Source: a virus
Strand: one strand, 5' to 3'
IMG/VR virus record: IMGVR_UViG_3300009639_000001
Location: 1-61,813 of that record
Length of the DNA stretch: 61,813 nt
Shown here: one piece after another, positions 1 through 61,813 of the stretch
Position numbering within the stretch: position 1 is the first letter of the stretch
How the letters are laid out: each line of letters opens with the position of its first letter
Notes under the pieces: model-generated
What the model was told of the DNA's origin: nothing
Database searches by the model: none
The model's input: the letters and a program-made list of their open reading frames with translations, nothing else
Position numbers and translations under genes: made by a program

Positions 1-123
1 GATAATTGATAAATTATCCAAAAAACGAGGGAAAGGAGGTAAAACAAAAGTTATCAATGAAGCTATTGAATTGTATTGCAATAATTTAACAAAAATTAAC
101 AAAATATAGTTATAATTGTCAGA
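1..123. repeat. Terminal overlap identical to 61691-61813 (circular closure or short terminal redundancy); contains the 3' end of the parG-like CDS (stop at 107-109)
   Basis: Base-by-base identity of the first 123 nt with the last 123 nt of the window. Confidence 0.95.
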
Positions 124-169
124 ATAATATATAATAAAAGTCATATTGTATAAGAGGAGGTAAATATTT

Positions 170-724
170 TTGAAAATATTAACACAAGAAGAAGTATCAA
201 AAGTATTAAAAATTTTAAAAAAACAAAGGAAAATATCTAATCCAGAAATAGCCCAATTATTTGGAATTAATGAATCATATGCAAGTGCTTGGGCTGGACA
301 TAATCCAAGTAATATGTGTCCTAAAAAAAGACTAGAAGAAATAACAGGTAAATTTGAAGAATGGCTAGGAGAACAACAAATAATGGATTATATATTAGAT
401 AATAATTATAATGTTGTATCTGTAATTAAAAAAGAAACAAAAATAAAAGTTCCAAAAATAAAAAATCCTGTTATCAAAAAAGAAAAATTACCTTTTGAAG
501 AATATGAAACTCTTATAGATATGCTACTAGCAAAACGATTGCCGGTCATAGAAAGACTAGAAAGAATCGGAAAAGAATTTGAACAGGCACAAAAAGAAGA
601 TTGCGCCCTGTCAGACGCAATCAATGCACTAAAAAGATTAAAAGTAATTGATGAAGATAGTGAAGAAGATCCAAAAGAAATTATTTATTCAGGAGTTACA
701 GGGCGGATAATTGATAAGTATTAA
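170..724 (+). CDS. HTH-containing protein of unknown function (maintenance module)
   Basis: TTG start 8 nt after AGGAGG; N-terminal helix-turn-helix-like segment (ISNPEIAQLFGINESYASAW); Lys/Glu-rich C-terminus. Confidence 0.5.
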   Translation: MKILTQEEVSKVLKILKKQRKISNPEIAQLFGINESYASAWAGHNPSNMCPKKRLEEITGKFEEWLGEQQIMDYILDNNYNVVSVIKKETKIKVPKIKNPVIKKEKLPFEEYETLIDMLLAKRLPVIERLERIGKEFEQAQKEDCALSDAINALKRLKVIDEDSEEDPKEIIYSGVTGRIIDKY

Positions 725-738
725 TAATCTGGTATAAT
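711..738 (+). promoter_or_regulatory. SigA-type promoter for the small toxin transcript
   Basis: TTGATA (711-716), 16-nt spacer ending in TG, TATAAT (733-738). Confidence 0.5.
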
Positions 739-789
739 AACTATAGGTTGCTAGGGGACGGTTAGCCACACCGAAAGGTGGTGGTATTT

Positions 790-864
790 ATGCGAACTTA
801 TGAGACATTAATGCTAATGATTGCTTTTGCGACATTGGTTGTATTGATCATAAAATGCAAATAA
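790..864 (+). CDS. 24-aa hydrophobic peptide, type I toxin-like (Fst/Hol-Tox-like)
   Basis: MRTYETLMLMIAFATLVVLIIKCK: single TM plus basic tail. The GGTGG SD lies in a GAAA-loop hairpin (ccacacc/ggtggtgg). Too short for the ORF track. Confidence 0.55.
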   Translation: MRTYETLMLMIAFATLVVLIIKCK

Positions 865-963
865 CCGCCCCCGGCTAAGGAATGGCGGTTATTTTTATCC
901 CGTATCTCTGAGGCCAACCGTTCTGGTAGCAACTTGGGTCGATGTTACAAGCATCGGCCCGTT
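855..963 (-). ncRNA. Candidate antisense antitoxin RNA convergent with the toxin mRNA
   Basis: Minus-strand TTGCAT (994-999), 18-nt spacer, TATAAT (970-975). The transcript would run through hairpin 936-960 to the shared terminator and overlap the toxin 3' end. Confidence 0.3.
861..897. terminator. Bidirectional rho-independent terminator
   Basis: ataaccgcc (861-869) pairs with ggcggttat (884-892); followed by TTTTT on the plus strand and a U-rich stretch on the minus strand. Confidence 0.6.
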
Positions 964-972
964 TTATTTATT
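936..972 (+). terminator. Second stem-loop plus T-run downstream of the toxin locus
   Basis: gggtcgatg pairs with catcggccc (one G-U pair), followed by gttttatttatt. Confidence 0.5.
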
Positions 973-1001
973 ATAACCGATCCTGCAAGTTAAATGCAAG
1001 A

Positions 1002-1128
1002 ACGGGGGTTTATATAAATATAAACCTTTGGAACGAAGAGAGAGAGAGACAGACTTCACCCTAGATACCCGCCTTTAAAATTTTAAAGGAGAGTATCTAG
1101 GAAAAAGTCTGTTTAATAAACCCCCGTC
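1002..1128. repeat. Nested inverted repeats (about 125-bp compound palindrome)
   Basis: acgggggtttat (1002-1013) pairs with ataaacccccgt (about 1116-1127). Inner arms: cagactt/aagtctg, cctagatac/gtatctagg, cctttaaaattttaaagg. A (GA)6 tract lies at about 1037-1050. Confidence 0.8.
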
Positions 1129-1411
1129 ACTCGGTCGGTCGCTTCAACACCTTCTCCGACTTCTAGCTTTCGCCTCCGATGTTCATCGTGTCATTTCCGT
1201 CCAACACTCCGACCGGCACCCGGACCCCGTAAGATCCCCAGAAATCCTCCACGCCGTTATGGTCGCGCTCACCTGTATGCCGGAGTGGAAGAAGGTTCAC
1301 CCTTTATCGGCATACGCCCATTTTAAGCCTGTAGGCAATCAGGAAGTTTTTCTAGCATCAAAAAAGACGCTCAGCGTTAAACTTTACCGCTGTTCGTCCT
1401 AAATACACCTA

Positions 1412-1440
1412 TTGCAAAAAATACATCTATGTGATATATT
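1412..1440 (+). promoter_or_regulatory. SigA-type promoter (orphan, no ORF downstream)
   Basis: TTGCAA (1412-1417), 17-nt spacer with TG at -15/-14, TATATT (1435-1440). Downstream hairpin actcgtaacag/ctgttgcgggt has G-U pairs that only work on the plus strand. Confidence 0.45.
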
Positions 1441-1742
1441 TTTCTTGAGTCCTGCAATGTGTGTGCATTCAGGTTCGTGACTCGTAACAGTTTCTAGCTG
1501 TTGCGGGTCTTCCTTATTCAATTGTTTGTAATTATACTATGGATTAAAAAATGTTACAATTTATTTTTATATACCTTGATCGGCATACGCTTATTTTTCT
1601 TCCTGTAAGCAATCAGGCGGTTTTTTAATTGGCGGTATCGTGCCGGGGTGTTTTTCCTACATCTGACCACCCACGCCTACTGATTGCAATAAAAATAGGA
1701 CAACGATTTATCGTTTGTCCTACTGATTTCAAAATTAACCTG

Positions 1743-1771
1743 TTGATTTCTTGATTTTCTAATAGTATAAT
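1743..1771 (+). promoter_or_regulatory. Near-consensus SigA promoter
   Basis: TTGATT (1743-1748), exactly 17 nt, TATAAT (1766-1771); overlapped by CCTRYTGATTKC direct repeats. Confidence 0.55.
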
Positions 1772-1777
1772 ACTCTT

Positions 1778-1867
1778 AGAAACCAATAAACTTACTGGTT
1801 GTGGTGTTTACAATCAGTGGGATACGCTTTAGGGTGGCCTTGCTGGGCTGCCCTTTAGCTTTTTATT
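1778..1867 (+). ncRNA. Candidate ~90-nt small RNA
   Basis: Bounded by the promoter at 1743-1771 and a terminator (agggtggcc 1831-1839 pairs with ggctgccct 1846-1854, then T-rich). No ORF. Confidence 0.4.
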
Positions 1868-2026
1868 CAGTTGTTATTTGACATAAGTATAATATAAATC
1901 TGAAAATATTACAAATTTTAATTTCATCAAATATCTACACAAAATATCAATCCAGTGCGACTTTGAGCATTATAAATAGCAAAAAGTCGCTTTTTGCTAT
2001 TTATTTATAATTATCGCAATTAATAA

Positions 2027-2335
2027 TCAGTTATTCTTAGAAGCATCGGTTTTCCTTTCAAGCCGAAGAGTTATTATTCCTGTATTGATATTAACATCTT
2101 CCAGTAAATCTACTTGATTAATAATAGCAAAATCTTCTTTTGTAATTGTTATATTGTCACCTAATTTATGAACGATTATTTTTAAATTATTAAGCATTCT
2201 TTGCATTATATAAAGATCATCTGCATCCAAATTATCATCTCTCCCTCCCTGTGCCAAAATAGGTAATTCTACATCATTTCCCCAAAAACCTCTCCATTTT
2301 CTAATAGCAACTGACTCGAAATCAAAATTTTCCAT
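2027..2335 (-). CDS. Hypothetical protein (last gene of the RHH/TM2 operon)
   Basis: 102-aa ORF beginning 3 nt after the upstream stop; no recognisable motif. Confidence 0.5.
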   Translation of the reverse strand: MENFDFESVAIRKWRGFWGNDVELPILAQGGRDDNLDADDLYIMQRMLNNLKIIVHKLGDNITITKEDFAIINQVDLLEDVNINTGIITLRLERKTDASKNN

Positions 2336-2337
2336 TT

Positions 2338-2715
2338 TTACCTTCTTAATGGTTGTCCAACGTTATCGGTGAATTGGCCCATAACAATCTGAATCAAATC
2401 GATAATAGTAATAAAGAGTAAAAATCCTATTATTGCAGGAAAATCAGCATGTACAGCTGATAAATTTAATAGTAGTAAAAAAAATCCAGTATATATTTTC
2501 CCTACATAAATTCTGTGTATTGCCGTTATTCCTAATATACCGCCTAAAAATCCTAGGCAACAAAGAACCAAAGCTGTTTTTTTACTTTTATTGGAAGTTA
2601 GAGCAACATATTGAGTAGGAGCTGCCGACATGTGGATATTATTTGGTTCTGAAGCGCATATTGGACAATGATTCCAGCTGCTTTGTAATTCGGTTCCACA
2701 ATGTTGACATTTCAT
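2338..2715 (-). CDS. Zinc-ribbon plus TM2-domain membrane protein
   Basis: N-terminal CxxC...CxxC (MKCQHCGTEL..CPIC); GxHRIYVGK motif and two TM helices typical of TM2 domains. Confidence 0.65.
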   Translation of the reverse strand: MKCQHCGTELQSSWNHCPICASEPNNIHMSAAPTQYVALTSNKSKKTALVLCCLGFLGGILGITAIHRIYVGKIYTGFFLLLLNLSAVHADFPAIIGFLLFITIIDLIQIVMGQFTDNVGQPLRR

Positions 2716-2720
2716 TTGAA

Positions 2721-2867
2721 TTACCCCTTTTTATTTTGTATTTTTGTTAATTTTGTAATATAACGTCTAATTTCATCAGATGGGGTTGTTCCGTTCTCAG
2801 CACACCATTTGTAAAAATTTATTTTTTGTTCAGGTGTTATTCGAATCTGCAATCTTGTTTCATTCAT
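2721..2867 (-). CDS. 48-aa ribbon-helix-helix (CopG/Arc-like) protein
   Basis: MNETRLQIRITPEQKINFYKWCAENGTTPSDEIRRYI...; GGAGGTGAG SD 4 nt upstream. Too short for the ORF track. Confidence 0.5.
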   Translation of the reverse strand: MNETRLQIRITPEQKINFYKWCAENGTTPSDEIRRYITKLTKIQNKKG

Positions 2868-2942
2868 TTACTCACCTCCAATTCATCTTGTAATCACATT
2901 GTACATCCAACGTGATTACAAGTAAACAGGTAAATCTACCCA

Positions 2943-2976
2943 AATAAAAAACGCCTTCCACCGTTAGGCAGAAGGC
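2943..2976 (-). terminator. Terminator after the lysis operon
   Basis: gccttc pairs with gaaggc; followed on the minus strand by GTTTTTTATTT. Confidence 0.5.
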
Positions 2977-3084
2977 TATAATAGGAGGAAATATTGATTA
3001 ATGTAATAAATTATGTATTAATATCCCACAAATTAAAACAAAAATAATAATTAAAGCTAATCTAAAAATCTGCATGAAAATTAA

Positions 3085-3312
3085 TTATACAGGAGTAATT
3101 GGAACAATAAATTGTGATAATAGATCATTTATAGCAATCATAGCTGCATTAACTGCTAATATTTCTAATTTATCTCTTTCGCTAACAAATGGACTGTCGT
3201 TTGGGGTTTCACCATCGATAATACTTTGCACGACAGCAGCACCATAAGTATTTACGTAATCGAGCATAATAGTAGCTAAATTGGATAAGAGTTGTGATAA
3301 AATAAGACTCAT
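3085..3312 (-). CDS. Hypothetical 75-aa protein (end of the lysis cassette)
   Basis: Internal ATG at 3310-3312 preceded by AAAGGAGATAAAAATT. The longer track ORF would overlap the amidase gene. Confidence 0.45.
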   Translation of the reverse strand: MSLILSQLLSNLATIMLDYVNTYGAAVVQSIIDGETPNDSPFVSERDKLEILAVNAAMIAINDLLSQFIVPITPV

Positions 3313-3337
3313 AATTTTTATCTCCTTTTTTTCAATT

Positions 3338-3808
3338 TTAGATATCCGGCAATAATTTATATAAACTGTCTCCTGGACATAAAGTAGCCACGCTAGGATC
3401 GTCCACAATCGCCGCAACGTCCTCGTGGGCGATGATCTGCGCGTTAGGGTACTTTGCTAACAAATCAGAGATATTATCCTTTAAAGCCGAAATTTGCGCG
3501 TCTGTCGGCGTCTCTTGACTCTCAGTAGATTGGAAGTCACCTTCGAGTGCTATCCCGACAGAACATTCATTGACACCTAATGCGTGAGCACCTATGGTAT
3601 CATCTGGACGGCCCTGCACTGTAGTTCCATCGCCTTTGATGACTCGGTGGTATCCAATACCTATCCATCCTTCGTCAAGGTGCTCTTGGAATATTTCATC
3701 TACATCTTGATCTTGCGGTCCATCCGTATGGTGTACCACAATGTATAACGTTTTGGTACGCATTTCAAGCTGTCCAGCCCAAGGCCAATCTTTTTGGATT
3801 ATGTTCAT
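3338..3808 (-). CDS. N-acetylmuramoyl-L-alanine amidase (Amidase_2/PGRP-type endolysin)
   Basis: LYIVVHHTD..., GIGYHRVI..., GAHALGVN...IALEGDF: motifs of zinc amidases. Confidence 0.85.
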   Translation of the reverse strand: MNIIQKDWPWAGQLEMRTKTLYIVVHHTDGPQDQDVDEIFQEHLDEGWIGIGYHRVIKGDGTTVQGRPDDTIGAHALGVNECSVGIALEGDFQSTESQETPTDAQISALKDNISDLLAKYPNAQIIAHEDVAAIVDDPSVATLCPGDSLYKLLPDI

Positions 3809-4416
3809 ACTTTTTCAGCCACTAAATCTTCAATAGCATCGGAACACTCTGACATCATACGCCAAATTAACCGGCAATTATCTTTTCTCCATGTTGCAGT
3901 TCCGCGAGTAAAATAAATATATGGTATTAAAAGACTATCCTCTGTTATATCCATATTGGCTGTTCGCATGTAATCTTCCGCATCGCTAAAGAGCGCAGGG
4001 ATTTTAAAAGGTCCGTATTGAACTGCACATGACCATACTACATCCTGCAAAACATTGGAATGTTTTGTTACATCAATTCCCGCCTTAATCAATTGAGAAA
4101 CAGCAACATCATAATACATAATTTTGCAATAATCATATTGAGATTGTAGAAACACATCAGAATTGTCTTTAGCTACTTGAATCCAGATATTATTAAATGC
4201 AATAGATGGTGGAGTATCTTGGCTTAATTGCTTTCCCATTACTGCATATTCGACAATAACAGAAGTACATAGCCATTTTACAAATGCCTGCACAACACCA
4301 TCACCGGCATAAAATTGGTATGCTCCATAACTAGCTTCACAATGAGGACCATTGGTTCTATTAATCGAAGCGGGATCACCTAATGACTCATATTTTTTGG
4401 ACAAATCACCTAACAT
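3805..4416 (-). CDS. Putative second peptidoglycan hydrolase (lysozyme/chitosanase-like)
   Basis: SKKYESLGDP...ASYGAYQF motif seen in phage muramidase-like proteins; sits between the holin-like genes and the amidase. Confidence 0.4.
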   Translation of the reverse strand: MLGDLSKKYESLGDPASINRTNGPHCEASYGAYQFYAGDGVVQAFVKWLCTSVIVEYAVMGKQLSQDTPPSIAFNNIWIQVAKDNSDVFLQSQYDYCKIMYYDVAVSQLIKAGIDVTKHSNVLQDVVWSCAVQYGPFKIPALFSDAEDYMRTANMDITEDSLLIPYIYFTRGTATWRKDNCRLIWRMMSECSDAIEDLVAEKV

Positions 4417-4425
4417 AATATCTCC

Positions 4426-4686
4426 TTATGGTGCATGACCTCCGAAATGTGCAGCATATGCTGCACCTGCTGCCAATAAAGCACCTAGAATGCTAATAAT
4501 GGCAGTTATTACTCCATGGGAGCCTTGATGCTGGCCTTGCTGATTTGCGCGATACTGTTCCAGTGATCGCAATCGGTCTAAAACTTTAATCATTAAACTG
4601 GATAATTTATCAACACTGTTTTTTGTTGCAGCAACATCGCCTGTCATTTTAAGTAGTATTTCAAGGATTTTATCCTCGTTGGACAC
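4426..4686 (-). CDS. XhlA-like coiled-coil protein with a C-terminal TM (lysis accessory or holin)
   Basis: N-terminal coiled coil and C-terminal TM (VITAIISILGALLAAGAAYAA); position in the lysis cassette. Confidence 0.5.
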   Translation of the reverse strand: MSNEDKILEILLKMTGDVAATKNSVDKLSSLMIKVLDRLRSLEQYRANQQGQHQGSHGVITAIISILGALLAAGAAYAAHFGGHAP

Positions 4687-4700
4687 ATTTTGCCACCTCC

Positions 4701-5012
4701 TTATTTATTGTTGTTTTCAACAAGTTTACGAAGTATAGCAAGTTCTTCTTTGACCATGGTATAGGTTTGCTGTGATCGACGCTCGGAGGCTTTATCTAGT
4801 AAGTTTGTGCCTACGATAATCAAAGGTAAAGCCCATAGCTGGATTGTGTTGCTCCAGTACAAAAGGGATGTTTCTTGATCTGGCCAAAGCAGAGGTGCAA
4901 AACCATATAAAAAAAACAAATAACATAGCCACATTGATCCGAATATTTTCGTTCCTTTTACAGCTAAATAATCATTAAAATGTTTAATTCTGTTATGTAG
5001 TTTTTTAACCAA
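4701..5012 (-). CDS. Two-TM membrane protein, holin candidate
   Basis: TTG start at 5010-5012 after AGGAGGGAG; two hydrophobic helices. The longer track ORF overlaps the tail fibre gene. Confidence 0.4.
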   Translation of the reverse strand: MVKKLHNRIKHFNDYLAVKGTKIFGSMWLCYLFFLYGFAPLLWPDQETSLLYWSNTIQLWALPLIIVGTNLLDKASERRSQQTYTMVKEELAILRKLVENNNK

Positions 5013-5026
5013 TCTTTGCTCCCTCC

Positions 5027-6814
5027 TTATAATTCTGCCGATAAATACCCACCTATATAACAAAAAACTCCTGTTGACCAATTAGCAGCGCTATTAGATA
5101 ATGCTGCCATTTGTGTAGTAGTATCTGTAGTTATTGCCGGAGTTCCTGCATTACCACTTCCTACTGTAAACGTAGCATTTAATAATGTCGGCGTTGTTCT
5201 CATTGTTACAGGGTATATTACAATCCCGTTATAAAGATTCGATGCACTCATGGTATAACCTAACCAGTAAGTAATTAACATGTAAGCATATCTCTCGCAC
5301 AATGCCAATTCAGCACCATAGGATAAAAATTCAAACGGTGTAGCATAACTATTTTTCTCCAACTGAACTCCAGTTATTGTTAATGTTCCCGATGTAAAAG
5401 CACCAACAGAAAAATCAATTTCAACGCCATTTATTGCATTTGCAGGCATTGAAATATTCACTGTATATTTTGTTGGCGTTGAAGTAATAGTGAATGTTCC
5501 TGTCGCTATTTGGGTTTTAGTTGGTGATGCCACCGTCCCAAAGGTATCCGTTGTATTTGCATAATAAGCTGTCCAAGTTATTGAAGTTAAAGTAGTACTG
5601 CTGATTTGAGCCTGTAACGTTGCAGTGTTTCCGGCAAGATCATACGCATTAAATGATTCGATCCTTTGTCCACGTACCACTGCCGTTACACTTGAAGCAC
5701 CGGTAATTTGATAAGCATATTGAAAATTATTTACTCCTGAAGTTACACGCTGGCCGGTTACATTGGCGCCGGTACAATAAACGAACCAACGATCATTAGT
5801 ATAGGCCAATGCTGCACCTGCTGTAATTGTTTGGGATGATCCGCTATTAAGTTGGTCAAACCGATTATCACCATTAATAATTTTATTTCTGTCAGTAGTA
5901 GGTCCATTGCTCCAAACAGGATTAGCTCCACTGTCTTGCGTTTGTAATACTTGTCCTGCTGTTCCTGTAGCTAAATTAACCCATGCTGTTCCATTGTAAT
6001 AAGGGATATTCCCTTGTACTGCCGAAGGAAAAAGATTTACAAGAGCTGATGCTGCTGATGTCGCATTGGTTCCACCGCTGCCCAATGGCAAAGGCGTTGC
6101 CAAAGATAAAACACCTGCCGAACTAATAGTCGCCGAATCAGCAGCACCAGCATTAGTAACAAAATGGATTGCATTCGCTGTGCCGGTTCCAATTGCTAAA
6201 TCTCCACTAACAGCTTCTAAATACACCATATTGGGAGTATTAAACGCACTTGGACCAGTAAACCCACTAGAATTCATACCAAACTCGCCATAATATGTAG
6301 AAGCTGTCCCCTGATCATTATTAACAATAAAATTGGTGGATGCAGTTGTTCCAGAGTTTATATTTTGAATTAATATTTGATTATACATAGGTGTACTTGA
6401 TGTTGCTTGAATTAAAATACCAGTATCTGTAATTTCTGGAGTTCCTAAAACTAAAGTTTCATTTGATGCTAAAACACTAGGAGTCGATGTATTATTCGAT
6501 AATACTGAATATGCCAAAGTAGAAGACAACCCAGTTCCACCATTTACAATAGGGAGAACACCACTAAACCCGCTAGTGAGCCAATGAATAGTACCATTTG
6601 CATCAATAGTTCCTAATTCATATGAATTTACTCCATTTTTATCGGCCTGCATGATTTCATTCGTTGAGGTATTGATCCAAAACTGATAAGGATATAAAGG
6701 ATTCGGTGCACCCGTTCCTGCAAATAACGTTGCCAAAGATAATAATGCATTATTAAAACCTGTTCTAACTTGAAATCCTGATCCATCAGGAACTACAATT
6801 GGATTTTGTGCCAT
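5027..6814 (-). CDS. Tail fibre protein (distal, receptor-binding candidate)
   Basis: 595 aa, Ser/Thr/Gly/Asn-rich fibre-like composition; last structural gene before lysis. Confidence 0.7.
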   Translation of the reverse strand: MAQNPIVVPDGSGFQVRTGFNNALLSLATLFAGTGAPNPLYPYQFWINTSTNEIMQADKNGVNSYELGTIDANGTIHWLTSGFSGVLPIVNGGTGLSSTLAYSVLSNNTSTPSVLASNETLVLGTPEITDTGILIQATSSTPMYNQILIQNINSGTTASTNFIVNNDQGTASTYYGEFGMNSSGFTGPSAFNTPNMVYLEAVSGDLAIGTGTANAIHFVTNAGAADSATISSAGVLSLATPLPLGSGGTNATSAASALVNLFPSAVQGNIPYYNGTAWVNLATGTAGQVLQTQDSGANPVWSNGPTTDRNKIINGDNRFDQLNSGSSQTITAGAALAYTNDRWFVYCTGANVTGQRVTSGVNNFQYAYQITGASSVTAVVRGQRIESFNAYDLAGNTATLQAQISSTTLTSITWTAYYANTTDTFGTVASPTKTQIATGTFTITSTPTKYTVNISMPANAINGVEIDFSVGAFTSGTLTITGVQLEKNSYATPFEFLSYGAELALCERYAYMLITYWLGYTMSASNLYNGIVIYPVTMRTTPTLLNATFTVGSGNAGTPAITTDTTTQMAALSNSAANWSTGVFCYIGGYLSAEL

Positions 6815-6826
6815 ATAGTTATCCTC

Positions 6827-7645
6827 CTATACGCCTTGTGCATACCAAAAAAATGATAATGTATTAGTAAAAGCATTACCATTATGATCAAAAAATGCGG
6901 TAAAAGATGACAATGAAAGACTTGAAACTCCTGTTGAAAGTTCTGTACTAGCAGAACCAAAATTAGCCATTACAGGGGTTATATTAACTGTTTCAACAAT
7001 AGTAGAGAATGTCTGTGTAAAATTCACTACAGAAGTTTCTGTATTTGTACCTGAAGGAGAAATGTTTACTGATCCCCATTGCTCAATACGACCGTCTGAC
7101 CATTTACGATAGCCATTAGATCCAAGTGATTGATTAGTGATATAGGCAACTAATACACCACCAGTACTTACTGTTCCATTTACTGCTAAATTGCCTGTTA
7201 TTGTGTCACCGGCTCTATTAACTGGCGTATAACCAATATTAGCAACTGCGGTGCCAGAAGCTAAATAAGTATTAGTAATAGATCCGGCGCTTAAATTCGC
7301 TAAAGCGGTTCCCGCAGCCAATAATGCATTTGTTATACCATTAGCATTAATTGAGATAATATTATTAGATACTGATAGTGGTGATGTCGTGGTGTATGTA
7401 ATTACTGCGCTTATTATTGCTTCTAAAGTAGTGATACTGCTATCAGATACCGTATATCCTAGATTAGCTAATATCTGGCAAAATGCAGCTGCGAAAGTAC
7501 TGCTTTGAAATAATGCTTTATTCATGATCTGTGAACTCGCTGTACCTGTAACAAAACCGCCAGGTGCTACTCCTGAATACGTAGCGTCAGAAGCAATATT
7601 AGTTTTAGTTGAATCAAATTGTAAAAAGTTAGTACTTCCTGCCAT
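6827..7645 (-). CDS. Tail fibre / fibre-proximal protein
   Basis: Fibre-like composition; C-terminal GYRKWSDGRIEQWG motif typical of phage fibre tip domains. Confidence 0.6.
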   Translation of the reverse strand: MAGSTNFLQFDSTKTNIASDATYSGVAPGGFVTGTASSQIMNKALFQSSTFAAAFCQILANLGYTVSDSSITTLEAIISAVITYTTTSPLSVSNNIISINANGITNALLAAGTALANLSAGSITNTYLASGTAVANIGYTPVNRAGDTITGNLAVNGTVSTGGVLVAYITNQSLGSNGYRKWSDGRIEQWGSVNISPSGTNTETSVVNFTQTFSTIVETVNITPVMANFGSASTELSTGVSSLSLSSFTAFFDHNGNAFTNTLSFFWYAQGV

Positions 7646-7658
7646 AAAATTTCCCCCT

Positions 7659-8342
7659 TTAAGTTACCAACCAGTAACCTTGATCCCAACCTTGTATATA
7701 AGCGTTTCCCAAATCAAAACCAAATACTGGCAATGTACCAAGTGAGTAATTAACAAGAACGCCTTCAGGCCGTGGAACAATATAGCCATTAATAATTAAA
7801 TCATGAATATTAGACGTGAAATTACCTGACAAAATAACATTCATACTCATATCTTGATTATCTTGGATAACAATAATCCCGCCGGGAAATAAGGTTGCCC
7901 ATGAAGCATATAAACTTGGAATAGTGCCATTCCACATATTTTTTATGATAGTAGCTTTTAAAAGAACCTGATAATCACCATCATTCAAAGTTGGACTAGA
8001 TCCATTCGTCGGATTAAAATTTATGGTTCTTGATTGTCCAATTAATTCTCCCAATAAATCAAGCTGAACTCCGACAGCATTATCAATACTTAAATAGCTA
8101 TACATATTACAAGCTAAATAAGCTGCATCATTAAAAGGAGTCAATAACAGCTGTAACATAGCCATAAAATTGGGTTTTGTTATATATTCTGAAGTAGGAT
8201 AACCAAGATAATATTGGATTGATGGAGTCGTTGACCATGCGTCTATATCCGGTACTAAATCAACATCAGGTATACTATCGAATAATGTAAGTGGTTCGGT
8301 CCATAATAAACTTAAAGGAGTTGGTCCTGTAGGTATTGTCAT
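7659..8342 (-). CDS. Baseplate protein (gpI/DUF2612-like position)
   Basis: Follows the baseplate-J-like gene and precedes the fibres. Confidence 0.45.
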   Translation of the reverse strand: MTIPTGPTPLSLLWTEPLTLFDSIPDVDLVPDIDAWSTTPSIQYYLGYPTSEYITKPNFMAMLQLLLTPFNDAAYLACNMYSYLSIDNAVGVQLDLLGELIGQSRTINFNPTNGSSPTLNDGDYQVLLKATIIKNMWNGTIPSLYASWATLFPGGIIVIQDNQDMSMNVILSGNFTSNIHDLIINGYIVPRPEGVLVNYSLGTLPVFGFDLGNAYIQGWDQGYWLVT

Positions 8343-8353
8343 GATTTCCTCCT

Positions 8354-9544
8354 TTAAACAAAGTTAATAACAATGTTTGCAGTAACGCTTTGTGACGCAT
8401 AATTATAAGCAATCGGAATATCTACGCTTGATCCGGGACTAGACGAAGTACCTGAATAAATATTACTAAGCGAAAAAACCGGTCGAGCAATATTAGGATT
8501 AGCCGACATTGTAACCGCTTGAAGAGCCGAAATAAGAACAGTCTCACCAATGGCGAGACTGTTTAAATAATTTACTAATGCAGTTGTGATAGCTGTTGTA
8601 ATGGCCGTTGTATATCCTGTTAGCTTATGAACATTTAGTGTTACGTAAATCGGCGTATAAGCTAATATGTAAAAAGCAATTGGAGTAACATTTCCATATT
8701 GATCGGTAACATCGATAGTAGTCGATCCATTTGTATAACATCCAGGAGTTTTGGTTTGCCATATCGTTGTTGCTATGATTGAAGGTGTACTGCCTTCAAC
8801 AACTGCAGTAATCGAATGAGGTGGAAGACCAAGACCATTTGGATCGGTAGCCGATGAACTAGTGGGATTTTCATAAATTACATAGCGAGTAACACCTTCA
8901 ATGCTTGCAATAGCTGCTTCAGTGGCATTTAATGGACTTACAGAGGCTATTGCTGTGCTGGTAGTCTGCCTGGATCTAAATTGTGAATCTGTTTCTACTG
9001 GTTGACCTGCAACTGCAGCTCCAGTATTCGTAACAGATGTCCATCCATAAGTAGGAGTAGCAATTGTTGTAAGAGTTCCGGGAGCTGCATTAATGGCTCC
9101 TATTGTTTCGCAAATTGCCGTTACTGTAACTGTTCCTCCGCCACCAATAAGGACTGTTGCAGGCAAATCCCATAAATTTCCTGCTCCATCTTGGATTTTA
9201 CCATTATTAATAGTAATTCCTGCGGTGCCGGTTACAACTACAGTCGGACAAGTTGAATAAGATGGAACCTTACGAGTAAGGCCATTTATTTTATATAAAG
9301 CATCCTGTGCACTACCATAAACAGTAGAAGCTCCAAAAGAGTTATAAGCCAATTGTAGACCATTCATGCAATCATAGGCATTTAAAGCAATAATTGAAAG
9401 CATTTGATAATCTGCAGAATCTGGACCTAAATAAATTTGCGATCCATAGATATTTTGCACTCCAGTTACATAATATGACAAGATATCTGAATATAAAGGG
9501 ATAGAAAGTCCTGCCGATGTTATTTCTGGTGCTTGATATGTCAT
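8354..9544 (-). CDS. Baseplate J-like wedge protein
   Basis: 396 aa in the conserved spike / W-like / J-like / I-like gene order. Confidence 0.6.
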   Translation of the reverse strand: MTYQAPEITSAGLSIPLYSDILSYYVTGVQNIYGSQIYLGPDSADYQMLSIIALNAYDCMNGLQLAYNSFGASTVYGSAQDALYKINGLTRKVPSYSTCPTVVVTGTAGITINNGKIQDGAGNLWDLPATVLIGGGGTVTVTAICETIGAINAAPGTLTTIATPTYGWTSVTNTGAAVAGQPVETDSQFRSRQTTSTAIASVSPLNATEAAIASIEGVTRYVIYENPTSSSATDPNGLGLPPHSITAVVEGSTPSIIATTIWQTKTPGCYTNGSTTIDVTDQYGNVTPIAFYILAYTPIYVTLNVHKLTGYTTAITTAITTALVNYLNSLAIGETVLISALQAVTMSANPNIARPVFSLSNIYSGTSSSPGSSVDIPIAYNYASQSVTANIVINFV

Positions 9545-9559
9545 ATAGTAGATCCTCCT

Positions 9560-9949
9560 TTACACGGGGGGGAGATTGATTGGCAAATTAGAAACAGTAA
9601 TTTGGGTACTAAAATTAGTTGTTACAGTTGCTGTAAAAGAAAATTGTCTAGTCGTAGAATTATAAGTCGAAGATATAGAAGTTATTGCCTGCACATAAGG
9701 AACACTTAAAATAACATCTTGTATTAATAACGTTATATAATTACTGTTATTTCGTGTTCCTAGAATGTCTTGCCAAAGTGGTAATCCAATTTCAAGATTA
9801 AGCCACCATTCACCCTGAAATAGAAGCAGTGATGTTTGTATGGCTTGGGCAACTGCAGCAGTATCAACTAAAAAACCTTGACTCGTGCCAAGACCGAAAG
9901 TGTAATCCATAGTTGTAGGATTTAATGTTCTATAAATGATGGTAGACAA
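9560..9949 (-). CDS. Small baseplate wedge protein (gp25/W or XkdS-like position)
   Basis: 129 aa between the spike and J-like genes. Confidence 0.4.
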   Translation of the reverse strand: MSTIIYRTLNPTTMDYTFGLGTSQGFLVDTAAVAQAIQTSLLLFQGEWWLNLEIGLPLWQDILGTRNNSNYITLLIQDVILSVPYVQAITSISSTYNSTTRQFSFTATVTTNFSTQITVSNLPINLPPV

Positions 9950-10585
9950 TTAGACAACACCTCCAGAAACTCCTGTTCCTGTTGTAACTCCGCTATGAGT
10001 ATGCGCCAAAAAAACACGACTATCAATAGTCGTGTCACTGCCAATAACAACAGAACTTCCAGTTATATTTATTGTTCCAGCTGTAATGTTTATTGCATTT
10101 TCGGCTAATTTTATAGTGGCTGTTCCATCATCTTTTTGAATAATTAAACTCGAAGTATTAACAGAAGCTAATGAATTAGGCTGAGAAGTTCCTGTAATAA
10201 TAGCAAAACCATCACTTAAGTCATGACGTCGCCTATCCATTTGGATGTTATTTATTCCACCATTTTGATATTGGGCATCAATGCACATATCAGCAAAAAT
10301 AACAAGACATTCATTACCTTCTGTTACTGGAAATGTGATTGAATATCCACCTGCTCGTGGGAACATCACCGGAACATCAACTAACAAAGGTATTTGTTCC
10401 CAAGTAACAATCCCATTTAAATTTATTCTGTCGTAAATTGATAGTTGAATAACTGCTGTCTGTTTAACAGGATTAAAACTTTGGATGATTCCTGGCATAG
10501 CTACTTTAATTTGGGCTGACAATGTATCTGCTAATTTGTGATATATTTCTTCTTGTATATTAAGACGAATTGGCAAAGTTTGCAT
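9950..10585 (-). CDS. Baseplate central spike (gpV/gp138 N-like)
   Basis: MPGIIQSFNPVKQTAVIQ OB-fold-like N-terminus and beta-helix-like C-terminus (INITAGTINITGSSVVIGS). Confidence 0.55.
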   Translation of the reverse strand: MQTLPIRLNIQEEIYHKLADTLSAQIKVAMPGIIQSFNPVKQTAVIQLSIYDRINLNGIVTWEQIPLLVDVPVMFPRAGGYSITFPVTEGNECLVIFADMCIDAQYQNGGINNIQMDRRRHDLSDGFAIITGTSQPNSLASVNTSSLIIQKDDGTATIKLAENAINITAGTINITGSSVVIGSDTTIDSRVFLAHTHSGVTTGTGVSGGVV

Positions 10586-10595
10586 TGTAATTCTC

Positions 10596-11567
10596 CTAAT
10601 CTGGATTTTTTAAGGAATTTTGAACAGAATTTACTAGCAATGCCAAATCTCCAGAACTTAAACCTGCAATACATTCTGTATACCAATCATTGCCCCTGGT
10701 ATCTCCTCGATGTCTTAAACCAAATACTTGATAATAACCGCTTTGATCTAAAATAGTTATATTTTGGCCTTGATATATTTTTTGTTGAATTAAAGATGTC
10801 ATATTAAGATGTACCAACATAGAAGGCTGTACTACTTTAATTAATGGGTTTAATAATACTTTAAATTGTATTCCATCTTGGGTTACTTGTGGCGTTCCTA
10901 TTAATCCCGTGGTGGGCGTAATTTCAAGGGCTTCAGTTGGTCCAAGTACAACGCCATCAGATAATCTAGTCATGTGCACCTGGCCATCATGAATATATAG
11001 TTGTGCATTATTATAAAGAGCAATATTTCTTAAATATGCTTGTGGTTCTCCAAAAAAAGTTTTTCCCCTTGGTAATTCCTGTATGTTTATATTCTCGGAG
11101 ATTACACCAAGAGGGAATGGACTACTAGCATTATTTGCAATGTCACTAATATGGCTTCTTTGATCAGTACCGGCAAATACAGTAAATCGACATATATTAT
11201 TATCAAATATCCCTAAACCATCAAGACAATGTAACGTTAGCTTATAATCTACTACATTTTCACGCTCTCTAAAGGCTTGAAAAAGTTGACCATCAAAAAT
11301 TTTTCCATAATATCCATCAATATATCCAGCTTCAACGACAACACGACTACCTTCTTGAATCAAAGTCGTTTCTGTTGGACCACTCAAATTATATATACAA
11401 ATATCTCCATAATAACATGCTTGATATGCTGGACGATCAATATCAAAAGTTACTCTTATAGCACCTGATTGGACTTCCGAATCACTATTTGATATTTCAA
11501 TTTGTTCATTCGTTAACGTATAAACAGTAACTTTCCATTTTCTAATAAATAATGAATTTGTTGACAT
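10596..11567 (-). CDS. Baseplate hub protein (gpD/XkdQ-like)
   Basis: 323 aa, position upstream of the spike; good SD (AGGAGGAAATATG). Confidence 0.5.
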   Translation of the reverse strand: MSTNSLFIRKWKVTVYTLTNEQIEISNSDSEVQSGAIRVTFDIDRPAYQACYYGDICIYNLSGPTETTLIQEGSRVVVEAGYIDGYYGKIFDGQLFQAFRERENVVDYKLTLHCLDGLGIFDNNICRFTVFAGTDQRSHISDIANNASSPFPLGVISENINIQELPRGKTFFGEPQAYLRNIALYNNAQLYIHDGQVHMTRLSDGVVLGPTEALEITPTTGLIGTPQVTQDGIQFKVLLNPLIKVVQPSMLVHLNMTSLIQQKIYQGQNITILDQSGYYQVFGLRHRGDTRGNDWYTECIAGLSSGDLALLVNSVQNSLKNPD

Positions 11568-11777
11568 ATTTCCTCCTATTATTTTAGAAGATTATTTATC
11601 ATTTATTACCTCCTGGATTTTTCTTTATGAATTATTTTTAAAATGGTATAATAGATATATGGGATAGTCTTCTACTGATCATAGAATGCGACAAGAAGCC
11701 TCTGTACTTCTTCCCATATAAAAACAATTTTATATACAGATAAAAATTAACTACTATTACAGAGGAGTGGTTTTGTT

Positions 11778-12602
11778 ATGATTATTTACAAAGCACAAAA
11801 TAAAATTAATGGAATGATTTATATTGGACAAACAATTAAAACATTAGAAGATAGAATTAAACGTCATTTACAATTTCATAATAAATGTTATTTCCCAAAA
11901 GTATTATATAAATATGGTGTTGATATTTTTGAATTTAAAATTATTGATAATGCTATGACTAAAGAAGAGTTAAATAATAAAGAAATTTTTTGGATAGCAT
12001 TTTTTAATTGTCAATTTCCTAACGGTTATAATTTAACCGCTGGAGGAGATGCTAATCCTATGAGTCATCCATGGGCAATACAGAAAATGAAAGAATCTAA
12101 AAAAGGACAAATACCGTGGAATAAGGGTATTCCACAATCTGAAGAAACAAAGCAAAAAAATCGCGAATTTAATATAGGTAGAAAACATTCTAAAGAAACA
12201 CTGCAAAAAATGAGTAAAAGCCATAGCGGTAGTAATAATTCTTTTTTTGGTAAAAATCATACTGAAGAAGCTAAAATAAAAAATAGAGATGCACATTTAG
12301 GAAAAATTTATAGCGATGAAATAAAAGCAAAATTAAGTGAAATGAGGAAAGGTGATAAAAATAGTTTTTTTGGTAAAAAACATACTGAAGAAACTAAAAA
12401 GAAAAATCGTGAAGCTCATTTAGGGAAAAAGACATCAGAAAAAACAAAAGAGAAATTAAGAGAAATATGTCGTAAACGTAAAGAATTAAAAGCTAAGGTG
12501 GAGTGCTCGGTACAGGTGTTGTTGGTGTCGTCGCAAGAGTTAATGTTGTTGCTGCAAGATTATTTCCTACTAACAAAAGATAAGCAGTTCCTAAATTATT
12601 GA
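11778..12602 (+). CDS. GIY-YIG homing endonuclease with NUMOD3 repeats
   Basis: IYKAQNKINGMIYIGQT...R..H (GIY-YIG); repeated HSKETLQKMS / HTEEAKIKN / HTEETKKKN modules; opposite strand to the tail operon; paralog of 37250-38059. Confidence 0.85.
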   Translation: MIIYKAQNKINGMIYIGQTIKTLEDRIKRHLQFHNKCYFPKVLYKYGVDIFEFKIIDNAMTKEELNNKEIFWIAFFNCQFPNGYNLTAGGDANPMSHPWAIQKMKESKKGQIPWNKGIPQSEETKQKNREFNIGRKHSKETLQKMSKSHSGSNNSFFGKNHTEEAKIKNRDAHLGKIYSDEIKAKLSEMRKGDKNSFFGKKHTEETKKKNREAHLGKKTSEKTKEKLREICRKRKELKAKVECSVQVLLVSSQELMLLLQDYFLLTKDKQFLNY

Positions 12603-12891
12603 TATTTGGCAAATCAACTGTAGTTCCTGATACATTAATTAAAAACCATTCACCAATGCCCAAATATTCATATTGGCCTAATATATTGCCCGCCGGATAA
12701 ATATCCGCAAATAAAGGAATAGAATCAAGAATGAGAGTATTATTAGCTGGATTTGAAAGAGTCATTACCCAATATCCAGCAACTTCATTAAATCTCAATA
12801 CTATTCCTAGTGTTACGTTTTGACCATTTACTACTATAGTAGTTTGGAAAGATTGATTCTGCATACTAGTTACAGGAATTTGTTGTAACAT
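12493..12891 (-). CDS. Tail/baseplate-associated protein, unknown function
   Basis: 132-aa ORF in the tail operon. Its last ~110 nt are antisense to the 3' end of the GIY-YIG ORF. Confidence 0.4.
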   Translation of the reverse strand: MLQQIPVTSMQNQSFQTTIVVNGQNVTLGIVLRFNEVAGYWVMTLSNPANNTLILDSIPLFADIYPAGNILGQYEYLGIGEWFLINVSGTTVDLPNINNLGTAYLLLVGNNLAATTLTLATTPTTPVPSTPP

Positions 12892-12892
12892 T

Positions 12893-13603
12893 TTATTGTG
12901 TTCCTCCTGTAGCAGTATCGTTTGCAGCTGACGTAGAAGTTGGAGTTTGAGGGTTTATTGTTCCAAGACTATTATTTTGATCTACTGATCGACTTGCTGT
13001 TGTAATTGTTGGAACTTGTGCAGTAATTATTTGTCGAAACATTACTGTAAATTTACCGCCAAATTGAGTTTTATAATCATCAGAAGTAAACACGCTTTCT
13101 ATCAACATATTTTGATAATTAATTAATCTTGTATGTATTTGTAAATTTATTCTACTTTGCATTAATGCAATCAATGTTTGATAAGCTGACACGCTTTTAG
13201 TAGAGGCATTAGTCCAAGGATTAGGAATTAATAAACTATCCATAGCGTCACTCATGCCTATTTCCATCCGTAATTTTACAGGCATTTGATAGGCATGATC
13301 TACGATATTAGCACCAATTTGAATTGGATGTTCTGTTATCCGCATTTCTGCCGTATGTTCTACTTTCATAATAGCGTCAAAAAAATACATAGTTCCAGCA
13401 GGAGTTCCAGTTGTTCCTGGGATTGTTGTCTGAATACCTGTTTTTATCATGAAAAGCTGATTTTGATTTATAATATTCCATTGAGGAGGTCGCCACGGTC
13501 CTGTTGGAAGTACTGTTGATTTTTGATCTGCAGGAGGACTATTAAAATAAGATGCTGTGGCATTATATGTTGCATAAATAGTGCTTAAAGAATTTATGCT
13601 CAT
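12893..13603 (-). CDS. Tail protein downstream of the tape measure, unknown function
   Basis: ATG at 13601-13603 overlaps the tape-measure stop (ATGA). Confidence 0.45.
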   Translation of the reverse strand: MSINSLSTIYATYNATASYFNSPPADQKSTVLPTGPWRPPQWNIINQNQLFMIKTGIQTTIPGTTGTPAGTMYFFDAIMKVEHTAEMRITEHPIQIGANIVDHAYQMPVKLRMEIGMSDAMDSLLIPNPWTNASTKSVSAYQTLIALMQSRINLQIHTRLINYQNMLIESVFTSDDYKTQFGGKFTVMFRQIITAQVPTITTASRSVDQNNSLGTINPQTPTSTSAANDTATGGTQ

Positions 13604-15543
13604 GAATGCACCCCCTGCCAATCATTTAAAAGTCGTGCATTTTGTCTTTGTAATGTTGTTTGAAGTACATTAAGAACATGCATGGAAATTTCTTCTCCAC
13701 TTGCTCCCGGTTGAGTTATATTTATATTTAATCCACCTATGTTAGTCTGCAAAGAATATCCATTATTTGTAGCAGTAGGAGCAGTATTCCCAGTTGATCC
13801 GGTCATACTAGCGAAATTTTGCGCACCTGCTGCCAATGTGCTAGAAACATTATTTGCATTTCCTAAAACTCGACCAACATATCCATTTTCTCCTTTATAA
13901 GTACCACGCTTTAAATAACTCTCAGCAGCATCAGGACCACCATTCCACCATGCTGCAACTGCTCCCCAACTTCCATATTGCTGATATGCTTTAGCCAATT
14001 GGAATTGCGCAACAGCTTCTTGATTAGCTGGAACTTTATAATCAGCATCAGAACCAAGACCAGCTTCAGATGCCCATTGTCCCCAATTTTCAGCTAATAT
14101 TTGATATTTACCACCTAGATTCCATTTGCCAGCATCCATATGAGCTGGAGAAGAATAATCCCCTCCACTTCGTTCACCTTTATTTGCTAAATTTTCCGCG
14201 AATGCACCTAATCCAGGAACAGACTCATTTTGTTTTACTCCTGCTATTGTTTCTCCTCCTGCACCACTTAATGCTGATGTATTAGGAGTTTTTGTACCAC
14301 CAGTAGCTTCAAATATATCTTTAGATAATTGTTCTGTTGGATTTAATGCTTCTTCACCAAAAGTAGCATTAGCAAGTTTAAGTCTTGACCATGCCTGACC
14401 ATATTTCCCTTGTCCTGCTAATTCCATCGCTTGAAATACATAAGCTAATGCTTCTGATCTTTTAATAGTTTGTTGTATTGTATCTTGAATTGCTTTAGAT
14501 AAAGAATCTTTCGTGCCTGTTAAATGATCAACAATGCTTGAAATAGTTGGGATTATATCTGCTAAAACTATACCCCATTCTTTAGCAGCTACTTTTGCTT
14601 CTTCAAAATCTTTTTTAATTGTTGGTAATGCCTCTTTAAGCTCTTTCCACATAGGTGCTAAAGTAGCATTTGAAGTTTTTCCGCTTATATAATCATTAAA
14701 ATCTTTGGCTAATTCAATTACAGCAGCTATTCCAACTCTAAATAGCATAATAGGACCACTAGCGGAAGTTAACCCTATAAATACCAATCCTAAAGCTACT
14801 AATGCTTCTTTTAATTGATCGATATTAGGTATAACTTTTTTTAATTCTTCCCAAAAACTTTTTATTTCAGGAATTGCTTTATCGCGAATAAAGTCATATA
14901 AAAAAGTAAATTGTTTTACAACCCATACTAATTTATCACCAATCATGCTGGCTATTTGTGGCATATGAGTGGTAATATAGTCATTGAATTCCTTGAAAGT
15001 CATTTTGGTGTTCCCAAATACACTTGCAAGTTTATTCCAAACATCCACGGCAATATACTGCATCATATAGGTACTTTCTAGCTTTAAACGTGTAACTTCA
15101 AAGCGTAAATCACGCATTTGCCGGAAAGTACCTTCTGCACCTTGACCCATTTCAAGCTGTCTTGCTTGTGCCTGCAATGCAAAATATCTCTGCCTTAATT
15201 CCGGTATCCATGCAACATTTGTCATGGATTCACCCATCGCATCAAGGACTATTTTCATTTCCTTTGCTGCTGGCAAACTCATGTGCATTTGAAGTGCAAA
15301 TTCTTGATATTTTAGATCTGCCTGAGATACTTTGTCTATTAAACCTACTGTTGCAGCAGTAACAGAAGCTAAACTTCCAACAATTTCCGTAGATGCTCGT
15401 AAAAATGATTTAGTCATACCGGTAGTATAGTTAGTAACTTGCTGAGATGATCGGTTAAGAGCATCACTCATTTTCGCATATTCAGTATCATTTACGTTAA
15501 AACCTAGTGATACTAAATAGCTTTTCAGTATATTGTCGGCCAT
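13600..15543 (-). CDS. Tail tape measure protein with a C-terminal lysozyme/transglycosylase-like segment
   Basis: 647 aa, helical and TM-like central segments; follows the chaperone gene. The C-terminal segment is read as transglycosylase-like. Confidence 0.75.
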   Translation of the reverse strand: MADNILKSYLVSLGFNVNDTEYAKMSDALNRSSQQVTNYTTGMTKSFLRASTEIVGSLASVTAATVGLIDKVSQADLKYQEFALQMHMSLPAAKEMKIVLDAMGESMTNVAWIPELRQRYFALQAQARQLEMGQGAEGTFRQMRDLRFEVTRLKLESTYMMQYIAVDVWNKLASVFGNTKMTFKEFNDYITTHMPQIASMIGDKLVWVVKQFTFLYDFIRDKAIPEIKSFWEELKKVIPNIDQLKEALVALGLVFIGLTSASGPIMLFRVGIAAVIELAKDFNDYISGKTSNATLAPMWKELKEALPTIKKDFEEAKVAAKEWGIVLADIIPTISSIVDHLTGTKDSLSKAIQDTIQQTIKRSEALAYVFQAMELAGQGKYGQAWSRLKLANATFGEEALNPTEQLSKDIFEATGGTKTPNTSALSGAGGETIAGVKQNESVPGLGAFAENLANKGERSGGDYSSPAHMDAGKWNLGGKYQILAENWGQWASEAGLGSDADYKVPANQEAVAQFQLAKAYQQYGSWGAVAAWWNGGPDAAESYLKRGTYKGENGYVGRVLGNANNVSSTLAAGAQNFASMTGSTGNTAPTATNNGYSLQTNIGGLNINITQPGASGEEISMHVLNVLQTTLQRQNARLLNDWQGVHS

Positions 15544-15562
15544 TATATCACCTCACATCACA

Positions 15563-15805
15563 TCACCGAGGATTTAAGCTCTCTATATATGTTTTAAATC
15601 TGAATTCATTTTCTCTGCGAACTGCATTCATTTCATGCCAATCAATTAAGTCTATTAAATCATATGTTCCATCATCTAATTGGCATTGTTGCCATTCTTT
15701 AGCAACAACTGGTGCCCATAAATAGCCATTGATAGTTAAGTATTGAATAGGGCTATATCCTTCATGCTGTCCCTCAGAACTTTCAATGACTTTTCGGTGA
15801 AAAAA
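15563..15805 (-). CDS. -1 frameshift extension of the tail assembly chaperone (gpGT-like)
   Basis: T_TTT_TTC heptamer (plus-strand 15799-15805). The -1 frame is open from there to the TGA at 15563-15565 and has no start codon of its own. Confidence 0.55.
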   Translation of the reverse strand, partial: FFHRKVIESSEGQHEGYSPIQYLTINGYLWAPVVAKEWQQCQLDDGTYDLIDLIDWHEMNAVRRENEFRFKTYIESLNPR

Positions 15806-16164
15806 CTTGCGATATTAAATGACAAAACTTGGGCACATAAAGCTATTACTGTAGGTGTATCATATTCTAGGTCTTTAATTAGCCAAACTCCTTTTTTCGT
15901 CATAATTGGCAAAGGCATTTCCGAACTTCCTACAGTTTCATATTTTTTTGCTGCACACATACAATAATCTACTAAATCGGAAAACTCTTGTTCTGTCATA
16001 AGTTTTCTTGATTCAGGTAAATTATTAATATTAATCTGTTGATCTAATCCCAAAGGCGCAATTTTTGTAAAAATTTGTACTGCTATAAACATACCTATTT
16101 TTGCTGTGAATTTTTCAATTTGATAATTATGTCCATCAATATGAACATCTTTATAACGTTCCAT
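15736..16164 (-). CDS. Tail assembly chaperone (gpG-like, zero-frame product)
   Basis: 142 aa between the tube and tape-measure genes; slippery site near the 3' end. Confidence 0.6.
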   Translation of the reverse strand: MERYKDVHIDGHNYQIEKFTAKIGMFIAVQIFTKIAPLGLDQQININNLPESRKLMTEQEFSDLVDYCMCAAKKYETVGSSEMPLPIMTKKGVWLIKDLEYDTPTVIALCAQVLSFNIASFFTEKSLKVLRDSMKDIALFNT

Positions 16165-16182
16165 TTAAAATTTCCTCCATTA

Positions 16183-16635
16183 TTATGCGGTAGCTGTTTG
16201 TATATTTCCAGCACTTAACGTCCAAGTAATATTTGCTCCTTGTTTTCCGTACACTTTAGGAGGCAAATTTTGAGGGCTGATTCCTGTAACAATATGACTT
16301 ACTCCATTGACCGTACTTCTTAATAACATTGATGCACTATTCCAAGTTGATACATCATCATTATTTAATCCATTTTTTACTAAATCAAACCATTGAACTA
16401 AAAATGTATGAAAACTTGATGTTTGCTGCACTTCAATAGCTACTGTGCCATTATCCCCAGCAATAGCCGAAATTTGAACTGTCCCATCAGCTGCTACATC
16501 TTGCATTGTTTTTTCAGTGGCCATTGTAATCGTTATTTGACCGGCTCCTATCTCTCCGCCGAAAATAAATGTCCCTGCAAGAGGATGCGAAAATCCGCCG
16601 GTCAGGTCTTTGAACGAATACGTAGAATATGACAT
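16183..16635 (-). CDS. Tail tube protein, paralog B
   Basis: MSYSTYSFKDLTGGFSHPL; clearly paralogous to 16653-17120; position after the sheath gene. Confidence 0.6.
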   Translation of the reverse strand: MSYSTYSFKDLTGGFSHPLAGTFIFGGEIGAGQITITMATEKTMQDVAADGTVQISAIAGDNGTVAIEVQQTSSFHTFLVQWFDLVKNGLNNDDVSTWNSASMLLRSTVNGVSHIVTGISPQNLPPKVYGKQGANITWTLSAGNIQTATA

Positions 16636-16652
16636 TTAGAGAAACCCCCTAA

Positions 16653-17120
16653 CTAATTATTGATAATATTTCCAGCCATTAATGACCAAGTTACACTTTG
16701 TCCTTGCATAGTATAGGTTTTATCTGGCTGAATTTGTGGACTAATACCAGTTATTGTATGACTTCTTCCGTTTACAATATTTTTTAAAAACATTGCACCA
16801 CTTGCCCAATTTGTTACATCAGATTGATTTACATTGGTCAAATTAATCATCAACGCATTAAACCATTTAGTAAAATAATCATGTACACTAGATGTCTGCT
16901 GGCATTGAATTTGGATAGTACCATTAAACACAGCAACAGGCAAAATAAATATACCGCCATCGATGGCGATATCATGGAGAGTATTGTCATTGGCCATATG
17001 AATAGTAATCTGTCCTATACCACTAGATTCATTAATTGCACCGAAATTTAATGTGTTAAAAATCAATGGATGGGAAAATACACCTGTAAGATCTTTGAAA
17101 CTATAAATGGTCATAGCCAT
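16653..17120 (-). CDS. Tail tube protein, paralog A
   Basis: MAMTIYSFKDLTGVFSHPL; shares GISPQ..P.K.Y..QG...TW.L.AGNI with paralog B. Confidence 0.6.
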   Translation of the reverse strand: MAMTIYSFKDLTGVFSHPLIFNTLNFGAINESSGIGQITIHMANDNTLHDIAIDGGIFILPVAVFNGTIQIQCQQTSSVHDYFTKWFNALMINLTNVNQSDVTNWASGAMFLKNIVNGRSHTITGISPQIQPDKTYTMQGQSVTWSLMAGNIINN

Positions 17121-17147
17121 TTAATCACCTACTACTGTTTACAGTCT

Positions 17148-18290
17148 TCATCTTTGCACATATATGCCGATAATAATACTGTGAACAGCTCCCGCCTCAG
17201 TAATCGCCACATAAATGGGCGGAGATTGTCTTGCTGTTCTTTGTGCAGTAGTTAAAGTACTAACTGACTGAGCCTGAGTTAAATATCCTGCAGTCACAGC
17301 ATCGCCGGTATTGAGATTTAAAATAGGAACCCCTTCCCAAGTACCGGGAGCCAGAAAACCTACTGTTACAGCTTGTGAGCAAGCATTATTAATGGCATTC
17401 ATGATCTGAGTAATACCGGCATTGGTCAAAGGTATTTTAGGATTAGAAATCAATAGATCCATGACATTAAGCTGAATATTATTTGTTAACATGTCGAGAT
17501 TAATAATTTCATCGAAAAATTGACCATTGGCCATGGTTCCTTGTTCGGCAATTGTATACCCACCAGAATAATTTACATACACATTTCCATTATTAGCTTC
17601 AATATAATTTACTTGGGTTTGAGTCACAGGTTCGGCTATTACGCCAACTAAAGATTTAAATTTCAAGGTATACGCTGAATTTGCAAGACCGGTATTCAGC
17701 CCCATAGCAACACCAAGTAATGCAGCCACTGCATTAACCGTTTGGGTGGAATATAATCCTATTGGCCGATTATATTTAAGAGCAGCGAGTATCGTGAAAA
17801 TATCAATGGGAGTAGTTGCAGGAGTTAAAATATTGGTATCTACTGTAGTATAAAAATAAGTAGTCGAAGGTGTTGCCGTTTGTACATATGCAGCAATTAA
17901 TTCGCTCTGGGCATCAGAAGCACCGCAAACCATGCCTGCATACCATTCTGTATTCGCTAACCGGCAAGCCTGAAAAGCAATCAATGGAGTTTCCGGCGTT
18001 GCCAATGTAACATCTTGGCAGCCTACCCAAAGAACGAGTGGTGCAGGTGATTGGCCGAAATAGAGTTGTGCAGCTAAATATTCGGGATCAGTATTAGTAA
18101 AACCATAAGTCAACATATCATTTGTATTAGTAAATTCAACGATTCTTGTTGCATTGGGAATAACAGGAGAACCACTTTTTACGCTAGTTCCAATTATCAA
18201 ACCTTGGTTGAATGTGCTTCTTGCCGGGAAAACAGGGGAAATGTAAACCGCGACATCAATAATGTCATTTAAATTCAGGGTTGTGGTCAA
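17148..18290 (-). CDS. Contractile tail sheath protein
   Basis: About 380 aa directly upstream of the tube genes. Likely TTG start at 18288-18290 after GAAGGAG (the track ORF extends to 18311). Confidence 0.65.
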   Translation of the reverse strand: MTTTLNLNDIIDVAVYISPVFPARSTFNQGLIIGTSVKSGSPVIPNATRIVEFTNTNDMLTYGFTNTDPEYLAAQLYFGQSPAPLVLWVGCQDVTLATPETPLIAFQACRLANTEWYAGMVCGASDAQSELIAAYVQTATPSTTYFYTTVDTNILTPATTPIDIFTILAALKYNRPIGLYSTQTVNAVAALLGVAMGLNTGLANSAYTLKFKSLVGVIAEPVTQTQVNYIEANNGNVYVNYSGGYTIAEQGTMANGQFFDEIINLDMLTNNIQLNVMDLLISNPKIPLTNAGITQIMNAINNACSQAVTVGFLAPGTWEGVPILNLNTGDAVTAGYLTQAQSVSTLTTAQRTARQSPPIYVAITEAGAVHSIIIGIYVQR

Positions 18291-18357
18291 GATTTTCACT
18301 CCTTCGCGCATAAAAAATAGACGCTTCGGCGTCTTAATGTCATTTATTGAAACATGC

Positions 18358-18942
18358 TCAAATAATTGGAGTCGATGGAATTATCGAAATTATAGGAGTA
18401 CTGGCGAATACTGCAATAGGAACTTCTGCAACAGCGGGAATGGTAATATTCCGGCTTATTAACTCATTAAATTTGACATGTAGGTCTACACGTTCCCACC
18501 AACGAGTTGAATAAAGTTCAGGTGCTCTTACAGGTTCTTCAATTTCAGTAATCATATATAAATTATTCGCAGCCAGTGCATCATGAATTGGATCATAAAA
18601 AAGCTGATCGCGAATAAATTGGGAAACATCTTCAGAATTAGGACCGTAAATAGTCCAAAAAACTTCAATTACACGAGTATAAGACATATTTTGATTCATA
18701 GTCGTATCATCAATTTCGGTCCATACCATGTCACGGATTTTATTATAGTCATCGTCTGCCGGAAGAACTTTAACGAAAGTAATCGTTTCGGTAATCTCCC
18801 ATGCCGGAGCACCGTCTGTCGGCCAGGATTGTCTGATAATGGATTGTGTAGGTGTTGCAGTTGGATCAAGACCTAACATTTGAACTGTTAGATTCCAAAA
18901 TATACTGTTTAACTGGTAAATAGTCAAATAATTATCTGCCAT
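18358..18942 (-). CDS. Neck / tail-completion protein (unknown family)
   Basis: ATG at 18940-18942 just after the upstream stop; gene order. Confidence 0.4.
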   Translation of the reverse strand: MADNYLTIYQLNSIFWNLTVQMLGLDPTATPTQSIIRQSWPTDGAPAWEITETITFVKVLPADDDYNKIRDMVWTEIDDTTMNQNMSYTRVIEVFWTIYGPNSEDVSQFIRDQLFYDPIHDALAANNLYMITEIEEPVRAPELYSTRWWERVDLHVKFNELISRNITIPAVAEVPIAVFASTPIISIIPSTPII

Positions 18943-18943
18943 A

Positions 18944-19309
18944 TTAAGACCCCCGAAGTCGTGTAGCCAGACCTTTGTAGTAGCCATAATGCTCATATAA
19001 ATTTACTTGGTGTATCTTATATAATCTTCCACCCCAATATATTTCATCACTCGTACCCGGATCTTCATGAGTTGTATATAATGGGATTTCTCTTGGGGTA
19101 TAAAATACCATTACACCAAAAATTCTATCGCCTTCCGGCACTTGTATGATTTCTTTTTCGTTTGCAGCAATTACAGGAGCAAAACATTCGATATGTCGTG
19201 TATGAGGGAAAACTGTCCAAATACCTTGTATAAATTGACCTTCCTTGCGATGGATTTCAAAATATTGGTCGAAATCGCTATCATTGATAATTTCTTCCAC
19301 GCTTATCAT
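18944..19309 (-). CDS. Head-tail joining protein (unknown family)
   Basis: 121 aa in the connector block; start overlaps the upstream stop. Confidence 0.4.
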   Translation of the reverse strand: MISVEEIINDSDFDQYFEIHRKEGQFIQGIWTVFPHTRHIECFAPVIAANEKEIIQVPEGDRIFGVMVFYTPREIPLYTTHEDPGTSDEIYWGGRLYKIHQVNLYEHYGYYKGLATRLRGS

Positions 19310-19902
19310 GATTTTTTATCCCTCACTACGAAGGTAATTGCTTTCCGAAGTTGTCCAGTATCAATTAAGGGATTTGTCATTCCTTCAAGTCCAGTAATTC
19401 CTTGTAAATTTCCAGTATTTTCATAATATCGAACTGCTGCTCTTGCTATTTTTGCAGGTTCTCCACTACCTTTGGCTTGTTTATAAAGTTTTTCAACAAT
19501 CGTTGCTTCTGAATTAGGAGGCCAACCATTTCTAGGATCAGTAAACCAATCCTTAGCAGCATTTGCTCCAATTAATCCTGTTGTCTTTAATTGTGCTTTT
19601 GCTTGTGATTTATTTCCTTCTAAAGCCAATGTTGCAGCTTTAGCAAGTTCTTTTTGTATTTCATCAGAATGGGCTTTTATAGCTGGTTCAATAACTGGAC
19701 GGCGGGGAATTCCGCGAAGTTCTGAGCCATTTGTGTGAATATACATTAATGCTGCATTTGTAATTTTTGCAGTTCCTTTTCTCGACGTTTTTTCTTCTGG
19801 AATTCCTACAAGAACATCGAGCATCATTAGATCATGCATGTCTTTTTTCAGCTTATCTATTCCGGCACCGGAAGAAGATGTTGTAATGGAATTTTGAAGC
19901 AT
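19306..19902 (-). CDS. Head-tail connector / head-completion protein
   Basis: 198 aa, position in the connector block. Confidence 0.4.
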   Translation of the reverse strand: MLQNSITTSSSGAGIDKLKKDMHDLMMLDVLVGIPEEKTSRKGTAKITNAALMYIHTNGSELRGIPRRPVIEPAIKAHSDEIQKELAKAATLALEGNKSQAKAQLKTTGLIGANAAKDWFTDPRNGWPPNSEATIVEKLYKQAKGSGEPAKIARAAVRYYENTGNLQGITGLEGMTNPLIDTGQLRKAITFVVRDKKS

Positions 19903-19920
19903 GATATTAACCTCCCAATT

Positions 19921-20457
19921 TCACCACACGTACATCCCCGATTTTCCTATTATTTTAGCGATTGATGCAAGTTGAATTCCAAATGTCGTGGCTTTCCAAA
20001 ATCCCCATCCCGGCAAGTCTCCAGTAATGCTGCCGACATCATAACCCACGGATACATCACCAACGCTTTTGGATGACTTGGGGAATTGGGCACCTGCATT
20101 AGCTACTACTTGGCCTAATGTTTTATTCATTCCTGCCTGTGTTTCCAGATATAAAGTGTAAAAATGGCCAGTAAATAAAGCCATCCCATACTTCCATTTA
20201 CTCTGCCATCGGTTTTGGATAATGCAGGAATTGGCCATTTCTATGAACATGCTGATAATTTCTTGATAATTTTCATTTATTTCCGGTCCGAATTGTGGAA
20301 ATATATTCAAAAAATCCGATACTTCAAATGGCGGATTAGTCCCATAACCAACATTCCCCGCAGTTTCTCTGATTTGTGCAACCAGAGCCTGTATTGATTG
20401 CCCATATGGACCTACGCTGTCAGATAGTCCAAACGCAAAATTACCGCCATCTATCAT
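19921..20457 (-). CDS. Head-tail connector protein (DUF4054-like position)
   Basis: 178 aa, first connector gene after the head genes. Confidence 0.4.
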   Translation of the reverse strand: MIDGGNFAFGLSDSVGPYGQSIQALVAQIRETAGNVGYGTNPPFEVSDFLNIFPQFGPEINENYQEIISMFIEMANSCIIQNRWQSKWKYGMALFTGHFYTLYLETQAGMNKTLGQVVANAGAQFPKSSKSVGDVSVGYDVGSITGDLPGWGFWKATTFGIQLASIAKIIGKSGMYVW

Positions 20458-20467
20458 GATAATTCAC

Positions 20468-20848
20468 CTACTTTGGAGCTTTTTTATGATAAGCCCTTTT
20501 TACACGTTCTTGAATTTGCTGATTTTCTTCGACTTCTTTTTTGTTTTTAACTTCATCAGTAATTCCGCTTTGGCAATCACGCAATGCCTTTTCTTGTTTT
20601 AGCACTTCGACCTCATGTTTCAATGCTAAAATTTCTTCGCTGTATTTTTGGACATCCTCCGAATTACCAGCACTTACAAGATGAAGCTGTTTAAGTTTTA
20701 CAGCATCTTGGAATAGATCTGTTCTCCCTACCCAATCTGGCAATTCTCCGAATCCAGGTTTAATAGTGACGCTAAGTAAATGGCCTTGAGCATCGCGTTC
20801 GCCATCGCGGGTGAAGCGGAATGTTTTGTCTGATAATGCTTTAATCAT
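20468..20848 (-). CDS. Hypothetical coiled-coil protein
   Basis: ATG at 20846-20848 after AGGAGGAAATACC; coiled-coil C-terminus. Confidence 0.45.
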   Translation of the reverse strand: MIKALSDKTFRFTRDGERDAQGHLLSVTIKPGFGELPDWVGRTDLFQDAVKLKQLHLVSAGNSEDVQKYSEEILALKHEVEVLKQEKALRDCQSGITDEVKNKKEVEENQQIQERVKRAYHKKAPK

Positions 20849-20869
20849 GGTATTTCCTCCTAAATTTAA

Positions 20870-20903
20870 ACAATAAAAAACCACTGTAATTTACAGCGGT
20901 CTT
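20870..20903 (-). terminator. Rho-independent terminator after the HNH gene
   Basis: ccgctgtaa pairs with ttacagtgg (the G-U pair only works on the minus strand), then TTTTTTATT. Confidence 0.55.
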
Positions 20904-20929
20904 TTTGTTTTTATATAAATTTTTTTTTA

Positions 20930-21757
20930 TTATTTTGATCTGCTTAGATTAATAGTATTTGGTAATGTTGGGCTATATTGAGCAGTAGTTGTTATTGCTT
21001 TTTCAAAATCCCATCCACGCTGATAAATTCTTTGCCGCAATTGTCCATAAGACATACCTACTTTTTCTGCCCATTCTGGCAATGTATGGGTTTCACCTTC
21101 ATAAGTATAAAATTTTGAATTTCTTTTATTATTATTTTGGATTTTTTGATTAACCCAACGACAATTACCAGGTTCATAATTGCCATTGTTATCAATTCGA
21201 TCTAAGGAAATTCTTTCTGCACCTTCTGCTGGGTCCCCTAAATCAGCATAAAAATTATCAAAATCTAACCATCTTTCACATATTGTAATTCCACGACCAC
21301 CATAATAACTATAATATTTATTATTTGGATTTAAACAACGATCTTTAACATGATTCCAAGTATTATATATTTTGCTATCGTGCATACCGTGTTTAAACTG
21401 CGCTTTAGCGGCACGTTCTTTTTGAAAGCATCCACAACTTTGCGCATTGCCTTTTTTTAATGATGCAGGCAGTATCCATTTATAATTACCGCATTTACAA
21501 AGACAAAGCCATTTTGATTTTTCAGGACTATATTCTATTGCTGTTAATCTACCAAAAATTTGATTTGTTAAATCTACTACTCGTAAACAGCCACAACTTT
21601 TTGTATTTCCAGCTTTTAAATGCGCACGTTTAACTATTATAGAATTTCCACATTCGCATTTACATAACCAAAATTCTGGGCCTAAATCTGGCTCATGTTC
21701 AATCACTATTAATTTCCCAAATACTTGTCCTGTTAAATCCAATATCGGTCTTGGCAT
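20930..21757 (-). CDS. HNH-type homing endonuclease with duplicated Cys-rich modules
   Basis: Two DLTGQ.FG.L...W.C.C.CGN...SCGC modules; C-terminal SLDRIDNNGNYEPGNCRWV..Q.N (HNH-like). Free-standing between the capsid and connector genes. Confidence 0.7.
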   Translation of the reverse strand: MPRPILDLTGQVFGKLIVIEHEPDLGPEFWLCKCECGNSIIVKRAHLKAGNTKSCGCLRVVDLTNQIFGRLTAIEYSPEKSKWLCLCKCGNYKWILPASLKKGNAQSCGCFQKERAAKAQFKHGMHDSKIYNTWNHVKDRCLNPNNKYYSYYGGRGITICERWLDFDNFYADLGDPAEGAERISLDRIDNNGNYEPGNCRWVNQKIQNNNKRNSKFYTYEGETHTLPEWAEKVGMSYGQLRQRIYQRGWDFEKAITTTAQYSPTLPNTINLSRSK

Positions 21758-21775
21758 ATAGAATATTCCTCCTCT

Positions 21776-21843
21776 ATGTGTGGTACTATACTATCTACAT
21801 TCAAGTTATAAATGATAGTACTTAGATTTATAGTACCACACAT
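21776..21843. repeat. 15-bp perfect inverted repeat with a 38-nt loop
   Basis: atgtgtggtactata (21776-21790) pairs with tatagtaccacacat (21829-21843), between the capsid and HNH genes. Confidence 0.85.
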
Positions 21844-21883
21844 CAGGAGTATAGGTCAATTATATTTCAATGTTTTTAATGTT

Positions 21884-22945
21884 TTAAATACCGTCTATAT
21901 ATTGCCCGGTTTGTGTATATAATATTTTAACTTGCGAGAATTGACTAGCGAATAATGTTTCGTACGACGCACTTTGGACTACCGGTGCCGTCATCACGCG
22001 CGATAGAGGCACACATAGGTCCATGTTTAAACGATTTTCTGCTTTTACATATACAACCATACGTTGAGTTGCAGGACTCCCAAGTCCAGCACCAATGCAG
22101 AAACGATTTGGGTAGATGTTAAGTTCCCGGCCTTGGTTTACAGCAATGTTATTAGTCAATAGGTAGTTTAAAATGGACTGAGTACCAGCAACAGTCACCG
22201 GCGTATTAACAATATAAGCGTAGTTTGCAGGATCAATCAGCACATGATTTGGCATACCACTCAAATCATACTGCGCATCGGCCCATGCAAGTTCAATTGC
22301 ACCATTCACATCTGACATAATTTCTACAGGGGTTTTATTAACCCATAGTCTAGAAGTAGCCGCAGCATTATAGGCTGCATATTGTTGAGCATATAGAGGA
22401 TTATTAACTATTCCATAGGTATTCGATTTTGCAATACCTAAAAATACATTAATATCCATAATCTTGGCATTATTAAGGCGCAGTCCATCGTCGAGGATCT
22501 GCGTCAAAGAACGGCCAATCTGTTGTAGTTTTAAGGCATCGACTAGGGGAGCACGAAGGATTTCAGAGAAGGTATGAACTTTGAATACGTCTTTTGTAAT
22601 ATTGGCTTGCGATACTGGAATATTAGTAGTTTCAGATCCAATAATAGAATCTTCCACATTGCCGGTCGTCGCATAGTCAACATACACATTGGAAGTCAAA
22701 GTTACCCATCCGCCACCAGGCTTAATATCTATGTCACGAGGTGCATAAATCGCTGTCAATGGTTCGAGTAAGCGAGGATCTTGTTTTTCAAGTTCGCCCA
22801 CTAGGAATGCAAGACCAGTGCCACCACCAGCGTCCATGCCAGGACCATATGCGCCGTCAAGACCTTTTTTAAATACTTGTTTTGTGCGTCCAGCACTCAT
22901 GAGGGAATCCATAACTCCAATATATTTAGGGTTCATTGCGCTCAT
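21884..22945 (-). CDS. Major capsid protein (DUF2184-like)
   Basis: 353 aa downstream of the protease/scaffold gene; recalled family motif LLEPL...RDI..KPGGGW. Confidence 0.7.
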   Translation of the reverse strand: MSAMNPKYIGVMDSLMSAGRTKQVFKKGLDGAYGPGMDAGGGTGLAFLVGELEKQDPRLLEPLTAIYAPRDIDIKPGGGWVTLTSNVYVDYATTGNVEDSIIGSETTNIPVSQANITKDVFKVHTFSEILRAPLVDALKLQQIGRSLTQILDDGLRLNNAKIMDINVFLGIAKSNTYGIVNNPLYAQQYAAYNAAATSRLWVNKTPVEIMSDVNGAIELAWADAQYDLSGMPNHVLIDPANYAYIVNTPVTVAGTQSILNYLLTNNIAVNQGRELNIYPNRFCIGAGLGSPATQRMVVYVKAENRLNMDLCVPLSRVMTAPVVQSASYETLFASQFSQVKILYTQTGQYIDGI

Positions 22946-22965
22946 TATTATATCTACCTCCTTAA

Positions 22966-23541
22966 TTAAGGTTTATTTTGAGTTAGAATGGTTAACTCAG
23001 CGATAAAATTGGCATCGACCTTTCCAGTTGTCCACTCACAATTAGTTAATTGAACAGTCGTACTGCCATCAGAAGGAGTCGCACTTGCAGTAAAAGCACC
23101 AACAGATAAAGACGATCCAGCAACAGTAACAATGTAAACATTTCCGCCACAAGTAGGAGCATTAGCTGTCGAATCGCCAATAAATACAGTAGCTGAACCA
23201 ATTTGAAGAATATCAGCAGGAACTGCCGGCTCATATTGGCCGGAAGTACTATTTGCACCATAGGTATAAGTCATTACGTTCTTGACTTCAGCAACGGCAA
23301 TGCCCGCAAAATTAGCATAAATAGCCGAAGAGACACCAGCTCCAGAAGCACCCCATAGAGATACACTATTGTCAGTATTAAGAACTGCAGCAGCTCCAAA
23401 TGGGATTGCTGGCTGAGTTTCTACACCAGAACCATTGAGAATCGATTTTACAAAACGGGCGCCGATTTTGTTCATTGGATTGCGCGAGATTTTACCTGCG
23501 AATCCAAGATTTAAAGAAATACCAATCACTGTTCCCGGCAT
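22966..23541 (-). CDS. Head structural / decoration-like protein
   Basis: 191 aa between the scaffold/protease and major capsid genes. Confidence 0.4.
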   Translation of the reverse strand: MPGTVIGISLNLGFAGKISRNPMNKIGARFVKSILNGSGVETQPAIPFGAAAVLNTDNSVSLWGASGAGVSSAIYANFAGIAVAEVKNVMTYTYGANSTSGQYEPAVPADILQIGSATVFIGDSTANAPTCGGNVYIVTVAGSSLSVGAFTASATPSDGSTTVQLTNCEWTTGKVDANFIAELTILTQNKP

Positions 23542-25079
23542 TATTTATTCACTCCTTGTCTCATTGCTGCTCCGGCTTTATTCCAGGCAGCAACGGCTTT
23601 TTGTGCACGCTCTGACATTGTATCCTGTTGTACACTTGCATCAACTGCGCGATGGCGTTTATTGCTATTGATCTGATTTGCAATATCGCCGTATTTTGTT
23701 CTGTTGCCAACTTGACGAGCGTCTTGAACCGAAGCGACGAATTTTTTGGCAAGTTGATTCCGCAGTTTGGGATCTTCTACTGCAAGGATAGCTTTCTTCA
23801 TATCTTTGACGTGTTTTCTAAATGCAAAATCCGCTGCCTTTTTGTAAAGTTCAGCGGATTCGCCTTCATCATCATCATCGTCATCATCACGAGATTTTTT
23901 TCTACCTCTTTTATCTTTGGCTCCCTGTTCAGCATTCATATATTTTGTATTTTCTTGGCCGAAAGTATTTTCCACATCATCATCATCATCGTCATATCCT
24001 GCATGAGCTGGACCTGACATTTTGCTGCTTGGGCTTTCTTCAACATCTTCATATTTTCTTGCCTGTTGTTCAGGAATTTCTGTTTCATCATCATCCATAG
24101 GAGGACGTGATTTCATTTCATTTTCAAGACCAGCGAAATCATCTTCAGCTCCTTGGCCTTGTTGCTGTTCTTCACGGCTTTCAAGTTGTTCAATTCGTGA
24201 TAGAATTTGATTGATTTTATCGCACAAATCGCTCATTACTTCCGTACTTCCGCCAGCATCATCATCGTCATCATCATCTCTGACTCGACGATCATCTCTA
24301 ATCATGCGGTCATCATCTCGTGCCCGATAATCATCATCACTACCTGGAGTTTTAGAGAAAAGTGCTTTATTTTGTTCGTCTTCTCTCATTGCCTCCATTG
24401 CATGGGCGATTTCTTCAGGATCAGCATCTTGAGCAAAATGTTTTAAGCCCATTGCTGCTAATAGCCTTTTGGACATTTTCATCCGTTTCTTACCTCCTGT
24501 TTTCTCTTTAATCTGCATAATGGTATCTTCTGGAACATCATCGACAAATTTATCAGGTTTTTTATCCTGAATTGCTGCATGTGGACCGGCACGACCATTT
24601 TGGACAACTGCTATATGATTGCCTATAATATCCTTTTGCTCATATTTCCCGTCACCTAACGGAACCCATAAGCAATCATAACCACATGAAATCTCACGTT
24701 TCATTTTGTTTAATACTTCCTCTTTGAGCAGAAGATCCATAATATATAAATCACCCACTAAAAAATCACCGTCACGTCTGACATCTTGAATATGACCTTT
24801 TTCAGCCATAGAGACAGTATCAATCGTAAGATTTTCATGTGGATGAGTATTAGTTACAGGTTTTCCCTCAAATGAAGATACTGTTTTTTTATTAAAAACT
24901 TCTTCAGGACTACGGAAAACTTTACAAGGTCCTGATTCTTGAAATATCGCCGGAAGTTCATGGCCTTGATATTCCATCCAGCCGATTCTACCCACAGGTA
25001 CGTTTTTACAAATTATATATCCTTCGGGAGTTTCAATAATATTTTCTGATATTTTGTCGCCGTAGTAACTTCGAGCCAA
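23541..25079 (-). CDS. Prohead protease/scaffold fusion (DUF2213-like N-terminus) with extreme poly-Asp tracts
   Basis: TTG start after AGGAGGTGA; N-terminal PEGYIICKNVPVGRIGWMEY; several D6-D8 runs; helical C-terminus. Confidence 0.6.
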   Translation of the reverse strand: MARSYYGDKISENIIETPEGYIICKNVPVGRIGWMEYQGHELPAIFQESGPCKVFRSPEEVFNKKTVSSFEGKPVTNTHPHENLTIDTVSMAEKGHIQDVRRDGDFLVGDLYIMDLLLKEEVLNKMKREISCGYDCLWVPLGDGKYEQKDIIGNHIAVVQNGRAGPHAAIQDKKPDKFVDDVPEDTIMQIKEKTGGKKRMKMSKRLLAAMGLKHFAQDADPEEIAHAMEAMREDEQNKALFSKTPGSDDDYRARDDDRMIRDDRRVRDDDDDDDAGGSTEVMSDLCDKINQILSRIEQLESREEQQQGQGAEDDFAGLENEMKSRPPMDDDETEIPEQQARKYEDVEESPSSKMSGPAHAGYDDDDDDVENTFGQENTKYMNAEQGAKDKRGRKKSRDDDDDDDEGESAELYKKAADFAFRKHVKDMKKAILAVEDPKLRNQLAKKFVASVQDARQVGNRTKYGDIANQINSNKRHRAVDASVQQDTMSERAQKAVAAWNKAGAAMRQGVNK

Positions 25080-25124
25080 ATCATCACCTCCTTTCAGGCA
25101 TAAAAAATAGCGCATCTTTGCGCT

Positions 25125-25898
25125 TTAAGATGGCCAAATATATCCAGCTCTATAATTTTGTAAAATTTGTGCACTAGTAAGAGCGATATTATAAACACGA
25201 AAAGAATATACATTTGCTGCAATAGTACCATAGGAACTATCCCATGGAGATGCATTTATATAATATTGTTTATAACCACTCTGGGTTGCAGTGTAAGTAT
25301 CAGTATGATTCGCTGTAATTTGTGTGCCATTAATATAAAGATCACAAGTTGAATTATTATTAATTCGAATAATAAAATGGTTGATAGTGCTCCATGTTCC
25401 ACTAACAGTATATTCTGTGTGATATCCTACTCCAATAACAAATAATCCTACTGTAAATGAACTGGAAGTTAAAGTAAATCCAAATCCACCTTCTGTATAT
25501 TCAGATGTATTTGGTAAAAAGCCAGCAGCAGCAGAAGCATTTGAACATGAACACCAAATATCATAAGTTAATGGTGCAGTATAAGGCATAGTTCCGCCGG
25601 CTAATGTTAAATAATTAGTATTATTCGCTGCCATAGCAAGATAATAAGCAGCACCAGCAGATGCCCATCCACTTGATGTTGTATAACTAAATCCAGTAAG
25701 CGGGAAATTATTATTATTACCGCTTAAATCATACCAAGTTCCTTTATTAACTCCAATATTTGAATTTGGCGTATTTCCTGTAGCCCTTGCAGCTTCTAAA
25801 TCTAACACTAAGCCAGCTACGGAATGTTGGGAATGAGATCCTGCACCAACATAATTAAGAGTCTTCTTTTTTCTTACTCCATCAGGTAAAATCAACAT
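25125..25898 (-). CDS. LamG/concanavalin-like domain protein
   Basis: GTWYDLSGNNNNF...LYINGTQ pattern typical of Laminin_G_3-type jelly rolls. Confidence 0.45.
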   Translation of the reverse strand: MLILPDGVRKKKTLNYVGAGSHSQHSVAGLVLDLEAARATGNTPNSNIGVNKGTWYDLSGNNNNFPLTGFSYTTSSGWASAGAAYYLAMAANNTNYLTLAGGTMPYTAPLTYDIWCSCSNASAAAGFLPNTSEYTEGGFGFTLTSSSFTVGLFVIGVGYHTEYTVSGTWSTINHFIIRINNNSTCDLYINGTQITANHTDTYTATQSGYKQYYINASPWDSSYGTIAANVYSFRVYNIALTSAQILQNYRAGYIWPS

Positions 25899-25906
25899 AA
25901 TATCAC

Positions 25907-27916
25907 CTAATCCAACAAATAGCCTTTGACTATTATTTCAATAACTTCGCTAGCTATTGGCGTGTAAGCTGCTTGTACAATTATTGCAGGATATAAATCC
26001 CCACTAGCATCTAATACAGCATTTCGCACCATTTCATCTTTACGAAGCATATAAGCATTAGACGCTTGACTAACAATATTATTAATACTATCTAATGTTA
26101 CAGCGCAATTGCTTGCCAATACAGACAACGTAGGATTCCATGCTGTATAATCAGTAACGGTTTGAGATGAAGGATTATTAACATTCATCAAATGCACATT
26201 AAATCCGGGAACTGTTCCACTTCCATTGGTTGATATAAAAACAATACTATTGATTTGTACTCTACGACTGGCATATGATCCACCAAATGACAACGTAGGC
26301 AATGTAGTTGCAGCACTTGCATTTACAATCTCATTGGCAACATATGCAGGAGTACTTGCTGATCTTGTTATCGATACACTTACTTCAAATTCAGTAACAT
26401 TCATAGGAACTTGGTTCGTTGCAGTTACGGCAGCACTCGCAACATCAATATTAGCTGTAACTGTACCTGACACGGGTTGAGTTGTCGGGAAATTCAGAAC
26501 CTCTACAACCGGTGTTGCTGAAAAGTTAGTAACATAAACTGCATTTGATGTTCCTGGAGTAGATTGATCAATGTAAACCATTTGATCTAATGGAAAATTT
26601 AATACTGTTACAACTGGTGTAGATGGGAAATTGCTAACAGTAACTGTTCCACTTATCGATTGAGTCAATGGGAAATTCAAAACTTCAACAACTGGTGTCG
26701 CTGGAAAATTATTTACATATACGCCATTAGTTGTTCCCGGAGTGGATTGATCAATATCAATTACTCCAATAATTGCTGATCCAGCTGATAAATTAACAGT
26801 TCCTCCAATAGTTTGTGTTGATGGAAAATTATTTACATTTACTGAGCCTGTAATCCCAACAGATCCAGTAATACCCACGTTACCACTAATTGGTTGAGTT
26901 GTCGGAAAATTATTTACTGCCACTGTTCCAGATACATTTTGCGTAGTTGGAAAATTATCAACTGTTACTATCGGCGTTGATGGAAAATTTAATACTGTTA
27001 CAACTGGAGTTGCTGGAAAATTACTTATATCTACTGTTCCTGACACAGGTTGAGTTGCCGGGAAATTTGATACTGCTATTGTACCTGATACTGGTTGAGT
27101 AGCAGGAAAATTATTAACTGCTACTGTTCCGCTTACAGGTTGAGTATCAGGGAAATTAATAACTTCCACTACTGGAGTAGCTGAAAGATTAGTTACATAA
27201 ACAGCATTACTCGTTTGAGGCGTTGCTTGACTAATAGAAACAATACTTGGAATACCACCAGAAATAGAAACAGTTCCTGAAACCGGTTGGACTGCTGGAA
27301 AGTTTAAAACTTCAACTACCGGAGTAGCTGGAAAATTGTTCACCGATACTGTTTGAACGGAAGGGAAATTTTCGACGATTACTACAGGAGTTGCAGGAAA
27401 GTTACTAACAGCAACAGTCCCACTAACAGGTTGAGTAGTAGGGAAATTAATAACTTCAACAACAGGAGTCGCCGGGAAATTAGTCACATAAACAGCGTCC
27501 GTTGTACCTGGAGTAGCTTGACTAATGGCAACTGTACCACTAACGGCCTGCACAGTTGGGAAATTAAGCACTGTTACATTCGTACCTGCAGAAGAAGATG
27601 CAATATCTCCAGCTGGAGGAGGTGAAATATAGGTTTCCTGCGTAACATTACGCCAAGTTGTACTTAAATAAACTACTGTTGCTGTATTACTATAAACATC
27701 AATTTTTGTAATTATATCACCGGTATTATATTGTGGTTTTGTTGCTATGGCTAAATAATTTGTTGTTAATAGAGTATATGTTGTTATTATTATCGATCCA
27801 CCGGCAGTATTTGTTTCGATAGCTTCTAATACTGCAACCATATCTACAGGAGTACTGCCTGCATTTAACCATTCCCCAGTCAGTGGGGGGAAATTTTCAA
27901 TGTTATATTCGCCCAT
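25907..27916 (-). CDS. NFP-repeat protein, long form (about 30 NFP motifs)
   Basis: 11-13-aa units V.NFP(A/T/S)T(Q/P).V(SGT). N-terminus MGEYNIENFPPLTGEWLNA shared with 27930-28658. Confidence 0.6.
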   Translation of the reverse strand: MGEYNIENFPPLTGEWLNAGSTPVDMVAVLEAIETNTAGGSIIITTYTLLTTNYLAIATKPQYNTGDIITKIDVYSNTATVVYLSTTWRNVTQETYISPPPAGDIASSSAGTNVTVLNFPTVQAVSGTVAISQATPGTTDAVYVTNFPATPVVEVINFPTTQPVSGTVAVSNFPATPVVIVENFPSVQTVSVNNFPATPVVEVLNFPAVQPVSGTVSISGGIPSIVSISQATPQTSNAVYVTNLSATPVVEVINFPDTQPVSGTVAVNNFPATQPVSGTIAVSNFPATQPVSGTVDISNFPATPVVTVLNFPSTPIVTVDNFPTTQNVSGTVAVNNFPTTQPISGNVGITGSVGITGSVNVNNFPSTQTIGGTVNLSAGSAIIGVIDIDQSTPGTTNGVYVNNFPATPVVEVLNFPLTQSISGTVTVSNFPSTPVVTVLNFPLDQMVYIDQSTPGTSNAVYVTNFSATPVVEVLNFPTTQPVSGTVTANIDVASAAVTATNQVPMNVTEFEVSVSITRSASTPAYVANEIVNASAATTLPTLSFGGSYASRRVQINSIVFISTNGSGTVPGFNVHLMNVNNPSSQTVTDYTAWNPTLSVLASNCAVTLDSINNIVSQASNAYMLRKDEMVRNAVLDASGDLYPAIIVQAAYTPIASEVIEIIVKGYLLD

Positions 27917-27929
27917 TTATAACCCCCCT

Positions 27930-28658
27930 TTATTCCTCATACCATGTATAGCGAGCTGCAAAATATCCAGAAAAAACATTCGTCCCATTTACATCAGGCG
28001 TATAAAGAAATGCATAAGTAGTATTAAGTTTTAAAATCAATTCATAGGTTGGATCATAGGTAAGTCCCAAACTAGTACTTGCGCCCGAAGGGATTATAAT
28101 AGTTCCTGTAGGTTTACCGCCTATTGGGGTAGATGCAGATGGATAAAATAAATTACTTGATATATTACTGGAATTTAAATTCAAATTTACAGGATTTGCT
28201 GGACTTCCTAATGTTATAGATGCAGGCGATATCAATAATTCTGAAGTTATTGATGCAAGACTTATAAAAGTACCTGTATTAGTATATATATTGGTTTCAT
28301 TGAAATAAACTCTAGGTTTTAAATGAGTAATTTTATTACCTGTTAAAAATCCTACAACAGCAACATAGTTATAATATAAAAGATTACTAACAGTAACATT
28401 AAAAATATATTCATATACTGTTCCTTCATTAGTCTTAACAATATTCATATCTATAGTCGGTATAAATACATCAGTGCCATTGACTTTCAACAACAATTGA
28501 TTACTCTGACTATCTGTTATTGATACTGCATTGCTAATCCCTGGGGTTGATTGACTAATAACAAGATTAAACCCGGTTGTCATGTCAATCGGCGTACTTT
28601 CCGCATTTAACCATATCCCCGAAATCGGGGGGAAATTTTCAATATTGTATTCGCCCAT
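27930..28658 (-). CDS. NFP-family protein with a jelly-roll-like C-terminal domain
   Basis: Shared N-terminus MGEYNIENFPPISGIWLNA. C-terminal HLKPR.Y...IIIP.G.STS.G..Y...YEL.L..NT.Y.F.Y...W.YE shared with 28671-29654. Confidence 0.55.
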   Translation of the reverse strand: MGEYNIENFPPISGIWLNAESTPIDMTTGFNLVISQSTPGISNAVSITDSQSNQLLLKVNGTDVFIPTIDMNIVKTNEGTVYEYIFNVTVSNLLYYNYVAVVGFLTGNKITHLKPRVYFNETNIYTNTGTFISLASITSELLISPASITLGSPANPVNLNLNSSNISSNLFYPSASTPIGGKPTGTIIIPSGASTSLGLTYDPTYELILKLNTTYAFLYTPDVNGTNVFSGYFAARYTWYEE

Positions 28659-28670
28659 AAAAAAACCCCC

Positions 28671-29654
28671 TTACGAGGATGTTACTTCATACCAAGCGAT
28701 TCGGTACGCCAATGATCCGGTTATATCACTACTATTAAAATTTTGATAACTAAATACATATTGAGTATTTGGAGCTAATACTAATTCATAATCAGAAATA
28801 TATGAATTTCCTATGCTTGTCGAATTACCCGGAGGAATAATTATTGTACTTAATGTTGTTCCTCCTACAACTACAGTTGTTGAAGGATATACATTTGTTA
28901 AGGGAGTCGATGCAATAACTCTATTTAAATTATAAGGAGATGCAGCTGCTCCTAAAGTAACTACTGATGGATCTTCTACTAAAGTCCCTGCAATTGACAC
29001 AGCAACAGGCGTTGAAGAAAGTGTCGTCACTGCACTATAATAAATTCTAGGTTTTAAATGGGCTTGTTTTGATCCGGTAACAAATCCAGTTAATGCAATA
29101 TTTCCGCCAGGGGACACATTTGTTATAGTAATGTTATTACCATATTCAAACATCCATCCATCATGAATCATTATATGTGTGTCATCAATTCCAGGCGAAA
29201 GCACTTCAGGTCCATCGACTTCAAGTGTTAAATGTTGACCATTTGCATCAGTTAAAACAATACCATTTGTGGTTATAGGTGTTGTTTGACTAATGGATAT
29301 AGATTGAGTTATAGGGAAATTAAGAACTTCTACAGTAGGCGTAGAAGTAAAATCAGTCACATATACAGCATTGGTCGTTCCAGGTGTAGCTTGACTAATA
29401 GAAACTATTTGCGTTGCAGGAAAGTTAAGCACTTCTACGACAGGGGTTGCAGGGAAATTACTAACAGTTACTGAACCTGATATCGTTTGACTTGTTGGAA
29501 AATTTAAAACTTCGACAACAGGAGTTGAAGGTATATTCGTTACATATACTGCGTTAGTTACTGTTGGTGTTGCTTGGCTAATACTAACTGAACCAATATT
29601 ATTATTGGATGATAAAATCGTTACTGCTCCAACGTTAAAATCTGGATGACCCAT
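28671..29654 (-). CDS. NFP-repeat protein with a jelly-roll-like C-terminal domain
   Basis: Six NFP/ISQATP units, then a C-terminal domain paralogous to 27930-28658. Confidence 0.55.
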   Translation of the reverse strand: MGHPDFNVGAVTILSSNNNIGSVSISQATPTVTNAVYVTNIPSTPVVEVLNFPTSQTISGSVTVSNFPATPVVEVLNFPATQIVSISQATPGTTNAVYVTDFTSTPTVEVLNFPITQSISISQTTPITTNGIVLTDANGQHLTLEVDGPEVLSPGIDDTHIMIHDGWMFEYGNNITITNVSPGGNIALTGFVTGSKQAHLKPRIYYSAVTTLSSTPVAVSIAGTLVEDPSVVTLGAAASPYNLNRVIASTPLTNVYPSTTVVVGGTTLSTIIIPPGNSTSIGNSYISDYELVLAPNTQYVFSYQNFNSSDITGSLAYRIAWYEVTSS

Positions 29655-29666
29655 TTAATAACCCCC

Positions 29667-30068
29667 TTAAATAACGCATGGAGTAAATACGAAAGTTGCA
29701 TTACAAGTACCGGAAAGCGTTGGTACAAATTTAATCCATTTTGATCTAATTCCCGATATTTCAACAGAATTTGGTGTACTAGCTACAATCGGAAGAATAA
29801 TATCAGGATATAAAACTGGAGTTGATTGAGATATTGGACCTGTATACATGAGATGATATGGCTCTGTTCCAGTTTCAGAACTATAAACAGCAATTGAAAA
29901 TTGACCCGAACCACTATTAACAGTTACATCCAAACTTCCTCCAGTAAAACCAACCATTTCAACTGCAGTTGAATTTGCTTCTGTAACGCTCGCGGAAATG
30001 GCACCACCAAATAGTGTTATTGCTGGACCTTTTTGAATAGGAAAATTATTAACATTTAAATCAGCCAT
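29667..30068 (-). CDS. Small NFP-family member
   Basis: MADLNVNNFPIQKG N-terminus; first gene of the paralog block. Confidence 0.45.
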   Translation of the reverse strand: MADLNVNNFPIQKGPAITLFGGAISASVTEANSTAVEMVGFTGGSLDVTVNSGSGQFSIAVYSSETGTEPYHLMYTGPISQSTPVLYPDIILPIVASTPNSVEISGIRSKWIKFVPTLSGTCNATFVFTPCVI

Positions 30069-30102
30069 TGTGATTAATCACTCCTTATATTTTTAAATAA
30101 AA

Positions 30103-30291
30103 TTAACACCCGTATTTGCTACTAAGATCCTGCACCCTGCGCGTTAAATCACTTAAAGCATCTTTTGATCTGGATTTACCTGCTTTACTGTAAGCAATAG
30201 CGGCCGCTTGTTTGGGATCTTTACCTGACCTAATTTCTGTCGCTATATTTTCACCAATAACTTTCTGACTTGATCCCGATTTAAGTGGCAT
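30103..30291 (-). CDS. Small basic protein, unknown function
   Basis: 62-aa ORF starting 5 nt after the upstream stop. Confidence 0.4.
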
Positions 30292-30295
30292 ATTA

Positions 30296-30985
30296 TCACT
30301 CCTTCACCATTTTATGTATCGGTCTTGAGTCCAAATTCACAATCATTCGGTATCCTTTGACCTTAGCTTGCCTACACCAGAAAATATCCTCACCTTGTCG
30401 ATCTGGTCCATATCGAATACCATCTTCAATCGCTTTTCGAGGTATCATATAACAGGCACCTATTACACCGGCATTATACAATCCTTTTGGTGCATACCCT
30501 TGCGGATGAACAAATACATTCCCATATTCCACCATAAAATTACAGGCTGTTCGTCCGTCAATTTTTTGGTTTGGCAGGTTGCAAACTGCAGCCCCGACAA
30601 TCGTCTTTGAATCTGCATAAGGAAGTAACTCATTAATTATATTTGCATGTACAATAATATCCGAATCGATTGATAACAAATAATCCCCTTTAGTATCAAG
30701 AAACAATTCTAAAAATCGATTTCTGACATTGGCTAAATGAGCATATTCATTCTTGCCATATTCAGTTCGTTCGCTGCCAGGAGTTGTTGACGGCCAAGCA
30801 CTATATAAATTATATATAGATGCCGATTTATGATTGCGAAGTTGTATTAATGTGTCATCAGTTGAATCATTTTCATACATTAAGTATTCTTTGTTGTGAT
30901 AATCAATAGCTTCTAGAGCTTTTAAGTATTCCGGCAAAATCCAGCCTCTATTCTTGATTGGGCAACCGATTACAATTCTCGACAT
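30296..30985 (-). CDS. Glycosyltransferase (GT2-like nucleotide-diphospho-sugar transferase fold)
   Basis: YENDSTDDT and SIDSDI (DxD-like) motifs. Confidence 0.55.
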
Positions 30986-31658
30986 ATGCTATCTCCTGAT
31001 TTAACCATTGGTTGCATTTAACCCACATGTAATCTTGTGATTGCCCAATGGTAATATTATGATCCCGTATATCAGTTGTTAAATAAGCAAGTCCAAATCC
31101 ACCATATAACTGAGGATAAAATAAATCACCTGTCACAAAATCTTTTTCTACAAGATGAACGAAAGGATTGCTATTCCAATTTGCATGATCTATAGCTAAT
31201 CTTGTTTCTGGATGCCAAGAATCATGCATTATAAGAATAGTATCTTTTAATGGTTTATATGCAAGAAAATTGTTAATATCGCGTAAAACGGCGTAATAGC
31301 TATGATCTGCATCAATAAGAACAAAACTAATATCATTATCTTTTAATTCATTTATAAGCCAAGGTAATTTTTCAGCAGAATCACCTGTTATCCATTCAAC
31401 ATTGTTATAATTGTTTTTATTTGCAATATTATTGTGATTTATGTCAATGGAATAAACTTTATTAAAATTTTCTGCCAGATAACGAGTTGAACCACCACAA
31501 TAACTGCCGACTTCAATTGCAATACTATTTTTTCGTATTTTATCCAATAGATATAAAAAGCTCGTGCGTTCTGCACGAGACATTTGCCAACAAATACTGT
31601 CATCAAATATTCTTTTAATCAAACTAATTGCCTCCCTGTAGTATCCCTTCCCATCCAA
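30948..31658 (-). CDS. Class I SAM-dependent methyltransferase (CmcI/TylF-like, sugar O-methyltransferase candidate)
   Basis: AIEVGSYCGGST (motif I), VYSIDIN, LIDADHSY. Confidence 0.55.
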   Translation of the reverse strand: MDGKGYYREAISLIKRIFDDSICWQMSRAERTSFLYLLDKIRKNSIAIEVGSYCGGSTRYLAENFNKVYSIDINHNNIANKNNYNNVEWITGDSAEKLPWLINELKDNDISFVLIDADHSYYAVLRDINNFLAYKPLKDTILIMHDSWHPETRLAIDHANWNSNPFVHLVEKDFVTGDLFYPQLYGGFGLAYLTTDIRDHNITIGQSQDYMWVKCNQWLNQEIAYVENCNRLPNQE

Positions 31659-32266
31659 GATCCAATAAAATGATGTATTGCATATGTATCTTCTGTCATT
31701 ATTGGTTTAAATTGCGGATGATCAAATCCTCCAAAATATGTAATTGGAAATATAACAACTCCATCTTTCAAATATGTAAATCCGTAATTCTGTCGTTCTA
31801 TAAAAGGCTTTGATAATGCTGTAATAATACGAGTATTAGGTACAAGATAATCAAGATCAAACTTTGCAGTTTCATAATATTTAAATAAAAGTTTAATCCA
31901 AGGATGATCAGGTTCAGCTCCTATTACGGCGGAAAGAAATAATTCATCTGTTTCATGAGATGTAAAAGCTCTATATTGTAGAAATCTATCAAAAGATTTT
32001 ATTATTTGTACATCAGTATCTAGATAAATACCTCCATATTTTTCCAAACACCATAGCCTAATATAATCAGTAACATAAGCCCATTTTTTTGATCTATAAG
32101 CATCTTTTACATAATTACAACAATTTATGTCAAAATTATCTTCAGTCCATTCGATAATTTCATAATCTGGCATAAATTGATGCCAAGATGCAATACATTT
32201 TTTAAAAAATTCCGGTTTTTCACTTTTCCCCAGCCAACAATAATGTATTATTTTTGGAATTGACAT
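31619..32266 (-). CDS. Glycosyltransferase, GT32-like (Gly_transf_sug), paralog 2
   Basis: MSIPKIIHYCWLGK..., YLDTDV DxD motif; very similar to 33016-33678 along its whole length. Confidence 0.65.
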   Translation of the reverse strand: MSIPKIIHYCWLGKSEKPEFFKKCIASWHQFMPDYEIIEWTEDNFDINCCNYVKDAYRSKKWAYVTDYIRLWCLEKYGGIYLDTDVQIIKSFDRFLQYRAFTSHETDELFLSAVIGAEPDHPWIKLLFKYYETAKFDLDYLVPNTRIITALSKPFIERQNYGFTYLKDGVVIFPITYFGGFDHPQFKPIMTEDTYAIHHFIGSWMGRDTTGRQLV

Positions 32267-33005
32267 ATTCATATTCCCACTTTCTCCAAATAGTATGCAT
32301 TTGTGATTGTATCCCGCACCATCCTTTTTCTGCTAAATGTCCAGCATAATGGGCAATTTTTATTTGATCAACTGGTGGAATACCTGTGGACATTGATGAA
32401 TTATATATATTACTAGCAAGTTTTATATTACATGTTCTGTTCATTATGTCTTGATCGTAACAGCTTGTTGGTTGTGTATTTATTAACTTTATCCAAGTAT
32501 CCGATAAATTTTTCTCTCTAATCTGATCTAGATTCATTAATAAAACACCAGCATTTATGTAAAGATCCCCATGTTTTTTCCCTATGGATTGAAGCTGAAT
32601 ATCTAATATACCTATATCCCTAACTCCAACAATATCTATATTTTTAATATCTTGATGATAAAACTCAGAAAGATCACCATTGACAATAGTATCCGCATCC
32701 AAATATAAAATTCGATCTTCTGGAATGACCTTAGGTATTAATAACCTATATAAAGTATAACGAGTAAATCGGCCTATATTTGATGGTGTTCGTATTGTGT
32801 CATTATATAAGGCTTCTAGATCCAAAAAAATGACTTCAATACCATATTTAAAATAAAGGTCAGAGCAGAAATCCGAATTAGGTTCACCAGCTGCATCTGA
32901 TATTAAATAAATATTTGTCACATCTGAATTTGTTTTAATAAGTGCGAAGATTTCAATATAAATGTACTTTAGCCAATCAGGACTATAAATAATACAAATA
33001 TTCAT
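32220..33005 (-). CDS. Glycosyltransferase family 8-like
   Basis: RILYLDADTIV (DxD) and ...INAGVLLMNL..., typical of GT8 retaining transferases. Confidence 0.65.
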   Translation of the reverse strand: MNICIIYSPDWLKYIYIEIFALIKTNSDVTNIYLISDAAGEPNSDFCSDLYFKYGIEVIFLDLEALYNDTIRTPSNIGRFTRYTLYRLLIPKVIPEDRILYLDADTIVNGDLSEFYHQDIKNIDIVGVRDIGILDIQLQSIGKKHGDLYINAGVLLMNLDQIREKNLSDTWIKLINTQPTSCYDQDIMNRTCNIKLASNIYNSSMSTGIPPVDQIKIAHYAGHLAEKGWCGIQSQMHTIWRKWEYEYVNSKNNTLLLAGEK

Positions 33006-33015
33006 AATCTCTACC

Positions 33016-33678
33016 TCAAATTAATTTTATTTTTGATATATCTCTTTCATACAATGTTCCTGCAAGCCATGTACCAGCAAAGTGATGAATTGAATAGGTA
33101 TCTTCTGTTACAATTGGTTTAAACTGTTGATGATCATAGCCTGCAAAATATGTAATGGGGAATATTACAACGCCATCTTTTAAATATGTAAATCCATAGT
33201 TTTGTCTTTCAATAAACGGTCTTGAAAGAGCAGTTACTATACGAGTATTAGGAATTAATCGATATGGATCAAAAACGGCATTTTCATAATATCTCATGAT
33301 GTATTGAATCCAAGGATGTCCTGGTTCTGATCCCATAACTGCTGCTAATGTTAATTCATTTGTTTCTGAACCAGTGAAAGCTCGATATTGTAGAAACCTG
33401 TCTAATGGTTTGATTATTTGGACATCAGCATCAATATAAATTCCACCGCATTGTTCAATAACTTTCAATCTAGCAACATCGGTAACATACGCCCATTTCT
33501 TAGTTTCATATGCTTTTTTAACGTAAGGACAACAATTTACATCAAAATTTGTTTCGTTCCATTCAATTATTTCGAATTCTGGCATAAAATTACGCCAAGA
33601 TTCAATACATTTTAATATTAAATCTGGTTTTTTGTTCCCTCCGAACCAACAATAATGTAATTTTTTTGGAATTGACAT
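33016..33678 (-). CDS. Glycosyltransferase, GT32-like, paralog 1
   Basis: MSIPKKLHYCWFGG..., YIDADV DxD motif. Confidence 0.65.
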   Translation of the reverse strand: MSIPKKLHYCWFGGNKKPDLILKCIESWRNFMPEFEIIEWNETNFDVNCCPYVKKAYETKKWAYVTDVARLKVIEQCGGIYIDADVQIIKPLDRFLQYRAFTGSETNELTLAAVMGSEPGHPWIQYIMRYYENAVFDPYRLIPNTRIVTALSRPFIERQNYGFTYLKDGVVIFPITYFAGYDHQQFKPIVTEDTYSIHHFAGTWLAGTLYERDISKIKLI

Positions 33679-33767
33679 AATAACCTCTTATTCGTGTTTA
33701 TTTATATTGATCGCCCATATCAAACCAATAATAACTCCGCAAATCAATCCAATAACAAAATCACTGT

Positions 33768-34589
33768 TCATGATATTAATCTCTCAAAATCTTTTCTGTT
33801 AATCCATGAAATTTTTCCATTGCTATAGATCTTATGTGGCCATTTCACATAATCTGGATCGACTAAAGGCTCCGCATAACACCTGCAATTAAATATCTCA
33901 CCAGCCTGATAATGTCCATATTGATATTTTTTACGTGCCAACTGTTCAGGACTTGGGGGATCTGTCCATTTTATTAACACACCGTCCATATTTCGATGGG
34001 ATTGCCTGACACGTCCGTCCTCTGAAGTTCGCCAAACATACCATCTTAATCCTAGCTCATAACTTTGTGCCCGTGTTAGGGCTGTGCTGGCCTTAGACAC
34101 TTCAGTCCGAGCAATCAAGTTCGCCCTGGACTTAGTAATATTCGGCATCCATACTTTGAGATCGTCAACAATATCTTCGGCCCTACGACCTTTGAGAGCT
34201 TCTTGCTGAATATGATGCGTCATCTTTATCGAAATATCAATTGGAGTGCTGCGGATCAGTGAAGCGTTGTAATCGATCTGTGCTCGAATCAAATTCCCCA
34301 TTGGTCCCTGCATCTGCAACTTAAGTGCCTGGTAAATGTCCCGGCCCCTGGTGCTGATGCTGGCGGCCTGTCGCCAGTTACGTGCGTTGTCCACGCGAGT
34401 CGCTGTTATCATACGGCCTGCAATCCGCATTGATAGATTATAGAACAGCTCAGAATGAATAAACTCCTCGATCTGTCGTGCCGGTTCGAGAAAATCGAAC
34501 TGTCGGAATACACGGTCGAGGAGTTTTTTGATTTGCCGGGAATATTCAGATTCGATTCGGAGGATAGGATGCCAGTCGCGGTATTTCAT
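33768..34589 (-). CDS. Head morphogenesis protein (Mu F / SPP1 gp7-like)
   Basis: ARTEVSKA..., RVRQSHRNMDG..., NCRCY C-terminal motif characteristic of the family. Confidence 0.8.
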   Translation of the reverse strand: MKYRDWHPILRIESEYSRQIKKLLDRVFRQFDFLEPARQIEEFIHSELFYNLSMRIAGRMITATRVDNARNWRQAASISTRGRDIYQALKLQMQGPMGNLIRAQIDYNASLIRSTPIDISIKMTHHIQQEALKGRRAEDIVDDLKVWMPNITKSRANLIARTEVSKASTALTRAQSYELGLRWYVWRTSEDGRVRQSHRNMDGVLIKWTDPPSPEQLARKKYQYGHYQAGEIFNCRCYAEPLVDPDYVKWPHKIYSNGKISWINRKDFERLIS

Positions 34590-34602
34590 TTAATCACCTG
34601 CA

Positions 34603-34776
34603 TTATTGCAACTTTGATTCTATTTCCTTTTGGAGTCTTTTATTAAGATTTTCATATATTTCAAACAGATTTTTAAATGTTTTCTGGTTTTGTCTATGTG
34701 CATATACCATTACGCACATACATGTTAACCACATACAACTTGTAAATAAATTTAGATAAAATGATAATTCAGTCAA
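34603..34776 (-). CDS. Small membrane protein (57 aa)
   Basis: TTG start after AAAGAGGTGGAATT; one hydrophobic helix. Too short for the ORF track. Confidence 0.3.
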   Translation of the reverse strand: MTELSFYLNLFTSCMWLTCMCVMVYAHRQNQKTFKNLFEIYENLNKRLQKEIESKLQ

Positions 34777-34942
34777 AATTCCACCTCTTTTCTGTTGTTT
34801 CTAATAATGTTGAATAATCACAGAATATAAATATATCATCATGAATTACAATTCCGCCACGACTTAATCCTTTTATAATCATCTCATTGACTTCATCATC
34901 TGTGTATCCTGATTCCTGATTCATTTCAGATATCGTTTTCAT
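34769..34942 (-). CDS. Small hypothetical protein (57 aa)
   Basis: ATG overlaps the upstream stop (TAAATG). Too short for the ORF track. Confidence 0.3.
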   Translation of the reverse strand: MKTISEMNQESGYTDDEVNEMIIKGLSRGGIVIHDDIFIFCDYSTLLETTEKRWNFD

Positions 34943-35215
34943 TTAATCCTCCTGCATATCTGCCAATTCAGGAACCGCAGTTTCTTCAATAATAAAAGAT
35001 TTGAAAAGATTATCTTTTTTCAATTCACCTGGTTTAATATTTATAAATAGAGATTGTATTTTATCTGGTTCTAATGGTGATGTCATTACTCTATAATATC
35101 TTTCTTCATTAAAAACTACTTCATTAATACCATCTGCTATTTTAAGCATTGTAATATTGCTTTGACATCCATTTGTTGTCGCCATTATTTCTGTAATACC
35201 ACTGTAACATTTCAT
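34943..35215 (-). CDS. Hypothetical protein
   Basis: 90-aa ORF in the head operon. Confidence 0.45.
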   Translation of the reverse strand: MKCYSGITEIMATTNGCQSNITMLKIADGINEVVFNEERYYRVMTSPLEPDKIQSLFINIKPGELKKDNLFKSFIIEETAVPELADMQED

Positions 35216-35217
35216 TT

Positions 35218-35433
35218 TTATTCCACTTCCTCGATTGTAATCCTTACTCGTTTACCATCTTCGGGAGCTTTCAAATATATCATTAACAATGCATTTTCAA
35301 TCTTTGGCATTGCAGAGCAATATATGGTATCATCTACAGAAATTATTTCTCCTTCAATCACTTTTTTAAATCCTGCAGTCATGGTATCACCTCCAGGATT
35401 ATTGTCTGTGAATGGCTTAACCCGCCTTTCCAT
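35218..35433 (-). CDS. Hypothetical protein
   Basis: 71-aa ORF downstream of the portal gene. Confidence 0.45.
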   Translation of the reverse strand: MERRVKPFTDNNPGGDTMTAGFKKVIEGEIISVDDTIYCSAMPKIENALLMIYLKAPEDGKRVRITIEEVE

Positions 35434-35478
35434 TCTTGTCGATCCCCATCCGACATATGGACCGACTTCCCACGCCGT

Positions 35479-37281
35479 TTATTTGGCCTGTCTCATCTTC
35501 AGCAAGCCCGTTTCTATTCTTGGAGCCATCCCGCCACCTGCTGCCGGGAACTGTCGGTTCCACAATCCATCAGCAATCTTATTCAATCTATCGTCATACA
35601 TCGCAAGTCGCTTCGTCAATGAATTTCCTTCTGATGTTCTGGTTGGCAGTGAAAACTCTGTTGGCTCATTCAAACTTTGATCAATAGGTGGTTTTTCGCC
35701 TTCTCGCGCAATATTTCCTCTTTTTTTCATAAATCCTATATTGCCCGGATATTGATCCTGTTTTTGTCCTGATATTGAAAAATTTTCATGTTGCTCTTGG
35801 TATTGGTCCTGTTGTGGTTTCATCTGTTGCCGGAAGGTTGGCAGATGTTCACCTGGCATACCTCCAGCGCCGGGCATACCGCCCATCTCATCCACTTGCT
35901 GCAAATTATTATCTGCTGCTTCGATGTCCTCATCCGTGATGCTAGTAAACATGTTTGTGGTGAACGACAGTTCATGCAACTCTGACAAAGCCATCCGCTG
36001 AGTAATAACACCAGTTGTATAAGCAGCGAGGATGGATTGCGATTTTTTGCCGACAATATCCGCTTCGCGCTCTTCGGTTGGCGATTGGACTGGGTTGAAT
36101 TTGAAATCAAGATCATCCGGCACATAGCCGAATTCAGACATGAACATGATGGGTAATAACTTATTTAACTTAGGCCGAAGTACTGTTTCTTGTTGCAAGG
36201 CAATCATATCGTAATAATTTTGCAAATCGCTCTCGCCAGTTGAATTCATACCTGCGGGGGACCTACCAAATAATTTTGTAACTGGTATATCCGAAGCTCC
36301 AGCAATATCCAGCATGAAACTCTCATAGATACTATCCAGACCTGAAAAACTGTACTGTAATGCTGATACTTCTTCCTCTTTGCCAATCATCATCATACCG
36401 TTGTTGTTCCGCATCTGGTTCGCAGCTGACTTGGCATTGTAAAACTGCTGCTGAATCATAGGATCATTAAGGGCTAGGAGCTGTTCTAAGCCTTCTATTT
36501 TATTAACAAGAATATTTGCTTGGAAGACCAGCGAAGCTATATTCCATGAGGTATTATCACGTTTAACCAATTCATCGTATACGTGCTCCACTTCGCTAGC
36601 TCCCCAGTGCACCTCCGCAAGGTCTTCCCAAAAAGGCAGTTTTCTCCCAATACATCTCAAAATTCGACTATGATGTACACGGGTCAATAATCGTTCAGTG
36701 CCAATATCGCGTATTTCATACGTATCCGGCAAACCAAACTCTGGATCATTAATGTCTGCTACTAAAGTAATATCAGGAAAAACTCCCGACCATCTATCTA
36801 CGGGCATCAATCCTTTAAAAGCATGAGGCATTATTGTATCTAGATCAAGTGATTCATCTAATATTTCTTCATGACCTTCGATCATGATAACAACGGCAGC
36901 GCCTCCATATAAGCGACCCCATTGCAAACCTTCTAATAATTTTTCTTTAACGAGTGTTCTTTGAGTTAATTTATTGATCCGATCTATTGCTTGTGGTGCT
37001 AGTTCGGCGGTAACATCAATCCAATTTTTCACCATATCTTCGGGAATCATATTGATAATTTTCTTAATAATCCAGTGAGAACGATAGAGGCTGTTCATTA
37101 AATTGTAATCTCTACTGAGTCTGCTGAGCGGATAATCGGTCATTTGTAAAAGAGAAGGAGTATTAATTCCAGTTCTTGCAAGTGCATTTTGAAAGGCATC
37201 AAATACATTATATTGGCGTGTTTGTTGAGGTTCTTGTATTATTTTTTTATTATTGCGTTTGATCTTTCCCAATATTCTCAC
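35479..37281 (-). CDS. Portal protein (DUF1073-like)
   Basis: 600 aa in the TerL / portal / MuF order; HWGASEVEHVYDEL...; start uncertain (GTG 37281 or TTG 37272). Confidence 0.8.
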   Translation of the reverse strand: MRILGKIKRNNKKIIQEPQQTRQYNVFDAFQNALARTGINTPSLLQMTDYPLSRLSRDYNLMNSLYRSHWIIKKIINMIPEDMVKNWIDVTAELAPQAIDRINKLTQRTLVKEKLLEGLQWGRLYGGAAVVIMIEGHEEILDESLDLDTIMPHAFKGLMPVDRWSGVFPDITLVADINDPEFGLPDTYEIRDIGTERLLTRVHHSRILRCIGRKLPFWEDLAEVHWGASEVEHVYDELVKRDNTSWNIASLVFQANILVNKIEGLEQLLALNDPMIQQQFYNAKSAANQMRNNNGMMMIGKEEEVSALQYSFSGLDSIYESFMLDIAGASDIPVTKLFGRSPAGMNSTGESDLQNYYDMIALQQETVLRPKLNKLLPIMFMSEFGYVPDDLDFKFNPVQSPTEEREADIVGKKSQSILAAYTTGVITQRMALSELHELSFTTNMFTSITDEDIEAADNNLQQVDEMGGMPGAGGMPGEHLPTFRQQMKPQQDQYQEQHENFSISGQKQDQYPGNIGFMKKRGNIAREGEKPPIDQSLNEPTEFSLPTRTSEGNSLTKRLAMYDDRLNKIADGLWNRQFPAAGGGMAPRIETGLLKMRQAK

Positions 37282-38059
37282 GCTCCCGACGTTTAGCCCA
37301 GACTTCCTTCATAGCTATACTCATTTTTATTTTAACTTCTTCAGAAAGTTGTTTACCTTTATTTATACTTGGTCTTCCTTTTGATTTTGCGCTCATTTTA
37401 GCTTTTGTTTCTTCCGAATGTTTTTTCCCAATTCTATTTTTATTCATATTTAATCTTGCTTCTTCTGAAATCTTTATTCCTGTTCTCGATTTACTCAATT
37501 TTTTACGACTTTCTTCTGACCACTTTTTACCAAATTTAGGATGGTTCTCACCTGTAAAATCCTTATGATTGTCTTTCATTTTTTGTTTTTCTTCTTCAGT
37601 ATGCTTTCTGCCAAAGGTTGCACTCTCTGATCCACATCTACCATACATAGAATTTAATTCACCAACAAATCGACCTTTAAAATATTCACTTATTTTTATT
37701 TTAGTTTGTTCTGAACGTTTTTTACCGGTTTGAGCAATACTAATTTTTTGTCTTACTAATGGATGACATACAGGATTAGCATCTCCGCCAGAAGTAATAT
37801 TATATCCTTTAGGTGCTATACAATTAAAAAATTTAATCCAGAATTGCTCTTTGTTATTTAAATCATCTCGATCTTCTCCATGATCAATAACTTTCATATT
37901 AAAATTATTGATTCCATATTTACGTAATGCATTTTGGAATATAGTTGATTGATTAACAGTTCGACATAAATGCTCCTTGATTCGTTGTTCCAATGTTTTA
38001 GTCGTCTGTCCCACGTAAACCTTACCATTCAACCTGTTTGTCACTTTATAAACTATCAC
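37250..38059 (-). CDS. GIY-YIG homing endonuclease with NUMOD3 repeats
   Basis: VYKVTNRLNGKVYVGQT...R..EH; repeated HTEEEKQKM / HSEETKAKMS modules; free-standing just upstream of the portal gene. Confidence 0.85.
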   Translation of the reverse strand: MIVYKVTNRLNGKVYVGQTTKTLEQRIKEHLCRTVNQSTIFQNALRKYGINNFNMKVIDHGEDRDDLNNKEQFWIKFFNCIAPKGYNITSGGDANPVCHPLVRQKISIAQTGKKRSEQTKIKISEYFKGRFVGELNSMYGRCGSESATFGRKHTEEEKQKMKDNHKDFTGENHPKFGKKWSEESRKKLSKSRTGIKISEEARLNMNKNRIGKKHSEETKAKMSAKSKGRPSINKGKQLSEEVKIKMSIAMKEVWAKRRERENIGKDQTQ

Positions 38060-38114
38060 GATTTACCTCCTAAAATAGAAGGGGCGGGTAATTATCCCGC
38101 AAAGCTTCGTGATA

Positions 38115-38150
38115 AATAAAAAACGCTCATTATTGAGCGCTTTTATTTTT
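38115..38150. terminator. Weak bidirectional terminator
   Basis: cgctca pairs with tgagcg, flanked by an A-run and a T-run. Confidence 0.4.
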
Positions 38151-38260
38151 ATATTTAATTGTGGCAATACTTTACAAATAAAATATTTATGGTTTATATG
38201 GTCATATTGGTCATTTTAGGATATAATAATATTAGAAATATTTTTAAGGAGTGTTTTTAT

Positions 38261-38692
38261 ATGCAAACATATTCAATTTCAATGGCTAAAGCGCGACTAC
38301 CAGAATTACGCCGCGCGGCCCTTATAGGTGAAGAATTCCTTGTAAAAAATGATAAAGAAAACCAATCCGACTATATTTCTATTATTGCTACACAAGTACT
38401 CGATGAAGTTCTTTCCGCGCTCAAATTTACCCATGAATGGGTAAAAGAAGAAGGCGACGAGGTTTGGACTCTCATAGTCCCTGAAATCGACATCTTCGGT
38501 ATTGGCGAAACCAAAGAAGAAGCGATTAAATCACTTAGTAGTACAGCCTCCGAATATGCTGACTTGTTTTTTAAAAACTTGCCTATGTATATGTCTGATG
38601 CTGTAAATCGTCGCCAGCACTACGGTTATCTTCGCCGCATTGTTCGTTGTGAAGGGGATGAGATAAAGATCAGAGAGGTGCTGGGATTCTAA
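38261..38692 (+). CDS. HicB-like antitoxin (with a Phd/YefM-like N-terminal segment)
   Basis: ATG 38261 after AAGGAG; WTLIVPEIDIFGIGETKEEAIKSL resembles the HicB N-domain. Confidence 0.55.
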   Translation: MQTYSISMAKARLPELRRAALIGEEFLVKNDKENQSDYISIIATQVLDEVLSALKFTHEWVKEEGDEVWTLIVPEIDIFGIGETKEEAIKSLSSTASEYADLFFKNLPMYMSDAVNRRQHYGYLRRIVRCEGDEIKIREVLGF

Positions 38693-38949
38693 TGGTTGCT
38701 TCTTTTTCATTCACGTTTGGCGATATTATAATCATCTGTAAACGGCTTGGAATGCATCAATTAAGCAAGGATTCAAAGACTTGGAATGGAATAGGCCACG
38801 ATGGTATTTTTCGTCAAACATATATCCATAGCCACGGTGCTGGAGTTATGGTGGCTACTGGAACAGCGCGACAGATTGCAAAACAACTGTGCTTTCAAGA
38901 TTTAAAAGATATGCATAGTTTTATGTTAGATAAAAAACGCAAATATTAA
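38692..38949 (+). CDS. HicA-like toxin candidate
   Basis: 85 aa; start overlaps the HicB-like stop; IHSHG...GTARQIAKQL resembles the HicA core. Confidence 0.45.
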   Translation: MVASFSFTFGDIIIICKRLGMHQLSKDSKTWNGIGHDGIFRQTYIHSHGAGVMVATGTARQIAKQLCFQDLKDMHSFMLDKKRKY

Positions 38950-38975
38950 CTCAATAAACATAAGGAGTTGATTAA

Positions 38976-39257
38976 ATGAGCACAACAATACATGTAAATG
39001 ATGATCTATATAAACAGGCAATGGCCGAATCCCAAAATCCATCTGAACGAATTCAATACTGGGCAAAACTTGGTAAAACTGCTCTAGATAATCCTGATTT
39101 GCCGATTGAATTTATTAAATTGATTTTGGAATCAAAAGATCTACCCACTGAACTGTTTGAATTTCATAATACAGAAAAAGAAACTGCCAATGCTGATTAT
39201 CTTGATATGATTGATAAATCTATGAATGAATTGAAAAAAGGTGGATTTTCATTTTAA
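38976..39257 (+). CDS. ParD-like antitoxin family protein (no adjacent toxin)
   Basis: IHVNDDLYKQA...RIQYWAKLGKTALDNPDLPIEFIK matches the remembered ParD_like pattern. Confidence 0.55.
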   Translation: MSTTIHVNDDLYKQAMAESQNPSERIQYWAKLGKTALDNPDLPIEFIKLILESKDLPTELFEFHNTEKETANADYLDMIDKSMNELKKGGFSF

Positions 39258-39294
39258 AATTCTCTGGCCTCATTATTATAAAAATTTTGATATA

Positions 39295-39648
39295 TCATAT
39301 TGGCGTTACCGGCACCGGAGTTACTGATATCAAACTATCTCCAACCCTGAAACTGATCAAATTGGAATTATATACCCCTGTTGGAAACAGAACCTGCATC
39401 TCCAGTATGTATGTACCCACAATCGGAAAATCGCCAGCAACCGTAGTATAAGAAACATAATCATGCCATCCGGGAGTACTGGCCAGCACTATAGTTCCTG
39501 TATGAAAATCCACCGTCTCTCCATCAGGGAACTCCACTATCAAAGTTGCAGCTGTCGCCGTCGATAAATCGATATGCGTTTCCCCATCAGTTTCATATAT
39601 ATACGAATTTATAGTCGTTCCAGACCCGCCAACGATTAAATCCAGCAA
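39295..39648 (-). CDS. Ig-like (BppU-N-like) small structural protein candidate
   Basis: 117 aa, all-beta composition; TTG start after GGGAGGGAAATTAA. Confidence 0.35.
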   Translation of the reverse strand: MLDLIVGGSGTTINSYIYETDGETHIDLSTATAATLIVEFPDGETVDFHTGTIVLASTPGWHDYVSYTTVAGDFPIVGTYILEMQVLFPTGVYNSNLISFRVGDSLISVTPVPVTPI

Positions 39649-39785
39649 ATTAATTTCCCTCCCATCCCTGTCTATGGCGTATAGAAACCATCTTTAAACG
39701 AATGATCAGGGCTATTCTAAACCGCAATTCAATGATATTCACGTTTTATCACCTGCAATCATATTTATACACGGGAGGGATAAAC

Positions 39786-39881
39786 ATGGATCGATTCATT
39801 ATGGACGACCAAGCAGCAGACGAACCTATTTATATGATAATGGATAACGGCAGAGTTGTTATTGTATCGAATCCGAATTAA
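39786..39881 (+). CDS. 31-aa ORF with its own SD and terminator
   Basis: GGGAGGGATAAAC ATG; followed by hairpin tgtccc/ggggaca and T8. Confidence 0.25.
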   Translation: MDRFIMDDQAADEPIYMIMDNGRVVIVSNPN

Positions 39882-39919
39882 TCACACGTCAAGGGTTGTC
39901 CCGTCAGGGGACATTTTTT

Positions 39920-41875
39920 TTATACCCGTTTCACAATCGTCTTACAAAAATACCGCAGCCCATTTAACGCACTACAGATTCCGACAGGTTCTTCCTTCCC
40001 GCGAGCATCCCAAACATATCCGGCAAATTCAGCTATTAAATTCGGGCAACGGTCCTTGTTGATTTTCAGACGATTTATTTTCAGCAATGTGGCAGTCAAA
40101 CGTATGCCATCCAGTAAATTGTCTTCGGCTTCGCGCATAGGAAAACCCGCACGGCGACTGAGGATTTTTAAGGACTGGATCTCAGGCGATATCAGAATTC
40201 CACCAAAAGAATATCGTTTATTTTTTATAAACTGGCGAATATCTTCAATATATTCATTATCTGTCTTTGATCGATTCCAGCGCCGAGGTTCCCAATAATA
40301 TTCGTTATCGACATAATAAAATCCATTCTGCTCAATGATCTCTAATATACAGAATGGAGTTGTAGTCCCATAACCTATAGAAAAATATCGGTGATACCAA
40401 TTGCCGATAATATCAGGCCCTTCACCATCAGCATATAAACTATCTTGGGTATTATCGTATACGTATGGAGAATATATCACTTTAAGTCGAAATAACGCCT
40501 GCGACATGCAGTCTACCTGATCATCATTTTTCCCCGAAGGGAACGCCGAACACTCATCTATAAACTCATCGCCTAACCCGTTTTCCGGCACATACACATT
40601 TCCGGCCTCAATATCCGGCAATACCGACGAAACACGAGCAACTTTCCCGCCTTGAGGGTTAACGGCAATCAATCCAGGGATCTCTCCGCTTAACATCTGG
40701 ATCACCGCCGGACCGTTGGCCTTATCTTCAATCAACTTCGCATAACCCATCGGCCACTTCGCCGACATCATGCGGATGGCCGTCATGGTGGCCGGAGTAT
40801 CCATCTTGGCCCTGATCTGGTCCAGCAGATACTTATTAGCCCCAATCCGGCCCCACACTTGACCGACGACATAATCGGAGGTCTGCAAGTCTTTAAATGC
40901 ACAGTCCCAAGACTGAATGACTTCGTCAAATGCAGCAGGTGGCTCTTTATAACGTTTCCACCACTCGCGCTTAATCATATTGCCACCGGCAGGAGTCGGG
41001 TTCTGCTGATACAGTGCAGTCCAATCGTAACTCCCGATGGTGGCCTTGATCTTATCCAGCACATCCCGGTTATACTTCCCCGGCCATAATGCGTCACCTG
41101 GCTTGCGGGGATCGTTCCCGCTTGGAGTTTCCAGCACCGCCGGATATTCGATGACTTCCCATTGGTCGGCGCCGGGATCTTCTTTGGCAAGTTTTAAGAG
41201 ACGGCCTGCCAAGTCATCTTCATGCCAGCGGGTGAGGGTAATTAATATAGCCGCATCTTTTTCCTGGCGCGTGTAGAATGTGCTAGTATACCAATCCCAC
41301 ACACCATCGCGGATAGTCTTAGATTCGGCCTCCTGTCGATTTTTGAGACAATCGTCAATGATGCCATAATGGAACCCCATGCCAGTAATACCAGTGCCGA
41401 CGCCAGCAGCCCGATAGGAACCAGAATGGCCGACGATTTCGAACATATCGGAGTTACGGATATAGTTGATCTTGGAAGGCTTAGTACCTGCAAGACCGGT
41501 GTCCGGGAACAGCGTTATGTATTTTCCTTCATCTATAATACGCTGCACATCACGGTTCATCATACTGGCCAAATCAGAAGAATAAGAGGCTGATATAATA
41601 GAAGCTTCTGGAAACCTTCCTAATATATACGCAGGTAAACGTCTGGATACCAGTTCTGACTTTCCATTACGAGGAGGGCAGAAGATCATCAACCGCCGGA
41701 TCTTGCCTGCAACAAAATCATCCAGCTTACGGCAGATGTTTTTATGGTGCCAGTTCACTTCGTAGGCCGGGAAAGTATAGGTAGTAAAGTCAAGCAAGTT
41801 CGAACGGGCTTGGTCCTGTTTTTCGAGTTCCAGCAAGTAGAGCAGTTCGGTTTCTTGTTCAGCGGTCCAAGCCAT
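39920..41875 (-). CDS. terL: Terminase large subunit
   Basis: Walker A-like PPRNGKS; GIIDDCLK (Walker B); C-terminal nuclease half. ATG at 41873-41875 after GAGGTGG. Confidence 0.9.
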   Translation of the reverse strand: MAWTAEQETELLYLLELEKQDQARSNLLDFTTYTFPAYEVNWHHKNICRKLDDFVAGKIRRLMIFCPPRNGKSELVSRRLPAYILGRFPEASIISASYSSDLASMMNRDVQRIIDEGKYITLFPDTGLAGTKPSKINYIRNSDMFEIVGHSGSYRAAGVGTGITGMGFHYGIIDDCLKNRQEAESKTIRDGVWDWYTSTFYTRQEKDAAILITLTRWHEDDLAGRLLKLAKEDPGADQWEVIEYPAVLETPSGNDPRKPGDALWPGKYNRDVLDKIKATIGSYDWTALYQQNPTPAGGNMIKREWWKRYKEPPAAFDEVIQSWDCAFKDLQTSDYVVGQVWGRIGANKYLLDQIRAKMDTPATMTAIRMMSAKWPMGYAKLIEDKANGPAVIQMLSGEIPGLIAVNPQGGKVARVSSVLPDIEAGNVYVPENGLGDEFIDECSAFPSGKNDDQVDCMSQALFRLKVIYSPYVYDNTQDSLYADGEGPDIIGNWYHRYFSIGYGTTTPFCILEIIEQNGFYYVDNEYYWEPRRWNRSKTDNEYIEDIRQFIKNKRYSFGGILISPEIQSLKILSRRAGFPMREAEDNLLDGIRLTATLLKINRLKINKDRCPNLIAEFAGYVWDARGKEEPVGICSALNGLRYFCKTIVKRV

Positions 41876-41908
41876 AATATACCACCTCGGATATCTTGAA
41901 TTTATACA

Positions 41909-41937
41909 TTGACATTCAAACTTGAACATGGTATAAT
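41909..41937 (+). promoter_or_regulatory. Consensus SigA promoter for the plus-strand small-gene operon
   Basis: TTGACA (41909-41914), 17 nt, TATAAT (41932-41937); the spacer contains the palindrome ttcaaacttgaa. Confidence 0.65.
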
Positions 41938-41968
41938 TAGTTCAAGATAAAGAGAGGGGTTAACGAAC

Positions 41969-42256
41969 ATGAAAAACTGGAAAGACGAAATCGACCAAGC
42001 AGTAGAAAAAATGGTAGCTCAAATGGTACAAGCTAACTTCTCGCAAGAAAAACTCGACATGAATAAAAACCTACTCAGTACAGTAGCCGATGGCTTAAAA
42101 CAAGACCTCGATAAATATACCGCATCCGATCTAATGTTTTGGGGATGCAAAGATGCAAAAACTTATGTGACCGGAATATACGGAATGGCTGGCAAATTTG
42201 CAGATCAAGGCAGCATGAAACACAAAATCGCAAGCAGTATTGCACAATTAATGTAA
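41969..42256 (+). CDS. Hypothetical protein (moron operon gene 1)
   Basis: 95-aa ORF after AGAGAGGGG. Confidence 0.5.
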   Translation: MKNWKDEIDQAVEKMVAQMVQANFSQEKLDMNKNLLSTVADGLKQDLDKYTASDLMFWGCKDAKTYVTGIYGMAGKFADQGSMKHKIASSIAQLM

Positions 42257-42270
42257 GGAGATAGAGAAAA

Positions 42271-42360
42271 ATGAAACGACTTGGGAAACTAAAAGGATAT
42301 CGAATCAAAAATATATGGCAATATTACTTATATCTACATAAAACAGGGAGATCACAATGA
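42271..42360 (+). CDS. 29-aa basic peptide
   Basis: AAGGAG 9 nt upstream; ATGA overlap with the next ORF. Confidence 0.3.
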   Translation: MKRLGKLKGYRIKNIWQYYLYLHKTGRSQ

Positions 42361-42530
42361 AATCATACGATAGCCAAAACAATGCTGATTACGCCACATG
42401 GGGTGGCTCTCGACCTGGATCAGGACCTAAACCAACAGGGCGTAAATCAAAACCAATTTACGTAACAGAAGAGGAACTCATCGCAGTTAAGGCGTATATT
42501 AAACAAATGAGGAGTGGTAAAAATGACTGA
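42357..42530 (+). CDS. 57-aa hypothetical protein
   Basis: Translationally coupled on both sides. Confidence 0.35.
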   Translation: MKSYDSQNNADYATWGGSRPGSGPKPTGRKSKPIYVTEEELIAVKAYIKQMRSGKND

Positions 42531-42741
42531 GATGGAATTATTGCAACAGATATTATCAAGGTTGGGTTCTATAGAAAGCAAGATGGATACTTTAGCAACC
42601 AAGGACGATCTTAAAAACGCCGTAGAAGACCTTAGAACCGCCATAGATATAGTTCGTGAAGATGTACAAGCACACAGCGAAATTCTAGGCAGACACGAAA
42701 CTAGACTTTCAGTGTTGAACCAAAAAATTAGAGCCAAATGA
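42523..42741 (+). CDS. 72-aa coiled-coil protein
   Basis: ATG after AGGAGTGG; heptad-like sequence. Confidence 0.45.
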   Translation: MTEMELLQQILSRLGSIESKMDTLATKDDLKNAVEDLRTAIDIVREDVQAHSEILGRHETRLSVLNQKIRAK

Positions 42742-42751
42742 TATATGATAA

Positions 42752-42779
42752 AAACAGCCCTTTCGGGGGTTGTTTTTTA
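42752..42779. terminator. Stem-loop plus T6 between convergent operons
   Basis: cagccc tttc gggggttg, then tttttt. Confidence 0.45.
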
Positions 42780-43166
42780 TGTAATATCATTCTTACCAAA
42801 ATCAAGCTTTAATTGTCCATAGAGTTCAGCTTGATGCATACTCAATTTTTTTCTAGTTTTTGTACGAGAATCAATGCTTGATTCTTGACGGCGAAGTAAT
42901 TTATTAACCTTTTCAACATCTGTTGTTTTTGAAATTATACAAATTTCTTCTGGATTTAGAGAGAATGCATCACGTATCCCTCTATTATCTTTAACTTTAA
43001 TTAAAGTGTAATTTGTTTTTTGATTTATATGTTGGATCTGAAACGTTTCATAACTTGGCATAGAAATGCAATCTGCTATACGTTTATTGATAATTTTTTT
43101 ATCTGTTATATTTTCTTCTTTGATCCAATCAGCAATAACCTGATATTTAGATTTTTCTTTTGCCAT
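42777..43166 (-). CDS. Hypothetical protein
   Basis: 129-aa ORF adjacent to the ParB-like gene. Confidence 0.45.
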   Translation of the reverse strand: MAKEKSKYQVIADWIKEENITDKKIINKRIADCISMPSYETFQIQHINQKTNYTLIKVKDNRGIRDAFSLNPEEICIISKTTDVEKVNKLLRRQESSIDSRTKTRKKLSMHQAELYGQLKLDFGKNDIT

Positions 43167-44156
43167 TTATTTCACCACCTTAAATCTTCTAGCCTTGGAT
43201 AGTTCAGTCTTAATGATCTGCAAATTAGAAATGCATTGGTTAATCCTGTAATTAAAACCATCAATATCGCCAAGCCCTTCCTGCGCAACTTCTAACCAGC
43301 ATTGAACTCCTTCTTGGATATTGTCCATTTCAAGGCTAGAAAATTCCCAAGTAAATTTATTTAATTTTTTGGCCCAAGCATATTGATAGTCTATTTGACG
43401 TTCACCAGTTTTTATCCGTTCATTCATTGCCTCACGTTCTTGAGCTGTCATATTGTACTCTTTCTCAAATCTTTGTTGGTTAATTCCTTCCATAAGAAAA
43501 GAAGTTTTCCCATCTTCAAGACGTTTAAATGCTTCAGTTTGCTCATCCAGAGTTGTTTTACTAGCGACAGCATGTGCTACCATAAGAGGTATTTTATTAT
43601 CTGCAACAGCCTGCACAATCTCTGGAATAGCATCTTTAATCACTTCTTTAGCATCTTCGATTTTTTCTTCAGTTGGTTCGAAGATGGTAATTGGCTTGCG
43701 TTCGATTTGACGAGGACGTTCACGCCCCAGAGTATCAGTTACTTTAGAGACATGGGGAATTTCCCCATGTGATTCCAATTTTTCTCTTATAACTCCTACT
43801 GTCTTATGATCTACGCCAATAATCATAGCAATCTGCCTGTCACTCTTCTCAGGCGTTTCTATCAACTGCTGTCGAATCAATTCTCCACGTTGATCCTGAT
43901 TCAAGTGCCTACGATTCACATTGACCGTCCTAGCGTAATCACGCTTCTGCTGCTCGGACATTCCGACTTTGACGATTTTTGGCCAATCCTTAATGCCCAG
44001 TTCTTCGCAGGCTTGCACTCGATGATGGCCGTCTAAAATTTCACCATTCTCATCATACTCAACAGCCACTAAAACGCCGTTCATTGATATGCTGTTTTTC
44101 AACTCCGTGAACTCCTGGGCGGTTAACTCTGGCATGACTTGGTGTTTTGGTGTCAT
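43167..44156 (-). CDS. ParB N-terminal (ParB/Srx nuclease-like) domain protein
   Basis: GVLVAVEYDENGEILDGHHRVQACEELG motif; central HTH (DRQIAMIIGVDHKTV). Confidence 0.75.
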   Translation of the reverse strand: MTPKHQVMPELTAQEFTELKNSISMNGVLVAVEYDENGEILDGHHRVQACEELGIKDWPKIVKVGMSEQQKRDYARTVNVNRRHLNQDQRGELIRQQLIETPEKSDRQIAMIIGVDHKTVGVIREKLESHGEIPHVSKVTDTLGRERPRQIERKPITIFEPTEEKIEDAKEVIKDAIPEIVQAVADNKIPLMVAHAVASKTTLDEQTEAFKRLEDGKTSFLMEGINQQRFEKEYNMTAQEREAMNERIKTGERQIDYQYAWAKKLNKFTWEFSSLEMDNIQEGVQCWLEVAQEGLGDIDGFNYRINQCISNLQIIKTELSKARRFKVVK

Positions 44157-44175
44157 AGTTTCCTCCTCCTAAGCC

Positions 44176-44203
44176 AATAAAAAATAGCCCCTTTAAAGGG
44201 GCT
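44176..44203 (-). terminator. Rho-independent terminator
   Basis: Perfect palindrome agcccctttaaaggggct, followed on the minus strand by ATTTTTTATT. Confidence 0.6.
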
Positions 44204-44388
44204 TTATATCCATATTATTCAAATTTGTAGTATACACAGTGGACATTAGCAGTATAACCATCATATGACCACAAAACTACAACAACATGCAACTAGACTC
44301 AAACCCTTAAGGCTGTAAGGTTCAATGCCATTCCATAATGTTTCTAACTTCGATAACTTTTCTTTTCGTAATTAGAAATATAATGCTT

Positions 44389-44841
44389 TTAGTCATTATT
44401 TGTCGGCGTAATGTCGATCTCCATCATACGTTGTTTTAATAGTTCTTGGATTCTTCGTTCGCGTTCATCAGCTGGAATTTGAACTCTTGTATCTCTAATT
44501 TCAATAACTGCATTATCTCTAAATTTATGCGGACGTCCAGCCTTAAGAGTAAACATCAAAAGGTTATCCGATCCAGCAATGGCGCGATTTCTAGCGACTG
44601 TTTCCAATGCATCTAAAGCATCATCATTTGCATGTTGAAAACGTTTAGGATATTCAGGATCTTCAATCATCCAATTATAATGCATAGTTCTAGAAATACC
44701 TACAGCCTTACAAGCAGTATTAATCACACCACATTCGGCATAAGCAGCTAGGAATGCTTCCTTTTTGTTGTTAACTTTCGTTAAGCTTCCTTCTTTTTTC
44801 GCTACTTCTCCCATGTTTCCACCTTCTGACTCTTTAAGCAT
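44389..44841 (-). CDS. terS: Terminase small subunit candidate (HTH type)
   Basis: FLAAYAECGVINTACKAVGISRTMHYNW...DPEY...LLMFTLKAGRPHKFRD pattern of HTH small terminases; alternative start at 44814. Confidence 0.55.
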   Translation of the reverse strand: MLKESEGGNMGEVAKKEGSLTKVNNKKEAFLAAYAECGVINTACKAVGISRTMHYNWMIEDPEYPKRFQHANDDALDALETVARNRAIAGSDNLLMFTLKAGRPHKFRDNAVIEIRDTRVQIPADERERRIQELLKQRMMEIDITPTNND

Positions 44842-44882
44842 CCGCCTCCCACCCCTGGCTCAATGATGCTTACATTCCCACA

Positions 44883-44908
44883 TAAAAAACCGTCCATTTA
44901 GGACGGCT
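44883..44908 (-). terminator. Terminator between the late-activator-like gene and terS
   Basis: ccgtcc pairs with ggacgg, followed on the minus strand by TTTTTTATG. Confidence 0.5.
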
Positions 44909-44959
44909 TATCCAATATCATCATAGCATGTTAAAAGCGTTGTTTGATGTGACACGAAA

Positions 44960-45424
44960 TTATAAACATCCTGTTTTTATTGCTATTCGGATCGTAATAT
45001 TAAGTATTTCTTCCCACCATTTATACATAGTATGCCGATCTGGATAATTAATTCGACCATATTTACGATAAAACCAATCAGAGTATCGTTGTAATGTTAT
45101 ATCGGTCCATCCCGGCCTGCCTCGATCATTTGTATTATGATAAGCCCATCGTCTAGCATCTAAAAAAGCAAGTTTCTTTTCATTTAGACAACTTTCAGCT
45201 TTTTCTATCGTTATAATCCATAAACGTGTTTTTTCTTGATCTGCCAATGAGATACTTTTGATTTCAGTTGGACAACCAATATCTGTTCCTCCTGGCAATC
45301 CTGAATAAGTCATCGCGCTTAAATAAGAAAATTCTTGTATTTTGTTTAAATATGCTTGTCTCCTAGCTGGATATTCCAACAACCACTCAGAGGCGATTTT
45401 ATTCTGGCCTATGTAATCAAGCAA
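44960..45424 (-). CDS. Putative late-gene transcriptional activator (RinA/ArpU-like position)
   Basis: 154 aa immediately upstream of terS; the call rests mainly on position. Confidence 0.35.
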   Translation of the reverse strand: MLDYIGQNKIASEWLLEYPARRQAYLNKIQEFSYLSAMTYSGLPGGTDIGCPTEIKSISLADQEKTRLWIITIEKAESCLNEKKLAFLDARRWAYHNTNDRGRPGWTDITLQRYSDWFYRKYGRINYPDRHTMYKWWEEILNITIRIAIKTGCL

Positions 45425-45578
45425 ATTAATCGCTCCTTCACCAATTTATCGCCATAATGCATACATTGCTGCACAACCGGTTATATATCCTATAGTGTAT
45501 TCCCATTTGGATGGTAAAGAACATGCTATAATAGCACCTATTAAACCAATACCAAGAGCATGTAAAAATCCCATTTCT

Positions 45579-45749
45579 TCACCATCCCATTATCATTTTT
45601 ACAACTGCCAATGGAATACCGATTGTTGCAGCTATTAACAAACCAGTAACACATATTAAAACAATAAACACAAAAAATGCGCCAAAAGCTGAAAAAACAA
45701 TCATAGAAATATCTTTGCAAATATCGATAATTAATTCTAATATTTTCAT
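45579..45749 (-). CDS. 56-aa membrane protein
   Basis: GGAGGTGACAA ATG; MKILELIIDICKDISMIVFSAFGAFFVFIVLICVTGLLIAA...; replaces the implausible track ORF 45541-45762. Confidence 0.4.
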   Translation of the reverse strand: MKILELIIDICKDISMIVFSAFGAFFVFIVLICVTGLLIAATIGIPLAVVKMIMGW

Positions 45750-45845
45750 TTGTCACCTCCATACTTGTCCATCAAACAACAGGCAAGAAAAACGAATGCT
45801 AGAGTAAGCATAAGCTGTTGAAGTAGTGAAACCATGGAATCATTA

Positions 45846-46562
45846 TCAATCATTATTGGCACCTCGCTTTAATGCTTCAATCCTATTCATTGCCTCCTCT
45901 TTCGCCTTACCGCCATCACGGCACTGACTAAAAGGGATTGTATGCATTGCATTATCTGCTGACTTTAATGCCTTTTCAAGCTCTTCAACTCGCTTTTCTG
46001 CTTGCTCTCTTCTCTCACGTTCAAGAATAACCTTATCGCGCATATCAACGACTTGTTGTTCTCTCTCTTTAACCTTCTCCCGTTCAACCCTTAATTCATC
46101 TTCAAGCTGTTCTGCGCGATCTTTAGCTAACAACGCCCTTTGTTGTTGATTAAAGTTATCACCTCTTAATTGAGTACATTCGCGTATTGTATGATCCACG
46201 GCATTGTCTAACATTGTGCTTCGTTCCCGCTCAGTGGCTATGTCTTGCTTAGATGTACATAAGTTTTCCACTAATACATCTATTTTGTTTTCCATTGCTT
46301 TAATTTCATTGTTTAATGTTTGTACAAAATTATTAATAGTTGTTAATTTCTCTTCTAGCAATTTGGAAAGTGTATCTGACATATCTAAAACACCTTTGTA
46401 ATATCCTGCTGAATCTTTCCAGATGCTTGCCCACTTTTGAGAAGTGGCTAGGTCTTGCTGTAGTTTGTCTATATTTGCTTGCTGTGATTCCAGCAGGTCA
46501 ATTATTTGTTTATTATCTCCGCACCTTGATTTAATCCACTTGATAGCATCCTCAACCTTCAT
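45846..46562 (-). CDS. Coiled-coil protein, unknown function
   Basis: 238 aa with long heptad regions. Confidence 0.5.
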   Translation of the reverse strand: MKVEDAIKWIKSRCGDNKQIIDLLESQQANIDKLQQDLATSQKWASIWKDSAGYYKGVLDMSDTLSKLLEEKLTTINNFVQTLNNEIKAMENKIDVLVENLCTSKQDIATERERSTMLDNAVDHTIRECTQLRGDNFNQQQRALLAKDRAEQLEDELRVEREKVKEREQQVVDMRDKVILERERREQAEKRVEELEKALKSADNAMHTIPFSQCRDGGKAKEEAMNRIEALKRGANND

Positions 46563-47098
46563 TTATTAGCCTCCCATACCCAATTTTCAAAATCATCACA
46601 AGGGTAACATTCTTTATGTCTTCCATGTCTCCGTATACAATTCCAGCAATTCCGCATCTGCTCAATTTGTTTCTGCAACTCCGTATATTTGGCATCGCAA
46701 TACTCATCAAGAGTCTGTTTTATACCGCTACGCATCATTAATTTGCCAATTATGGATTCTAACCGCTTATTTTCTGCCAGCAATTCGTTATATTTCGGAA
46801 ATAATTGGTTATAACCATCCTTGATTTCTGTAGTTAATGCCAATTCAGACCACAACCTCTCACACTCAGCAAGCAAAAATTCGATGTCTGCGGGGGCGTT
46901 GACGATGAATTGGGCGTTGGAATACCCATTTAAATATTTCTCGATAGTTATCAGTAAGTTTGGCGTTTCCCCAATTCTTGAGCCAGTTTCATTAAATTTT
47001 GTTTCTCTATCGTGTATTTGATAGTTTACTAAATGCCATCCCTGTGTGATATTCAGCAACCTCACACGAATCTCGCTATGCCTGTCCATTTTGATCAC
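46559..47098 (-). CDS. Hypothetical protein with a C-terminal Cys/His cluster
   Basis: 179-aa ORF; CWNCIRRHGRHKECYPC. Confidence 0.5.
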   Translation of the reverse strand: MIKMDRHSEIRVRLLNITQGWHLVNYQIHDRETKFNETGSRIGETPNLLITIEKYLNGYSNAQFIVNAPADIEFLLAECERLWSELALTTEIKDGYNQLFPKYNELLAENKRLESIIGKLMMRSGIKQTLDEYCDAKYTELQKQIEQMRNCWNCIRRHGRHKECYPCDDFENWVWEANK

Positions 47099-47110
47099 CT
47101 CTTTTAATAT

Positions 47111-47329
47111 TCAATGATCAACATTGTCTATCTCCTTCGCATACATAATCGGCATCACATTATTTTTACAACCGTACATCTTATATTGACATATTCTGCA
47201 ATGCGTAATTCCGCAACCTTGACCATTTGCTTTACATGACAACCAAACTGCGGAACGAGTTGGAATAATGCATTTGAGACATTGGCATTCAACTTCACTC
47301 ATAATAATCATCTCCTGGCCGAATTCCAT
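47111..47329 (-). CDS. Cys-rich small protein
   Basis: 72 aa with multiple CxxC pairs. Confidence 0.45.
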   Translation of the reverse strand: MEFGQEMIIMSEVECQCLKCIIPTRSAVWLSCKANGQGCGITHCRICQYKMYGCKNNVMPIMYAKEIDNVDH

Positions 47330-47355
47330 ATATTGGAAATAATAGTCGATATTTG

Positions 47356-47721
47356 TTAAGATTCCAATTCTCCCAACAATCCCACAATCTCATTTTTCCA
47401 CTTCATCAATACAGCCCGTTCCTTTTCATACTCCTCCATTGATCCCCACCCATGTTTTCCGATTACTGGCCTAATATAATATCCATAATCTGGATTTTTT
47501 ATCAACACCGCACCTGTGTTCCTGCAATACATCAAAGCAGCTCGTAAATCTTCGGAACCACCCATAACTTCGGAACTGCGCTCGAATAGTTTCAGCCACA
47601 AGTCAGAATCCTCTGGCGAATGCTCCGCATAGTTGTCCCACCAGCAAGCGCCTGCAAAGAACTTATAGGGATTGAACTGCTCTTTTTTACTTCGTCGGCC
47701 ATCCGGTATCATGTCTTTCAT
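47356..47721 (-). CDS. Hypothetical protein
   Basis: 121-aa ORF in the early operon. Confidence 0.5.
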   Translation of the reverse strand: MKDMIPDGRRSKKEQFNPYKFFAGACWWDNYAEHSPEDSDLWLKLFERSSEVMGGSEDLRAALMYCRNTGAVLIKNPDYGYYIRPVIGKHGWGSMEEYEKERAVLMKWKNEIVGLLGELES

Positions 47722-48245
47722 ATAGCGATGAAGATTTGACCGGCTTGCTCAACTATTTTTAAAATAGGTTGTAATCTTGAATTTTTTTTTGAATATTGTT
47801 CGATTTGTTGTTCAGTATTTTTAATCCTAATTTCTCTATCTTTGTAATCTGTCTCATCAAAATTATATTGCACATAACAAGGATTATAATTTAATCCATT
47901 TTTGTTCCATTTTTCTTCCCATATACTAATTTGTAGTTTAAAGTCTTTTAAATCAATTTTTAATCTTTCAATTAATGATAAATAATCAAAAATATATCCT
48001 TTGCGCAATTCACCATTTTCTAACCAAATAAAATGATAATGCTTATCATCTCCATAAGGATAACGTGCTTCATAATTACATCCATCAAAATGCTTATTCA
48101 CCCAGCCTAAAATAGTACTATTAATTGTAAAATTATCTGATCTTGGTATTTGATCATAAACTGCTATTGTCATTTTGTTTTTACCTACTTTTAAAACTTT
48201 GATTGATACTTCCACTGTCGATATTGAAATATCTTTTCCCTGCAA
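47718..48245 (-). CDS. Hypothetical protein
   Basis: 175-aa ORF, first gene downstream of the origin. Confidence 0.5.
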   Translation of the reverse strand: MQGKDISISTVEVSIKVLKVGKNKMTIAVYDQIPRSDNFTINSTILGWVNKHFDGCNYEARYPYGDDKHYHFIWLENGELRKGYIFDYLSLIERLKIDLKDFKLQISIWEEKWNKNGLNYNPCYVQYNFDETDYKDREIRIKNTEQQIEQYSKKNSRLQPILKIVEQAGQIFIAI

Positions 48246-48333
48246 GTAAATCCCTCCTAAGAACGTTTGTTCTCCCCCTATAAAAGAAATATATTATATA
48301 AAAAAGTATGTATAATAGGTACTTATATCCTTT

Positions 48334-48459
48334 GTGTCCTTGCTGTCCCTCTCGTCCTCTATGTCCTTCACGTCCCCGACATCCTCGACATCCTCGACGT
48401 CCTCAGTGTCCTCGACGTCCTCGACGTCCCCGGTGTCCTCGCTGTCCTCATTATCCCTA
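48334..48459. repeat. 14 tandem 9-bp iterons (consensus ACGTCCTCG)
   Basis: gtgtccttg ctgtccctc tcgtcctct atgtccttc acgtccccg acatcctcg acatcctcg acgtcctca gtgtcctcg acgtcctcg acgtccccg gtgtcctcg ctgtcctca ttatcccta. Confidence 0.9.
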
Positions 48460-48506
48460 TATATAAGGGTTTAGGAGGTACAAATGCCTTAAAACAGGGC
48501 TTTGGA

Positions 48507-48773
48507 GCGAGGACGCGAGGACATAGAGCGGGGACGCCTAAAACGGGAACAATCCAGCATTTATGCGGGTTTGAGGGTTGCCGGGGACGTCGGGGACACC
48601 GCGCCCGTCAAAGGCCATTTTTTGGGGTTTTTTTAGATTAATTTTTTGATGCCAAATCGCGAAAACCCAGTAAATACGCCATTTGTTAATTTTTTAGCGA
48701 GGACATCAGCGAGGACGTTTGCGGGGACATTTGCGAGGACATGTCCTCGTTTTGATGTCCTCGTTTTGTCGAT
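48507..48773. promoter_or_regulatory. Inverted-orientation iterons (CGAGGAC/CGGGGAC) plus AT-rich tracts: putative replication origin
   Basis: Nine CGRGGAC copies, four at 12-bp phasing (48697, 48709, 48721, 48733). Palindrome cgaggacatgtcctcg (48734-48749) and two more gtcctcgtttt copies. AT-rich tract at 48612-48655. Confidence 0.65.
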
Positions 48774-48784
48774 ATTTGCGAACG

Positions 48785-50734
48785 TCAAAAAGGTTCTGTT
48801 TTTGGCTTTGCTTTATAAGTTGCATGCGGTCCTAATAATAATTCTCCACTATCTAACATTCTTTTCATTATTTTACGAACTGTATTTCTATTTTTCCCAA
48901 GTTCACTTCCAACTTCTGCAGGTGTTAATCCATCAGAATTAGCTCGCAGCAAATCAATAATATTTTGTTGTTCATAAGTTCTTTTAACTTCTTGCGCCGT
49001 CCCAATCAAAGTCCATCCCATAGTTTTATCATCTTTCTTCAACGCGAGTTCCTGCTCGTCTACATCCCTCCCTGTAATTTTCAGTACAGCATCCCCAACC
49101 ATTCTCGCCCGATCCAACACCGCGATGGTATCTGCTGCTCCGGTTATGCCGGAAGATCCGCTCACGGTTTGCACGAAATCGCCGTCAGGTGCTTTTTTCA
49201 AATGGTGCACTAGTATAATTCCAATCACCATTTTGTCTGCCAACTGTTTAATCTCAGCAGCTGCCAAGTAATCCGCCGAATATGCATTTTCGCTGCTCGT
49301 AGCTCCCCGCCGGAATAACTGGAACGTATCTATGACGACTAACTTCGCGCCGGTATCTAGAATATGCTGTTCCAGTTCTTGCAGGCCCCCATCATCAGCT
49401 CGTGGAATAGTCCGAAGCAAATATAGGTTATCGGGTTGTTTCGCGCCCGCTGCCAGAAGTTCGAGCCTGGATTTAAGCCGACGTTTTGTATCTTCCAGTC
49501 CAAGATAGATTGCTGGCCGGGAATCCAGTTTGATTTTCCCCATCGCACTCCCGCCATAAGCGACCGCCAGTGCCAAGGACAACGCGAGCCACGACTTACC
49601 AACTTTGGGACGGCCACACAAAAATGTCAGGCCGGTCGGCACGATCCCTGGGATAATCCATACGGGTTCTGGGATATCTTCTTGGGATAACTGCGCAGCG
49701 GATTGCAGGGATGTCTTCTGTTTTATTGGCTCTCCTGTTTTCCGGCATAATGACCATGGATTTTTTACTCCGCAACCGGACGCCGGACAGCCTGCAAAAC
49801 CGAGGGACCGGATAAATTCACAAGATTGCGGTGCAGGATTGCTCCTGGCGTGAATATATTTCTTATCCGTTTCTCTGACCGAATAACGATCATATGTAAT
49901 TGATATTTCGTGACACGCTGTTAATCCATCCGAACACCTTGAAATATTTGTCATCATCGCGTACCAATATGGTTCTGATAATGTTTTTGCATGATCATAG
50001 CAGTGTTTTATGAAAGAACATTTATTGAGGAGTTCTGTTGCAGGTCCATCTCCTGGGCGTTGCTCAAATAATTTAACGCATGTTTTAGTAAATTCCTTAT
50101 CAGTCGATTCCGGTAAAACAGAATCAAAGTCATCGGGATTATAACGAATACTCGAAGAATGAATGATTTTAACCGGAACCGGTTCGAACTTATAGTTTGT
50201 TGTGCCGGGAATTCTGAGTATCCGACATAGATCCGCTGTTTTATCGAATTTCCAGTTATATTTAAGTCCCCGATTATAAAAATACTGTTGAAATCGGTGC
50301 AGTAGATCCGCTGCTCTCATGCGTTCTTCTGGCTCAGATATATCCCATATTTCTTTGAATAACCAATAGCCATGTAATCCATGGCCTGAGTCCACGAGTA
50401 TAGATGGTAAAAATTGATCTTCACGGAGGAAATCAATGATGTTTTTTAGCGTTTCCGGTACATTATTTTTCGTAGGTGACTTTCGGTCAAAGTCAAACCA
50501 GAACCCAGGGATAAATGAAACCGTGTCGTTTGTTGTGCGACCGGTTGATTTTTTCTCTTTGGCAAGTCCTACTCCGAAGTAGATGTCTTTTTTTTGCTTG
50601 GCTAATTTAGTAATCGTGTTGCAAATTGCCGGTAAATTATTCACCGGCAACCACACTGTTTTTCCATCTTGAAGCGTCCAGATTGTTATAAATCCTTCAA
50701 CTTCAGCATATAAATCCTGTAAAAATTCGATCAT
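48785..50734 (-). CDS. Replicase: prim-pol-like N-terminus fused to a RepA/DnaB-like (AAA_25) ATPase and a C-terminal wHTH
   Basis: Walker A GRPKVGKS; Walker B VVIDTF; N-terminal primase-polymerase-like region; adjacent iterons. Confidence 0.8.
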   Translation of the reverse strand: MIEFLQDLYAEVEGFITIWTLQDGKTVWLPVNNLPAICNTITKLAKQKKDIYFGVGLAKEKKSTGRTTNDTVSFIPGFWFDFDRKSPTKNNVPETLKNIIDFLREDQFLPSILVDSGHGLHGYWLFKEIWDISEPEERMRAADLLHRFQQYFYNRGLKYNWKFDKTADLCRILRIPGTTNYKFEPVPVKIIHSSSIRYNPDDFDSVLPESTDKEFTKTCVKLFEQRPGDGPATELLNKCSFIKHCYDHAKTLSEPYWYAMMTNISRCSDGLTACHEISITYDRYSVRETDKKYIHARSNPAPQSCEFIRSLGFAGCPASGCGVKNPWSLCRKTGEPIKQKTSLQSAAQLSQEDIPEPVWIIPGIVPTGLTFLCGRPKVGKSWLALSLALAVAYGGSAMGKIKLDSRPAIYLGLEDTKRRLKSRLELLAAGAKQPDNLYLLRTIPRADDGGLQELEQHILDTGAKLVVIDTFQLFRRGATSSENAYSADYLAAAEIKQLADKMVIGIILVHHLKKAPDGDFVQTVSGSSGITGAADTIAVLDRARMVGDAVLKITGRDVDEQELALKKDDKTMGWTLIGTAQEVKRTYEQQNIIDLLRANSDGLTPAEVGSELGKNRNTVRKIMKRMLDSGELLLGPHATYKAKPKTEPF

Positions 50735-50743
50735 TTCGCACCC

Positions 50744-50929
50744 TCATTTTTTGGGTTTACATTTTGGATAGCACTCCCACCAATATTCATCTTCATGATT
50801 CATTATCGTTAATTGTTTCGGTTGTGGCGGTTTCAGTGGCTCTAGGCCGTGTTTTAACAGCAATGCAATGATTAGTTCCTGCGCTCCTTCAAAAGTAGCG
50901 CTGAATACCCTGCAAGGAAATATAATCAT
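50744..50929 (-). CDS. Hypothetical small protein
   Basis: 61-aa ORF. Confidence 0.35.
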   Translation of the reverse strand: MIIFPCRVFSATFEGAQELIIALLLKHGLEPLKPPQPKQLTIMNHEDEYWWECYPKCKPKK

Positions 50930-51411
50930 GATGGCCCCAATACGATCTCAATAGCTTGTTCCACGGATCGCGCGACACCAGCTCGACATCCACGGTTTTC
51001 CATTAGTTGCAGGAAATTAAGCTGCTCCGGTTTTACTCTGCCGGTCGCGGTTTTCACTTCGATAAATGCAGCAGTTCCTATAGTTGTCCCAACCATTTCC
51101 GGCGTGATAATTACCGGCACTACACAAAAAATATCTGAAAATCCCGGCGGTAATCCGCTGTCAAATGGCCGAGCTGCGGAAATATATAATCCGCCGTTTT
51201 CTGTATGTTTAATATCGTTGCCGGTCCATGCTCGGCCAACATTGACACGAAATACCGGGACTTGCCCTCTCGATTGGATCGATATCTGGTTCTTCATTTC
51301 GCGCATTAAATCGGCTTCTCGCAACTGTTTCTCCCTCCATGCATTTTTGACATATATCATCATTTGTTTGCCGGCAGTTTTCGCAAAGGTCCATTTAATT
51401 GTCAAACCCAA
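50926..51411 (-). CDS. VRR-NUC domain nuclease
   Basis: GFSDIFCVVP...AFIEVKTATGRVKPEQLNFL... (PD-(D/E)xK core of VRR-NUC). Confidence 0.7.
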   Translation of the reverse strand: MGLTIKWTFAKTAGKQMMIYVKNAWREKQLREADLMREMKNQISIQSRGQVPVFRVNVGRAWTGNDIKHTENGGLYISAARPFDSGLPPGFSDIFCVVPVIITPEMVGTTIGTAAFIEVKTATGRVKPEQLNFLQLMENRGCRAGVARSVEQAIEIVLGPS

Positions 51412-52009
51412 AAATTATTCTTACATTTTCGGGAAAGCCAAGTTCTTGTAATTTTGGAATACATTCATCAATGAATTTTCCAACGCTCCAACTATAAGGA
51501 ACTGTCCAAGTTATATGAGTATAATAATAAAATCCATCTTGTTTTTCATAACTACCATCGATAATTAAATCCATTATTTCAGGTAAAACATTTTCAATCA
51601 TTTTTCCACAAATATTATTTGGCCATGAACTAGGATAACCTTGTTGTTTAAATTTAGTATATTGTTCTTCATTAACAATTCCATAATGAATAGTTACTTG
51701 ATCCCAATCAAATGATAATAATTCGGCTAGTGTTATATAAGAAATACTATGATAAAACTCTTCTTCATCATTTAATTCTTTAATAACTTCAATTGATGCA
51801 TTATTTGGTAATCCTCGATTATTAGAAATACTATTGAATCCTGTTCCTGTAATAACTCCAGCAAAACCAGAACCATTACGAACATTACCAAGGATAGCGA
51901 ATAAATCATAATTTCGACCATGATACAACCAAAATAAATTATTATTTTTTTCAACTACTTGCCATTTATCATCAATACAATTTTCCACACAAATATGGAT
52001 ATCTGTTCC
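51395..52009 (-). CDS. Hypothetical protein
   Basis: Start at MGTDIHICVE (52007-52009), just after the helicase stop. Confidence 0.5.
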   Translation of the reverse strand, partial: GTDIHICVENCIDDKWQVVEKNNNLFWLYHGRNYDLFAILGNVRNGSGFAGVITGTGFNSISNNRGLPNNASIEVIKELNDEEEFYHSISYITLAELLSFDWDQVTIHYGIVNEEQYTKFKQQGYPSSWPNNICGKMIENVLPEIMDLIIDGSYEKQDGFYYYTHITWTVPYSWSVGKFIDECIPKLQELGFPENVRIIFGFDN

Positions 52010-52011
52010 CA

Positions 52012-54213
52012 TTATTTCATCCCTTTCAATGATATTAATCGATCCCATTCCTGGTTTAGTTCTTTCCAACTAAAACGGATTTTTTTTGACTCACACGTAA
52101 ATTTTACCCATCCTTTAGCATACTTACGCTCGAACGCAATTGCAGTTATTTCATTTTGTGTCCGGCACATTCCCACTTCCATCCGTTTTTGTTTTTTTTC
52201 AATAACTGTCAGTTCTTTGAGTTCTCCAGCCTGTTCAGCCAATTGCCGGATCGTTACCGGATAAACATAGCCACAATACGGACAAACATCTGAGGGTTTA
52301 TGGCAACTGTAACATTGCAGGCATTGCCGCAAAGATATCAATGATGGATCTGACTTTTTGTGTTTTTTTATACCTTCGAGACTCCATTCTTGTATATCCG
52401 TAGGCAATCCATGCCGAAATACATTTCCTACAGCATCAATTATGATCGCTGTTTTTCCCAGTCCCGGCCTCATACTCCGCATACTCTGTTGAGTATGGAG
52501 AACCAGCGATTGTGTCGGCCTTAACAAAATTACTACCTCTACATTCGGTAGGTTTAAGCCCTCACCGAATAACTGAACGTTTGACATTATTGTAAGCGTA
52601 CCAGATTTAAACTCGGCTATGGCCTTCCTACGCTCATCTGCTGAGGTTTCACCGTCTACATGCTTGGCTTTATATCCTGCTTCAATAAAACTATCTACTG
52701 TATTCTTACTATGTTGAATACTTGCACAATAAATAATCGCCTGTTTTCCTTCAGCTAATGTTTTATAATGTTGAATTGCTTGACCTGTTATAACCGGTTT
52801 ATCTACTCGGATAGCAATTTCTTTTTGATCATAATCACCCATTTTTATTTTTACACCTTCTAAATCCAATGAAATAGGTGGTGCATAATACTTATAAGGT
52901 GCAAGAAACCCCTGCTCGATTAATTCTGATACCGAAGGACCAATGATTAGCTTATCGCAAATCTCAGATAATCCGTTACCATTTGTTCGAGCAGGAGTTG
53001 CTGTTAATCCGACTAAATATGCTTTTGGGAAATAGTTGAATATTTTTCTCCATGTGTTAGCGACTCCGTGATGACAATTATGGACAGCTATTCCGTTTGC
53101 AATGTAATTGTTATAGGTTTCAACTTCAACATTGTAGACATAACTGTCTTGACACACCCCATTAAATCCTGCATTACTTCTTTGTTGGTAAATCTTAATA
53201 CTATCCACCCTAGCGATTGCAAGAAATTCGTTTTCTTCCTGTCTTGTGCTTGACGATTTAATGAATTGTGCGAACCGCCGTCTACCTCGATAGCAATTTT
53301 TAAATTTAGATTTGCAATGTCTACTTTGTAACAAGGTGGATATCCACTGCCTCGTTTTTGTTTTGTTACGATAGCAAATTCTGTTTCCCAACCTAAAGTT
53401 TCTCCAAGTAGTTTCTGCGGTACGGTTAAACCATGACCATTTCCACCTTGAATACATGGTTTGAAATTCATCTTTCGAAGTGTAGCTATTGACTTTTCTT
53501 TTATCCCTGGCATCCACATAGGATTTTTTTCTTTCATTCTTTTTGAAGCTTCTTTTTGATTTCTTATTACCATATCTAATCGATAACATACTTGACATCT
53601 TTGAGCTTTTTTTGTTTTCATTTCTTTTCCACATTTTGGGCAAATAAACATATATTGAATCACCTGCTTTTATTTCACCGGCTCTCCGCCATCCATCTGG
53701 TGTAAATATTGGATGATTAATCGTACAATTTATTTCTCGATCATCAACTGATAATAAAATCAATTTATCTGGCAAAGGATTTTTGAATAAATTAATTACT
53801 TTTGATTGTTTAATTTCACCTGTTAATTCATTAAAACATGGAACCATATCGCCTACTTTTAATTGTTCTATTGACACATTACCAATCATAGTTCCAGCAA
53901 CAAAACATTCATCACAAATGATAATATCCGGTGGAACTGTTTTATCTAGTCTTCTCACTATTGTTTGAGTCATTGCAAGCTGAATATATGGGTGTTTCCT
54001 GCCGATATCTTCTTGGATCTGTTCTAGTAATTCAATTCGATGAATTAAAAATAGAACTTTATTTCCTCTATCAGCTGCCATATTTGCCATATATGCAATC
54101 ATGGTTCCTTTACCAGCTCCACAAGGCGCTACATAACATACTTTTCTAATATCAGAATTAAATGCTGCACGAATTTCATTAATACCATTAATTTGATAAT
54201 CACGCATTTCCAT
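52012..54213 (-). CDS. SF2 DExH-box helicase interrupted by an intein
   Basis: Motif I APCGAGKGT; motif II split as IIICDE | intein | CHHGVANTW; motif III LTATP; C-terminal Zn-ribbon. Confidence 0.85.
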   Translation of the reverse strand: MEMRDYQINGINEIRAAFNSDIRKVCYVAPCGAGKGTMIAYMANMAADRGNKVLFLIHRIELLEQIQEDIGRKHPYIQLAMTQTIVRRLDKTVPPDIIICDECFVAGTMIGNVSIEQLKVGDMVPCFNELTGEIKQSKVINLFKNPLPDKLILLSVDDREINCTINHPIFTPDGWRRAGEIKAGDSIYVYLPKMWKRNENKKSSKMSSMLSIRYGNKKSKRSFKKNERKKSYVDARDKRKVNSYTSKDEFQTMYSRWKWSWFNRTAETTWRNFRLGNRICYRNKTKTRQWISTLLQSRHCKSKFKNCYRGRRRFAQFIKSSSTRQEENEFLAIARVDSIKIYQQRSNAGFNGVCQDSYVYNVEVETYNNYIANGIAVHNCHHGVANTWRKIFNYFPKAYLVGLTATPARTNGNGLSEICDKLIIGPSVSELIEQGFLAPYKYYAPPISLDLEGVKIKMGDYDQKEIAIRVDKPVITGQAIQHYKTLAEGKQAIIYCASIQHSKNTVDSFIEAGYKAKHVDGETSADERRKAIAEFKSGTLTIMSNVQLFGEGLNLPNVEVVILLRPTQSLVLHTQQSMRSMRPGLGKTAIIIDAVGNVFRHGLPTDIQEWSLEGIKKHKKSDPSLISLRQCLQCYSCHKPSDVCPYCGYVYPVTIRQLAEQAGELKELTVIEKKQKRMEVGMCRTQNEITAIAFERKYAKGWVKFTCESKKIRFSWKELNQEWDRLISLKGMK
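53077..53907 (-). mobile_element. Intein (277 codons) inserted in helicase motif II
   Basis: Starts CFVAGT (block A), TINHPIF (block B), ends VYNVEVETYNNYIANGIAVHN followed by +1 Cys. Confidence 0.8.
53088..53651 (-). CDS. Vsr/DUF559-like (PD-(D/E)xK) endonuclease nested in the intein in a different frame
   Basis: AGGTGA 8 nt before the ATG at 53649-53651; Zn-ribbon CPKCG...CQVC; YKVDIANLNLKIAIEVDGGSHN...DRKK...GWIVLRFTNKEV. Confidence 0.7.
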   Translation of the reverse strand: MFICPKCGKEMKTKKAQRCQVCYRLDMVIRNQKEASKRMKEKNPMWMPGIKEKSIATLRKMNFKPCIQGGNGHGLTVPQKLLGETLGWETEFAIVTKQKRGSGYPPCYKVDIANLNLKIAIEVDGGSHNSLNRQAQDRKKTNFLQSLGWIVLRFTNKEVMQDLMGCVKTVMSTMLKLKPITITLQTE

Positions 54214-54659
54214 TAGAATATTTTAAAATCAGCAGGTAATGGAGATGTTGGATTTTCAATAATTTCCTTAAAGTTATAGAACGTTCCGCCAGTCGAACCG
54301 GCAACTACTTTCATATTGATTGTTTTGCCAACAATGTAAGCCATTGACTCTGCTATTTTGTCACTGTTGCAAGGTAATTGAAGCGATTTAAAATAGTTTT
54401 GCATTTTCCTGATGTTTTTTTTATTTTCGTCGGTATCTTCGGTAATGGAAAATTTGCAATGGATACCAACATAACTACCCTTTTCATTACCATCCAATAA
54501 TAGAAGATTCCATTCAACTTTATTTTCACCGTTTGCAGTTGTGCCATAAGCACATTTTGTAACTTTCGCAGTATATTCCCCAGGATTCAGATCTTTCACG
54601 AAATTTACAAGTGGTTTCTCTGCTTCGCTATTGAAAAAATCTTTAACTTTAATATTCAT
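54213..54659 (-). CDS. DUF669-like phage protein (possible ssDNA-binding role)
   Basis: 148 aa between the exonuclease and helicase genes; weak motif recollection. Confidence 0.35.
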   Translation of the reverse strand: MNIKVKDFFNSEAEKPLVNFVKDLNPGEYTAKVTKCAYGTTANGENKVEWNLLLLDGNEKGSYVGIHCKFSITEDTDENKKNIRKMQNYFKSLQLPCNSDKIAESMAYIVGKTINMKVVAGSTGGTFYNFKEIIENPTSPLPADFKIF

Positions 54660-54679
54660 TTTAAAATCATCCTTTTTAT

Positions 54680-55489
54680 TTAAGTTGGTATTAATTCCGT
54701 ATATGATATTATCTTGTCTATCACTTTAGTCGACCGGCAATATTTGCATAACTCGCATCTTTTTGGTGAAATGGAACCGGATTTTACTTGCAGGATATGC
54801 GGAATATTTTGTTCGACTTTTAAAAGTTCTGCCTTTAAACGTTCCGAATCATTTAATTTTATTATCTGAAGATCTGGAGAATCTTCCTTTGTAACTACAA
54901 CCATAATTGGATCTAATCCATGTTTACGTCCAGAAGCAATGCGTTCCATTTCCTGGTATAATGCAAACTGAATAAAATAATCATATTTTTCTATAAAGGA
55001 TACTCTAATATTTTTACCTTCCTGTTCAATCCAACATGGATCATGTATAGATTTGGCGGTTTTCAAGTCTACAAACCAGCCATTTACTGTATTCAAAGAA
55101 TCGATCTTACCTTTCCAGAGGGTTCCAAACATTTCCGCGATAATGGGGACTTCCTTTTCTCCTGCAAGCACAAATCGGGCATACTTGGATCGTTCTAGTG
55201 TTTCAATCATTTCATCGCATTTTTTAAAACCAGCTTTTAACTCGCCTTTAGTTGGCCCCTTTGATGAAATAATTTCAGGATGTTTCGCGATAAATTCCGG
55301 CAATTTCCCCTCATTCCAAGCATGTACATAATTGCCTTCCAAGAAAGCATCTTTTTCTTCACGTTCATATACTCCTGAAAGTTCCGCCAAAGTCCTGGCT
55401 TCGCAATCAAGGAATGATTTATATTGAGACACAGAAAGATATTTTTTATTTGCTTCAAGAGAATGATAATTTTCGGCAGTTAAATGCAT
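54680..55489 (-). CDS. PD-(D/E)xK exonuclease, Cas4/RecB-like, with a C-terminal Cys cluster
   Basis: GKIDSL...VDLKTAKS core; C-terminal CELCKYC. Confidence 0.65.
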   Translation of the reverse strand: MHLTAENYHSLEANKKYLSVSQYKSFLDCEARTLAELSGVYEREEKDAFLEGNYVHAWNEGKLPEFIAKHPEIISSKGPTKGELKAGFKKCDEMIETLERSKYARFVLAGEKEVPIIAEMFGTLWKGKIDSLNTVNGWFVDLKTAKSIHDPCWIEQEGKNIRVSFIEKYDYFIQFALYQEMERIASGRKHGLDPIMVVVTKEDSPDLQIIKLNDSERLKAELLKVEQNIPHILQVKSGSISPKRCELCKYCRSTKVIDKIISYTELIPT

Positions 55490-55588
55490 TTATCATCATC
55501 CCCTTTTAAAAATATCCAGTAAATAATTAAGCCAAGAAAAAAAACTGAAAAAATTCCGATTAAACAGCCGATAATATATTCCATTTCA

Positions 55589-56131
55589 TCACTTCCCATC
55601 TAAATAAGTAGATGATTGATCAGCGATTTGCAGAGCTAACACTAATGACCACTTTTTCATTGCCTTGTTTAATGCTTGTCGATCAGCATAATCTGTAGCT
55701 CCCCAGGCTCCCATATGCCAGCGAATGGCCATCATTTCATCTATTGATAATCGAATAAATATTTGCGACAAAATTACTGATTTTTCACCATGACCTAATG
55801 GAACATGATCATCAATAGTATAATGAGATTGTTTTTCCCATTTGCCGGTTTCTTCATTTTTCACATTTCGATAACTGATGATATAAAAATCAGCTTTGCA
55901 AATATCATGAAGTAATGCAGCAATGATCATTGAATTATTGTCATATTGAATTATTTTTATTAAATTGTCGTAAACTGCTAAAGAATGTTCCAGTAAACCC
56001 ATGGGTTGCGCACCATGAAATTTAGAACTTGCAGGAGCTGTAAAAAAATCGGTGGTTTCCAACCATTCAATCAATTTTTCTATTCCAATGCGTTCCGTTG
56101 ATTTTAATAATTCAATAAATCTATTTTTCAT
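55589..56131 (-). CDS. HD-domain phosphohydrolase
   Basis: H...ALLHDICK...H pattern. Confidence 0.7.
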   Translation of the reverse strand: MKNRFIELLKSTERIGIEKLIEWLETTDFFTAPASSKFHGAQPMGLLEHSLAVYDNLIKIIQYDNNSMIIAALLHDICKADFYIISYRNVKNEETGKWEKQSHYTIDDHVPLGHGEKSVILSQIFIRLSIDEMMAIRWHMGAWGATDYADRQALNKAMKKWSLVLALQIADQSSTYLDGK

Positions 56132-56753
56132 TAGCAGCCTCCCATGCAATTTCAGCTTTAGTTTTTTCGACGGTAGGAGTTACATCTATAAATTCCTGTC
56201 GTTCTTCAGATGAATGGATTCCCATCGTTAACTCAGGTGCATATGTACGGATCAGGAAAGCAGCTGCTCGATACTGGAGCATTAACTCAGGCATAGTTTT
56301 CCACTTGTTGCCGGGTTTTGTTGCCCATCCTTCTTCCTTGGCCATCTTAATAGAAACTTTTGTTCCTTTTAGCAAATCGCCAGTTCTGATTTCGGTAAAA
56401 TAGGCCCTGCACGACCAGTCATCTTGTCCTTCGGTGCCTGACCATTCATAACGAATAGGCGTGAACTTACCGCAATCATTCGCAATCGCAATCATAAATT
56501 TACTTGACCAGGATGGTTTGCCTTGAATAAAATCCATATTTTGCATAACCATCATGGCATTACAGCCCACGCGATTGGCATATTCGAGAGCTAGAAAGCA
56601 GTTTGCCGGTTCGTTGCGATAAACCGCCGGGATAATTGTAGATTTTGATAAGAATTCAGCGAATTTCATTATGTTTCCATCTTCCGGTAAAACCATAGGA
56701 GTTTCTGGAGCGACTACAATATCTTTTTTATCTTCAGAAAATATATCTGTCAT
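56121..56753 (-). CDS. recT: RecT-like single-strand annealing protein
   Basis: Family-like C-terminal segment KWKTMPELMLQYRAAAFLIRTYAPE; neighbours are an exonuclease and an SSB-like gene. Confidence 0.55.
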   Translation of the reverse strand: MTDIFSEDKKDIVVAPETPMVLPEDGNIMKFAEFLSKSTIIPAVYRNEPANCFLALEYANRVGCNAMMVMQNMDFIQGKPSWSSKFMIAIANDCGKFTPIRYEWSGTEGQDDWSCRAYFTEIRTGDLLKGTKVSIKMAKEEGWATKPGNKWKTMPELMLQYRAAAFLIRTYAPELTMGIHSSEERQEFIDVTPTVEKTKAEIAWEAANEK

Positions 56754-56977
56754 TTTTGCTCCTTTGCAGGCATAACGATCATCTTGAAATCGTGTACGAT
56801 ATCAAGTAATAAATAACCAAGTTTAAGATGCTGGCTAATAGCTTCATCAATTTTATTTTCGATACTTATCAAATCATATTCAGACATATCTTTTAAAACT
56901 CTACGATCTGGAGGTAATAATTTTGATAATATATCGGCCATAGTTGGATTAATATTATTCATTTTCCATCTCCTCAA
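56750..56977 (-). CDS. Hypothetical protein
   Basis: 75-aa ORF, overlapping starts and stops. Confidence 0.4.
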   Translation of the reverse strand: MRRWKMNNINPTMADILSKLLPPDRRVLKDMSEYDLISIENKIDEAISQHLKLGYLLLDIVHDFKMIVMPAKEQK

Positions 56978-57137
56978 TATGTTCTTTAATCGCTTGAATC
57001 ATCCCATTGGTATTATCTGAATTGTCTCTTTCAAAACAATGTATTAACCCTTGAAGATCTTTTTTTGACAATATTCGTAGTAATGGACTATGAAATTTCA
57101 CATAATTGTAACCACTTATAAAGTCATTGCTTTCCAT
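56955..57137 (-). CDS. Hypothetical protein
   Basis: 60-aa ORF. Confidence 0.35.
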   Translation of the reverse strand: MESNDFISGYNYVKFHSPLLRILSKKDLQGLIHCFERDNSDNTNGMIQAIKEHIEEMENE

Positions 57138-57173
57138 ATCGAGCCCCCTTTGATATAATTGGGTTGAAGAGTT

Positions 57174-61813: not shown

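Follow-up and report, generated by a model that had tools for sequence, protein, structure and literature searches.

Where does a run of repeat-bearing proteins encoded in the head module of a tailed phage belong on the particle, and what would it do there? The window, by which we mean the whole 61,813-nucleotide stretch of viral DNA analysed, comes from an E217/XM1-type contractile-tailed phage of the gut type, probably associated with Firmicutes or the gut. Four consecutive minus-strand open reading frames (ORFs; p133, p327, p242, and p669) fill positions 25907-30068 exactly, as had been described in an earlier note on this DNA, which read them as paralogs built from an anchor, a repeat stalk, and a swappable distal domain.

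Organization of the cassette

The four genes lie between a MuF-like gene and the prohead protease gene as the note had it, but not directly after MuF, since five sugar-modifying enzyme genes and p62 intervene (Table 1). On the other side, p257 separates them from the protease gene. Intergenic gaps measure 8-13 nt from p133 to the protease gene and 34 nt ahead of p133. The Shine-Dalgarno sites of the cassette genes are strong; the TAAGGGGGTT context that had been ascribed to each of the four is common to three. No signal peptide or membrane segment is visible in the cassette proteins.

The cassette is part of an insertion, about 8.5 kb long, that separates MuF from the prohead protease. The GC content of the insertion (0.30-0.38) is below that of the head genes on either side (0.40-0.45), and it also contains four glycosyltransferases (GTs), a methyltransferase, and the 257-aa protein. 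The sugar-modifying cluster (30296..33678, GC 0.30-0.37) lies between MuF and p62, and its glycosyltransferase genes are thus placed inside a structural operon, as in phage virion glycosylation systems. The proposed capsid-module location was borne out: the cassette belongs to the head module. The tail module is distinct from it and complete, lies at about 5-18 kb, and has its own two fibre-like genes (5027-7645).

Table 1. Features of the cassette and its surroundings in the window.
Feature	Position	Strand	Description
XM1 gp53-like cement protein	22966-23541		Separate gene
Prohead protease/scaffold (DUF2213)	23541..25115	-	Conserved flank, downstream
p257, 257 aa	25125..25898	-	Last gene of the variable cassette; candidate lectin-like virion protein (LamG-like by eye)
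p669, 669 aa	25907..27916	-	Anchor (residues 1-26), unassigned N-region (27-113), NFP shaft (114-487), predicted jelly-roll knob (~505-669)
p669 C-terminal knob domain	25910..26404	-	Predicted jelly roll (AlphaFold, Foldseek); stand-alone or fused homologues form a family
p669 shaft	26456..27577	-	20 NFP and 3 NLS/NFS units (11 or 15 residues), 4 (I/V)(S/D)Q(A/S)TPGT.N.V units
p669 anchor, 26 aa	27839..27916	-	MGEYNIENFPPLTGEWLNAGSTPVDM; 81% identity to p242 residues 1-26
p242, 242 aa	27930..28658	-	Anchor (residues 1-26), single ISQSTPGISNAV unit, phrog_5335-type distal domain (34-241)
p327, 327 aa	28671..29654	-	Without anchor; short shaft (residues 9-135; 4 NFP and 3 ISQATP units)
p327 distal domain	residues ~150-327 of p327		phrog_5335-type (PHROG match and similarity to p242)
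p133, 133 aa	29667..30068	-	N-terminal LNVNNFP unit and ISQSTP motif; conserved cassette partner
p62 (phrog_2423)	30103..30291	-	Small conserved gene between enzyme cluster and cassette
GT2	30296-30985	-	Pfam, NCBIfam
Sugar-O-methyltransferase-like gene	30948-31658	-	Pfam, NCBIfam; resembles rhamnosyl O-methyltransferase/CmcI
DXD GT	31619-32272	-	Pfam, NCBIfam
GT8	32220-33005	-	Pfam, NCBIfam
DXD GT	33016-33678	-	Pfam, NCBIfam
MuF-like head morphogenesis gene	33768..34589	-	Conserved flank, upstream

Shared modules and the NFP repeat

Judged from their sequences, p669, p242, and p327 are mosaics of four modules: the anchor, the NFP shaft, the jelly-roll knob, and the phrog_5335-type domain. The N-terminus common to p669 and p242 is identical at 21 of 26 positions (E 2e-12) and itself includes one NFP unit, and p327 and p242 have a C-terminal domain in common (38% identity across 208 aa, E 3e-39). 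Residues 372-483 of the p669 shaft are 64% identical to residues 9-120 of p327. As had been observed, the longest member ends differently, in a knob unrelated to the phrog_5335-type domain. Only three of the four supposed paralogs can be demonstrated, because p133 showed no significant similarity to the others (best E 0.21) and has in common with them only the N-terminal NFP unit; one motif and synteny speak for its membership. Serial duplication of whole genes likewise overstated what is a pattern of mosaic module sharing. No domain shared between the cassette proteins and any other window protein was found.

The p669 shaft is composed of 11- and 15-residue V-x-N-F-P-x-T-(Q/P) units interspersed with ISQATPGTTNAVYV units. 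We counted 21 exact NFP tripeptides in p669, or 24 with the NLS/NFS variants, rather than the 30 or so first estimated. Most are spaced by 11 or 15 residues, and four [SD]Q[AS]TPxT[ST][ND][AG]V units bring the total to about 28. Composition alone predicts 0.19 NFP tripeptides in this protein, and the maximum in 2000 shuffles was 3; a chance origin of the repeat is excluded. By eye, p327 has 4 NFP and 3 ISQATP-type units (the search pattern catches two of the three), and p242 and p133 have a single NFP each, at residues 8-10. Of the 66 window ORFs of at least 100 aa, none but these four and the neighbouring p257 contains NFP. Defining the NFP-shaft family by at least three tandem 11- or 15-residue units (N-[FL]-P-x-T-[QP] with V-x-V flanks) places p669 (21-24 units) and p327 (4 units) inside it and p242 and p133 outside, because they have one unit each.

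Distribution and predicted structure

The NFP repeat had no match in Pfam, NCBIfam, PHROGs, the PDB, or 50,697 GenBank phages. The impression that no described family is involved holds for all four proteins in Pfam at its cut-off, in NCBIfam, and in the PDB searched by sequence, but not for the C-terminal domain of p327, of which residues 161-324 match phrog_5335 (function unknown; E 2.9e-12). No PHROG matched p669, p242, or p133 at E<=0.01, and for p242 this includes the phrog_5335 profile, despite its identity to the p327 domain. The adjacent p257 matched phrog_8510, annotated as a virion structural protein (E 1.5e-7), and also phrog_17347; it had no Pfam match at E<=0.1 and carries a D-x-S-G-N-x-N...L-x-G motif recognized by eye. 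Profiles of head decoration families (HDPD/gpD, Hoc Ig-like, SPP1 gp12 collagen-like, XM1 gp53 cement) matched none of the cassette proteins, and the window proteins showed no depolymerase domain.

The distribution search that the note had recommended proved productive. With phmmer we obtained at least 1600 representative clusters (50% identity) with E-values down to 1e-167, and the region matched by most of these 1600 representative hits was the p669 shaft. The repeat is carried by 246 IMG/VR stretches, and assembled genomes of bacteria or archaea, mostly metagenome-assembled, have 44 loci with it; the genomes that bear it span many bacterial phyla, it is common in uncultured sequence, and the family is linked to phages. 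The family is highly modular: clustering of 150 members gave 49 groups by C-terminus and 77 by N-terminus, although the C-terminal group with 76 members may have been merged through leftover repeats. Some members carry signal peptides and sit on contigs of 54-632 kb (P0007, P0012, P0107), and the repeat is therefore not exclusive to virions.

AlphaFold, also recommended earlier, gave a confident knob for p669 (pLDDT 85.6, pTM 0.79) but a low-confidence shaft monomer (block-mean pLDDT mostly <50, maximum 64). The knob is confidently predicted to be a jelly roll. Foldseek matched it to other jelly rolls, including PRD1 P5 (1yq5, E 4.9e-3), with a TM of 0.32-0.38 to P5 that places its likeness to solved fibre knobs at the level of fold class only. 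The best matches were uncharacterized Caudovirales proteins (TMq 0.6-0.68).

Exchange of modules among related phages

In the nearest cultured relative, Agathobaculum phage AB434P2, MuF and the protease are about 730 bp apart, with no cassette and no enzyme cluster. A closer relative (L131), whose major capsid protein is 92% identical, retains the GT cluster (62-70% aa identity), p62, p133 (52% identical, same position), and the anchor, and has different distal proteins. Nucleotide homology between L131 and the window breaks at 30233 and resumes at 25125. The L131 anchor (MGEY...NFPP.TG.W, 65% identical to that of p669) is on a 125-aa protein whose small domain is a different one, and a 353-aa protein is encoded next; neither p257 nor any NFP-repeat protein was found in L131. 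In a further stretch (L001) the anchor is joined straight to a p242-type domain and a p257-like ORF lies ahead of the p242-like gene, and the anchor is also present in P0022. A docking-type N-terminal peptide on unrelated distal domains that are exchanged between relatives, the mark of multiple receptor-binding-protein systems, is what we found. The anchor, stalk, and swappable-domain logic of the note holds in the window, and L131 and L001 strengthen the case.

AB434P2, L131, and the window represent three states, in that order: no cassette; enzymes and anchor with other tips; and enzymes with NFP fibres. This comparison shows that an exchange cassette of the receptor-binding type can reside in a head operon, which bears on host-range prediction and phage engineering.

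Proposed role and alternative explanations

We consider it probable that positions 25125-30068 are a hypervariable cassette that codes for accessory fibres of the virion, with one anchor in common and exchangeable tips for binding the host, and that lies on the downstream side of a GT cluster specific to the lineage. Members of the repeat family take up structural positions in other genomes as well, among them one between portal and MuF (L006). The 26-residue N-terminal peptide would dock p669 and p242 at one common site, and the 11- and 15-residue NFP units of p669 would build a long stalk that probably has to oligomerize, most likely as a trimer, in order to fold. The tips would be two unrelated beta-rich domains, the p669 jelly-roll knob and the phrog_5335-type domain of p242 and p327, which may attach to ligands on the host surface or in the environment, probably glycans. 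The conserved p133 and the candidate lectin p257 could be partners in the same assembly, and distal-module swaps between related phages would alter binding specificity. Attached at the capsid or the portal-proximal neck, such fibres would mediate a first, reversible adsorption step, apart from the baseplate fibres. It is the gene position that leads us to favour these two sites. In rough terms, the capsid is a tentative assignment, the tail a rather unlikely one, and the neck quite unlikely; we keep some weight on the tail because members of the repeat and knob families lie in tail modules elsewhere.

Somewhat unlikely is that the proteins are side tail fibres of the usual kind, or whiskers of the neck or collar, whose genes have merely ended up in the head operon and which attach to baseplate or neck. 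In other phages, family genes do occupy tail-tip or neck positions: NFP genes follow the tape measure and precede the lysin (L003) or lie between Mu Gp36/Gp37 and the sheath (L004/L005), and a homologue of the knob on its own occurs in the tail-tip module of a siphovirus (gene order tape measure, Dit, Tal, GH18, XepA, knob). Several 'tail fiber' families also appear in the PHROG tallies of the upstream neighbours of NFP genes. Tail receptor-binding complexes (CBA120, G7C, K1-5), moreover, typically combine a common N-terminal anchor with tips that vary. The window's tail module, however, is already complete with its two fibre-like genes, some 8 kb separate the cassette, upstream between MuF and the protease, from the neck genes and 18 kb separate it from those of the baseplate, and its proteins have no domains in common with tail-module proteins.

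The accessory-fibre reading is compatible with a more specific coupling, in our view improbable, in which the GT cluster next door acts on the fibre proteins as its substrates and the whole 8.5-kb insertion is one unit giving a glycosylated fibre coat (a shield or a mucus/glycan adhesion layer). The four GTs and the sugar-O-methyltransferase-like gene are directly upstream in the same operon, the cassette proteins contain 22-26% Ser+Thr, and another locus (L006) pairs an NFP protein, encoded between portal and MuF, with RmlC/RmlD/epimerase/methyltransferase genes. Work by Freeman and colleagues in 2023 is said to have found that GT genes in mycobacteriophage structural operons glycosylate virion proteins. 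Since L131 keeps its GT cluster without NFP-repeat proteins, however, the repeats are not the required GT substrate. Nor is there a general linkage, because none of the families listed for the three genes on either side of sampled IMG/VR NFP genes (150 ORFs per side) is a glycosyltransferase family. The Thr of NFPxT is conserved also where a member has no GT close by, as suits a structural role.

It is very improbable that these are non-virion, moron-type proteins expressed late or from a prophage (cell-surface adhesins, superinfection-exclusion factors, or MuF-linked packaged cargo): the low GC of the insertion, its absence from a relative, the signal peptides on some family members, and the cargo or toxin modules of MuF neighbourhoods would suit this, but the window proteins have no visible signal peptide or membrane segment, their genes are tightly packed with strong Shine-Dalgarno sites, the anchor/shaft/knob architecture and the p257 match fit structural proteins, and a 370-residue repeat stalk is unlikely as capsid-internal cargo.

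A bolder form of the accessory-fibre reading, to which we give little credence, is that the NFP unit is a new oligomeric shaft fold found in phages and prophages of many bacterial phyla and absent from every cultured phage and solved structure, used here in capsid-anchored, phage-glycosylated fibres with tips swapped in the manner of tail receptor-binding proteins. The head would then be a second, programmable adsorption organ, made along with its own glycan-synthesis cluster.

Comparison with known systems

The repeat family is large and lies outside curated databases and structures, and its annotation would label many 'hypothetical' structural proteins of environmental phages and prophages. 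The predicted layout of p669, with a short conserved N-terminal anchor, a repeat shaft, and a C-terminal jelly-roll knob, is also that of the adenovirus fibre, the PRD1 P5 spike, and reovirus sigma1, whose shaft repeats of about 15 residues likewise have conserved Pro/Gly and alternating hydrophobic residues. One NFP gene also has a PRD1_P5_spike_N protein encoded within the three genes upstream of it. Those fibres are homotrimers with a triple beta-spiral or beta-helix shaft, whereas the cassette proteins are known here from sequence and monomer models; they share no sequence similarity with the cassette proteins, P5 resembles the knob at the low TM given above, and the virus that encodes them is a tailed one, a myovirus.

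As a concrete candidate for head-module-encoded fibres in a myovirus, the cassette also resembles the fibres and decoration proteins of phage heads or necks (phi29 gp8.5, T4 Hoc, fibritin, SPP1 gp12, crAss001 head fibres) in consisting of accessory, dispensable-looking genes in head or neck modules, but it has no homology to them and no Ig-like, collagen, HDPD, or coiled-coil signatures. In Agrobacterium phage 7-7-1, capsid-vertex fibres serve first attachment, for which its authors invoke the adenovirus-fibre model, and the proteins behind them are still unidentified (PMC12796354). The 7-7-1 fibres are located on the capsid, whereas the present cassette is known from its genes and its capsid attachment is predicted.

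In gene arrangement the closest parallels differ in module. Adjacent genes with a shared docking-type N-terminal peptide and unrelated distal domains, exchanged among close relatives between conserved flanks, also characterize CBA120 TSP1-4, G7C gp63.1/gp66, and the adaptor and tailspikes of SP6/K1-5; there the genes belong to the tail module and the proteins dock at the baseplate or the tip of the tail, whereas the cassette is encoded between MuF and the prohead protease. The enzyme cluster is arranged like the virion glycosylation clusters of mycobacteriophages, with GT genes, and a methyltransferase, beside virion protein genes in a structural operon; the likeness is one of gene arrangement, and the enzymes here are conserved in a relative without NFP proteins. 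The glycosylated fibrils or capsids of giant viruses are a further parallel, and with its conserved GT cluster next door, this phage makes virion glycosylation directly testable.

Modular repeat proteins in the head operon

The repeat genes of the window encode three mosaic proteins, p669, p242 and p327 (named by length in amino acids, as are p62, p133 and p257), with p133 as a loosely associated fourth. The family of four described in the earlier note holds for the first three, whereas p133 has no significant similarity to the other cassette proteins (E 0.21); its N-terminus, LNVNNFP, places NFP as in the anchor (the 26-aa N-terminal peptide common to p669 and p242), and ISQSTP is also present. 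The exact tripeptide NFP occurs 21 times in p669, or 24 times when NLS/NFS variants are counted, rather than the roughly 30 first reported; 0.19 are expected from composition, and the maximum over 2000 shuffles was 3. Spacing is mostly 11 or 15 residues, and units are of two types, x-V-x-N-F-P-A-T-P-V-V and x-V-x-N-F-P-x-T-Q-P-V-S-G-T-V, with four units of the form (I/V)(S/D)Q(A/S)TPGT.N.V-Y-V scattered among them. Of the 66 ORFs in the window that reach 100 aa, only five, all adjoining, contain NFP (p133, p327, p242, p669 and p257). Just two short arrays are detectable in the repeat DNA (77-78% matches), which argues that the repeats are old rather than the product of recent slippage.

The layout is modular, combining a common N-terminal peptide with a repeat stalk and with two beta-rich distal domains that are unrelated to each other. 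As the earlier note had it, p669 and p242 share an N-terminus (21 of the first 26 residues identical), p327 and p242 share a C-terminal domain (208 residues, 38% identity, E 3e-39), and the longest member ends differently; profile-profile comparison of its C-terminal domain, the knob, with the p327/p242 domain gave a probability of 0.2, which argues that the two are unrelated. Residues 372-483 of p669 are 64% identical to residues 9-120 of p327. The similar ribosome-binding context proposed for every gene, TAAGGGGGTT, is found only in p327, p242 and p669 and does not extend to p133. A small G-Y-x-x-G-D-I-I domain considered for the N-region of p669 was set aside, with no phmmer matches and the motif in two other proteins. 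Separately, residues 61-71 of p257 contain NNNNFPLTG, similar to the anchor's ENFPPLTG, which may be the ordinary D-x-S-G-N-x-N-x-x-L-x-G motif of LamG-type domains.

The region's genes are all on the minus strand in one closely packed operon. Each gap measures 8-13 nt from p133 as far as the protease gene; the gap ahead of p133 is 34 nt. GC content is 0.30-0.38 over 25125-33678 versus 0.40-0.45 in the MuF, protease, cement and capsid genes. The head genes are followed downstream by neck genes, with neck proteins at 19306-20457, and then by sheath, two tube paralogs, tape measure, baseplate hub and wedge, and fibre-like genes, which makes the phage a myovirus that carries its own complete tail module.

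Other features of the window include three free-standing homing endonuclease genes in the structural region; the GIY-YIG gene of L131, a close uncultured relative, is placed elsewhere, between sheath and tube. The tandem tube-like paralogs both match phrog_280 (Phage_Tube_PhiTE in L131). No integrase was found among the window proteins scanned, and the ParA-type and ParB_N-like genes hint at a plasmid-prophage lifestyle.

Coordinates of annotated features in the window and of the anchor locus in L131
Feature	Positions	Strand	Remarks
ParA-type ATPase	60563-61381	+	
SNF2/DEAD-type helicase	52012-54213	-	split by intein (Intein_splicing PF14890, residues 117-379; PT-HINT)
ParB_N-like protein	43167-44156	-	weak
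Large terminase	39920-41929	-	669 aa; ~190 residues past Terminase_6C domain; GC locally high, 0.46
GIY-YIG/NUMOD3 homing endonuclease	37250-38059	-	terminase-portal interval
Portal	35479-37281	-	
MuF	33768-34589	-	
DXD glycosyltransferase	33016-33678	-	
GT8	32220-33005	-	
DXD glycosyltransferase (second)	31619-32272	-	
Methyltransferase	30948-31658	-	Methyltransf_24; weak rhamnosyl-O-methyltransferase/CmcI similarity
GT2	30296-30985	-	
p62	30103-30291	-	phrog_2423
p133	29667-30068	-	
p327	28671-29654	-	
p242	27930-28658	-	
p669	25907-27916	-	
p257	25125-25898	-	
Prohead protease/scaffold	23541-25115	-	DUF2213
XM1-gp53-like cement protein	22966-23541	-	
Major capsid protein	21884-22945	-	
HNH homing endonuclease	20930-21757	-	between capsid and neck genes
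Tail-tube-like paralogs	16183-16635 and 16653-17120	-	tandem
GIY-YIG/NUMOD3 homing endonuclease	11778-12602	+	opposite strand, among tail/baseplate genes
Tail-fibre-like genes, two	6827-7645 and 5027-6814		
Anchor fusion and 353-aa protein	L131 6398-7833		stop/start overlap between the two

Structure models and distal domains

AlphaFold, run with a 16-sequence alignment, gave a confident model of p669 residues 480-669 (pLDDT 85.6, pTM 0.79) that is all-beta with one short helix, but the full-length monomer model is confident in the knob only, with the shaft (the NFP-repeat stretch) below 50-64 and the N-region at about 35-40. Low shaft confidence as a monomer would be expected of an obligate oligomeric fibre, although it is no proof of one. 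Foldseek searches of the PDB with the knob returned viral jelly-roll capsid proteins, the PRD1 P5 knob and Ena3A at low TM scores (0.25-0.38). Uncharacterised Caudovirales proteins in BFVD match much better (TMq 0.6-0.68 overall; TMt 0.76 and rmsd 2.4 for A0A0K1LMZ2 of Caulobacter phage Seuss), and BFVD matches also include giant-virus collagen-repeat proteins and BclB-C-terminal ones.

The knob forms a sequence family of its own, either stand-alone (169-250 aa) or on other stalks. This family came from a full HMMER scan; a word-indexed search that used only the knob as query returned no homologue. In Caulobacter phage Quill_5.2, a weakly related sequence comes after the terminase (E 6e-3). 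For the p327/p242 domain, the profile match is phrog_5335 (E 2.9e-12), and 5.8 billion clusters yielded one homologue, the anchor-bearing protein P0022 (44%).

An exchangeable cassette

Comparison with relatives places the genes for the modular proteins in a lineage-specific, exchangeable block within the head operon. Judged by its capsid protein, Agathobaculum phage AB434P2 is the nearest relative in culture (47% capsid identity), and synteny extends over the portal, MuF, protease, cement, capsid, neck and sheath genes. In AB434P2 the MuF and protease genes are only ~730 bp apart, so the entire 8.5-kb block of cassette and enzyme genes is absent there.

The much closer L131 (51.3 kb, from SRR18214689; capsid 92% identical) retains GT8, one DXD glycosyltransferase, the methyltransferase and GT2 at 62-70% amino acid identity, together with p62 (49%) and a p133 homologue (52%) that likewise starts ...LNVNNFP. 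Next comes a 125-aa protein whose start, MGEYSINNFPPITGTWL, is the anchor, running into a different small domain (95 residues), and then a 353-aa protein without NFP units. Missing are p327, the p242 distal domain, the p669 shaft and knob, and p257. Nucleotide homology with L131 ends at window position 30233 and restarts exactly at 25125, the protease start. By eye, the N-terminus of the 353-aa protein resembled a pectate-lyase/pectin-lyase-type beta-helix, a resemblance that the searches did not confirm (no Pfam match; best PDB match a beta-helix xylosidase, E 0.27).

A third context is seen in L001/L159, where a p257-like gene is followed directly by the anchor with a p242-type domain. The anchor pattern GEY.I.NF.P..G.W had no further instance in IMG/VR or JGI metagenomes; its DNA pattern recovered 25 MGEY... 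ORFs in IMG/VR, all unrelated, and only the L001-type contig in JGI metagenomes. Across these loci, the lineage-stable parts are the enzyme cluster, p62, p133 and the anchor, and whatever lies distal to the anchor can be exchanged.

Spread of the repeat and knob families

That the repeat belongs to no described family agreed with our searches: Pfam, NCBIfam and the PDB sequences gave no match for p669, p327, p242 or p133, and their sole PHROG match was the p327 C-terminal domain. Queries with p669, both distal domains and p257 by tblastn against GenBank phages (50,697 records) gave no match, and literature searches with repeat strings found nothing relevant. A consensus-repeat query returned Microcystis phage Mel-JY03 only, which carries a different, unrelated Gly/Ser/Val repeat.

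The NFP repeat nevertheless defines a widespread, so far undescribed family. When 1.84 billion cluster representatives were scanned in full with HMMER, 1600 proteins matched at E<=1e-3, of which 69 reached E<=1e-30; some exceed 2000 residues, and p669 250-350 is the region through which most align. The family consensus reads V-S-V-S-N-F-P-A-T-Q-P-V-S-G-S. A peptide-pattern scan confirmed 246 NFP stretches in IMG/VR and turned up 44 loci in species-representative genome assemblies, mostly MAGs, among them Nostoc/Calothrix/Desmonostoc, Acetobacteraceae, Planctomycetota, Myxococcota, Acidobacteriota, Chloroflexota, Saccharibacteria, Firmicutes and one contig binned as a Nitrososphaeria archaeon. 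Repeat-flanking regions are highly diverse (49 C-terminal and 77 N-terminal clusters among 150 proteins, one C-terminal cluster holding 76 of the 150 and possibly merged via leftover repeats), and a few members have signal peptides. One contig that was binned as a giant-virus MAG (L011, IMGVR GVMAG-M-3300023184-161) carries a 700-aa NFP protein of 16 units.

Phage structural modules contain further members of both the repeat and the knob family. The NFP gene follows an 846-aa tape-measure-like gene ahead of an NlpC/P60 lysin in L003, lies between Mu Gp36/Gp37 neck genes and sheath in L004/L005 (a Desmonostoc prophage with the same capsid and cement families), and sits between Portal_Mu and MuF in L006, where genes for RmlC, RmlD, an epimerase and a methyltransferase accompany it. 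One stand-alone knob is encoded within a siphovirus tail-tip module (gene order tape measure, Dit, Tal, GH18 protein, XepA-like, knob). Tallies of three genes up- and three downstream of IMG/VR NFP genes (150 ORFs each side) list portals, terminases, neck proteins, T4 gp15, one PRD1_P5_spike_N protein, collagen repeats, several 'tail fiber' PHROGs, sheath and lysozyme, and the families listed include no glycosyltransferase; the tallies are too fragmented to assign the family to one module. The family is thus associated with structural modules, bound neither to a single module nor generally to sugar enzymes. As a separate observation, L006 (6194-7788 and 16391-17703) encodes an NFP protein with a signal-peptide-like N-terminus among dTDP-sugar genes (epimerase/dehydratase, RmlC-like, RmlD-like), a methyltransferase gene and one for a K1-lyase_C protein.

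The glycosyltransferase cluster

Four glycosyltransferases (GT2, GT8 and two paralogous DXD 'Gly_transf_sug/Caps_synth' enzymes) and a sugar-O-methyltransferase-like gene occupy 30296-33678 (minus strand), between MuF and p62; the cluster is kept in L131 and absent in AB434P2. Its place within the head operon suggests virion glycosylation; the mycobacteriophage analogy makes a component of the virion the most plausible target. Because L131 keeps the cluster without the NFP proteins, the NFP stalk is not an obligatory substrate, and the cluster is independent of the repeats. N-glycosylation of the NFP asparagine was rejected, as N-F-P is not an N-x-S/T sequon; all that speaks for it is a loose likeness to chlorovirus NIPG sites.

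Proposed role and comparison with known systems

We infer that p669, p242 and p327 serve as fibres of the virion and probably form trimers. Docking to one site would be the task of the anchor, their tips may bind host-surface ligands, and tip exchange would then retune specificity. Location is the least certain part: gene order argues for attachment to capsid or neck, and the family's use in tail modules of other phages makes a tail location conceivable too.

The layout is like that of the adenovirus, PRD1 P5 and reovirus fibres, and the genetics are like those of the CBA120, G7C and K1-5 multi-tailspike anchor systems, but sequence places the cassette proteins in none of these families. The closest precedents for location are phi29 gp8.5, the crAss001 head fibres and the capsid fibres of phage 7-7-1, whose protein is still unassigned (PMC12796354). 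Within a known kind of system, the phage fibre cassette, what is new here is that the shaft repeat is undescribed and its genomic location unusual.

What the first reader, a model, noticed from the sequence alone, without database searches (positions are those of the whole stretch)
30296..33678. Five-gene glycosylation/methylation cassette embedded between head-morphogenesis genes
The cassette encodes two GT32-like paralogs (HYCW...DxD), a GT8-like enzyme (LYLDADTIV), a GT2-like enzyme (DSTDD / DSD) and a CmcI/TylF-like SAM methyltransferase.

The genes sit back to back on the structural-gene strand. They lie directly after the MuF-like gene and directly before the Ser/Thr/Asn-rich NFP-repeat and LamG-like proteins.

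Together with those genes, this is a 9.4-kb insertion (about 15 percent of the genome) between MuF and the scaffold. Phage-encoded virion glycosylation is established for some mycobacteriophages. A cassette of this size in a Firmicute phage-plasmid, next to candidate Thr/Ser-rich substrates, suggests a virion-surface glycan that may be O-methylated. Host surface modification (seroconversion) expressed from the late operon is the alternative.
Basis: partly seen in the sequence, partly recalled or inferred. Interest (0 to 1): 0.65.

Follow-up and report, generated by a model that had tools for sequence, protein, structure and literature searches.

The report
Sugar-adding gene cassette in phage head genes
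An uncultured phage of spore-forming bacteria carries four sugar-transferring enzymes and one methyltransferase among its head-assembly genes. They most likely coat virion proteins with a methylated glycan, which has so far been demonstrated only for mycobacteriophages, but nothing here has been tested biochemically.

Summary
Positions 30296-33678 (minus strand) hold five overlapping or abutting genes: GT32, GT8, GT32 (66% identical to the first), a Methyltransf_24 SAM methyltransferase, and a GT-A/GT2-like transferase. All five lack transmembrane segments. They sit between MuF and the prohead protease/scaffold.

The cassette is a conserved module. Two related uncultured phages (L014, L015) carry GT8-GT32-MT-GT2-like at the same place, followed by the same 62-73 aa and about 130 aa proteins. 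More distant relatives (L002, L003) go straight from MuF to the protease.

The GT2-like family recurs among head genes in several other phage and prophage lineages. Its cellular relatives lie in sporulation neighbourhoods.

The closest characterised analogue is mycobacteriophage Corndog gp35-38, an O-methyltransferase plus three GTs between portal and capsid protease, reported to glycosylate capsid and tail tube. Only the methyltransferase is detectably homologous.

Virion-protein glycosylation is the best explanation (about 0.55). The acceptor is unknown. The NFP-repeat proteins are not conserved partners of the cassette. Host wall modification remains a real rival.

I rate this a new variant of a known kind, of moderate interest.

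The parts
33016..33678 (-). GT32a: soluble GT-A glycosyltransferase (PF04488 Gly_transf_sug / PF05704 Caps_synth), DxD = D-A-D. This is an extra copy; relatives L014 and L015 have only one GT32.
32220..33005 (-). GT8-family (retaining) glycosyltransferase with motif LYLDADTIV. Nearest solved relatives by sequence are LgtC, WbbM and GlyE.
31619..32272 (-). GT32b: paralogue of GT32a (66% identical). It corresponds in position to the single GT32 of L014 and L015, to which both window copies are about equally similar (74-75% and 68-69% identity).
30948..31658 (-). Class I SAM methyltransferase (PF13578 Methyltransf_24), inferred to be a sugar O-methyltransferase. Weakly homologous to Corndog gp35. 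The start codon is uncertain: TTG at 31658, or ATG at 31583 as in the public gene call.
30296..30985 (-). GT2-like GT-A transferase with NDSTD, SIDSD (DxD) and GED motifs. It is the member shared by all cassettes of this kind examined. Best structural match is the collagen galactosyltransferase COLGALT1.
33688..33771 (-). 27-codon hydrophobic micro-ORF (MNSDFVIGLICGVIIGLIWAININKHE) that overlaps the MuF stop codon. L014, where MuF abuts GT8, and L015, which has different small ORFs there, show no counterpart at this position. Its significance is unknown.
30103..30291 (-). 62-aa protein (phrog_2423). A widespread small head-module protein that separates the GT insertion from the fibre insertion.
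29667..30068 (-). 133-aa beta-sandwich protein that follows the cassette in the window, L014 and L015. Its C-terminus has the invariant motif KxVPTxSGTxNxTxxFTP. It is a candidate capsid-associated decoration or anchor protein and a candidate acceptor.
28671..29654 (-). 327-aa protein with 5 NFP units and a C-terminal phrog_5335 domain, 26% Ser+Thr. A variable fibre-like protein.
27930..28658 (-). 242-aa protein. Its N-terminal 26 residues are 81% identical to those of the 669-aa protein (MGEYNIENFPP..), and its C-terminal domain is 38% identical to that of the 327-aa protein.
25907..27916 (-). 669-aa protein with 22 NFP units (consensus about NFPxTQPVSGTVxVS), 23% Ser+Thr. Fibre-like.
25125..25898 (-). 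257-aa LamG/ConA-like candidate. There is no Pfam hit; it matches the C-terminal part of PHROG 8510 'virion structural protein'. Laminin_G_3 proteins occupy the equivalent place in L015 and L010.
33768..34589 (-). MuF-like head morphogenesis protein (upstream flank).
23541..25115 (-). Prohead protease/scaffold (DUF2213 / Pa193_gp24), the downstream flank.

Best explanation
This is a late-expressed, entirely cytoplasmic glycosylation module that decorates one or more virion proteins with a short glycan carrying an O-methyl group.

Shown:
- Five soluble enzymes are packed into the head-morphogenesis operon.
- The core set (GT8, GT32, Methyltransf_24, GT2-like) has been kept at this position, and has diverged about as much as the head genes, in at least three phages.
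- The GT2-like family is embedded among head genes in several further phage lineages.

Inferred:
- The GT2-like enzyme is an inverting GT-A with a DxD motif and an E-D base. It is the only member shared by all these cassettes, and its closest structures are protein-glycosylating enzymes. I propose it starts the glycan on a protein side chain.
- The GT8 and the one or two GT32 enzymes (retaining families) extend it with alpha-linked hexoses.
- The methyltransferase O-methylates a sugar, possibly as a cap.
- Modification happens in the cytoplasm on assembling heads or on head-associated accessory proteins.

The most likely acceptors are the conserved 133-aa beta-sandwich protein, the major or minor capsid proteins, or the variable Ser/Thr-rich fibre proteins. 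Likely benefits are shielding of the particle, or altered surface hydrophilicity and adhesion.
For: 1. Family assignments and catalytic motifs hold.

2. No transmembrane segment occurs in any of the five enzymes (maximum 19-residue Kyte-Doolittle hydropathy 1.13 or lower). No flippase, polymerase or initiating lipid-carrier transferase lies in the block, or in any ORF examined with Pfam or PHROGs.

3. The genes are on the same strand as the head genes and abut or overlap one another. Each of the two gene starts read has a Shine-Dalgarno sequence. Promoter-like sites are not enriched, and no promoter or terminator site brackets the cassette.

4. Synteny is conserved: MuF, GT8, GT32, MT24, (extra MT), GT2-like, a 62-73 aa protein, then a protein of about 130 aa, in L014 and L015. 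Identities track those of the head genes: 55-75% for cassette genes against 62-83% for head genes. More distant relatives L002 and L003 lack the whole block.

5. The GT2-like family sits between TerL and portal/MuF in L016 (Collibacillus prophage), L017/18, L019, L022, L073 and L074 (Alicyclobacillus), and next to head genes in L020, L036 and L039. A Pfam tally of 82 neighbouring proteins in 8 viral loci shows other GTs and methyltransferases alongside terminase, MuF and S77 prohead protease.

6. Corndog has the same layout: portal gp34, O-methyltransferase gp35, gp36-38, capsid protease gp39. These genes are reported to modify capsid and tail tube (PMC11600133; PMC12363180). The window methyltransferase and gp35 share PF13578 and align at 24.6% identity over 138 aa (E 7e-5).

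7. The best structural neighbours of the GT2-like model are protein glycosyltransferases: COLGALT1 (E 7e-13, query-normalised TM-score 0.69-0.79) and LH3, with Mimivirus R699 also high in the list. The family profile hits COLGALT1 at E 2e-12.

8. Cellular relatives (31-44% identical) lie in sporulation neighbourhoods. Known spore-crust glycosylation likewise modifies a protein of the spore's proteinaceous crust (PMC13577073).
Against: - There is no direct evidence for any glycan or for any acceptor.
- The four GTs show no detectable homology to Corndog gp36-38.
- The MCP has no added Ser/Thr-rich C-terminal tail compared with relatives that lack the cassette.
- The GT-A fold also matches wall-teichoic-acid transferases (RmlT, TarS, TarP) and SpsA, with only moderately weaker scores. 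Fold similarity therefore does not fix the acceptor class.
- The closest GT32 relatives in the annotated phage collection are really in bacterial capsule loci.
- The cassette genes are markedly AT-richer than their flanks (29.5-37% GC against 41-46%), as expected for accessory cargo.
- Late expression is inferred from gene arrangement only.
Confidence: 0.55

Rival explanations
1. The enzymes modify a host cell-envelope glycopolymer (wall teichoic acid, cell-wall polysaccharide or S-layer glycan) on the cytoplasmic face of the membrane. This would block superinfection, or stop progeny phage from adsorbing to debris. The model is TarP/TarS/TarM or RmlT-type enzymes, which need no flippase of their own.
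For: - Soluble GT-A enzymes of this size do glycosylate teichoic acids in the cytoplasm. RmlT, TarS and TarP are among the Foldseek matches of the GT2-like model (E about 4e-9 to 4e-8, query-normalised TM-score about 0.6-0.67), and TarS appears in the profile search (E 0.01).
- GT32/Caps_synth and GT8 are typical polysaccharide-locus families. The nearest GT32 hit, at 42% identity, lies in a capsule locus.
- The low GC content of the cassette suggests imported cargo.
Against: - The position deep inside the head operon, between MuF and the protease, is conserved across phages that differ by 20-45% in protein sequence.
- No promoter or terminator site brackets the cassette.
- Four or five enzymes plus a methyltransferase is far more than known single-GT conversion modules.
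- The family is associated with head genes in many unrelated phages.
Confidence: 0.22
2. The enzymes glycosylate (and methylate) phage DNA to evade restriction, as in T-even phages and other phages with hypermodified DNA.
For: Phage GTs are classically DNA-modifying, and diverse GTs are reported to hypermodify DNA (cited within PMC12619734). The genome also carries several homing endonucleases and an intein. Those features show only a mobile-element-rich genome and say nothing specific about DNA modification.
Against: - No thymidylate-synthase-like hydroxymethylase or other base-modification gene was found among the replication-region ORFs scanned.
- The cassette lies in the head module, not the DNA-metabolism module.
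- GT8, GT32 and this GT2-like family are not, to my knowledge, the families described for DNA glycosylation. This was not checked here.
- Cellular relatives are sporulation-linked rather than nucleotide-linked.
Confidence: 0.05
3. The cassette builds a glycan on a non-virion target during infection. One possibility is altering the surface of the host forespore or spore when the phage is carried through sporulation. Another is making a free or lipid-linked oligosaccharide.
For: Chromosomal relatives of the GT2-like enzyme sit beside spore genes in two lineages. In Syntrophomonadaceae the neighbours are YhcN/YlaJ, a CgeB-like GT and SpoIIR. In Pelosinus they are GerA and SpoIVB. ParA and a ParB-like gene suggest a plasmid-like carrier state that could persist into spores.
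Against: The gene position predicts late lytic expression. There are no sporulation sigma-factor signals, no lipid-carrier enzymes and no transmembrane segments. The head-gene linkage is not explained by this reading.
Confidence: 0.05

Closest known systems
Mycobacteriophage Corndog (cluster O) gp35-gp38 virion glycosylation cassette, and functionally Che8 and Myrna (Freeman et al. 2023, as cited in PMC11600133 and PMC12363180)
   Same: - One Methyltransf_24/TylF-class O-methyltransferase plus three or more small soluble GTs in tandem.
- Co-oriented with, and inserted between, the portal (or portal/MuF) gene and the capsid maturation protease (compared).
- The methyltransferases share PF13578 and align at 24.6% identity.
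   Different: - The GTs are not detectably homologous. Corndog has an unassigned gp36, a weak GT2-like gp37 and a weak GT25 gp38. The window has GT8, two GT32 and a COLGALT1-like GT-A.
- The host here is inferred to be a Bacillota spore-former, not an actinobacterium.
- This phage is a myovirus with an XM1/Mu-type head.
- No Ser/Thr-rich C-terminal acceptor tail is visible on the MCP.
- Glycosylation is not demonstrated here.
Bacillus subtilis spore-crust glycosylation (CgeA Thr112, CgeB, CgeD, SpsA; PMC13577073)
   Same: - GTs are proposed to act on a protein of the spore's proteinaceous crust, with one GT starting the glycan on a small surface protein and others extending it.
- Cellular relatives of the window's GT2-like enzyme lie next to a CgeB-like GT (PF13524 plus DUF3880) and other spore genes.
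- SpsA is among the structural matches.
   Different: The target would be a capsid, not a spore. There is no CgeA or CgeB homologue in the window. The spore link rests on gene neighbourhood only.
Prophage-encoded wall-teichoic-acid glycosyltransferase TarP, and TarS and RmlT
   Same: A phage-borne (TarP), soluble, cytoplasmic GT-A enzyme. Moderate fold similarity.
   Different: TarP is a single gene expressed from a prophage as a conversion factor. Here five enzymes are embedded in the late head operon and are conserved with it.
Collagen hydroxylysine galactosyltransferase COLGALT1, the LH3 GT domain and Mimivirus R699
   Same: Best sequence-profile match (E 2e-12) and best fold matches (E about 1e-12 to 1e-9) for the GT2-like enzyme. 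COLGALT1 and LH3 glycosylate protein side chains.
   Different: Only 12-23% identity. The match covers one GT-A domain of multi-domain proteins. No collagen-like or hydroxylase gene was seen in any ORF examined.

Membership tests
CAZy GT8 (Pfam PF01501) | Profile match above the curated cut-off over the whole GT-A domain, with a DxD motif | tested here: met
   80.8 bits against a 24.3 cut-off, covering residues 3-229 of 261. LDAD motif present. LgtC, WbbM and GlyE are the nearest solved relatives.
CAZy GT32 (Pfam PF04488 Gly_transf_sug / PF05704 Caps_synth) | Profile match above the curated cut-off, with a DxD motif | tested here: met
   46.9 and 57.4 bits against a cut-off of 23. DAD and DTD motifs present. 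The mapping from this Pfam family to CAZy GT32 was not run through dbCAN.
GT2-like inverting GT-A | GT-A fold, DxD motif and an acidic catalytic base. Pfam PF00535 above its cut-off. | tested here: met
   PF00535 scores 24.6 against 23.3, which is marginal. In 24 homologues D107, D109 and G198-E199-D200 are invariant. The AlphaFold model has pLDDT 95 with a GT-A fold, and 354 PDB matches at E<=1e-3. The CAZy family itself (GT2, GT25 or GT62-like) is unresolved.
CmcI / TylF sugar O-methyltransferases | Match to PF04989 or PF05711, or to the NCBIfam rhamnosyl O-methyltransferase model, above the cut-off | tested here: not met
   PF04989 scores 20 bits against 23.2. There is no TylF hit. NF045824 scores 26.9 bits against 400. 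Only the broader PF13578 Methyltransf_24 is met (49.4 against 26.3).
Mycobacteriophage-type virion glycosylation cassette (Corndog gp35-38) | Tandem O-methyltransferase plus GTs inside the head gene block, co-oriented with it | tested here: met
   (Corndog layout) compared (window layout).
Mycobacteriophage-type virion glycosylation cassette (Corndog gp35-38) | Sequence homology of the enzymes | tested here: not met
   The GTs give no significant match (phmmer and blastp; hhalign probabilities 0.2-1.5%). Only the methyltransferase is weakly homologous (E 7e-5).
Mycobacteriophage-type virion glycosylation cassette (Corndog gp35-38) | O-glycans on the C-termini of capsid and tail-tube subunits | not testable with these tools
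   This needs mass spectrometry of virions. The MCP alignment shows no added Ser/Thr-rich C-terminal extension. The tail tube was not examined.
Phage seroconversion modules (GtrABC-type, or single wall-teichoic-acid GTs such as TarP) | Membrane flippase or GT components, or a stand-alone gene with its own promoter near the lysogeny genes | tested here: not met
   No transmembrane segments. The cassette lies between MuF and the protease, and no promoter or terminator site brackets it. Expression timing itself was not measurable.
Phage DNA glycosylation systems | A co-encoded hydroxymethyl-pyrimidine pathway (thymidylate-synthase-like hydroxymethylase) | tested here: not met
   No such Pfam hit among 16 ORFs scanned, taken mainly from the replication region. 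ORFs under 150 aa were not all scanned.

The most novel reading that the evidence does not exclude
The cassette may be one half of a modular 'glyco-decorated head appendage' system.

Its core GT2-like enzyme would have been recruited from the sporulation machinery of Bacillota, where relatives glycosylate the spore's protein shell. In the phage it would do the same to the capsid, another protein shell built in the cytoplasm.

The short N-terminal NFP-like tag would mark proteins for docking onto the head or for glycosylation. The tag reads ..NNFPPxSG.. or ..INNxxPxTG.. . It is shared by otherwise unrelated downstream fibre and beta-helix proteins, with related NFP motifs in the LamG-like protein (residue 64) and at the N-terminus of p133. 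In the NFP proteins the same unit is repeated up to 22 times.
Probability: 0.15. Interest if true: 0.75.

Novelty: new variant of a known kind. Interest (0 to 1): 0.55.

Why it matters
Virus-encoded glycosylation of phage particles has been demonstrated only in a few mycobacteriophages, where it reduces antibody recognition.

A non-orthologous cassette conserved in the head operon of phages of anaerobic or spore-forming Bacillota would show that particle glycosylation is a convergent, widespread strategy. It would provide a compact five-enzyme cytoplasmic protein-glycosylation toolkit. It would also tie phage capsid decoration to spore-surface glycosylation in evolutionary terms.

Practically, it would flag a class of metagenomic phages whose surface chemistry cannot be predicted from their structural proteins alone. 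That includes immunogenicity, adhesion and stability.

Tried and rejected
- **Nucleotide search.** Megablast of the cassette against the phage and plasmid collections found nothing.
- **GT8 scan of viral contigs.** Scanning IMG/VR with single-sequence GT8 peptide patterns found no relative.
- **Nearest 'phage' hits for GT32 and GT8.** These are unannotated faecal contigs. The longest, MT835535.1, is a bacterial capsule locus with a Wzx-like flippase, GT2s and acyltransferases, so it says nothing about phage function.
- **NFP repeat proteins as the conserved substrate.** Rejected. Cassette-bearing relatives L014 and L015 have no NFP arrays. NFP homologues elsewhere lie in head, neck or tail-fibre positions with no GT called nearby. 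One exception is worth noting: L009 has rhamnose-pathway genes and a methyltransferase around its NFP gene.
- **MCP C-terminal acceptor tail.** Not present.
- **Homology of the GT2-like family to Corndog gp36-38.** Not detected.
- **p133 function.** The family has only five members in the database. The model has medium confidence (pLDDT 71), and fold matches are weak (TM-score about 0.5-0.6) to small capsid-associated proteins of Agrobacterium phages 7-7-1 and Milano and of Carin1. This is suggestive only.
- **Conserved NxT in p133.** It is a formal N-glycosylation sequon, but no GT41/NGT-type enzyme is present. I do not build on it.
- **Independent promoter or terminator.** No site brackets the cassette, and promoter-like sites are not enriched.
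- **Not used.** The search of protein representatives was not run, because its output could not be fed into the context or structure tools.

Full report
**What is there**

The window is a complete circular genome of 61,690 bp. It has an exact 123-bp terminal overlap, and the same contig is public as GCA_017886315.1 JAFMOA010001839.1. It is a myovirus, and nearly all genes are on the minus strand.

Reading 5' to 3' on that strand, the morphogenesis region runs as follows:

- TerL
- a GIY-YIG homing endonuclease
- portal (PF06381)
- three small ORFs
- MuF (PF04233)
- the five-gene cassette
- a 62-aa protein (phrog_2423)
- a 133-aa protein
- a 327-aa NFP-repeat protein
- a 242-aa protein
- a 669-aa NFP-repeat protein
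- a 257-aa LamG-like candidate
- prohead protease/scaffold (DUF2213)
- an XM1 gp53-like minor capsid protein
- the major capsid protein (MCP, PF09950)
- an HNH endonuclease, connector genes, sheath and so on

The tail module further downstream has its own fibre genes. The NFP proteins are therefore additional to the ordinary tail fibres.

**Check of the observation**

The five ORFs lie at exactly the reported coordinates. Pfam scores are:

| Gene | Pfam family | Score (bits) | Cut-off (bits) |
|---|---|---|---|
| GT32a | PF04488 | 46.9 | 23 |
| GT32b | PF04488 | 57.4 | 23 |
| GT8 | PF01501 | 80.8 | 24.3 |
| Methyltransferase | PF13578 Methyltransf_24 | 49.4 | 26.3 |
| GT2-like | PF00535 | 24.6 | 23.3 |

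The last assignment is marginal, so I tested it further:

- A database search found 25 homologues.
- Their alignment has an invariant DxD (D107, D109), an invariant G-E-D (198-200) and H224.
- The family profile hits the GT-A domain of human COLGALT1 at E 2e-12.
- An AlphaFold model built on that alignment has mean pLDDT 95. Its best PDB fold matches are COLGALT1 (E 7e-13), the LH3 GT domain, Mimivirus R699 and Mnn9, followed by RmlT, TarS, TarP, SpsA and ppGalNAc-T.

The two GT32 genes are 66% identical paralogues. The methyltransferase is 'CmcI/TylF-like' only loosely. PF04989 is below its cut-off, there is no TylF hit, and the NCBIfam rhamnosyl O-methyltransferase model scores 27 bits against a cut-off of 400.

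None of the five proteins has a hydrophobic stretch compatible with a membrane helix. The genes abut or overlap, and the two gene starts read have Shine-Dalgarno sequences. Promoter-like sites are not above the shuffled expectation (63 found against 67.9 expected). Terminator-like sites are about twice expectation (17 against 8.3), and one lies inside the methyltransferase gene at 31579-31561, but none brackets the cassette.

**Is it an insertion?**

Yes. Two IMG/VR phages with 46-47% identical MuF (L002, L003) run MuF, a short gap, protease/scaffold, minor capsid, MCP.

In the window, the stretch between the MuF stop and the protease start is about 8.65 kb (14% of the genome), not 9.4 kb. The 62-aa gene in the middle is a widespread small head-module gene, found in 399 phage records, mostly PB1-like Pseudomonas phages. 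The block is therefore better described as two insertions:

- the 3.4-kb enzyme cassette between MuF and p62
- a roughly 5-kb appendage module between p62 and the protease

The enzyme genes are conspicuously AT-rich: 29.5-32% GC, with 37% for the GT2-like gene. That compares with 41-46% for TerL, portal, MuF and MCP, and 36.6% for the genome.

**The cassette is a conserved module, not a one-off**

Looking up homologues of the GT2-like protein returned two uncultured phages with the same arrangement.

- **L014** (42.9 kb): MuF, GT8, GT32, Methyltransf_24, an extra class I methyltransferase, GT2-like, a 69-aa protein, a 138-aa protein, a 125-aa protein, then a 352-aa beta-helix protein.
- **L015** (59 kb): MuF, two small ORFs, GT8, GT32, Methyltransf_24, GT2-like, a 73-aa protein, a 129-aa protein, four variable proteins including a 456-aa Laminin_G_3 protein, a 363-aa beta-helix-like protein, then protease/scaffold, cement protein and MCP.

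Amino-acid identities to the window:

| Locus | Head genes | Cassette and p133 |
|---|---|---|
| L014 | 75-78% | GT8 64, GT32 74-75, MT 60, GT2-like 62, p133 79 |
| L015 | portal 68, MuF 62, MCP 83 | GT8 57, GT32 68-69, MT 61, GT2-like 55, p133 50 |

So the enzymes have been carried with the head module over substantial divergence. Individual genes come and go: a second GT32 here, a second methyltransferase in L014.

What follows the roughly 130-aa protein differs in each phage. These variable proteins share a short N-terminal motif:

- MGEYNI(E/N)NFPPxxG in the window's 669-aa and 242-aa proteins (81% identical over 26 residues) and in L014's 125-aa protein
- MSGxxGINNxxPxTGR in two L015 proteins

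The motif resembles a single NFP repeat unit.

**Wider distribution**

A profile scan of IMG/VR gave 53 loci, and a scan of species-representative genomes gave 46. Mapping with phmmer shows three patterns.

- **GT8 with GT32, with or without MT24, plus GT2-like** in L019 and L023. L020 has GT32, MT24 and GT2-like but no detected GT8.
- **GT2-like close to head genes.** It lies between TerL and a portal-MuF fusion in L016 (a Collibacillus ludicampi prophage, where it is preceded by a GT4), L017/18, L019, L022, L073 and L074 (Alicyclobacillus tolerans). It lies close to head genes in L020, L036 and L039.
- **A Pfam tally of 82 neighbouring proteins in eight viral loci**: 13 GT2, 3 GT32, 2 GT8, 2 GT4, several methyltransferases, and terminase, MuF and S77 prohead protease.

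About 35 Syntrophomonadaceae genome bins and a Pelosinus bin carry a GT4 plus GT2-like pair (31-44% identical) with no phage genes detected by that mapping, and none among the Pfam-scanned neighbours of the two examples. Both examples are in sporulation neighbourhoods:

- **Syntrophomonas (L099):** YhcN/YlaJ spore lipoprotein, KsgA, a CgeB-like GT (PF13524 plus DUF3880), GT4, GT2-like, patatin, SpoIIR, IspE.
- **Pelosinus (L116):** GerA, spore permease, SpoIVB, a methyltransferase, GT4, GT2-like, RecN, ArgR.

This points to spore-forming Bacillota as hosts, and to spore-surface glycosylation as the likely cellular role of the family. The second point is inferred from neighbourhood only.

**Comparison with what is known**

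Mycobacteriophage Corndog has portal gp34, gp35, gp36, gp37, gp38, capsid maturation protease gp39 and MCP gp41. By Pfam:

- gp35 is a TylF/Methyltransf_24 O-methyltransferase
- gp36 has no Pfam match
- gp37 is weakly GT2-like
- gp38 is weakly GT25

[quoted passage not shown] 2023, which I could not open).

The window's cassette has the same composition and the same position in the genome. However, only the methyltransferases are detectably related (24.6% identity over 138 aa, E 7e-5). The GTs are not. It works like the Corndog cassette on present evidence, but it is not a member of the same gene family set.

A second relevant precedent is the B. subtilis spore crust. There the small protein CgeA is glycosylated at Thr112, apparently by CgeB, and other GTs are proposed to extend the chain (PMC13577073).

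**Who is the acceptor?**

This is unresolved.

- **The MCP** of cassette-bearing phages has no extra Ser/Thr-rich C-terminal tail compared with cassette-free relatives.
- **p133** is, apart from the widespread p62, the only non-enzyme gene that accompanies the cassette in all three MuF-type phages.
  - Its family is tiny (5 database members).
  - It has an invariant C-terminal KxVPTxSGTxNxTxxFTP motif.
  - One member sits directly upstream of a protease/scaffold gene on a short contig.
  - A medium-confidence model (pLDDT 71) is a beta-sandwich. It has weak similarity (TM-score 0.5-0.6) to small capsid-associated proteins of Agrobacterium phages 7-7-1 and Milano and of phage Carin1.
- **The NFP proteins** are 22-26% Ser+Thr, against 8-12% for the enzymes and core head proteins. 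They carry 22 and 5 NFP units.
  - NFP arrays are absent from L014 and L015.
  - NFP-repeat homologues elsewhere sit at head, neck or fibre positions, with no GT called nearby in L006, L010, L011 and L012.
  - Two recurrences are worth recording. An NFP protein is followed by a Laminin_G_3 protein in L010. An NFP protein lies between portal and MuF in L009, flanked by a sugar epimerase/dehydratase, RmlC-like and RmlD-like genes and a methyltransferase.

**Most likely mechanism**

This is inferred and marked as such.

1. During late infection the five soluble enzymes act in the cytoplasm on an assembling head or a head-associated protein.
2. The GT2-like enzyme starts the glycan on a protein side chain. 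It is an inverting GT-A, it is the universal member of these cassettes, and its nearest structures are protein O-glycosyltransferases.
3. The GT8 and GT32 enzymes, both retaining families, add alpha-linked hexoses.
4. The methyltransferase O-methylates a sugar.

I put this at about 0.55. The main rival is modification of a host wall glycopolymer by TarP/TarS/RmlT-like cytoplasmic action (about 0.22). Fold similarity cannot separate the two. The conserved head-operon position, the number of enzymes and the absence of a bracketing promoter or terminator argue against the rival. DNA glycosylation (about 0.05) lacks any hydroxymethylase among the ORFs scanned. A spore-directed or other non-virion role is also put at about 0.05.

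**Novelty and verdict**

It is strong on 'this is a conserved, head-linked glycosylation cassette analogous to the mycobacteriophage one'. It is weak on 'the adjacent NFP and LamG proteins are the substrates'.

No close relative exists in the annotated phage or plasmid collections. My literature searches found virion glycosylation reports for tailed phages only in actinobacteriophages.

I rate it a new variant of a known kind: non-orthologous enzymes, a different host phylum, and a possible evolutionary link to spore-coat glycosylation. Interest is about 0.55. The idea is not new, and nothing is demonstrated. But the module is conserved, compact and directly testable by co-expression and mass spectrometry.

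Noticed in passing
window 1-123 and 61691-61813: There is an exact 123-bp terminal overlap, so the window is a circularly closed assembly of 61,690 bp. This is the same length as the public contig JAFMOA010001839.1.
   Followed up: partly
window 52012-54213 (-): A SNF2/ResIII-type helicase is interrupted by an intein (PF14890 Intein_splicing, with a HINT domain at residues about 108-379).
   Followed up: no
window 37250-38059 (-), 11778-12602 (+), 20930-21757 (-): Three free-standing homing endonucleases are lodged in the structural region. Two are GIY-YIG/NUMOD3 genes, one between TerL and portal and one on the opposite strand in the tail module. The third is an HNH gene just after the MCP.
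   Followed up: no
window 60563-61381 (+), 43167-44156 (-): ParA (AAA_31/CbiA, E 1e-51) and a weak ParB_N-like protein are present. No integrase was seen among the ORFs scanned. This is compatible with a plasmid-like prophage state but was not tested.
   Followed up: partly
window 33688-33771 (-): A 27-codon strongly hydrophobic micro-ORF overlaps the MuF stop codon (ATGA), just upstream of GT32a. L014 and L015 show no counterpart at this position.
   Followed up: partly
window 39920-41929 (-): TerL is 669 aa, but homologues in annotated phages align only to residues about 37-496. The last 170 residues or so are an unexplained C-terminal extension, shared with L014 (646 aa).
   Followed up: no
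L009 6194-17703 (Logan SRR21686415): An unrelated phage has an NFP-repeat protein between a Mu-type portal and MuF. It is flanked by an epimerase/dehydratase, RmlC-like and RmlD-like genes, a methyltransferase and a K1-lyase_C protein. This is a second case of sugar metabolism genes lodged with NFP proteins among head genes.
   Followed up: partly
L099 7463-10678 and L116 7527-10690: A GT4 plus GT2-like pair (with a CgeB-like GT or a methyltransferase) is conserved in about 35 Syntrophomonadaceae genome bins and in a Pelosinus bin, next to spore genes (YhcN/YlaJ and SpoIIR; GerA and SpoIVB). This is probably an undescribed spore-surface glycosylation locus.
   Followed up: partly
window 29667-30068 (-) and alignment A4: The 133-aa protein family has an invariant N-x-T near the C-terminus (SGTxNxTxxFTP). 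This is a formal N-glycosylation sequon, although no NGT-type enzyme is encoded.
   Followed up: partly
L007 (MT835535.1) and L008 (MT836586.1): These GenBank records are labelled 'Bacteriophage sp.'. L007 has the gene content of a bacterial capsule or polysaccharide locus (Wzx-like flippase, several GT2s, acyltransferases), so it is probably a misclassified bacterial fragment. L008 was only listed by ORF length and probably is too.
   Followed up: partly

Follow-up and report, generated by a model that had tools for sequence, protein, structure and literature searches.

A phage SF2 helicase whose DExH box is split by a class-1 intein, overprinted in the +1 frame by a Vsr-like homing-endonuclease gene

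Inteins with out-of-frame endonucleases are already known, as far as the work of Gorbalenya (1998) is represented in the two preprints that cite it (bioRxiv 10.1101/2025.01.02.630785 and 10.64898/2026.09.14.751524). According to the first of these preprints (Gosselin, Arsenault & Gogarten), actinophage inteins carry a homing endonuclease (HEN) in an overlapping ORF, and according to the second (Phillips et al.), the same is true of a cyanobacterial dnaX intein. The overlapping HENs described in these sources, including Gorbalenya (1998) as represented in them, are LAGLIDADG enzymes (antisense or in a "+2 ORF"), antisense VSR-like enzymes and same-strand endonuclease-VII-like enzymes, with hosts that range from DNA polymerase, minor capsid and terminase to thymidylate synthase and dnaX genes. 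It has been proposed for them that such inteins originated when a free-standing HEN secondarily invaded a mini-intein. The locus analysed here resembles these cases in having a contiguous intein, a structureless in-frame read-through, a HEN in another frame with its own start codon and Shine-Dalgarno sequence, and purifying selection on the HEN frame but not on the intein frame. However, the HEN of the window (the whole stretch of 61,813 nucleotides that was analysed, from a viral IMG/VR record) is of the EDxHD/Vsr-like type and is encoded on the same strand, in the +1 frame, within the DExH box of an SF2 helicase; approximately 40 of its codons also specify intein block F and the preceding strand. 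Furthermore, the architecture is called rare in those reports, whereas it is the rule in the family of the window (121 of the 129 loci examined).

Four other described systems are close to this locus. In fractured genes, split-intein halves flank a free-standing Vsr-like or GIY-YIG endonuclease gene, the 3′ end of which overlaps the C-intein part by 6-69 bp, and hairpins that sequester the ribosome-binding site have been seen; Vsr-like HENs within inteins were then not known (Dassa et al., 2009, PMC2677866). Our locus shares with them the Vsr-like superfamily of the HEN, a phage DNA-metabolism host, the position of the HEN at the canonical endonuclease loop and the overlap of its 3′ end with the coding sequence of the C-terminal intein part. 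However, the helicase of the window is a single ORF of 733 aa rather than the two ORFs that are found in L133, a truly fractured helicase with the same HEN family, and in UvsW of Salmonella phage S16, which has the same intein family at the same site in fractured form. No stop codon follows the N-intein of the window and no restart precedes the C-intein, and therefore splicing would occur in cis. The second system is I-Bth0305I of the EDxHD family, whose gene lies in a group I intron of recA and whose N-terminal motifs are of the NUMOD type (Taylor et al., 2011, PMC3239194, PDB 3R3P). It also lies in a self-splicing element of a phage DNA-metabolism gene, and it likewise combines an N-terminal DNA-binding region with a C-terminal, Vsr-like catalytic core that bears the composite E..D..H..D motif, although the window HEN has a zinc ribbon with no detected NUMOD motif, and its similarity to 3r3p is weak (E=0.011) compared with that to the DUF559 structure 3hrl (2e-9). 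The hidden out-of-frame HNH insertions of the ShiLan type in phage methylases are also on the same strand, leave the host frame open and are overlooked by gene callers, but they lack a splicing domain and are thought to form a loop that the protein retains (Arsenault et al., 2025, PMC11855218), whereas a complete class-1 intein surrounds the window HEN. Canonical LAGLIDADG and HNH inteins share the life-style, the endonuclease between blocks B and F, and the insertion in a catalytic motif of a DNA-metabolism enzyme; their endonuclease is an in-frame domain of the intein, whereas that of the window is a separate polypeptide. A large conserved family of same-strand Vsr-like HENs in contiguous helicase inteins was not found in the searchable literature. 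The general architecture of an intein with an out-of-frame HEN, in contrast, is already described.

All of the features at the locus lie on the minus strand and are arranged as follows.

52012..54213, minus strand: uninterrupted ORF of the SF2 (ResIII/Helicase_C) helicase precursor, 733 aa
53908..54213, minus strand: N-extein, 102 aa, ending in ...IIICDE, which supplies the front half of motif II (DExH)
53077..53907, minus strand: predicted class-1 intein, 277 aa, Cys1 to His-Asn, delimited by Pfam Intein_splicing and the translation
53644..53907, minus strand: N-terminal splicing region of the intein, aa 1-88, with block A (CFVAGT), block B (CTINHPIF) and ...GDSIYVY, conserved in relatives
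53230..53643, minus strand: read-through linker in the intein frame, aa 89-226, K/R/S-rich and domain-free
53077..53229, minus strand: C-terminal splicing region of the intein, aa 227-277, with ..ARVDSIKIY.., block F (DSYVYNVEVE) and block G (NGIAVHN)
52012..53076, minus strand: C-extein from the +1 Cys (CHHGVANTW..., the second half of motif II), with Helicase_C and a C-terminal zinc ribbon
53088..53651, minus strand: nested HEN gene, 187 aa plus TAG, in the +1 frame relative to the helicase (ATG at 53651, TAG at 53088-53090)
53660..53665, minus strand: putative Shine-Dalgarno sequence AGGTGA of the nested ORF, located 8 nt ahead of its ATG (duplex dG -5.7)
53091..53210, minus strand: dual-coding segment, HEN aa 148-187 (GWIVLRFTNKEV...CVKTVMSTMLKLK...) over intein aa ~233-273 (RVDSIKIY...DSYVYNVEVE...)

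The helicase translation reads ...IIICDE, CFVAGT...(277 aa)...GIAVHN and CHHGVANTW, and the DExH box is thereby split (DE|C...HN|CHH); the uninterrupted junction would be ...GATGAA|TGTCATCAC... at the nucleotide level. Cys1 directly follows ...CDE in a CF.AGT motif that is conserved in relatives, block B contains the TxxH signature (C-T-I-N-H-P-I-F, intein aa 61-68), and the terminal HN is followed by the +1 Cys (GIAVHN|CHH), with VHN|CHH present in nearly all relatives. Pfam Intein_splicing (PF14890) matches in two parts on either side of the linker with 49.3 and 51.9 bits, above the cut-off of 35.8 bits, and intein-less homologues of 440-460 aa align straight over the DE|xHH insertion point. 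The initial annotation, which had recognised a textbook intein splitting the DECHH box, is thus confirmed in its reading of the insert as a class-1 intein in motif II, for which splicing is predicted. Its description of a Lys/Arg-rich middle without an endonuclease also agrees with the Pfam scan of aa 89-226, which returned no domain in this K-, R- and S-rich stretch; the absence of stop codons is the only constraint that we detected there in the intein frame. An AF2 model of the intein, based on a two-sequence alignment, had a pLDDT of 37 with strands predicted only in aa 21-88 and 232-276, and it is not counted as evidence. A group I intron was considered as the carrier of the HEN and rejected, because an Rfam scan of 50000-57000 found no group I intron and no other family.

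The nested ORF had been described as a 187-aa frame on the same strand with its own AGGTGA and ATG, a zinc ribbon and a DUF559/Vsr core, and profiling of both frames bore this out, with Intein_splicing in the helicase frame and DUF559 (PF04480) in the nested frame (E=3.5e-13, 49.8 bits; cut-off 20.6 bits). The bases of AGGTGA also encode Ala-Gly-Asp of the intein, and an automatic ORF listing begins the nested ORF further upstream, at a GTG at 53663 inside the Shine-Dalgarno sequence. The HEN comprises an N-terminal CxxC...CxxC zinc ribbon (one in the window and one to three in relatives), a helical region, and a DUF559/Vsr-like nuclease core of the EDxHD type with D111, E122, D124, H128 and D137, all five of which are invariant both in an alignment of 29 sequences that includes the window and in 66 loci. 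A HEN profile matched 3hrl (2.2e-9) and 3r3p (0.011) in the PDB. The AF2 model of the HEN has a pLDDT of 92, and its best structural matches by Foldseek are 3r3p, the catalytic domain of I-Bth0305I (probability 0.99, target TM 0.51-0.54), and 3hrl, a DUF559 structure (probability 1.00, TM 0.70), with E-values of only ~3e-3 to 1e-2. No NUMOD-type N-terminal module was matched in the HEN; the zinc ribbon at this position gave weak Pfam zinc-ribbon matches. From its invariant catalytic residues, its model and these structural matches, the window HEN looks functional. Its sequence is absent from a collection of 15 billion proteins.

The openness of both frames exceeds what chance would give. Across the 187 HEN codons, the intein frame contains 0 stops and the third frame 24. 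In the intein frame, stops averaged 9.6 after permutation of synonymous codons in the HEN ORF and 13.9 after sampling from the codon usage of the window, and no open frame was obtained in 20000 randomisations of either kind. This result upholds the earlier suggestion that the continuity of the intein frame is selected, and the chance then estimated for it (1e-4 to 1e-5) appears to have been about right or slightly conservative. In the observed offset, a host-frame stop always has the form NNT|AA, NNT|AG or NNT|GA, and a T-to-C change that is synonymous in the HEN therefore suffices to remove it, leaving the helicase as one polypeptide and the amino acids of the HEN unchanged. None of the 55 window HEN codons that precede a codon starting with AA, AG or GA has T as its third base, whereas elsewhere T occupies this position in 48 of 131 codons. 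The same avoidance is found in 66 unique loci, which contain 0 host-frame stops against 447 expected and have a third-position T before AA, AG or GA codons in 0 of 2922 cases, compared with 1929 of 7819 elsewhere. Unavoidable host-frame stops number 0 in the observed offset, whereas the other same-strand offset would impose a mean of 2.1, and 3 in the window. That the intein frame is kept open by selection is supported by these counts. The constant +1 offset could be due to common descent alone and need not mean that this frame is favoured.

Over the linker, amino-acid sequences from 66 loci show a pairwise identity of 47% when read in the HEN frame and of 23% when read in the intein frame. 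Nucleotides differ at rates of 0.43, 0.37 and 0.64 at positions 1, 2 and 3 of the HEN codons, with the third position being the most variable. This comparison of pairwise identity and codon-position variability indicates that purifying selection in the linker is acting on the HEN frame and is relaxed on the intein frame. The composition of the linker in relatives tracks genome GC. Further downstream, as the initial annotation had noted, the nested ORF runs into the C-terminal intein blocks; approximately 120 nt are common to the HEN and the C-terminal splicing region, and the HEN stop lies 5 codons ahead of the last residue of the intein. Within the dual-coding segment, identity among relatives is 56% in the HEN frame and 46% in the intein frame, and the third-position variability of the HEN falls from 0.64 to 0.40. 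These values show that the last ~30-40 HEN codons are constrained in both frames, which is true dual coding.

We consider it highly probable that the locus is a composite selfish element, consisting of a class-1 intein and an overlapping HEN gene in the DExH box of a phage SF2 helicase. The intein would be translated within the helicase and would excise itself by protein splicing, leaving DE-C-HH. The EDxHD/Vsr-like HEN, which spans the central loop of the intein into its C-terminal splicing region in the +1 frame, would be translated separately, with the helicase mRNA providing an internal Shine-Dalgarno sequence and ATG. The middle of the intein, ~140 codons, would then be a mere stop-free read-through of the HEN gene, forming a disordered tether that joins the splicing halves. 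In a co-infection, helicase alleles without the intein are presumably cleaved by the HEN close to the codons for DExHH, and repair of the cut would copy intein and HEN together, which constitutes homing.

The homing-cycle model predicts that a HEN decays once its element is fixed, and one rival reading is that the window HEN is an unexpressed relic in what is now a mini-intein with a long junk loop. Several observations are compatible with such decay. Mini-intein alleles occur at the same site, and the GC profile of the intein equals that of its surroundings, with no compositional island. A blastn search of the phage collection found no close relative of the window copy, giving for the helicase region only short matches of 70-76% inside the intein and HEN of phi673 and two Vibrio phages, and protein-database homologues of the extein do not exceed 69% identity. 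However, the window ORF is intact, with its Shine-Dalgarno sequence, its ATG and all of the family-invariant residues (C22, N43, D111, E122, D124, G125, H128, D137, L144, W149, R153 and N156), the HEN has a confidently predicted fold, and substitutions throughout the family point to purifying selection on the HEN frame. We therefore regard a relic as unlikely.

The initial annotation had also offered a recoding-dependent endonuclease. On this reading, ribosomes would make a programmed shift of +1 near 53651 and one of -1 near 53100, producing a canonical intein-with-HEN polypeptide. The overlap of two frames on the same strand makes this double shift formally possible, and an ORF that fuses N-extein and N-intein to the HEN by a single frame change does exist in the metagenomic contig L089 (P0257). 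However, the second shift would fall inside the dual-coding segment, no conserved slippery motif or RNA structure was found, and members of the same HEN family (L041, L059, L103, L117 and L131) are free-standing and translated alone. The translation signals also speak for internal initiation: a start codon lies just ahead of the zinc ribbon in 65 of 66 loci, a HEN-frame stop precedes the conserved start by 0-10 codons in many of them (6 codons in the window), and a Shine-Dalgarno duplex of -5 kcal/mol or stronger is present at 56% of loci compared with 19% of random positions, with 44% of loci having no clear Shine-Dalgarno sequence. The recoding proposal thus finds no support, and we consider it very improbable. 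Folding around the HEN start revealed no hairpin that would sequester the ribosome-binding site (z=0.37), and a scan for an internal promoter counted no more promoters and terminators than in shuffled sequence.

Equally improbable is a dead or non-splicing insertion, which would either inactivate the helicase or be tolerated as an unspliced internal loop, as proposed for ShiLan. Although out-of-frame HEN insertions without splicing domains exist (PMC11855218), Cys1, TxxH, HN and the +1 Cys are all present here and conserved family-wide, the Pfam Intein_splicing match is above threshold, and a loop of 277 aa that splits the catalytic DExH box would not be tolerable. In addition, the x of DExHH is nearly always Cys (occasionally Ser) in intein-bearing alleles, whereas it is H, F, A or C in intein-less alleles.

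That an in-frame intein endonuclease was displaced by a compensating pair of indels from sequencing or assembly, near 53651 and 53088, has a negligible probability, because, despite the single frame change in L089, the +1 offset is found again, together with an open host frame, in six cultured phage genomes and in 121 of 129 loci with only ~40-60% HEN identity, in-frame embedding in a full intein is found in 0 of the best 150 of 918 strong HEN clusters, and the HEN core GW.VLRF.N.EV shares its nucleotides with the intein strand RV.S[V/I]E, so that an in-frame junction at the 3′ end is impossible. The DE|C site, the offset and the open host frame are retained together in 76 of 80 IMG/VR loci and in 45 of 49 full-length relatives from bacterial genomes and MAGs, the latter spanning at least 10 phyla, and the six cultured phages, which include CP-T1, MR14 and phi673, were sequenced independently and infect Pseudomonas, Vibrio and Corynebacterium. 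Because more than 120 unrelated phage and bacterial sequences have the same layout, the layout is real and selected. In all but one of the best 150 of the 918 strong clusters, the HEN occupies a short stand-alone ORF of its own. The comparison with homologous helicases that had been recommended at the outset found intein-less, mini-intein, fractured-gene and free-standing-endonuclease states among relatives. The arrangement had been interpreted as an intermediate toward fractured genes; the link to them is borne out by L133 and S16 UvsW, but the notion of a rare transitional form is not, since the +1 overprinted arrangement is, in the loci compared, the dominant and apparently stable state of the family. 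A search with the N and C splicing parts joined into an artificial mini-intein gave no match in a word index and gave matches by tblastn against phages.

More tentatively, and with somewhat less than even confidence, we propose that +1 overprinting is the evolutionarily stable design of a very large, phylum-spanning and previously unrecognised EDxHD/class-1-intein family in the SF2 DExH box. The ~40 dual-coding codons would tie the two genes together, the offset would have been fixed as the only same-strand one that synonymous changes can open, and HEN production would be set by internal initiation. If true, the family would be among the largest conserved overlapping-gene families in phages, and all of the gene-breaking stages of Dassa et al. 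would be found within a single intein lineage. A lineage with empty-site, mini-intein, overprinted, fractured and free-standing states makes both the model of a free-standing HEN invading a mini-intein and the gene-breaking model directly testable. In the cultured phages CP-T1, MR14 and phi673, the locus is annotated only as "helicase". Because the endonuclease is missed by gene callers, such inteins are likely misfiled as decaying or mini-inteins, and HEN-bearing inteins are therefore undercounted. Some 40 codons specify structural elements of two unrelated proteins at once, and their conservation extends across phyla. The rule of stop avoidance (no NNT before AA, AG or GA) is a quantifiable signature that could find further hidden overprinted genes. 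Moreover, an intein predicted to splice in cis despite an arbitrary tether of 140-200 residues, combined with a small nuclease of the EDxHD type, may be of interest for protein engineering.

With respect to mobility, the distribution of the element among the relatives compared is sporadic. The closest extein homologues (44-69% identical) are without an intein, and their site reads DE[H/F/A/C]HH. No pair of near-identical inteins in very different exteins was found among the relatives, so that the window copy may not have homed recently. Some HEN pairs are 60-70% identical in exteins that are less than 30% identical, in crude local alignments that serve for qualitative use only. The Vibrio phages K391 and K453, both of which are in culture and differ essentially only at the intein locus, have exteins that are 95-98% identical; one carries the full intein with the HEN and the other a mini-intein of 150 aa, and their splicing domains are only ~48% identical.

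We consider that the helicase gene is very probably interrupted by a cis-splicing class-1 intein that carries a separately translated EDxHD homing endonuclease (HEN) overprinted in the +1 frame, with the intein frame kept open by selection. The initial annotation had proposed an intein with an out-of-frame endonuclease, and this interpretation is supported by the anatomy of the locus, the avoidance of stop codons and the conservation of the arrangement in relatives.

Features of the interrupted helicase gene
52012..54213, minus strand: SF2 helicase ORF, 733 aa (Pfam ResIII E=3e-22, Helicase_C E=2e-17)
53077-53907, minus strand: class-1 intein, 277 codons (Pfam Intein_splicing, 49-52 bits against a curated threshold of 35.8)
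53660-53665, minus strand: Shine-Dalgarno sequence AGGTGA, 8 nt 5' of the HEN ATG
53088-53651, minus strand: HEN ORF, 187 codons, ATG at 53651, TAG at 53088-53090, +1 to the helicase frame (one base downstream)
53091-53210, minus strand: dual-coding segment, HEN GWIVLRFTNKEV...CVKTVMSTMLKLK over intein RVDSIKIY...DSYVYNVEVE

The helicase frame reads ...PPDIIICDE, then CFVAGT...NGIAVHN, then CHHGVANTW, and the splicing residues are complete (Cys1, a block B TxxH within C-T-I-N-H, the terminal His-Asn and the +1 Cys). The Pfam Intein_splicing match comes in two pieces, N-terminal (aa 1-88) and C-terminal (aa ~227-277), separated by a K-, R- and S-rich stretch (aa 89-226) that has no Pfam match. 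The GC content of the intein is like that of its surroundings. The intein would remove itself from the helicase in cis. The uninterrupted junction is ...ATTATTTGTGATGAA followed directly by TGTCATCACGGAGTC... in DNA and IIICDE-CHHGVANTW in the peptide, and this intein-less junction is the presumed target of the HEN.

In the nested ORF, a CxxC...CxxC zinc ribbon is followed by a helical region and then by a DUF559 core (PF04480, E=3.5e-13, 49.8 bits against 20.6). The description in the initial annotation, from the intein, its splicing motifs and its K/R-rich middle to the nested ORF with its Shine-Dalgarno sequence, zinc ribbon and DUF559 core, was right in every detail. In an alignment of 29 sequences, D111, E122, D124, G125, H128 and D137 are among the invariant positions, and the composite E, D, H, D motif is the signature of the EDxHD family (PMC3239194). 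Among PDB sequences, the HEN profile matched 3hrl, a DUF559 protein (2.2e-9), and 3r3p, the catalytic domain of I-Bth0305I (0.011). An AlphaFold2 model built from the same alignment reached a pLDDT of 92, and its top three Foldseek matches were 3r3p chains B and A, followed by 3hrl (prob 0.99-1.00, E ~3e-3 to 1e-2). However, at its N terminus the HEN has a zinc ribbon (up to three copies in relatives) where I-Bth0305I has a NUMOD module. Exhaustive searching of 1.84 billion cluster representatives with an HMM yielded 918 HEN clusters at E<=1e-30, and the best 150 of these are all stand-alone proteins of 158-329 aa except the database protein P0257. The nuclease of this family is essentially never found as an in-frame domain of an intein. 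The exact HEN sequence is absent from a 15-billion-protein collection that does contain the helicase precursor (P0121, from a contig of 61,933 nt); the nested gene was missed by gene callers.

The third frame of the minus strand contains 24 stops across the HEN stretch. When synonymous codons were permuted with the HEN protein fixed, a mean of 9.6 intein-frame stops arose, and when HEN codons were drawn from the usage of the window itself, the mean was 13.9; the frame was open in 0/20000 randomisations of either kind. A host-frame stop requires a HEN codon ending in T before a codon beginning with AA, AG or GA, and third-base T occurs in 0/55 at-risk codons of the window compared with 48/131 elsewhere. 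Across 66 non-identical loci, there were 0 host-frame stops over the HEN against 447 expected, and T preceded AA, AG or GA codons in 0/2922 cases compared with 1929/7819 elsewhere; as an open host frame was the criterion for choosing these loci, it is the proportion of open loci overall, 121/129, that is informative. The earlier claim that the continuity of the intein frame looks selected is borne out by the randomisations and by the lack of T at at-risk positions, and selection on this frame shares the strong confidence that we place in the explanation as a whole.

In the observed offset, each host codon is composed of position 3 of a HEN codon and positions 1 and 2 of the next; therefore, a synonymous NNT-to-NNC change suffices to abolish any possible host-frame stop. 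Dynamic programming showed that none of the 66 HEN proteins forces a host-frame stop in this offset, compared with a mean of 2.1 unavoidable stops (3 in the window) in the other same-strand offset, in which, for example, Met followed by Lys or Asn, as in the conserved RMK motif, makes a stop inevitable. The constancy of the +1 offset may reflect the advantage of a stop-free frame, although common descent may equally explain it.

We computed mean pairwise identity in each frame from a codon alignment of the 66 HENs. Over the intein linker (HEN aa 32-147), identity was 47% in the HEN frame versus 23% in the intein frame, and nucleotide differences at HEN codon positions 1/2/3 were 0.43/0.37/0.64, which is the signature of selection in the HEN frame only. 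Over aa 148-176, identity was 56% in the HEN frame and 46% in the intein frame, with third-position variability down to 0.40, and over aa 163-176 conservation is as high in the intein frame (..G..CPDG.VYN.E, block F) as in the HEN frame. The dual-coding segment contributes a strand of the nuclease core and its C-terminal helices on the HEN side, as aligned to the DUF559 structure 3hrl, and strands of the C-terminal splicing region on the intein side. Moreover, the intein sequence VYNIEVE, read at +1, gives the family-wide HEN tail CV.TV.STISK, and this tail is absent or altered in free-standing HEN relatives. Because the tail and block F are co-encoded, an in-frame junction of HEN and C-intein would cost one conserved motif. 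The HEN stop lies 4-18 codons 5' of the splice junction in all cases, and the extein, the helicase part outside the intein, is never overprinted.

A start codon, mostly ATG, stands just ahead of the first zinc-ribbon Cys in 65/66 loci. Anti-Shine-Dalgarno pairing of <= -5 kcal/mol in the upstream 15 nt occurs in 56% of loci versus 19% of random positions, and a HEN-frame stop only a few codons 5' of the start is found in many loci (at a distance of 6 codons in the window). We found no RNA structure at the HEN start (z=0.37), no excess of promoter-like sites and no Rfam family in 50000-57000. Internal initiation on the helicase mRNA, from which the HEN would be translated separately, is the simplest model for its production. 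Given the starts, the Shine-Dalgarno enrichment and the close upstream stops, a double programmed frameshift is unneeded and without support, as is the recoding-dependent endonuclease that had been raised as an alternative.

When the nested protein was compared by tblastn with 50,697 phage genomes, 41 records matched, and every listed match sits under a CDS annotated as helicase or helicase-like. In all six phage loci that we inspected (Pseudomonas phage MR14; Vibrio phages CP-T1, 104E43.1, K391 and 1.088.O; Corynebacterium phage phi673), the annotated helicase CDS is unbroken, the intein occupies the identical site ([Q/T]DE, then CF[P/V]AGT...VHN, then CHH), and a HEN homologue lies in the +1 frame within an open stretch of 215-263 codons. 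A pattern scan of IMG/VR returned at least 403 loci encoding a HEN relative; among the best 80, a host ORF spans the HEN, with the HEN at +1, in 76, two are cut by contig ends and two are free-standing HENs. Bacterial genomes, one per GTDB species, provided at least 476 loci, and 45 of the 49 full-length relatives examined have the +1 overprinted arrangement. The genome-bin assignments include Chloroflexi, Cyanobacteria, Elusimicrobia, Actinobacteria, Firmicutes, Proteobacteria, Spirochaetes, Verrucomicrobia, Acidobacteria, Patescibacteria and others. HEN identity to the window is only about 40-61% across relatives, so these are independent, long-diverged copies. With the open +1 arrangement in 121/129 such loci, an assembly artefact is excluded, and so is the case of two compensating sequencing indels in an ordinary intein, which the initial annotation had named as its refutation.

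The closest homologues of the window helicase (44-69% identity, ~440-460 aa) are intein-less and read DE[H/F/A/C]HH; among 120 proteins listed, only the window's own and the database protein P0227 bear the intein. The exteins of the cultured Vibrio phages K391 and K453 are 95-98% identical, yet they hold different alleles at one site, a 356-aa intein with HEN in K391 and a 150-153-aa mini-intein in K453 and about ten other Vibrio phages. Because their splicing domains are only ~48% identical, the difference indicates allele replacement rather than in-place decay. By a crude measure, some loci combine HENs 60-70% identical with exteins <30% identical. The intein and +1 HEN unit also occurs in very large SNF2-like proteins of ~1600 to >2300 aa (loci L038, L043, L113, L114 and L116). 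In L038, a 2383-aa helicase, and L043, the site reads DEAH, then CFPAGT...VHN, then C[Y/F]KN (CYKN), which shifts the insertion two residues C-terminally within motif II relative to the window. These cases suggest ectopic transfer between helicase families.

Free-standing HENs lie directly upstream of SF2 or SNF2-like helicase genes without an intein and overlap their 5' end by 17-40 nt in four loci (L041, 1531-2151; L059, 3306-3938; L103, 3387-4001; L117, 3333-3977), and L131 has a HEN of the window family standing between genes. A truly fractured helicase carries such a HEN in L133. In Salmonella phage S16/STP4-a, UvsW is fractured at the same site between DE and C, with a related split intein and a different nuclease ORF between the halves (L087, NC_020416.1, 104626-107352): gp114 is UvsW-N plus N-intein, gp115 is C-intein (..GALAHN before CH) plus UvsW-C, and gp114.1, an ORF of 291 aa that overlaps both neighbours, has NUMOD3 and weakly matches a TnsA-like nuclease. 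In the S16 record, two of the genes are annotated as 'DNA helicase' and gp114.1 as a hypothetical protein. The sole relative with a HEN fused in frame is P0257 (496 aa; L089, 588-2893 on the single metagenomic JGI contig Ga0376277_0041324), in which one frame runs through N-extein, N-intein and HEN, and the remainder, C-intein plus C-extein, follows at -1; the contig may reflect a natural 1-nt frameshift, an N-fused fractured gene or an assembly error. In the comparison with homologous helicases that had been advised, the HEN was absent, overprinted at +1, part of a fractured helicase (L133) or, once, fused in frame (L089). One intein lineage shows empty, mini, overprinted, fractured and free-standing states, the overprinted being by far the commonest found, and this range agrees with the gene-breaking scheme that Dassa et al. 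put forward (PMC2677866).

Inteins whose HEN occupies an overlapping ORF of its own form a recognised, if little-known, class. LAGLIDADG ORFs that lie antisense or in an alternative frame within inteins are credited to Gorbalenya 1998 in the citations of 10.1101/2025.01.02.630785 and 10.64898/2026.09.14.751524. Actinophage inteins in DNA polymerase, capsid, terminase and thymidylate synthase genes have antisense LAGLIDADG, antisense VSR-like or same-strand endonuclease-VII-like HENs (bioRxiv 10.1101/2025.01.02.630785), and a cyanobacterial dnaX intein has a '+2 ORF' LAGLIDADG (bioRxiv 10.64898/2026.09.14.751524). The authors of these papers call the architecture rare and report Vsr-like HENs otherwise only with split inteins. 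In the searchable full-text literature, whose coverage is incomplete, we found no account of a contiguous helicase intein whose Vsr-like HEN is encoded on the same strand. The principle is identical to that of the known cases; however, the combination of HEN family, strand and host is new, the dual coding with the splicing domain is real, and the family is very large and phylum-spanning, with overprinting as the norm.

The helicase lies within a phage recombination and replication module. Over the 61.8-kb window, the minus strand carries the majority of long ORFs, and no tRNAs were found.

Genes flanking the helicase (52012-54213, minus strand)
56121-56753, minus strand: RecT-like
55589-56149, minus strand: HD domain
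54680-55489, minus strand: DUF3799 PD-(D/E)XK nuclease
54213-54659, minus strand: DUF669
51395-52069, minus strand: ORF of 224 aa without Pfam match, overlapping the helicase 3' end by 58 nt
50926-51411, minus strand: VRR-NUC

Two inteins occur together in the helicases of L028, L105, L106 (Walker A region), L057, L065 and L075, where the overprinted motif-II intein is accompanied by another at or close to the P-loop, either a mini-intein or one of the in-frame LAGLIDADG type (in L028, ..AATG, then CFVGDT...VIVHN, then SGKTE); such helicases are intein hot spots. Antisense to VRR-NUC, a stop-free stretch of 191 codons (50876-51451, plus strand) is probably due to chance in a locally GC-richer segment.
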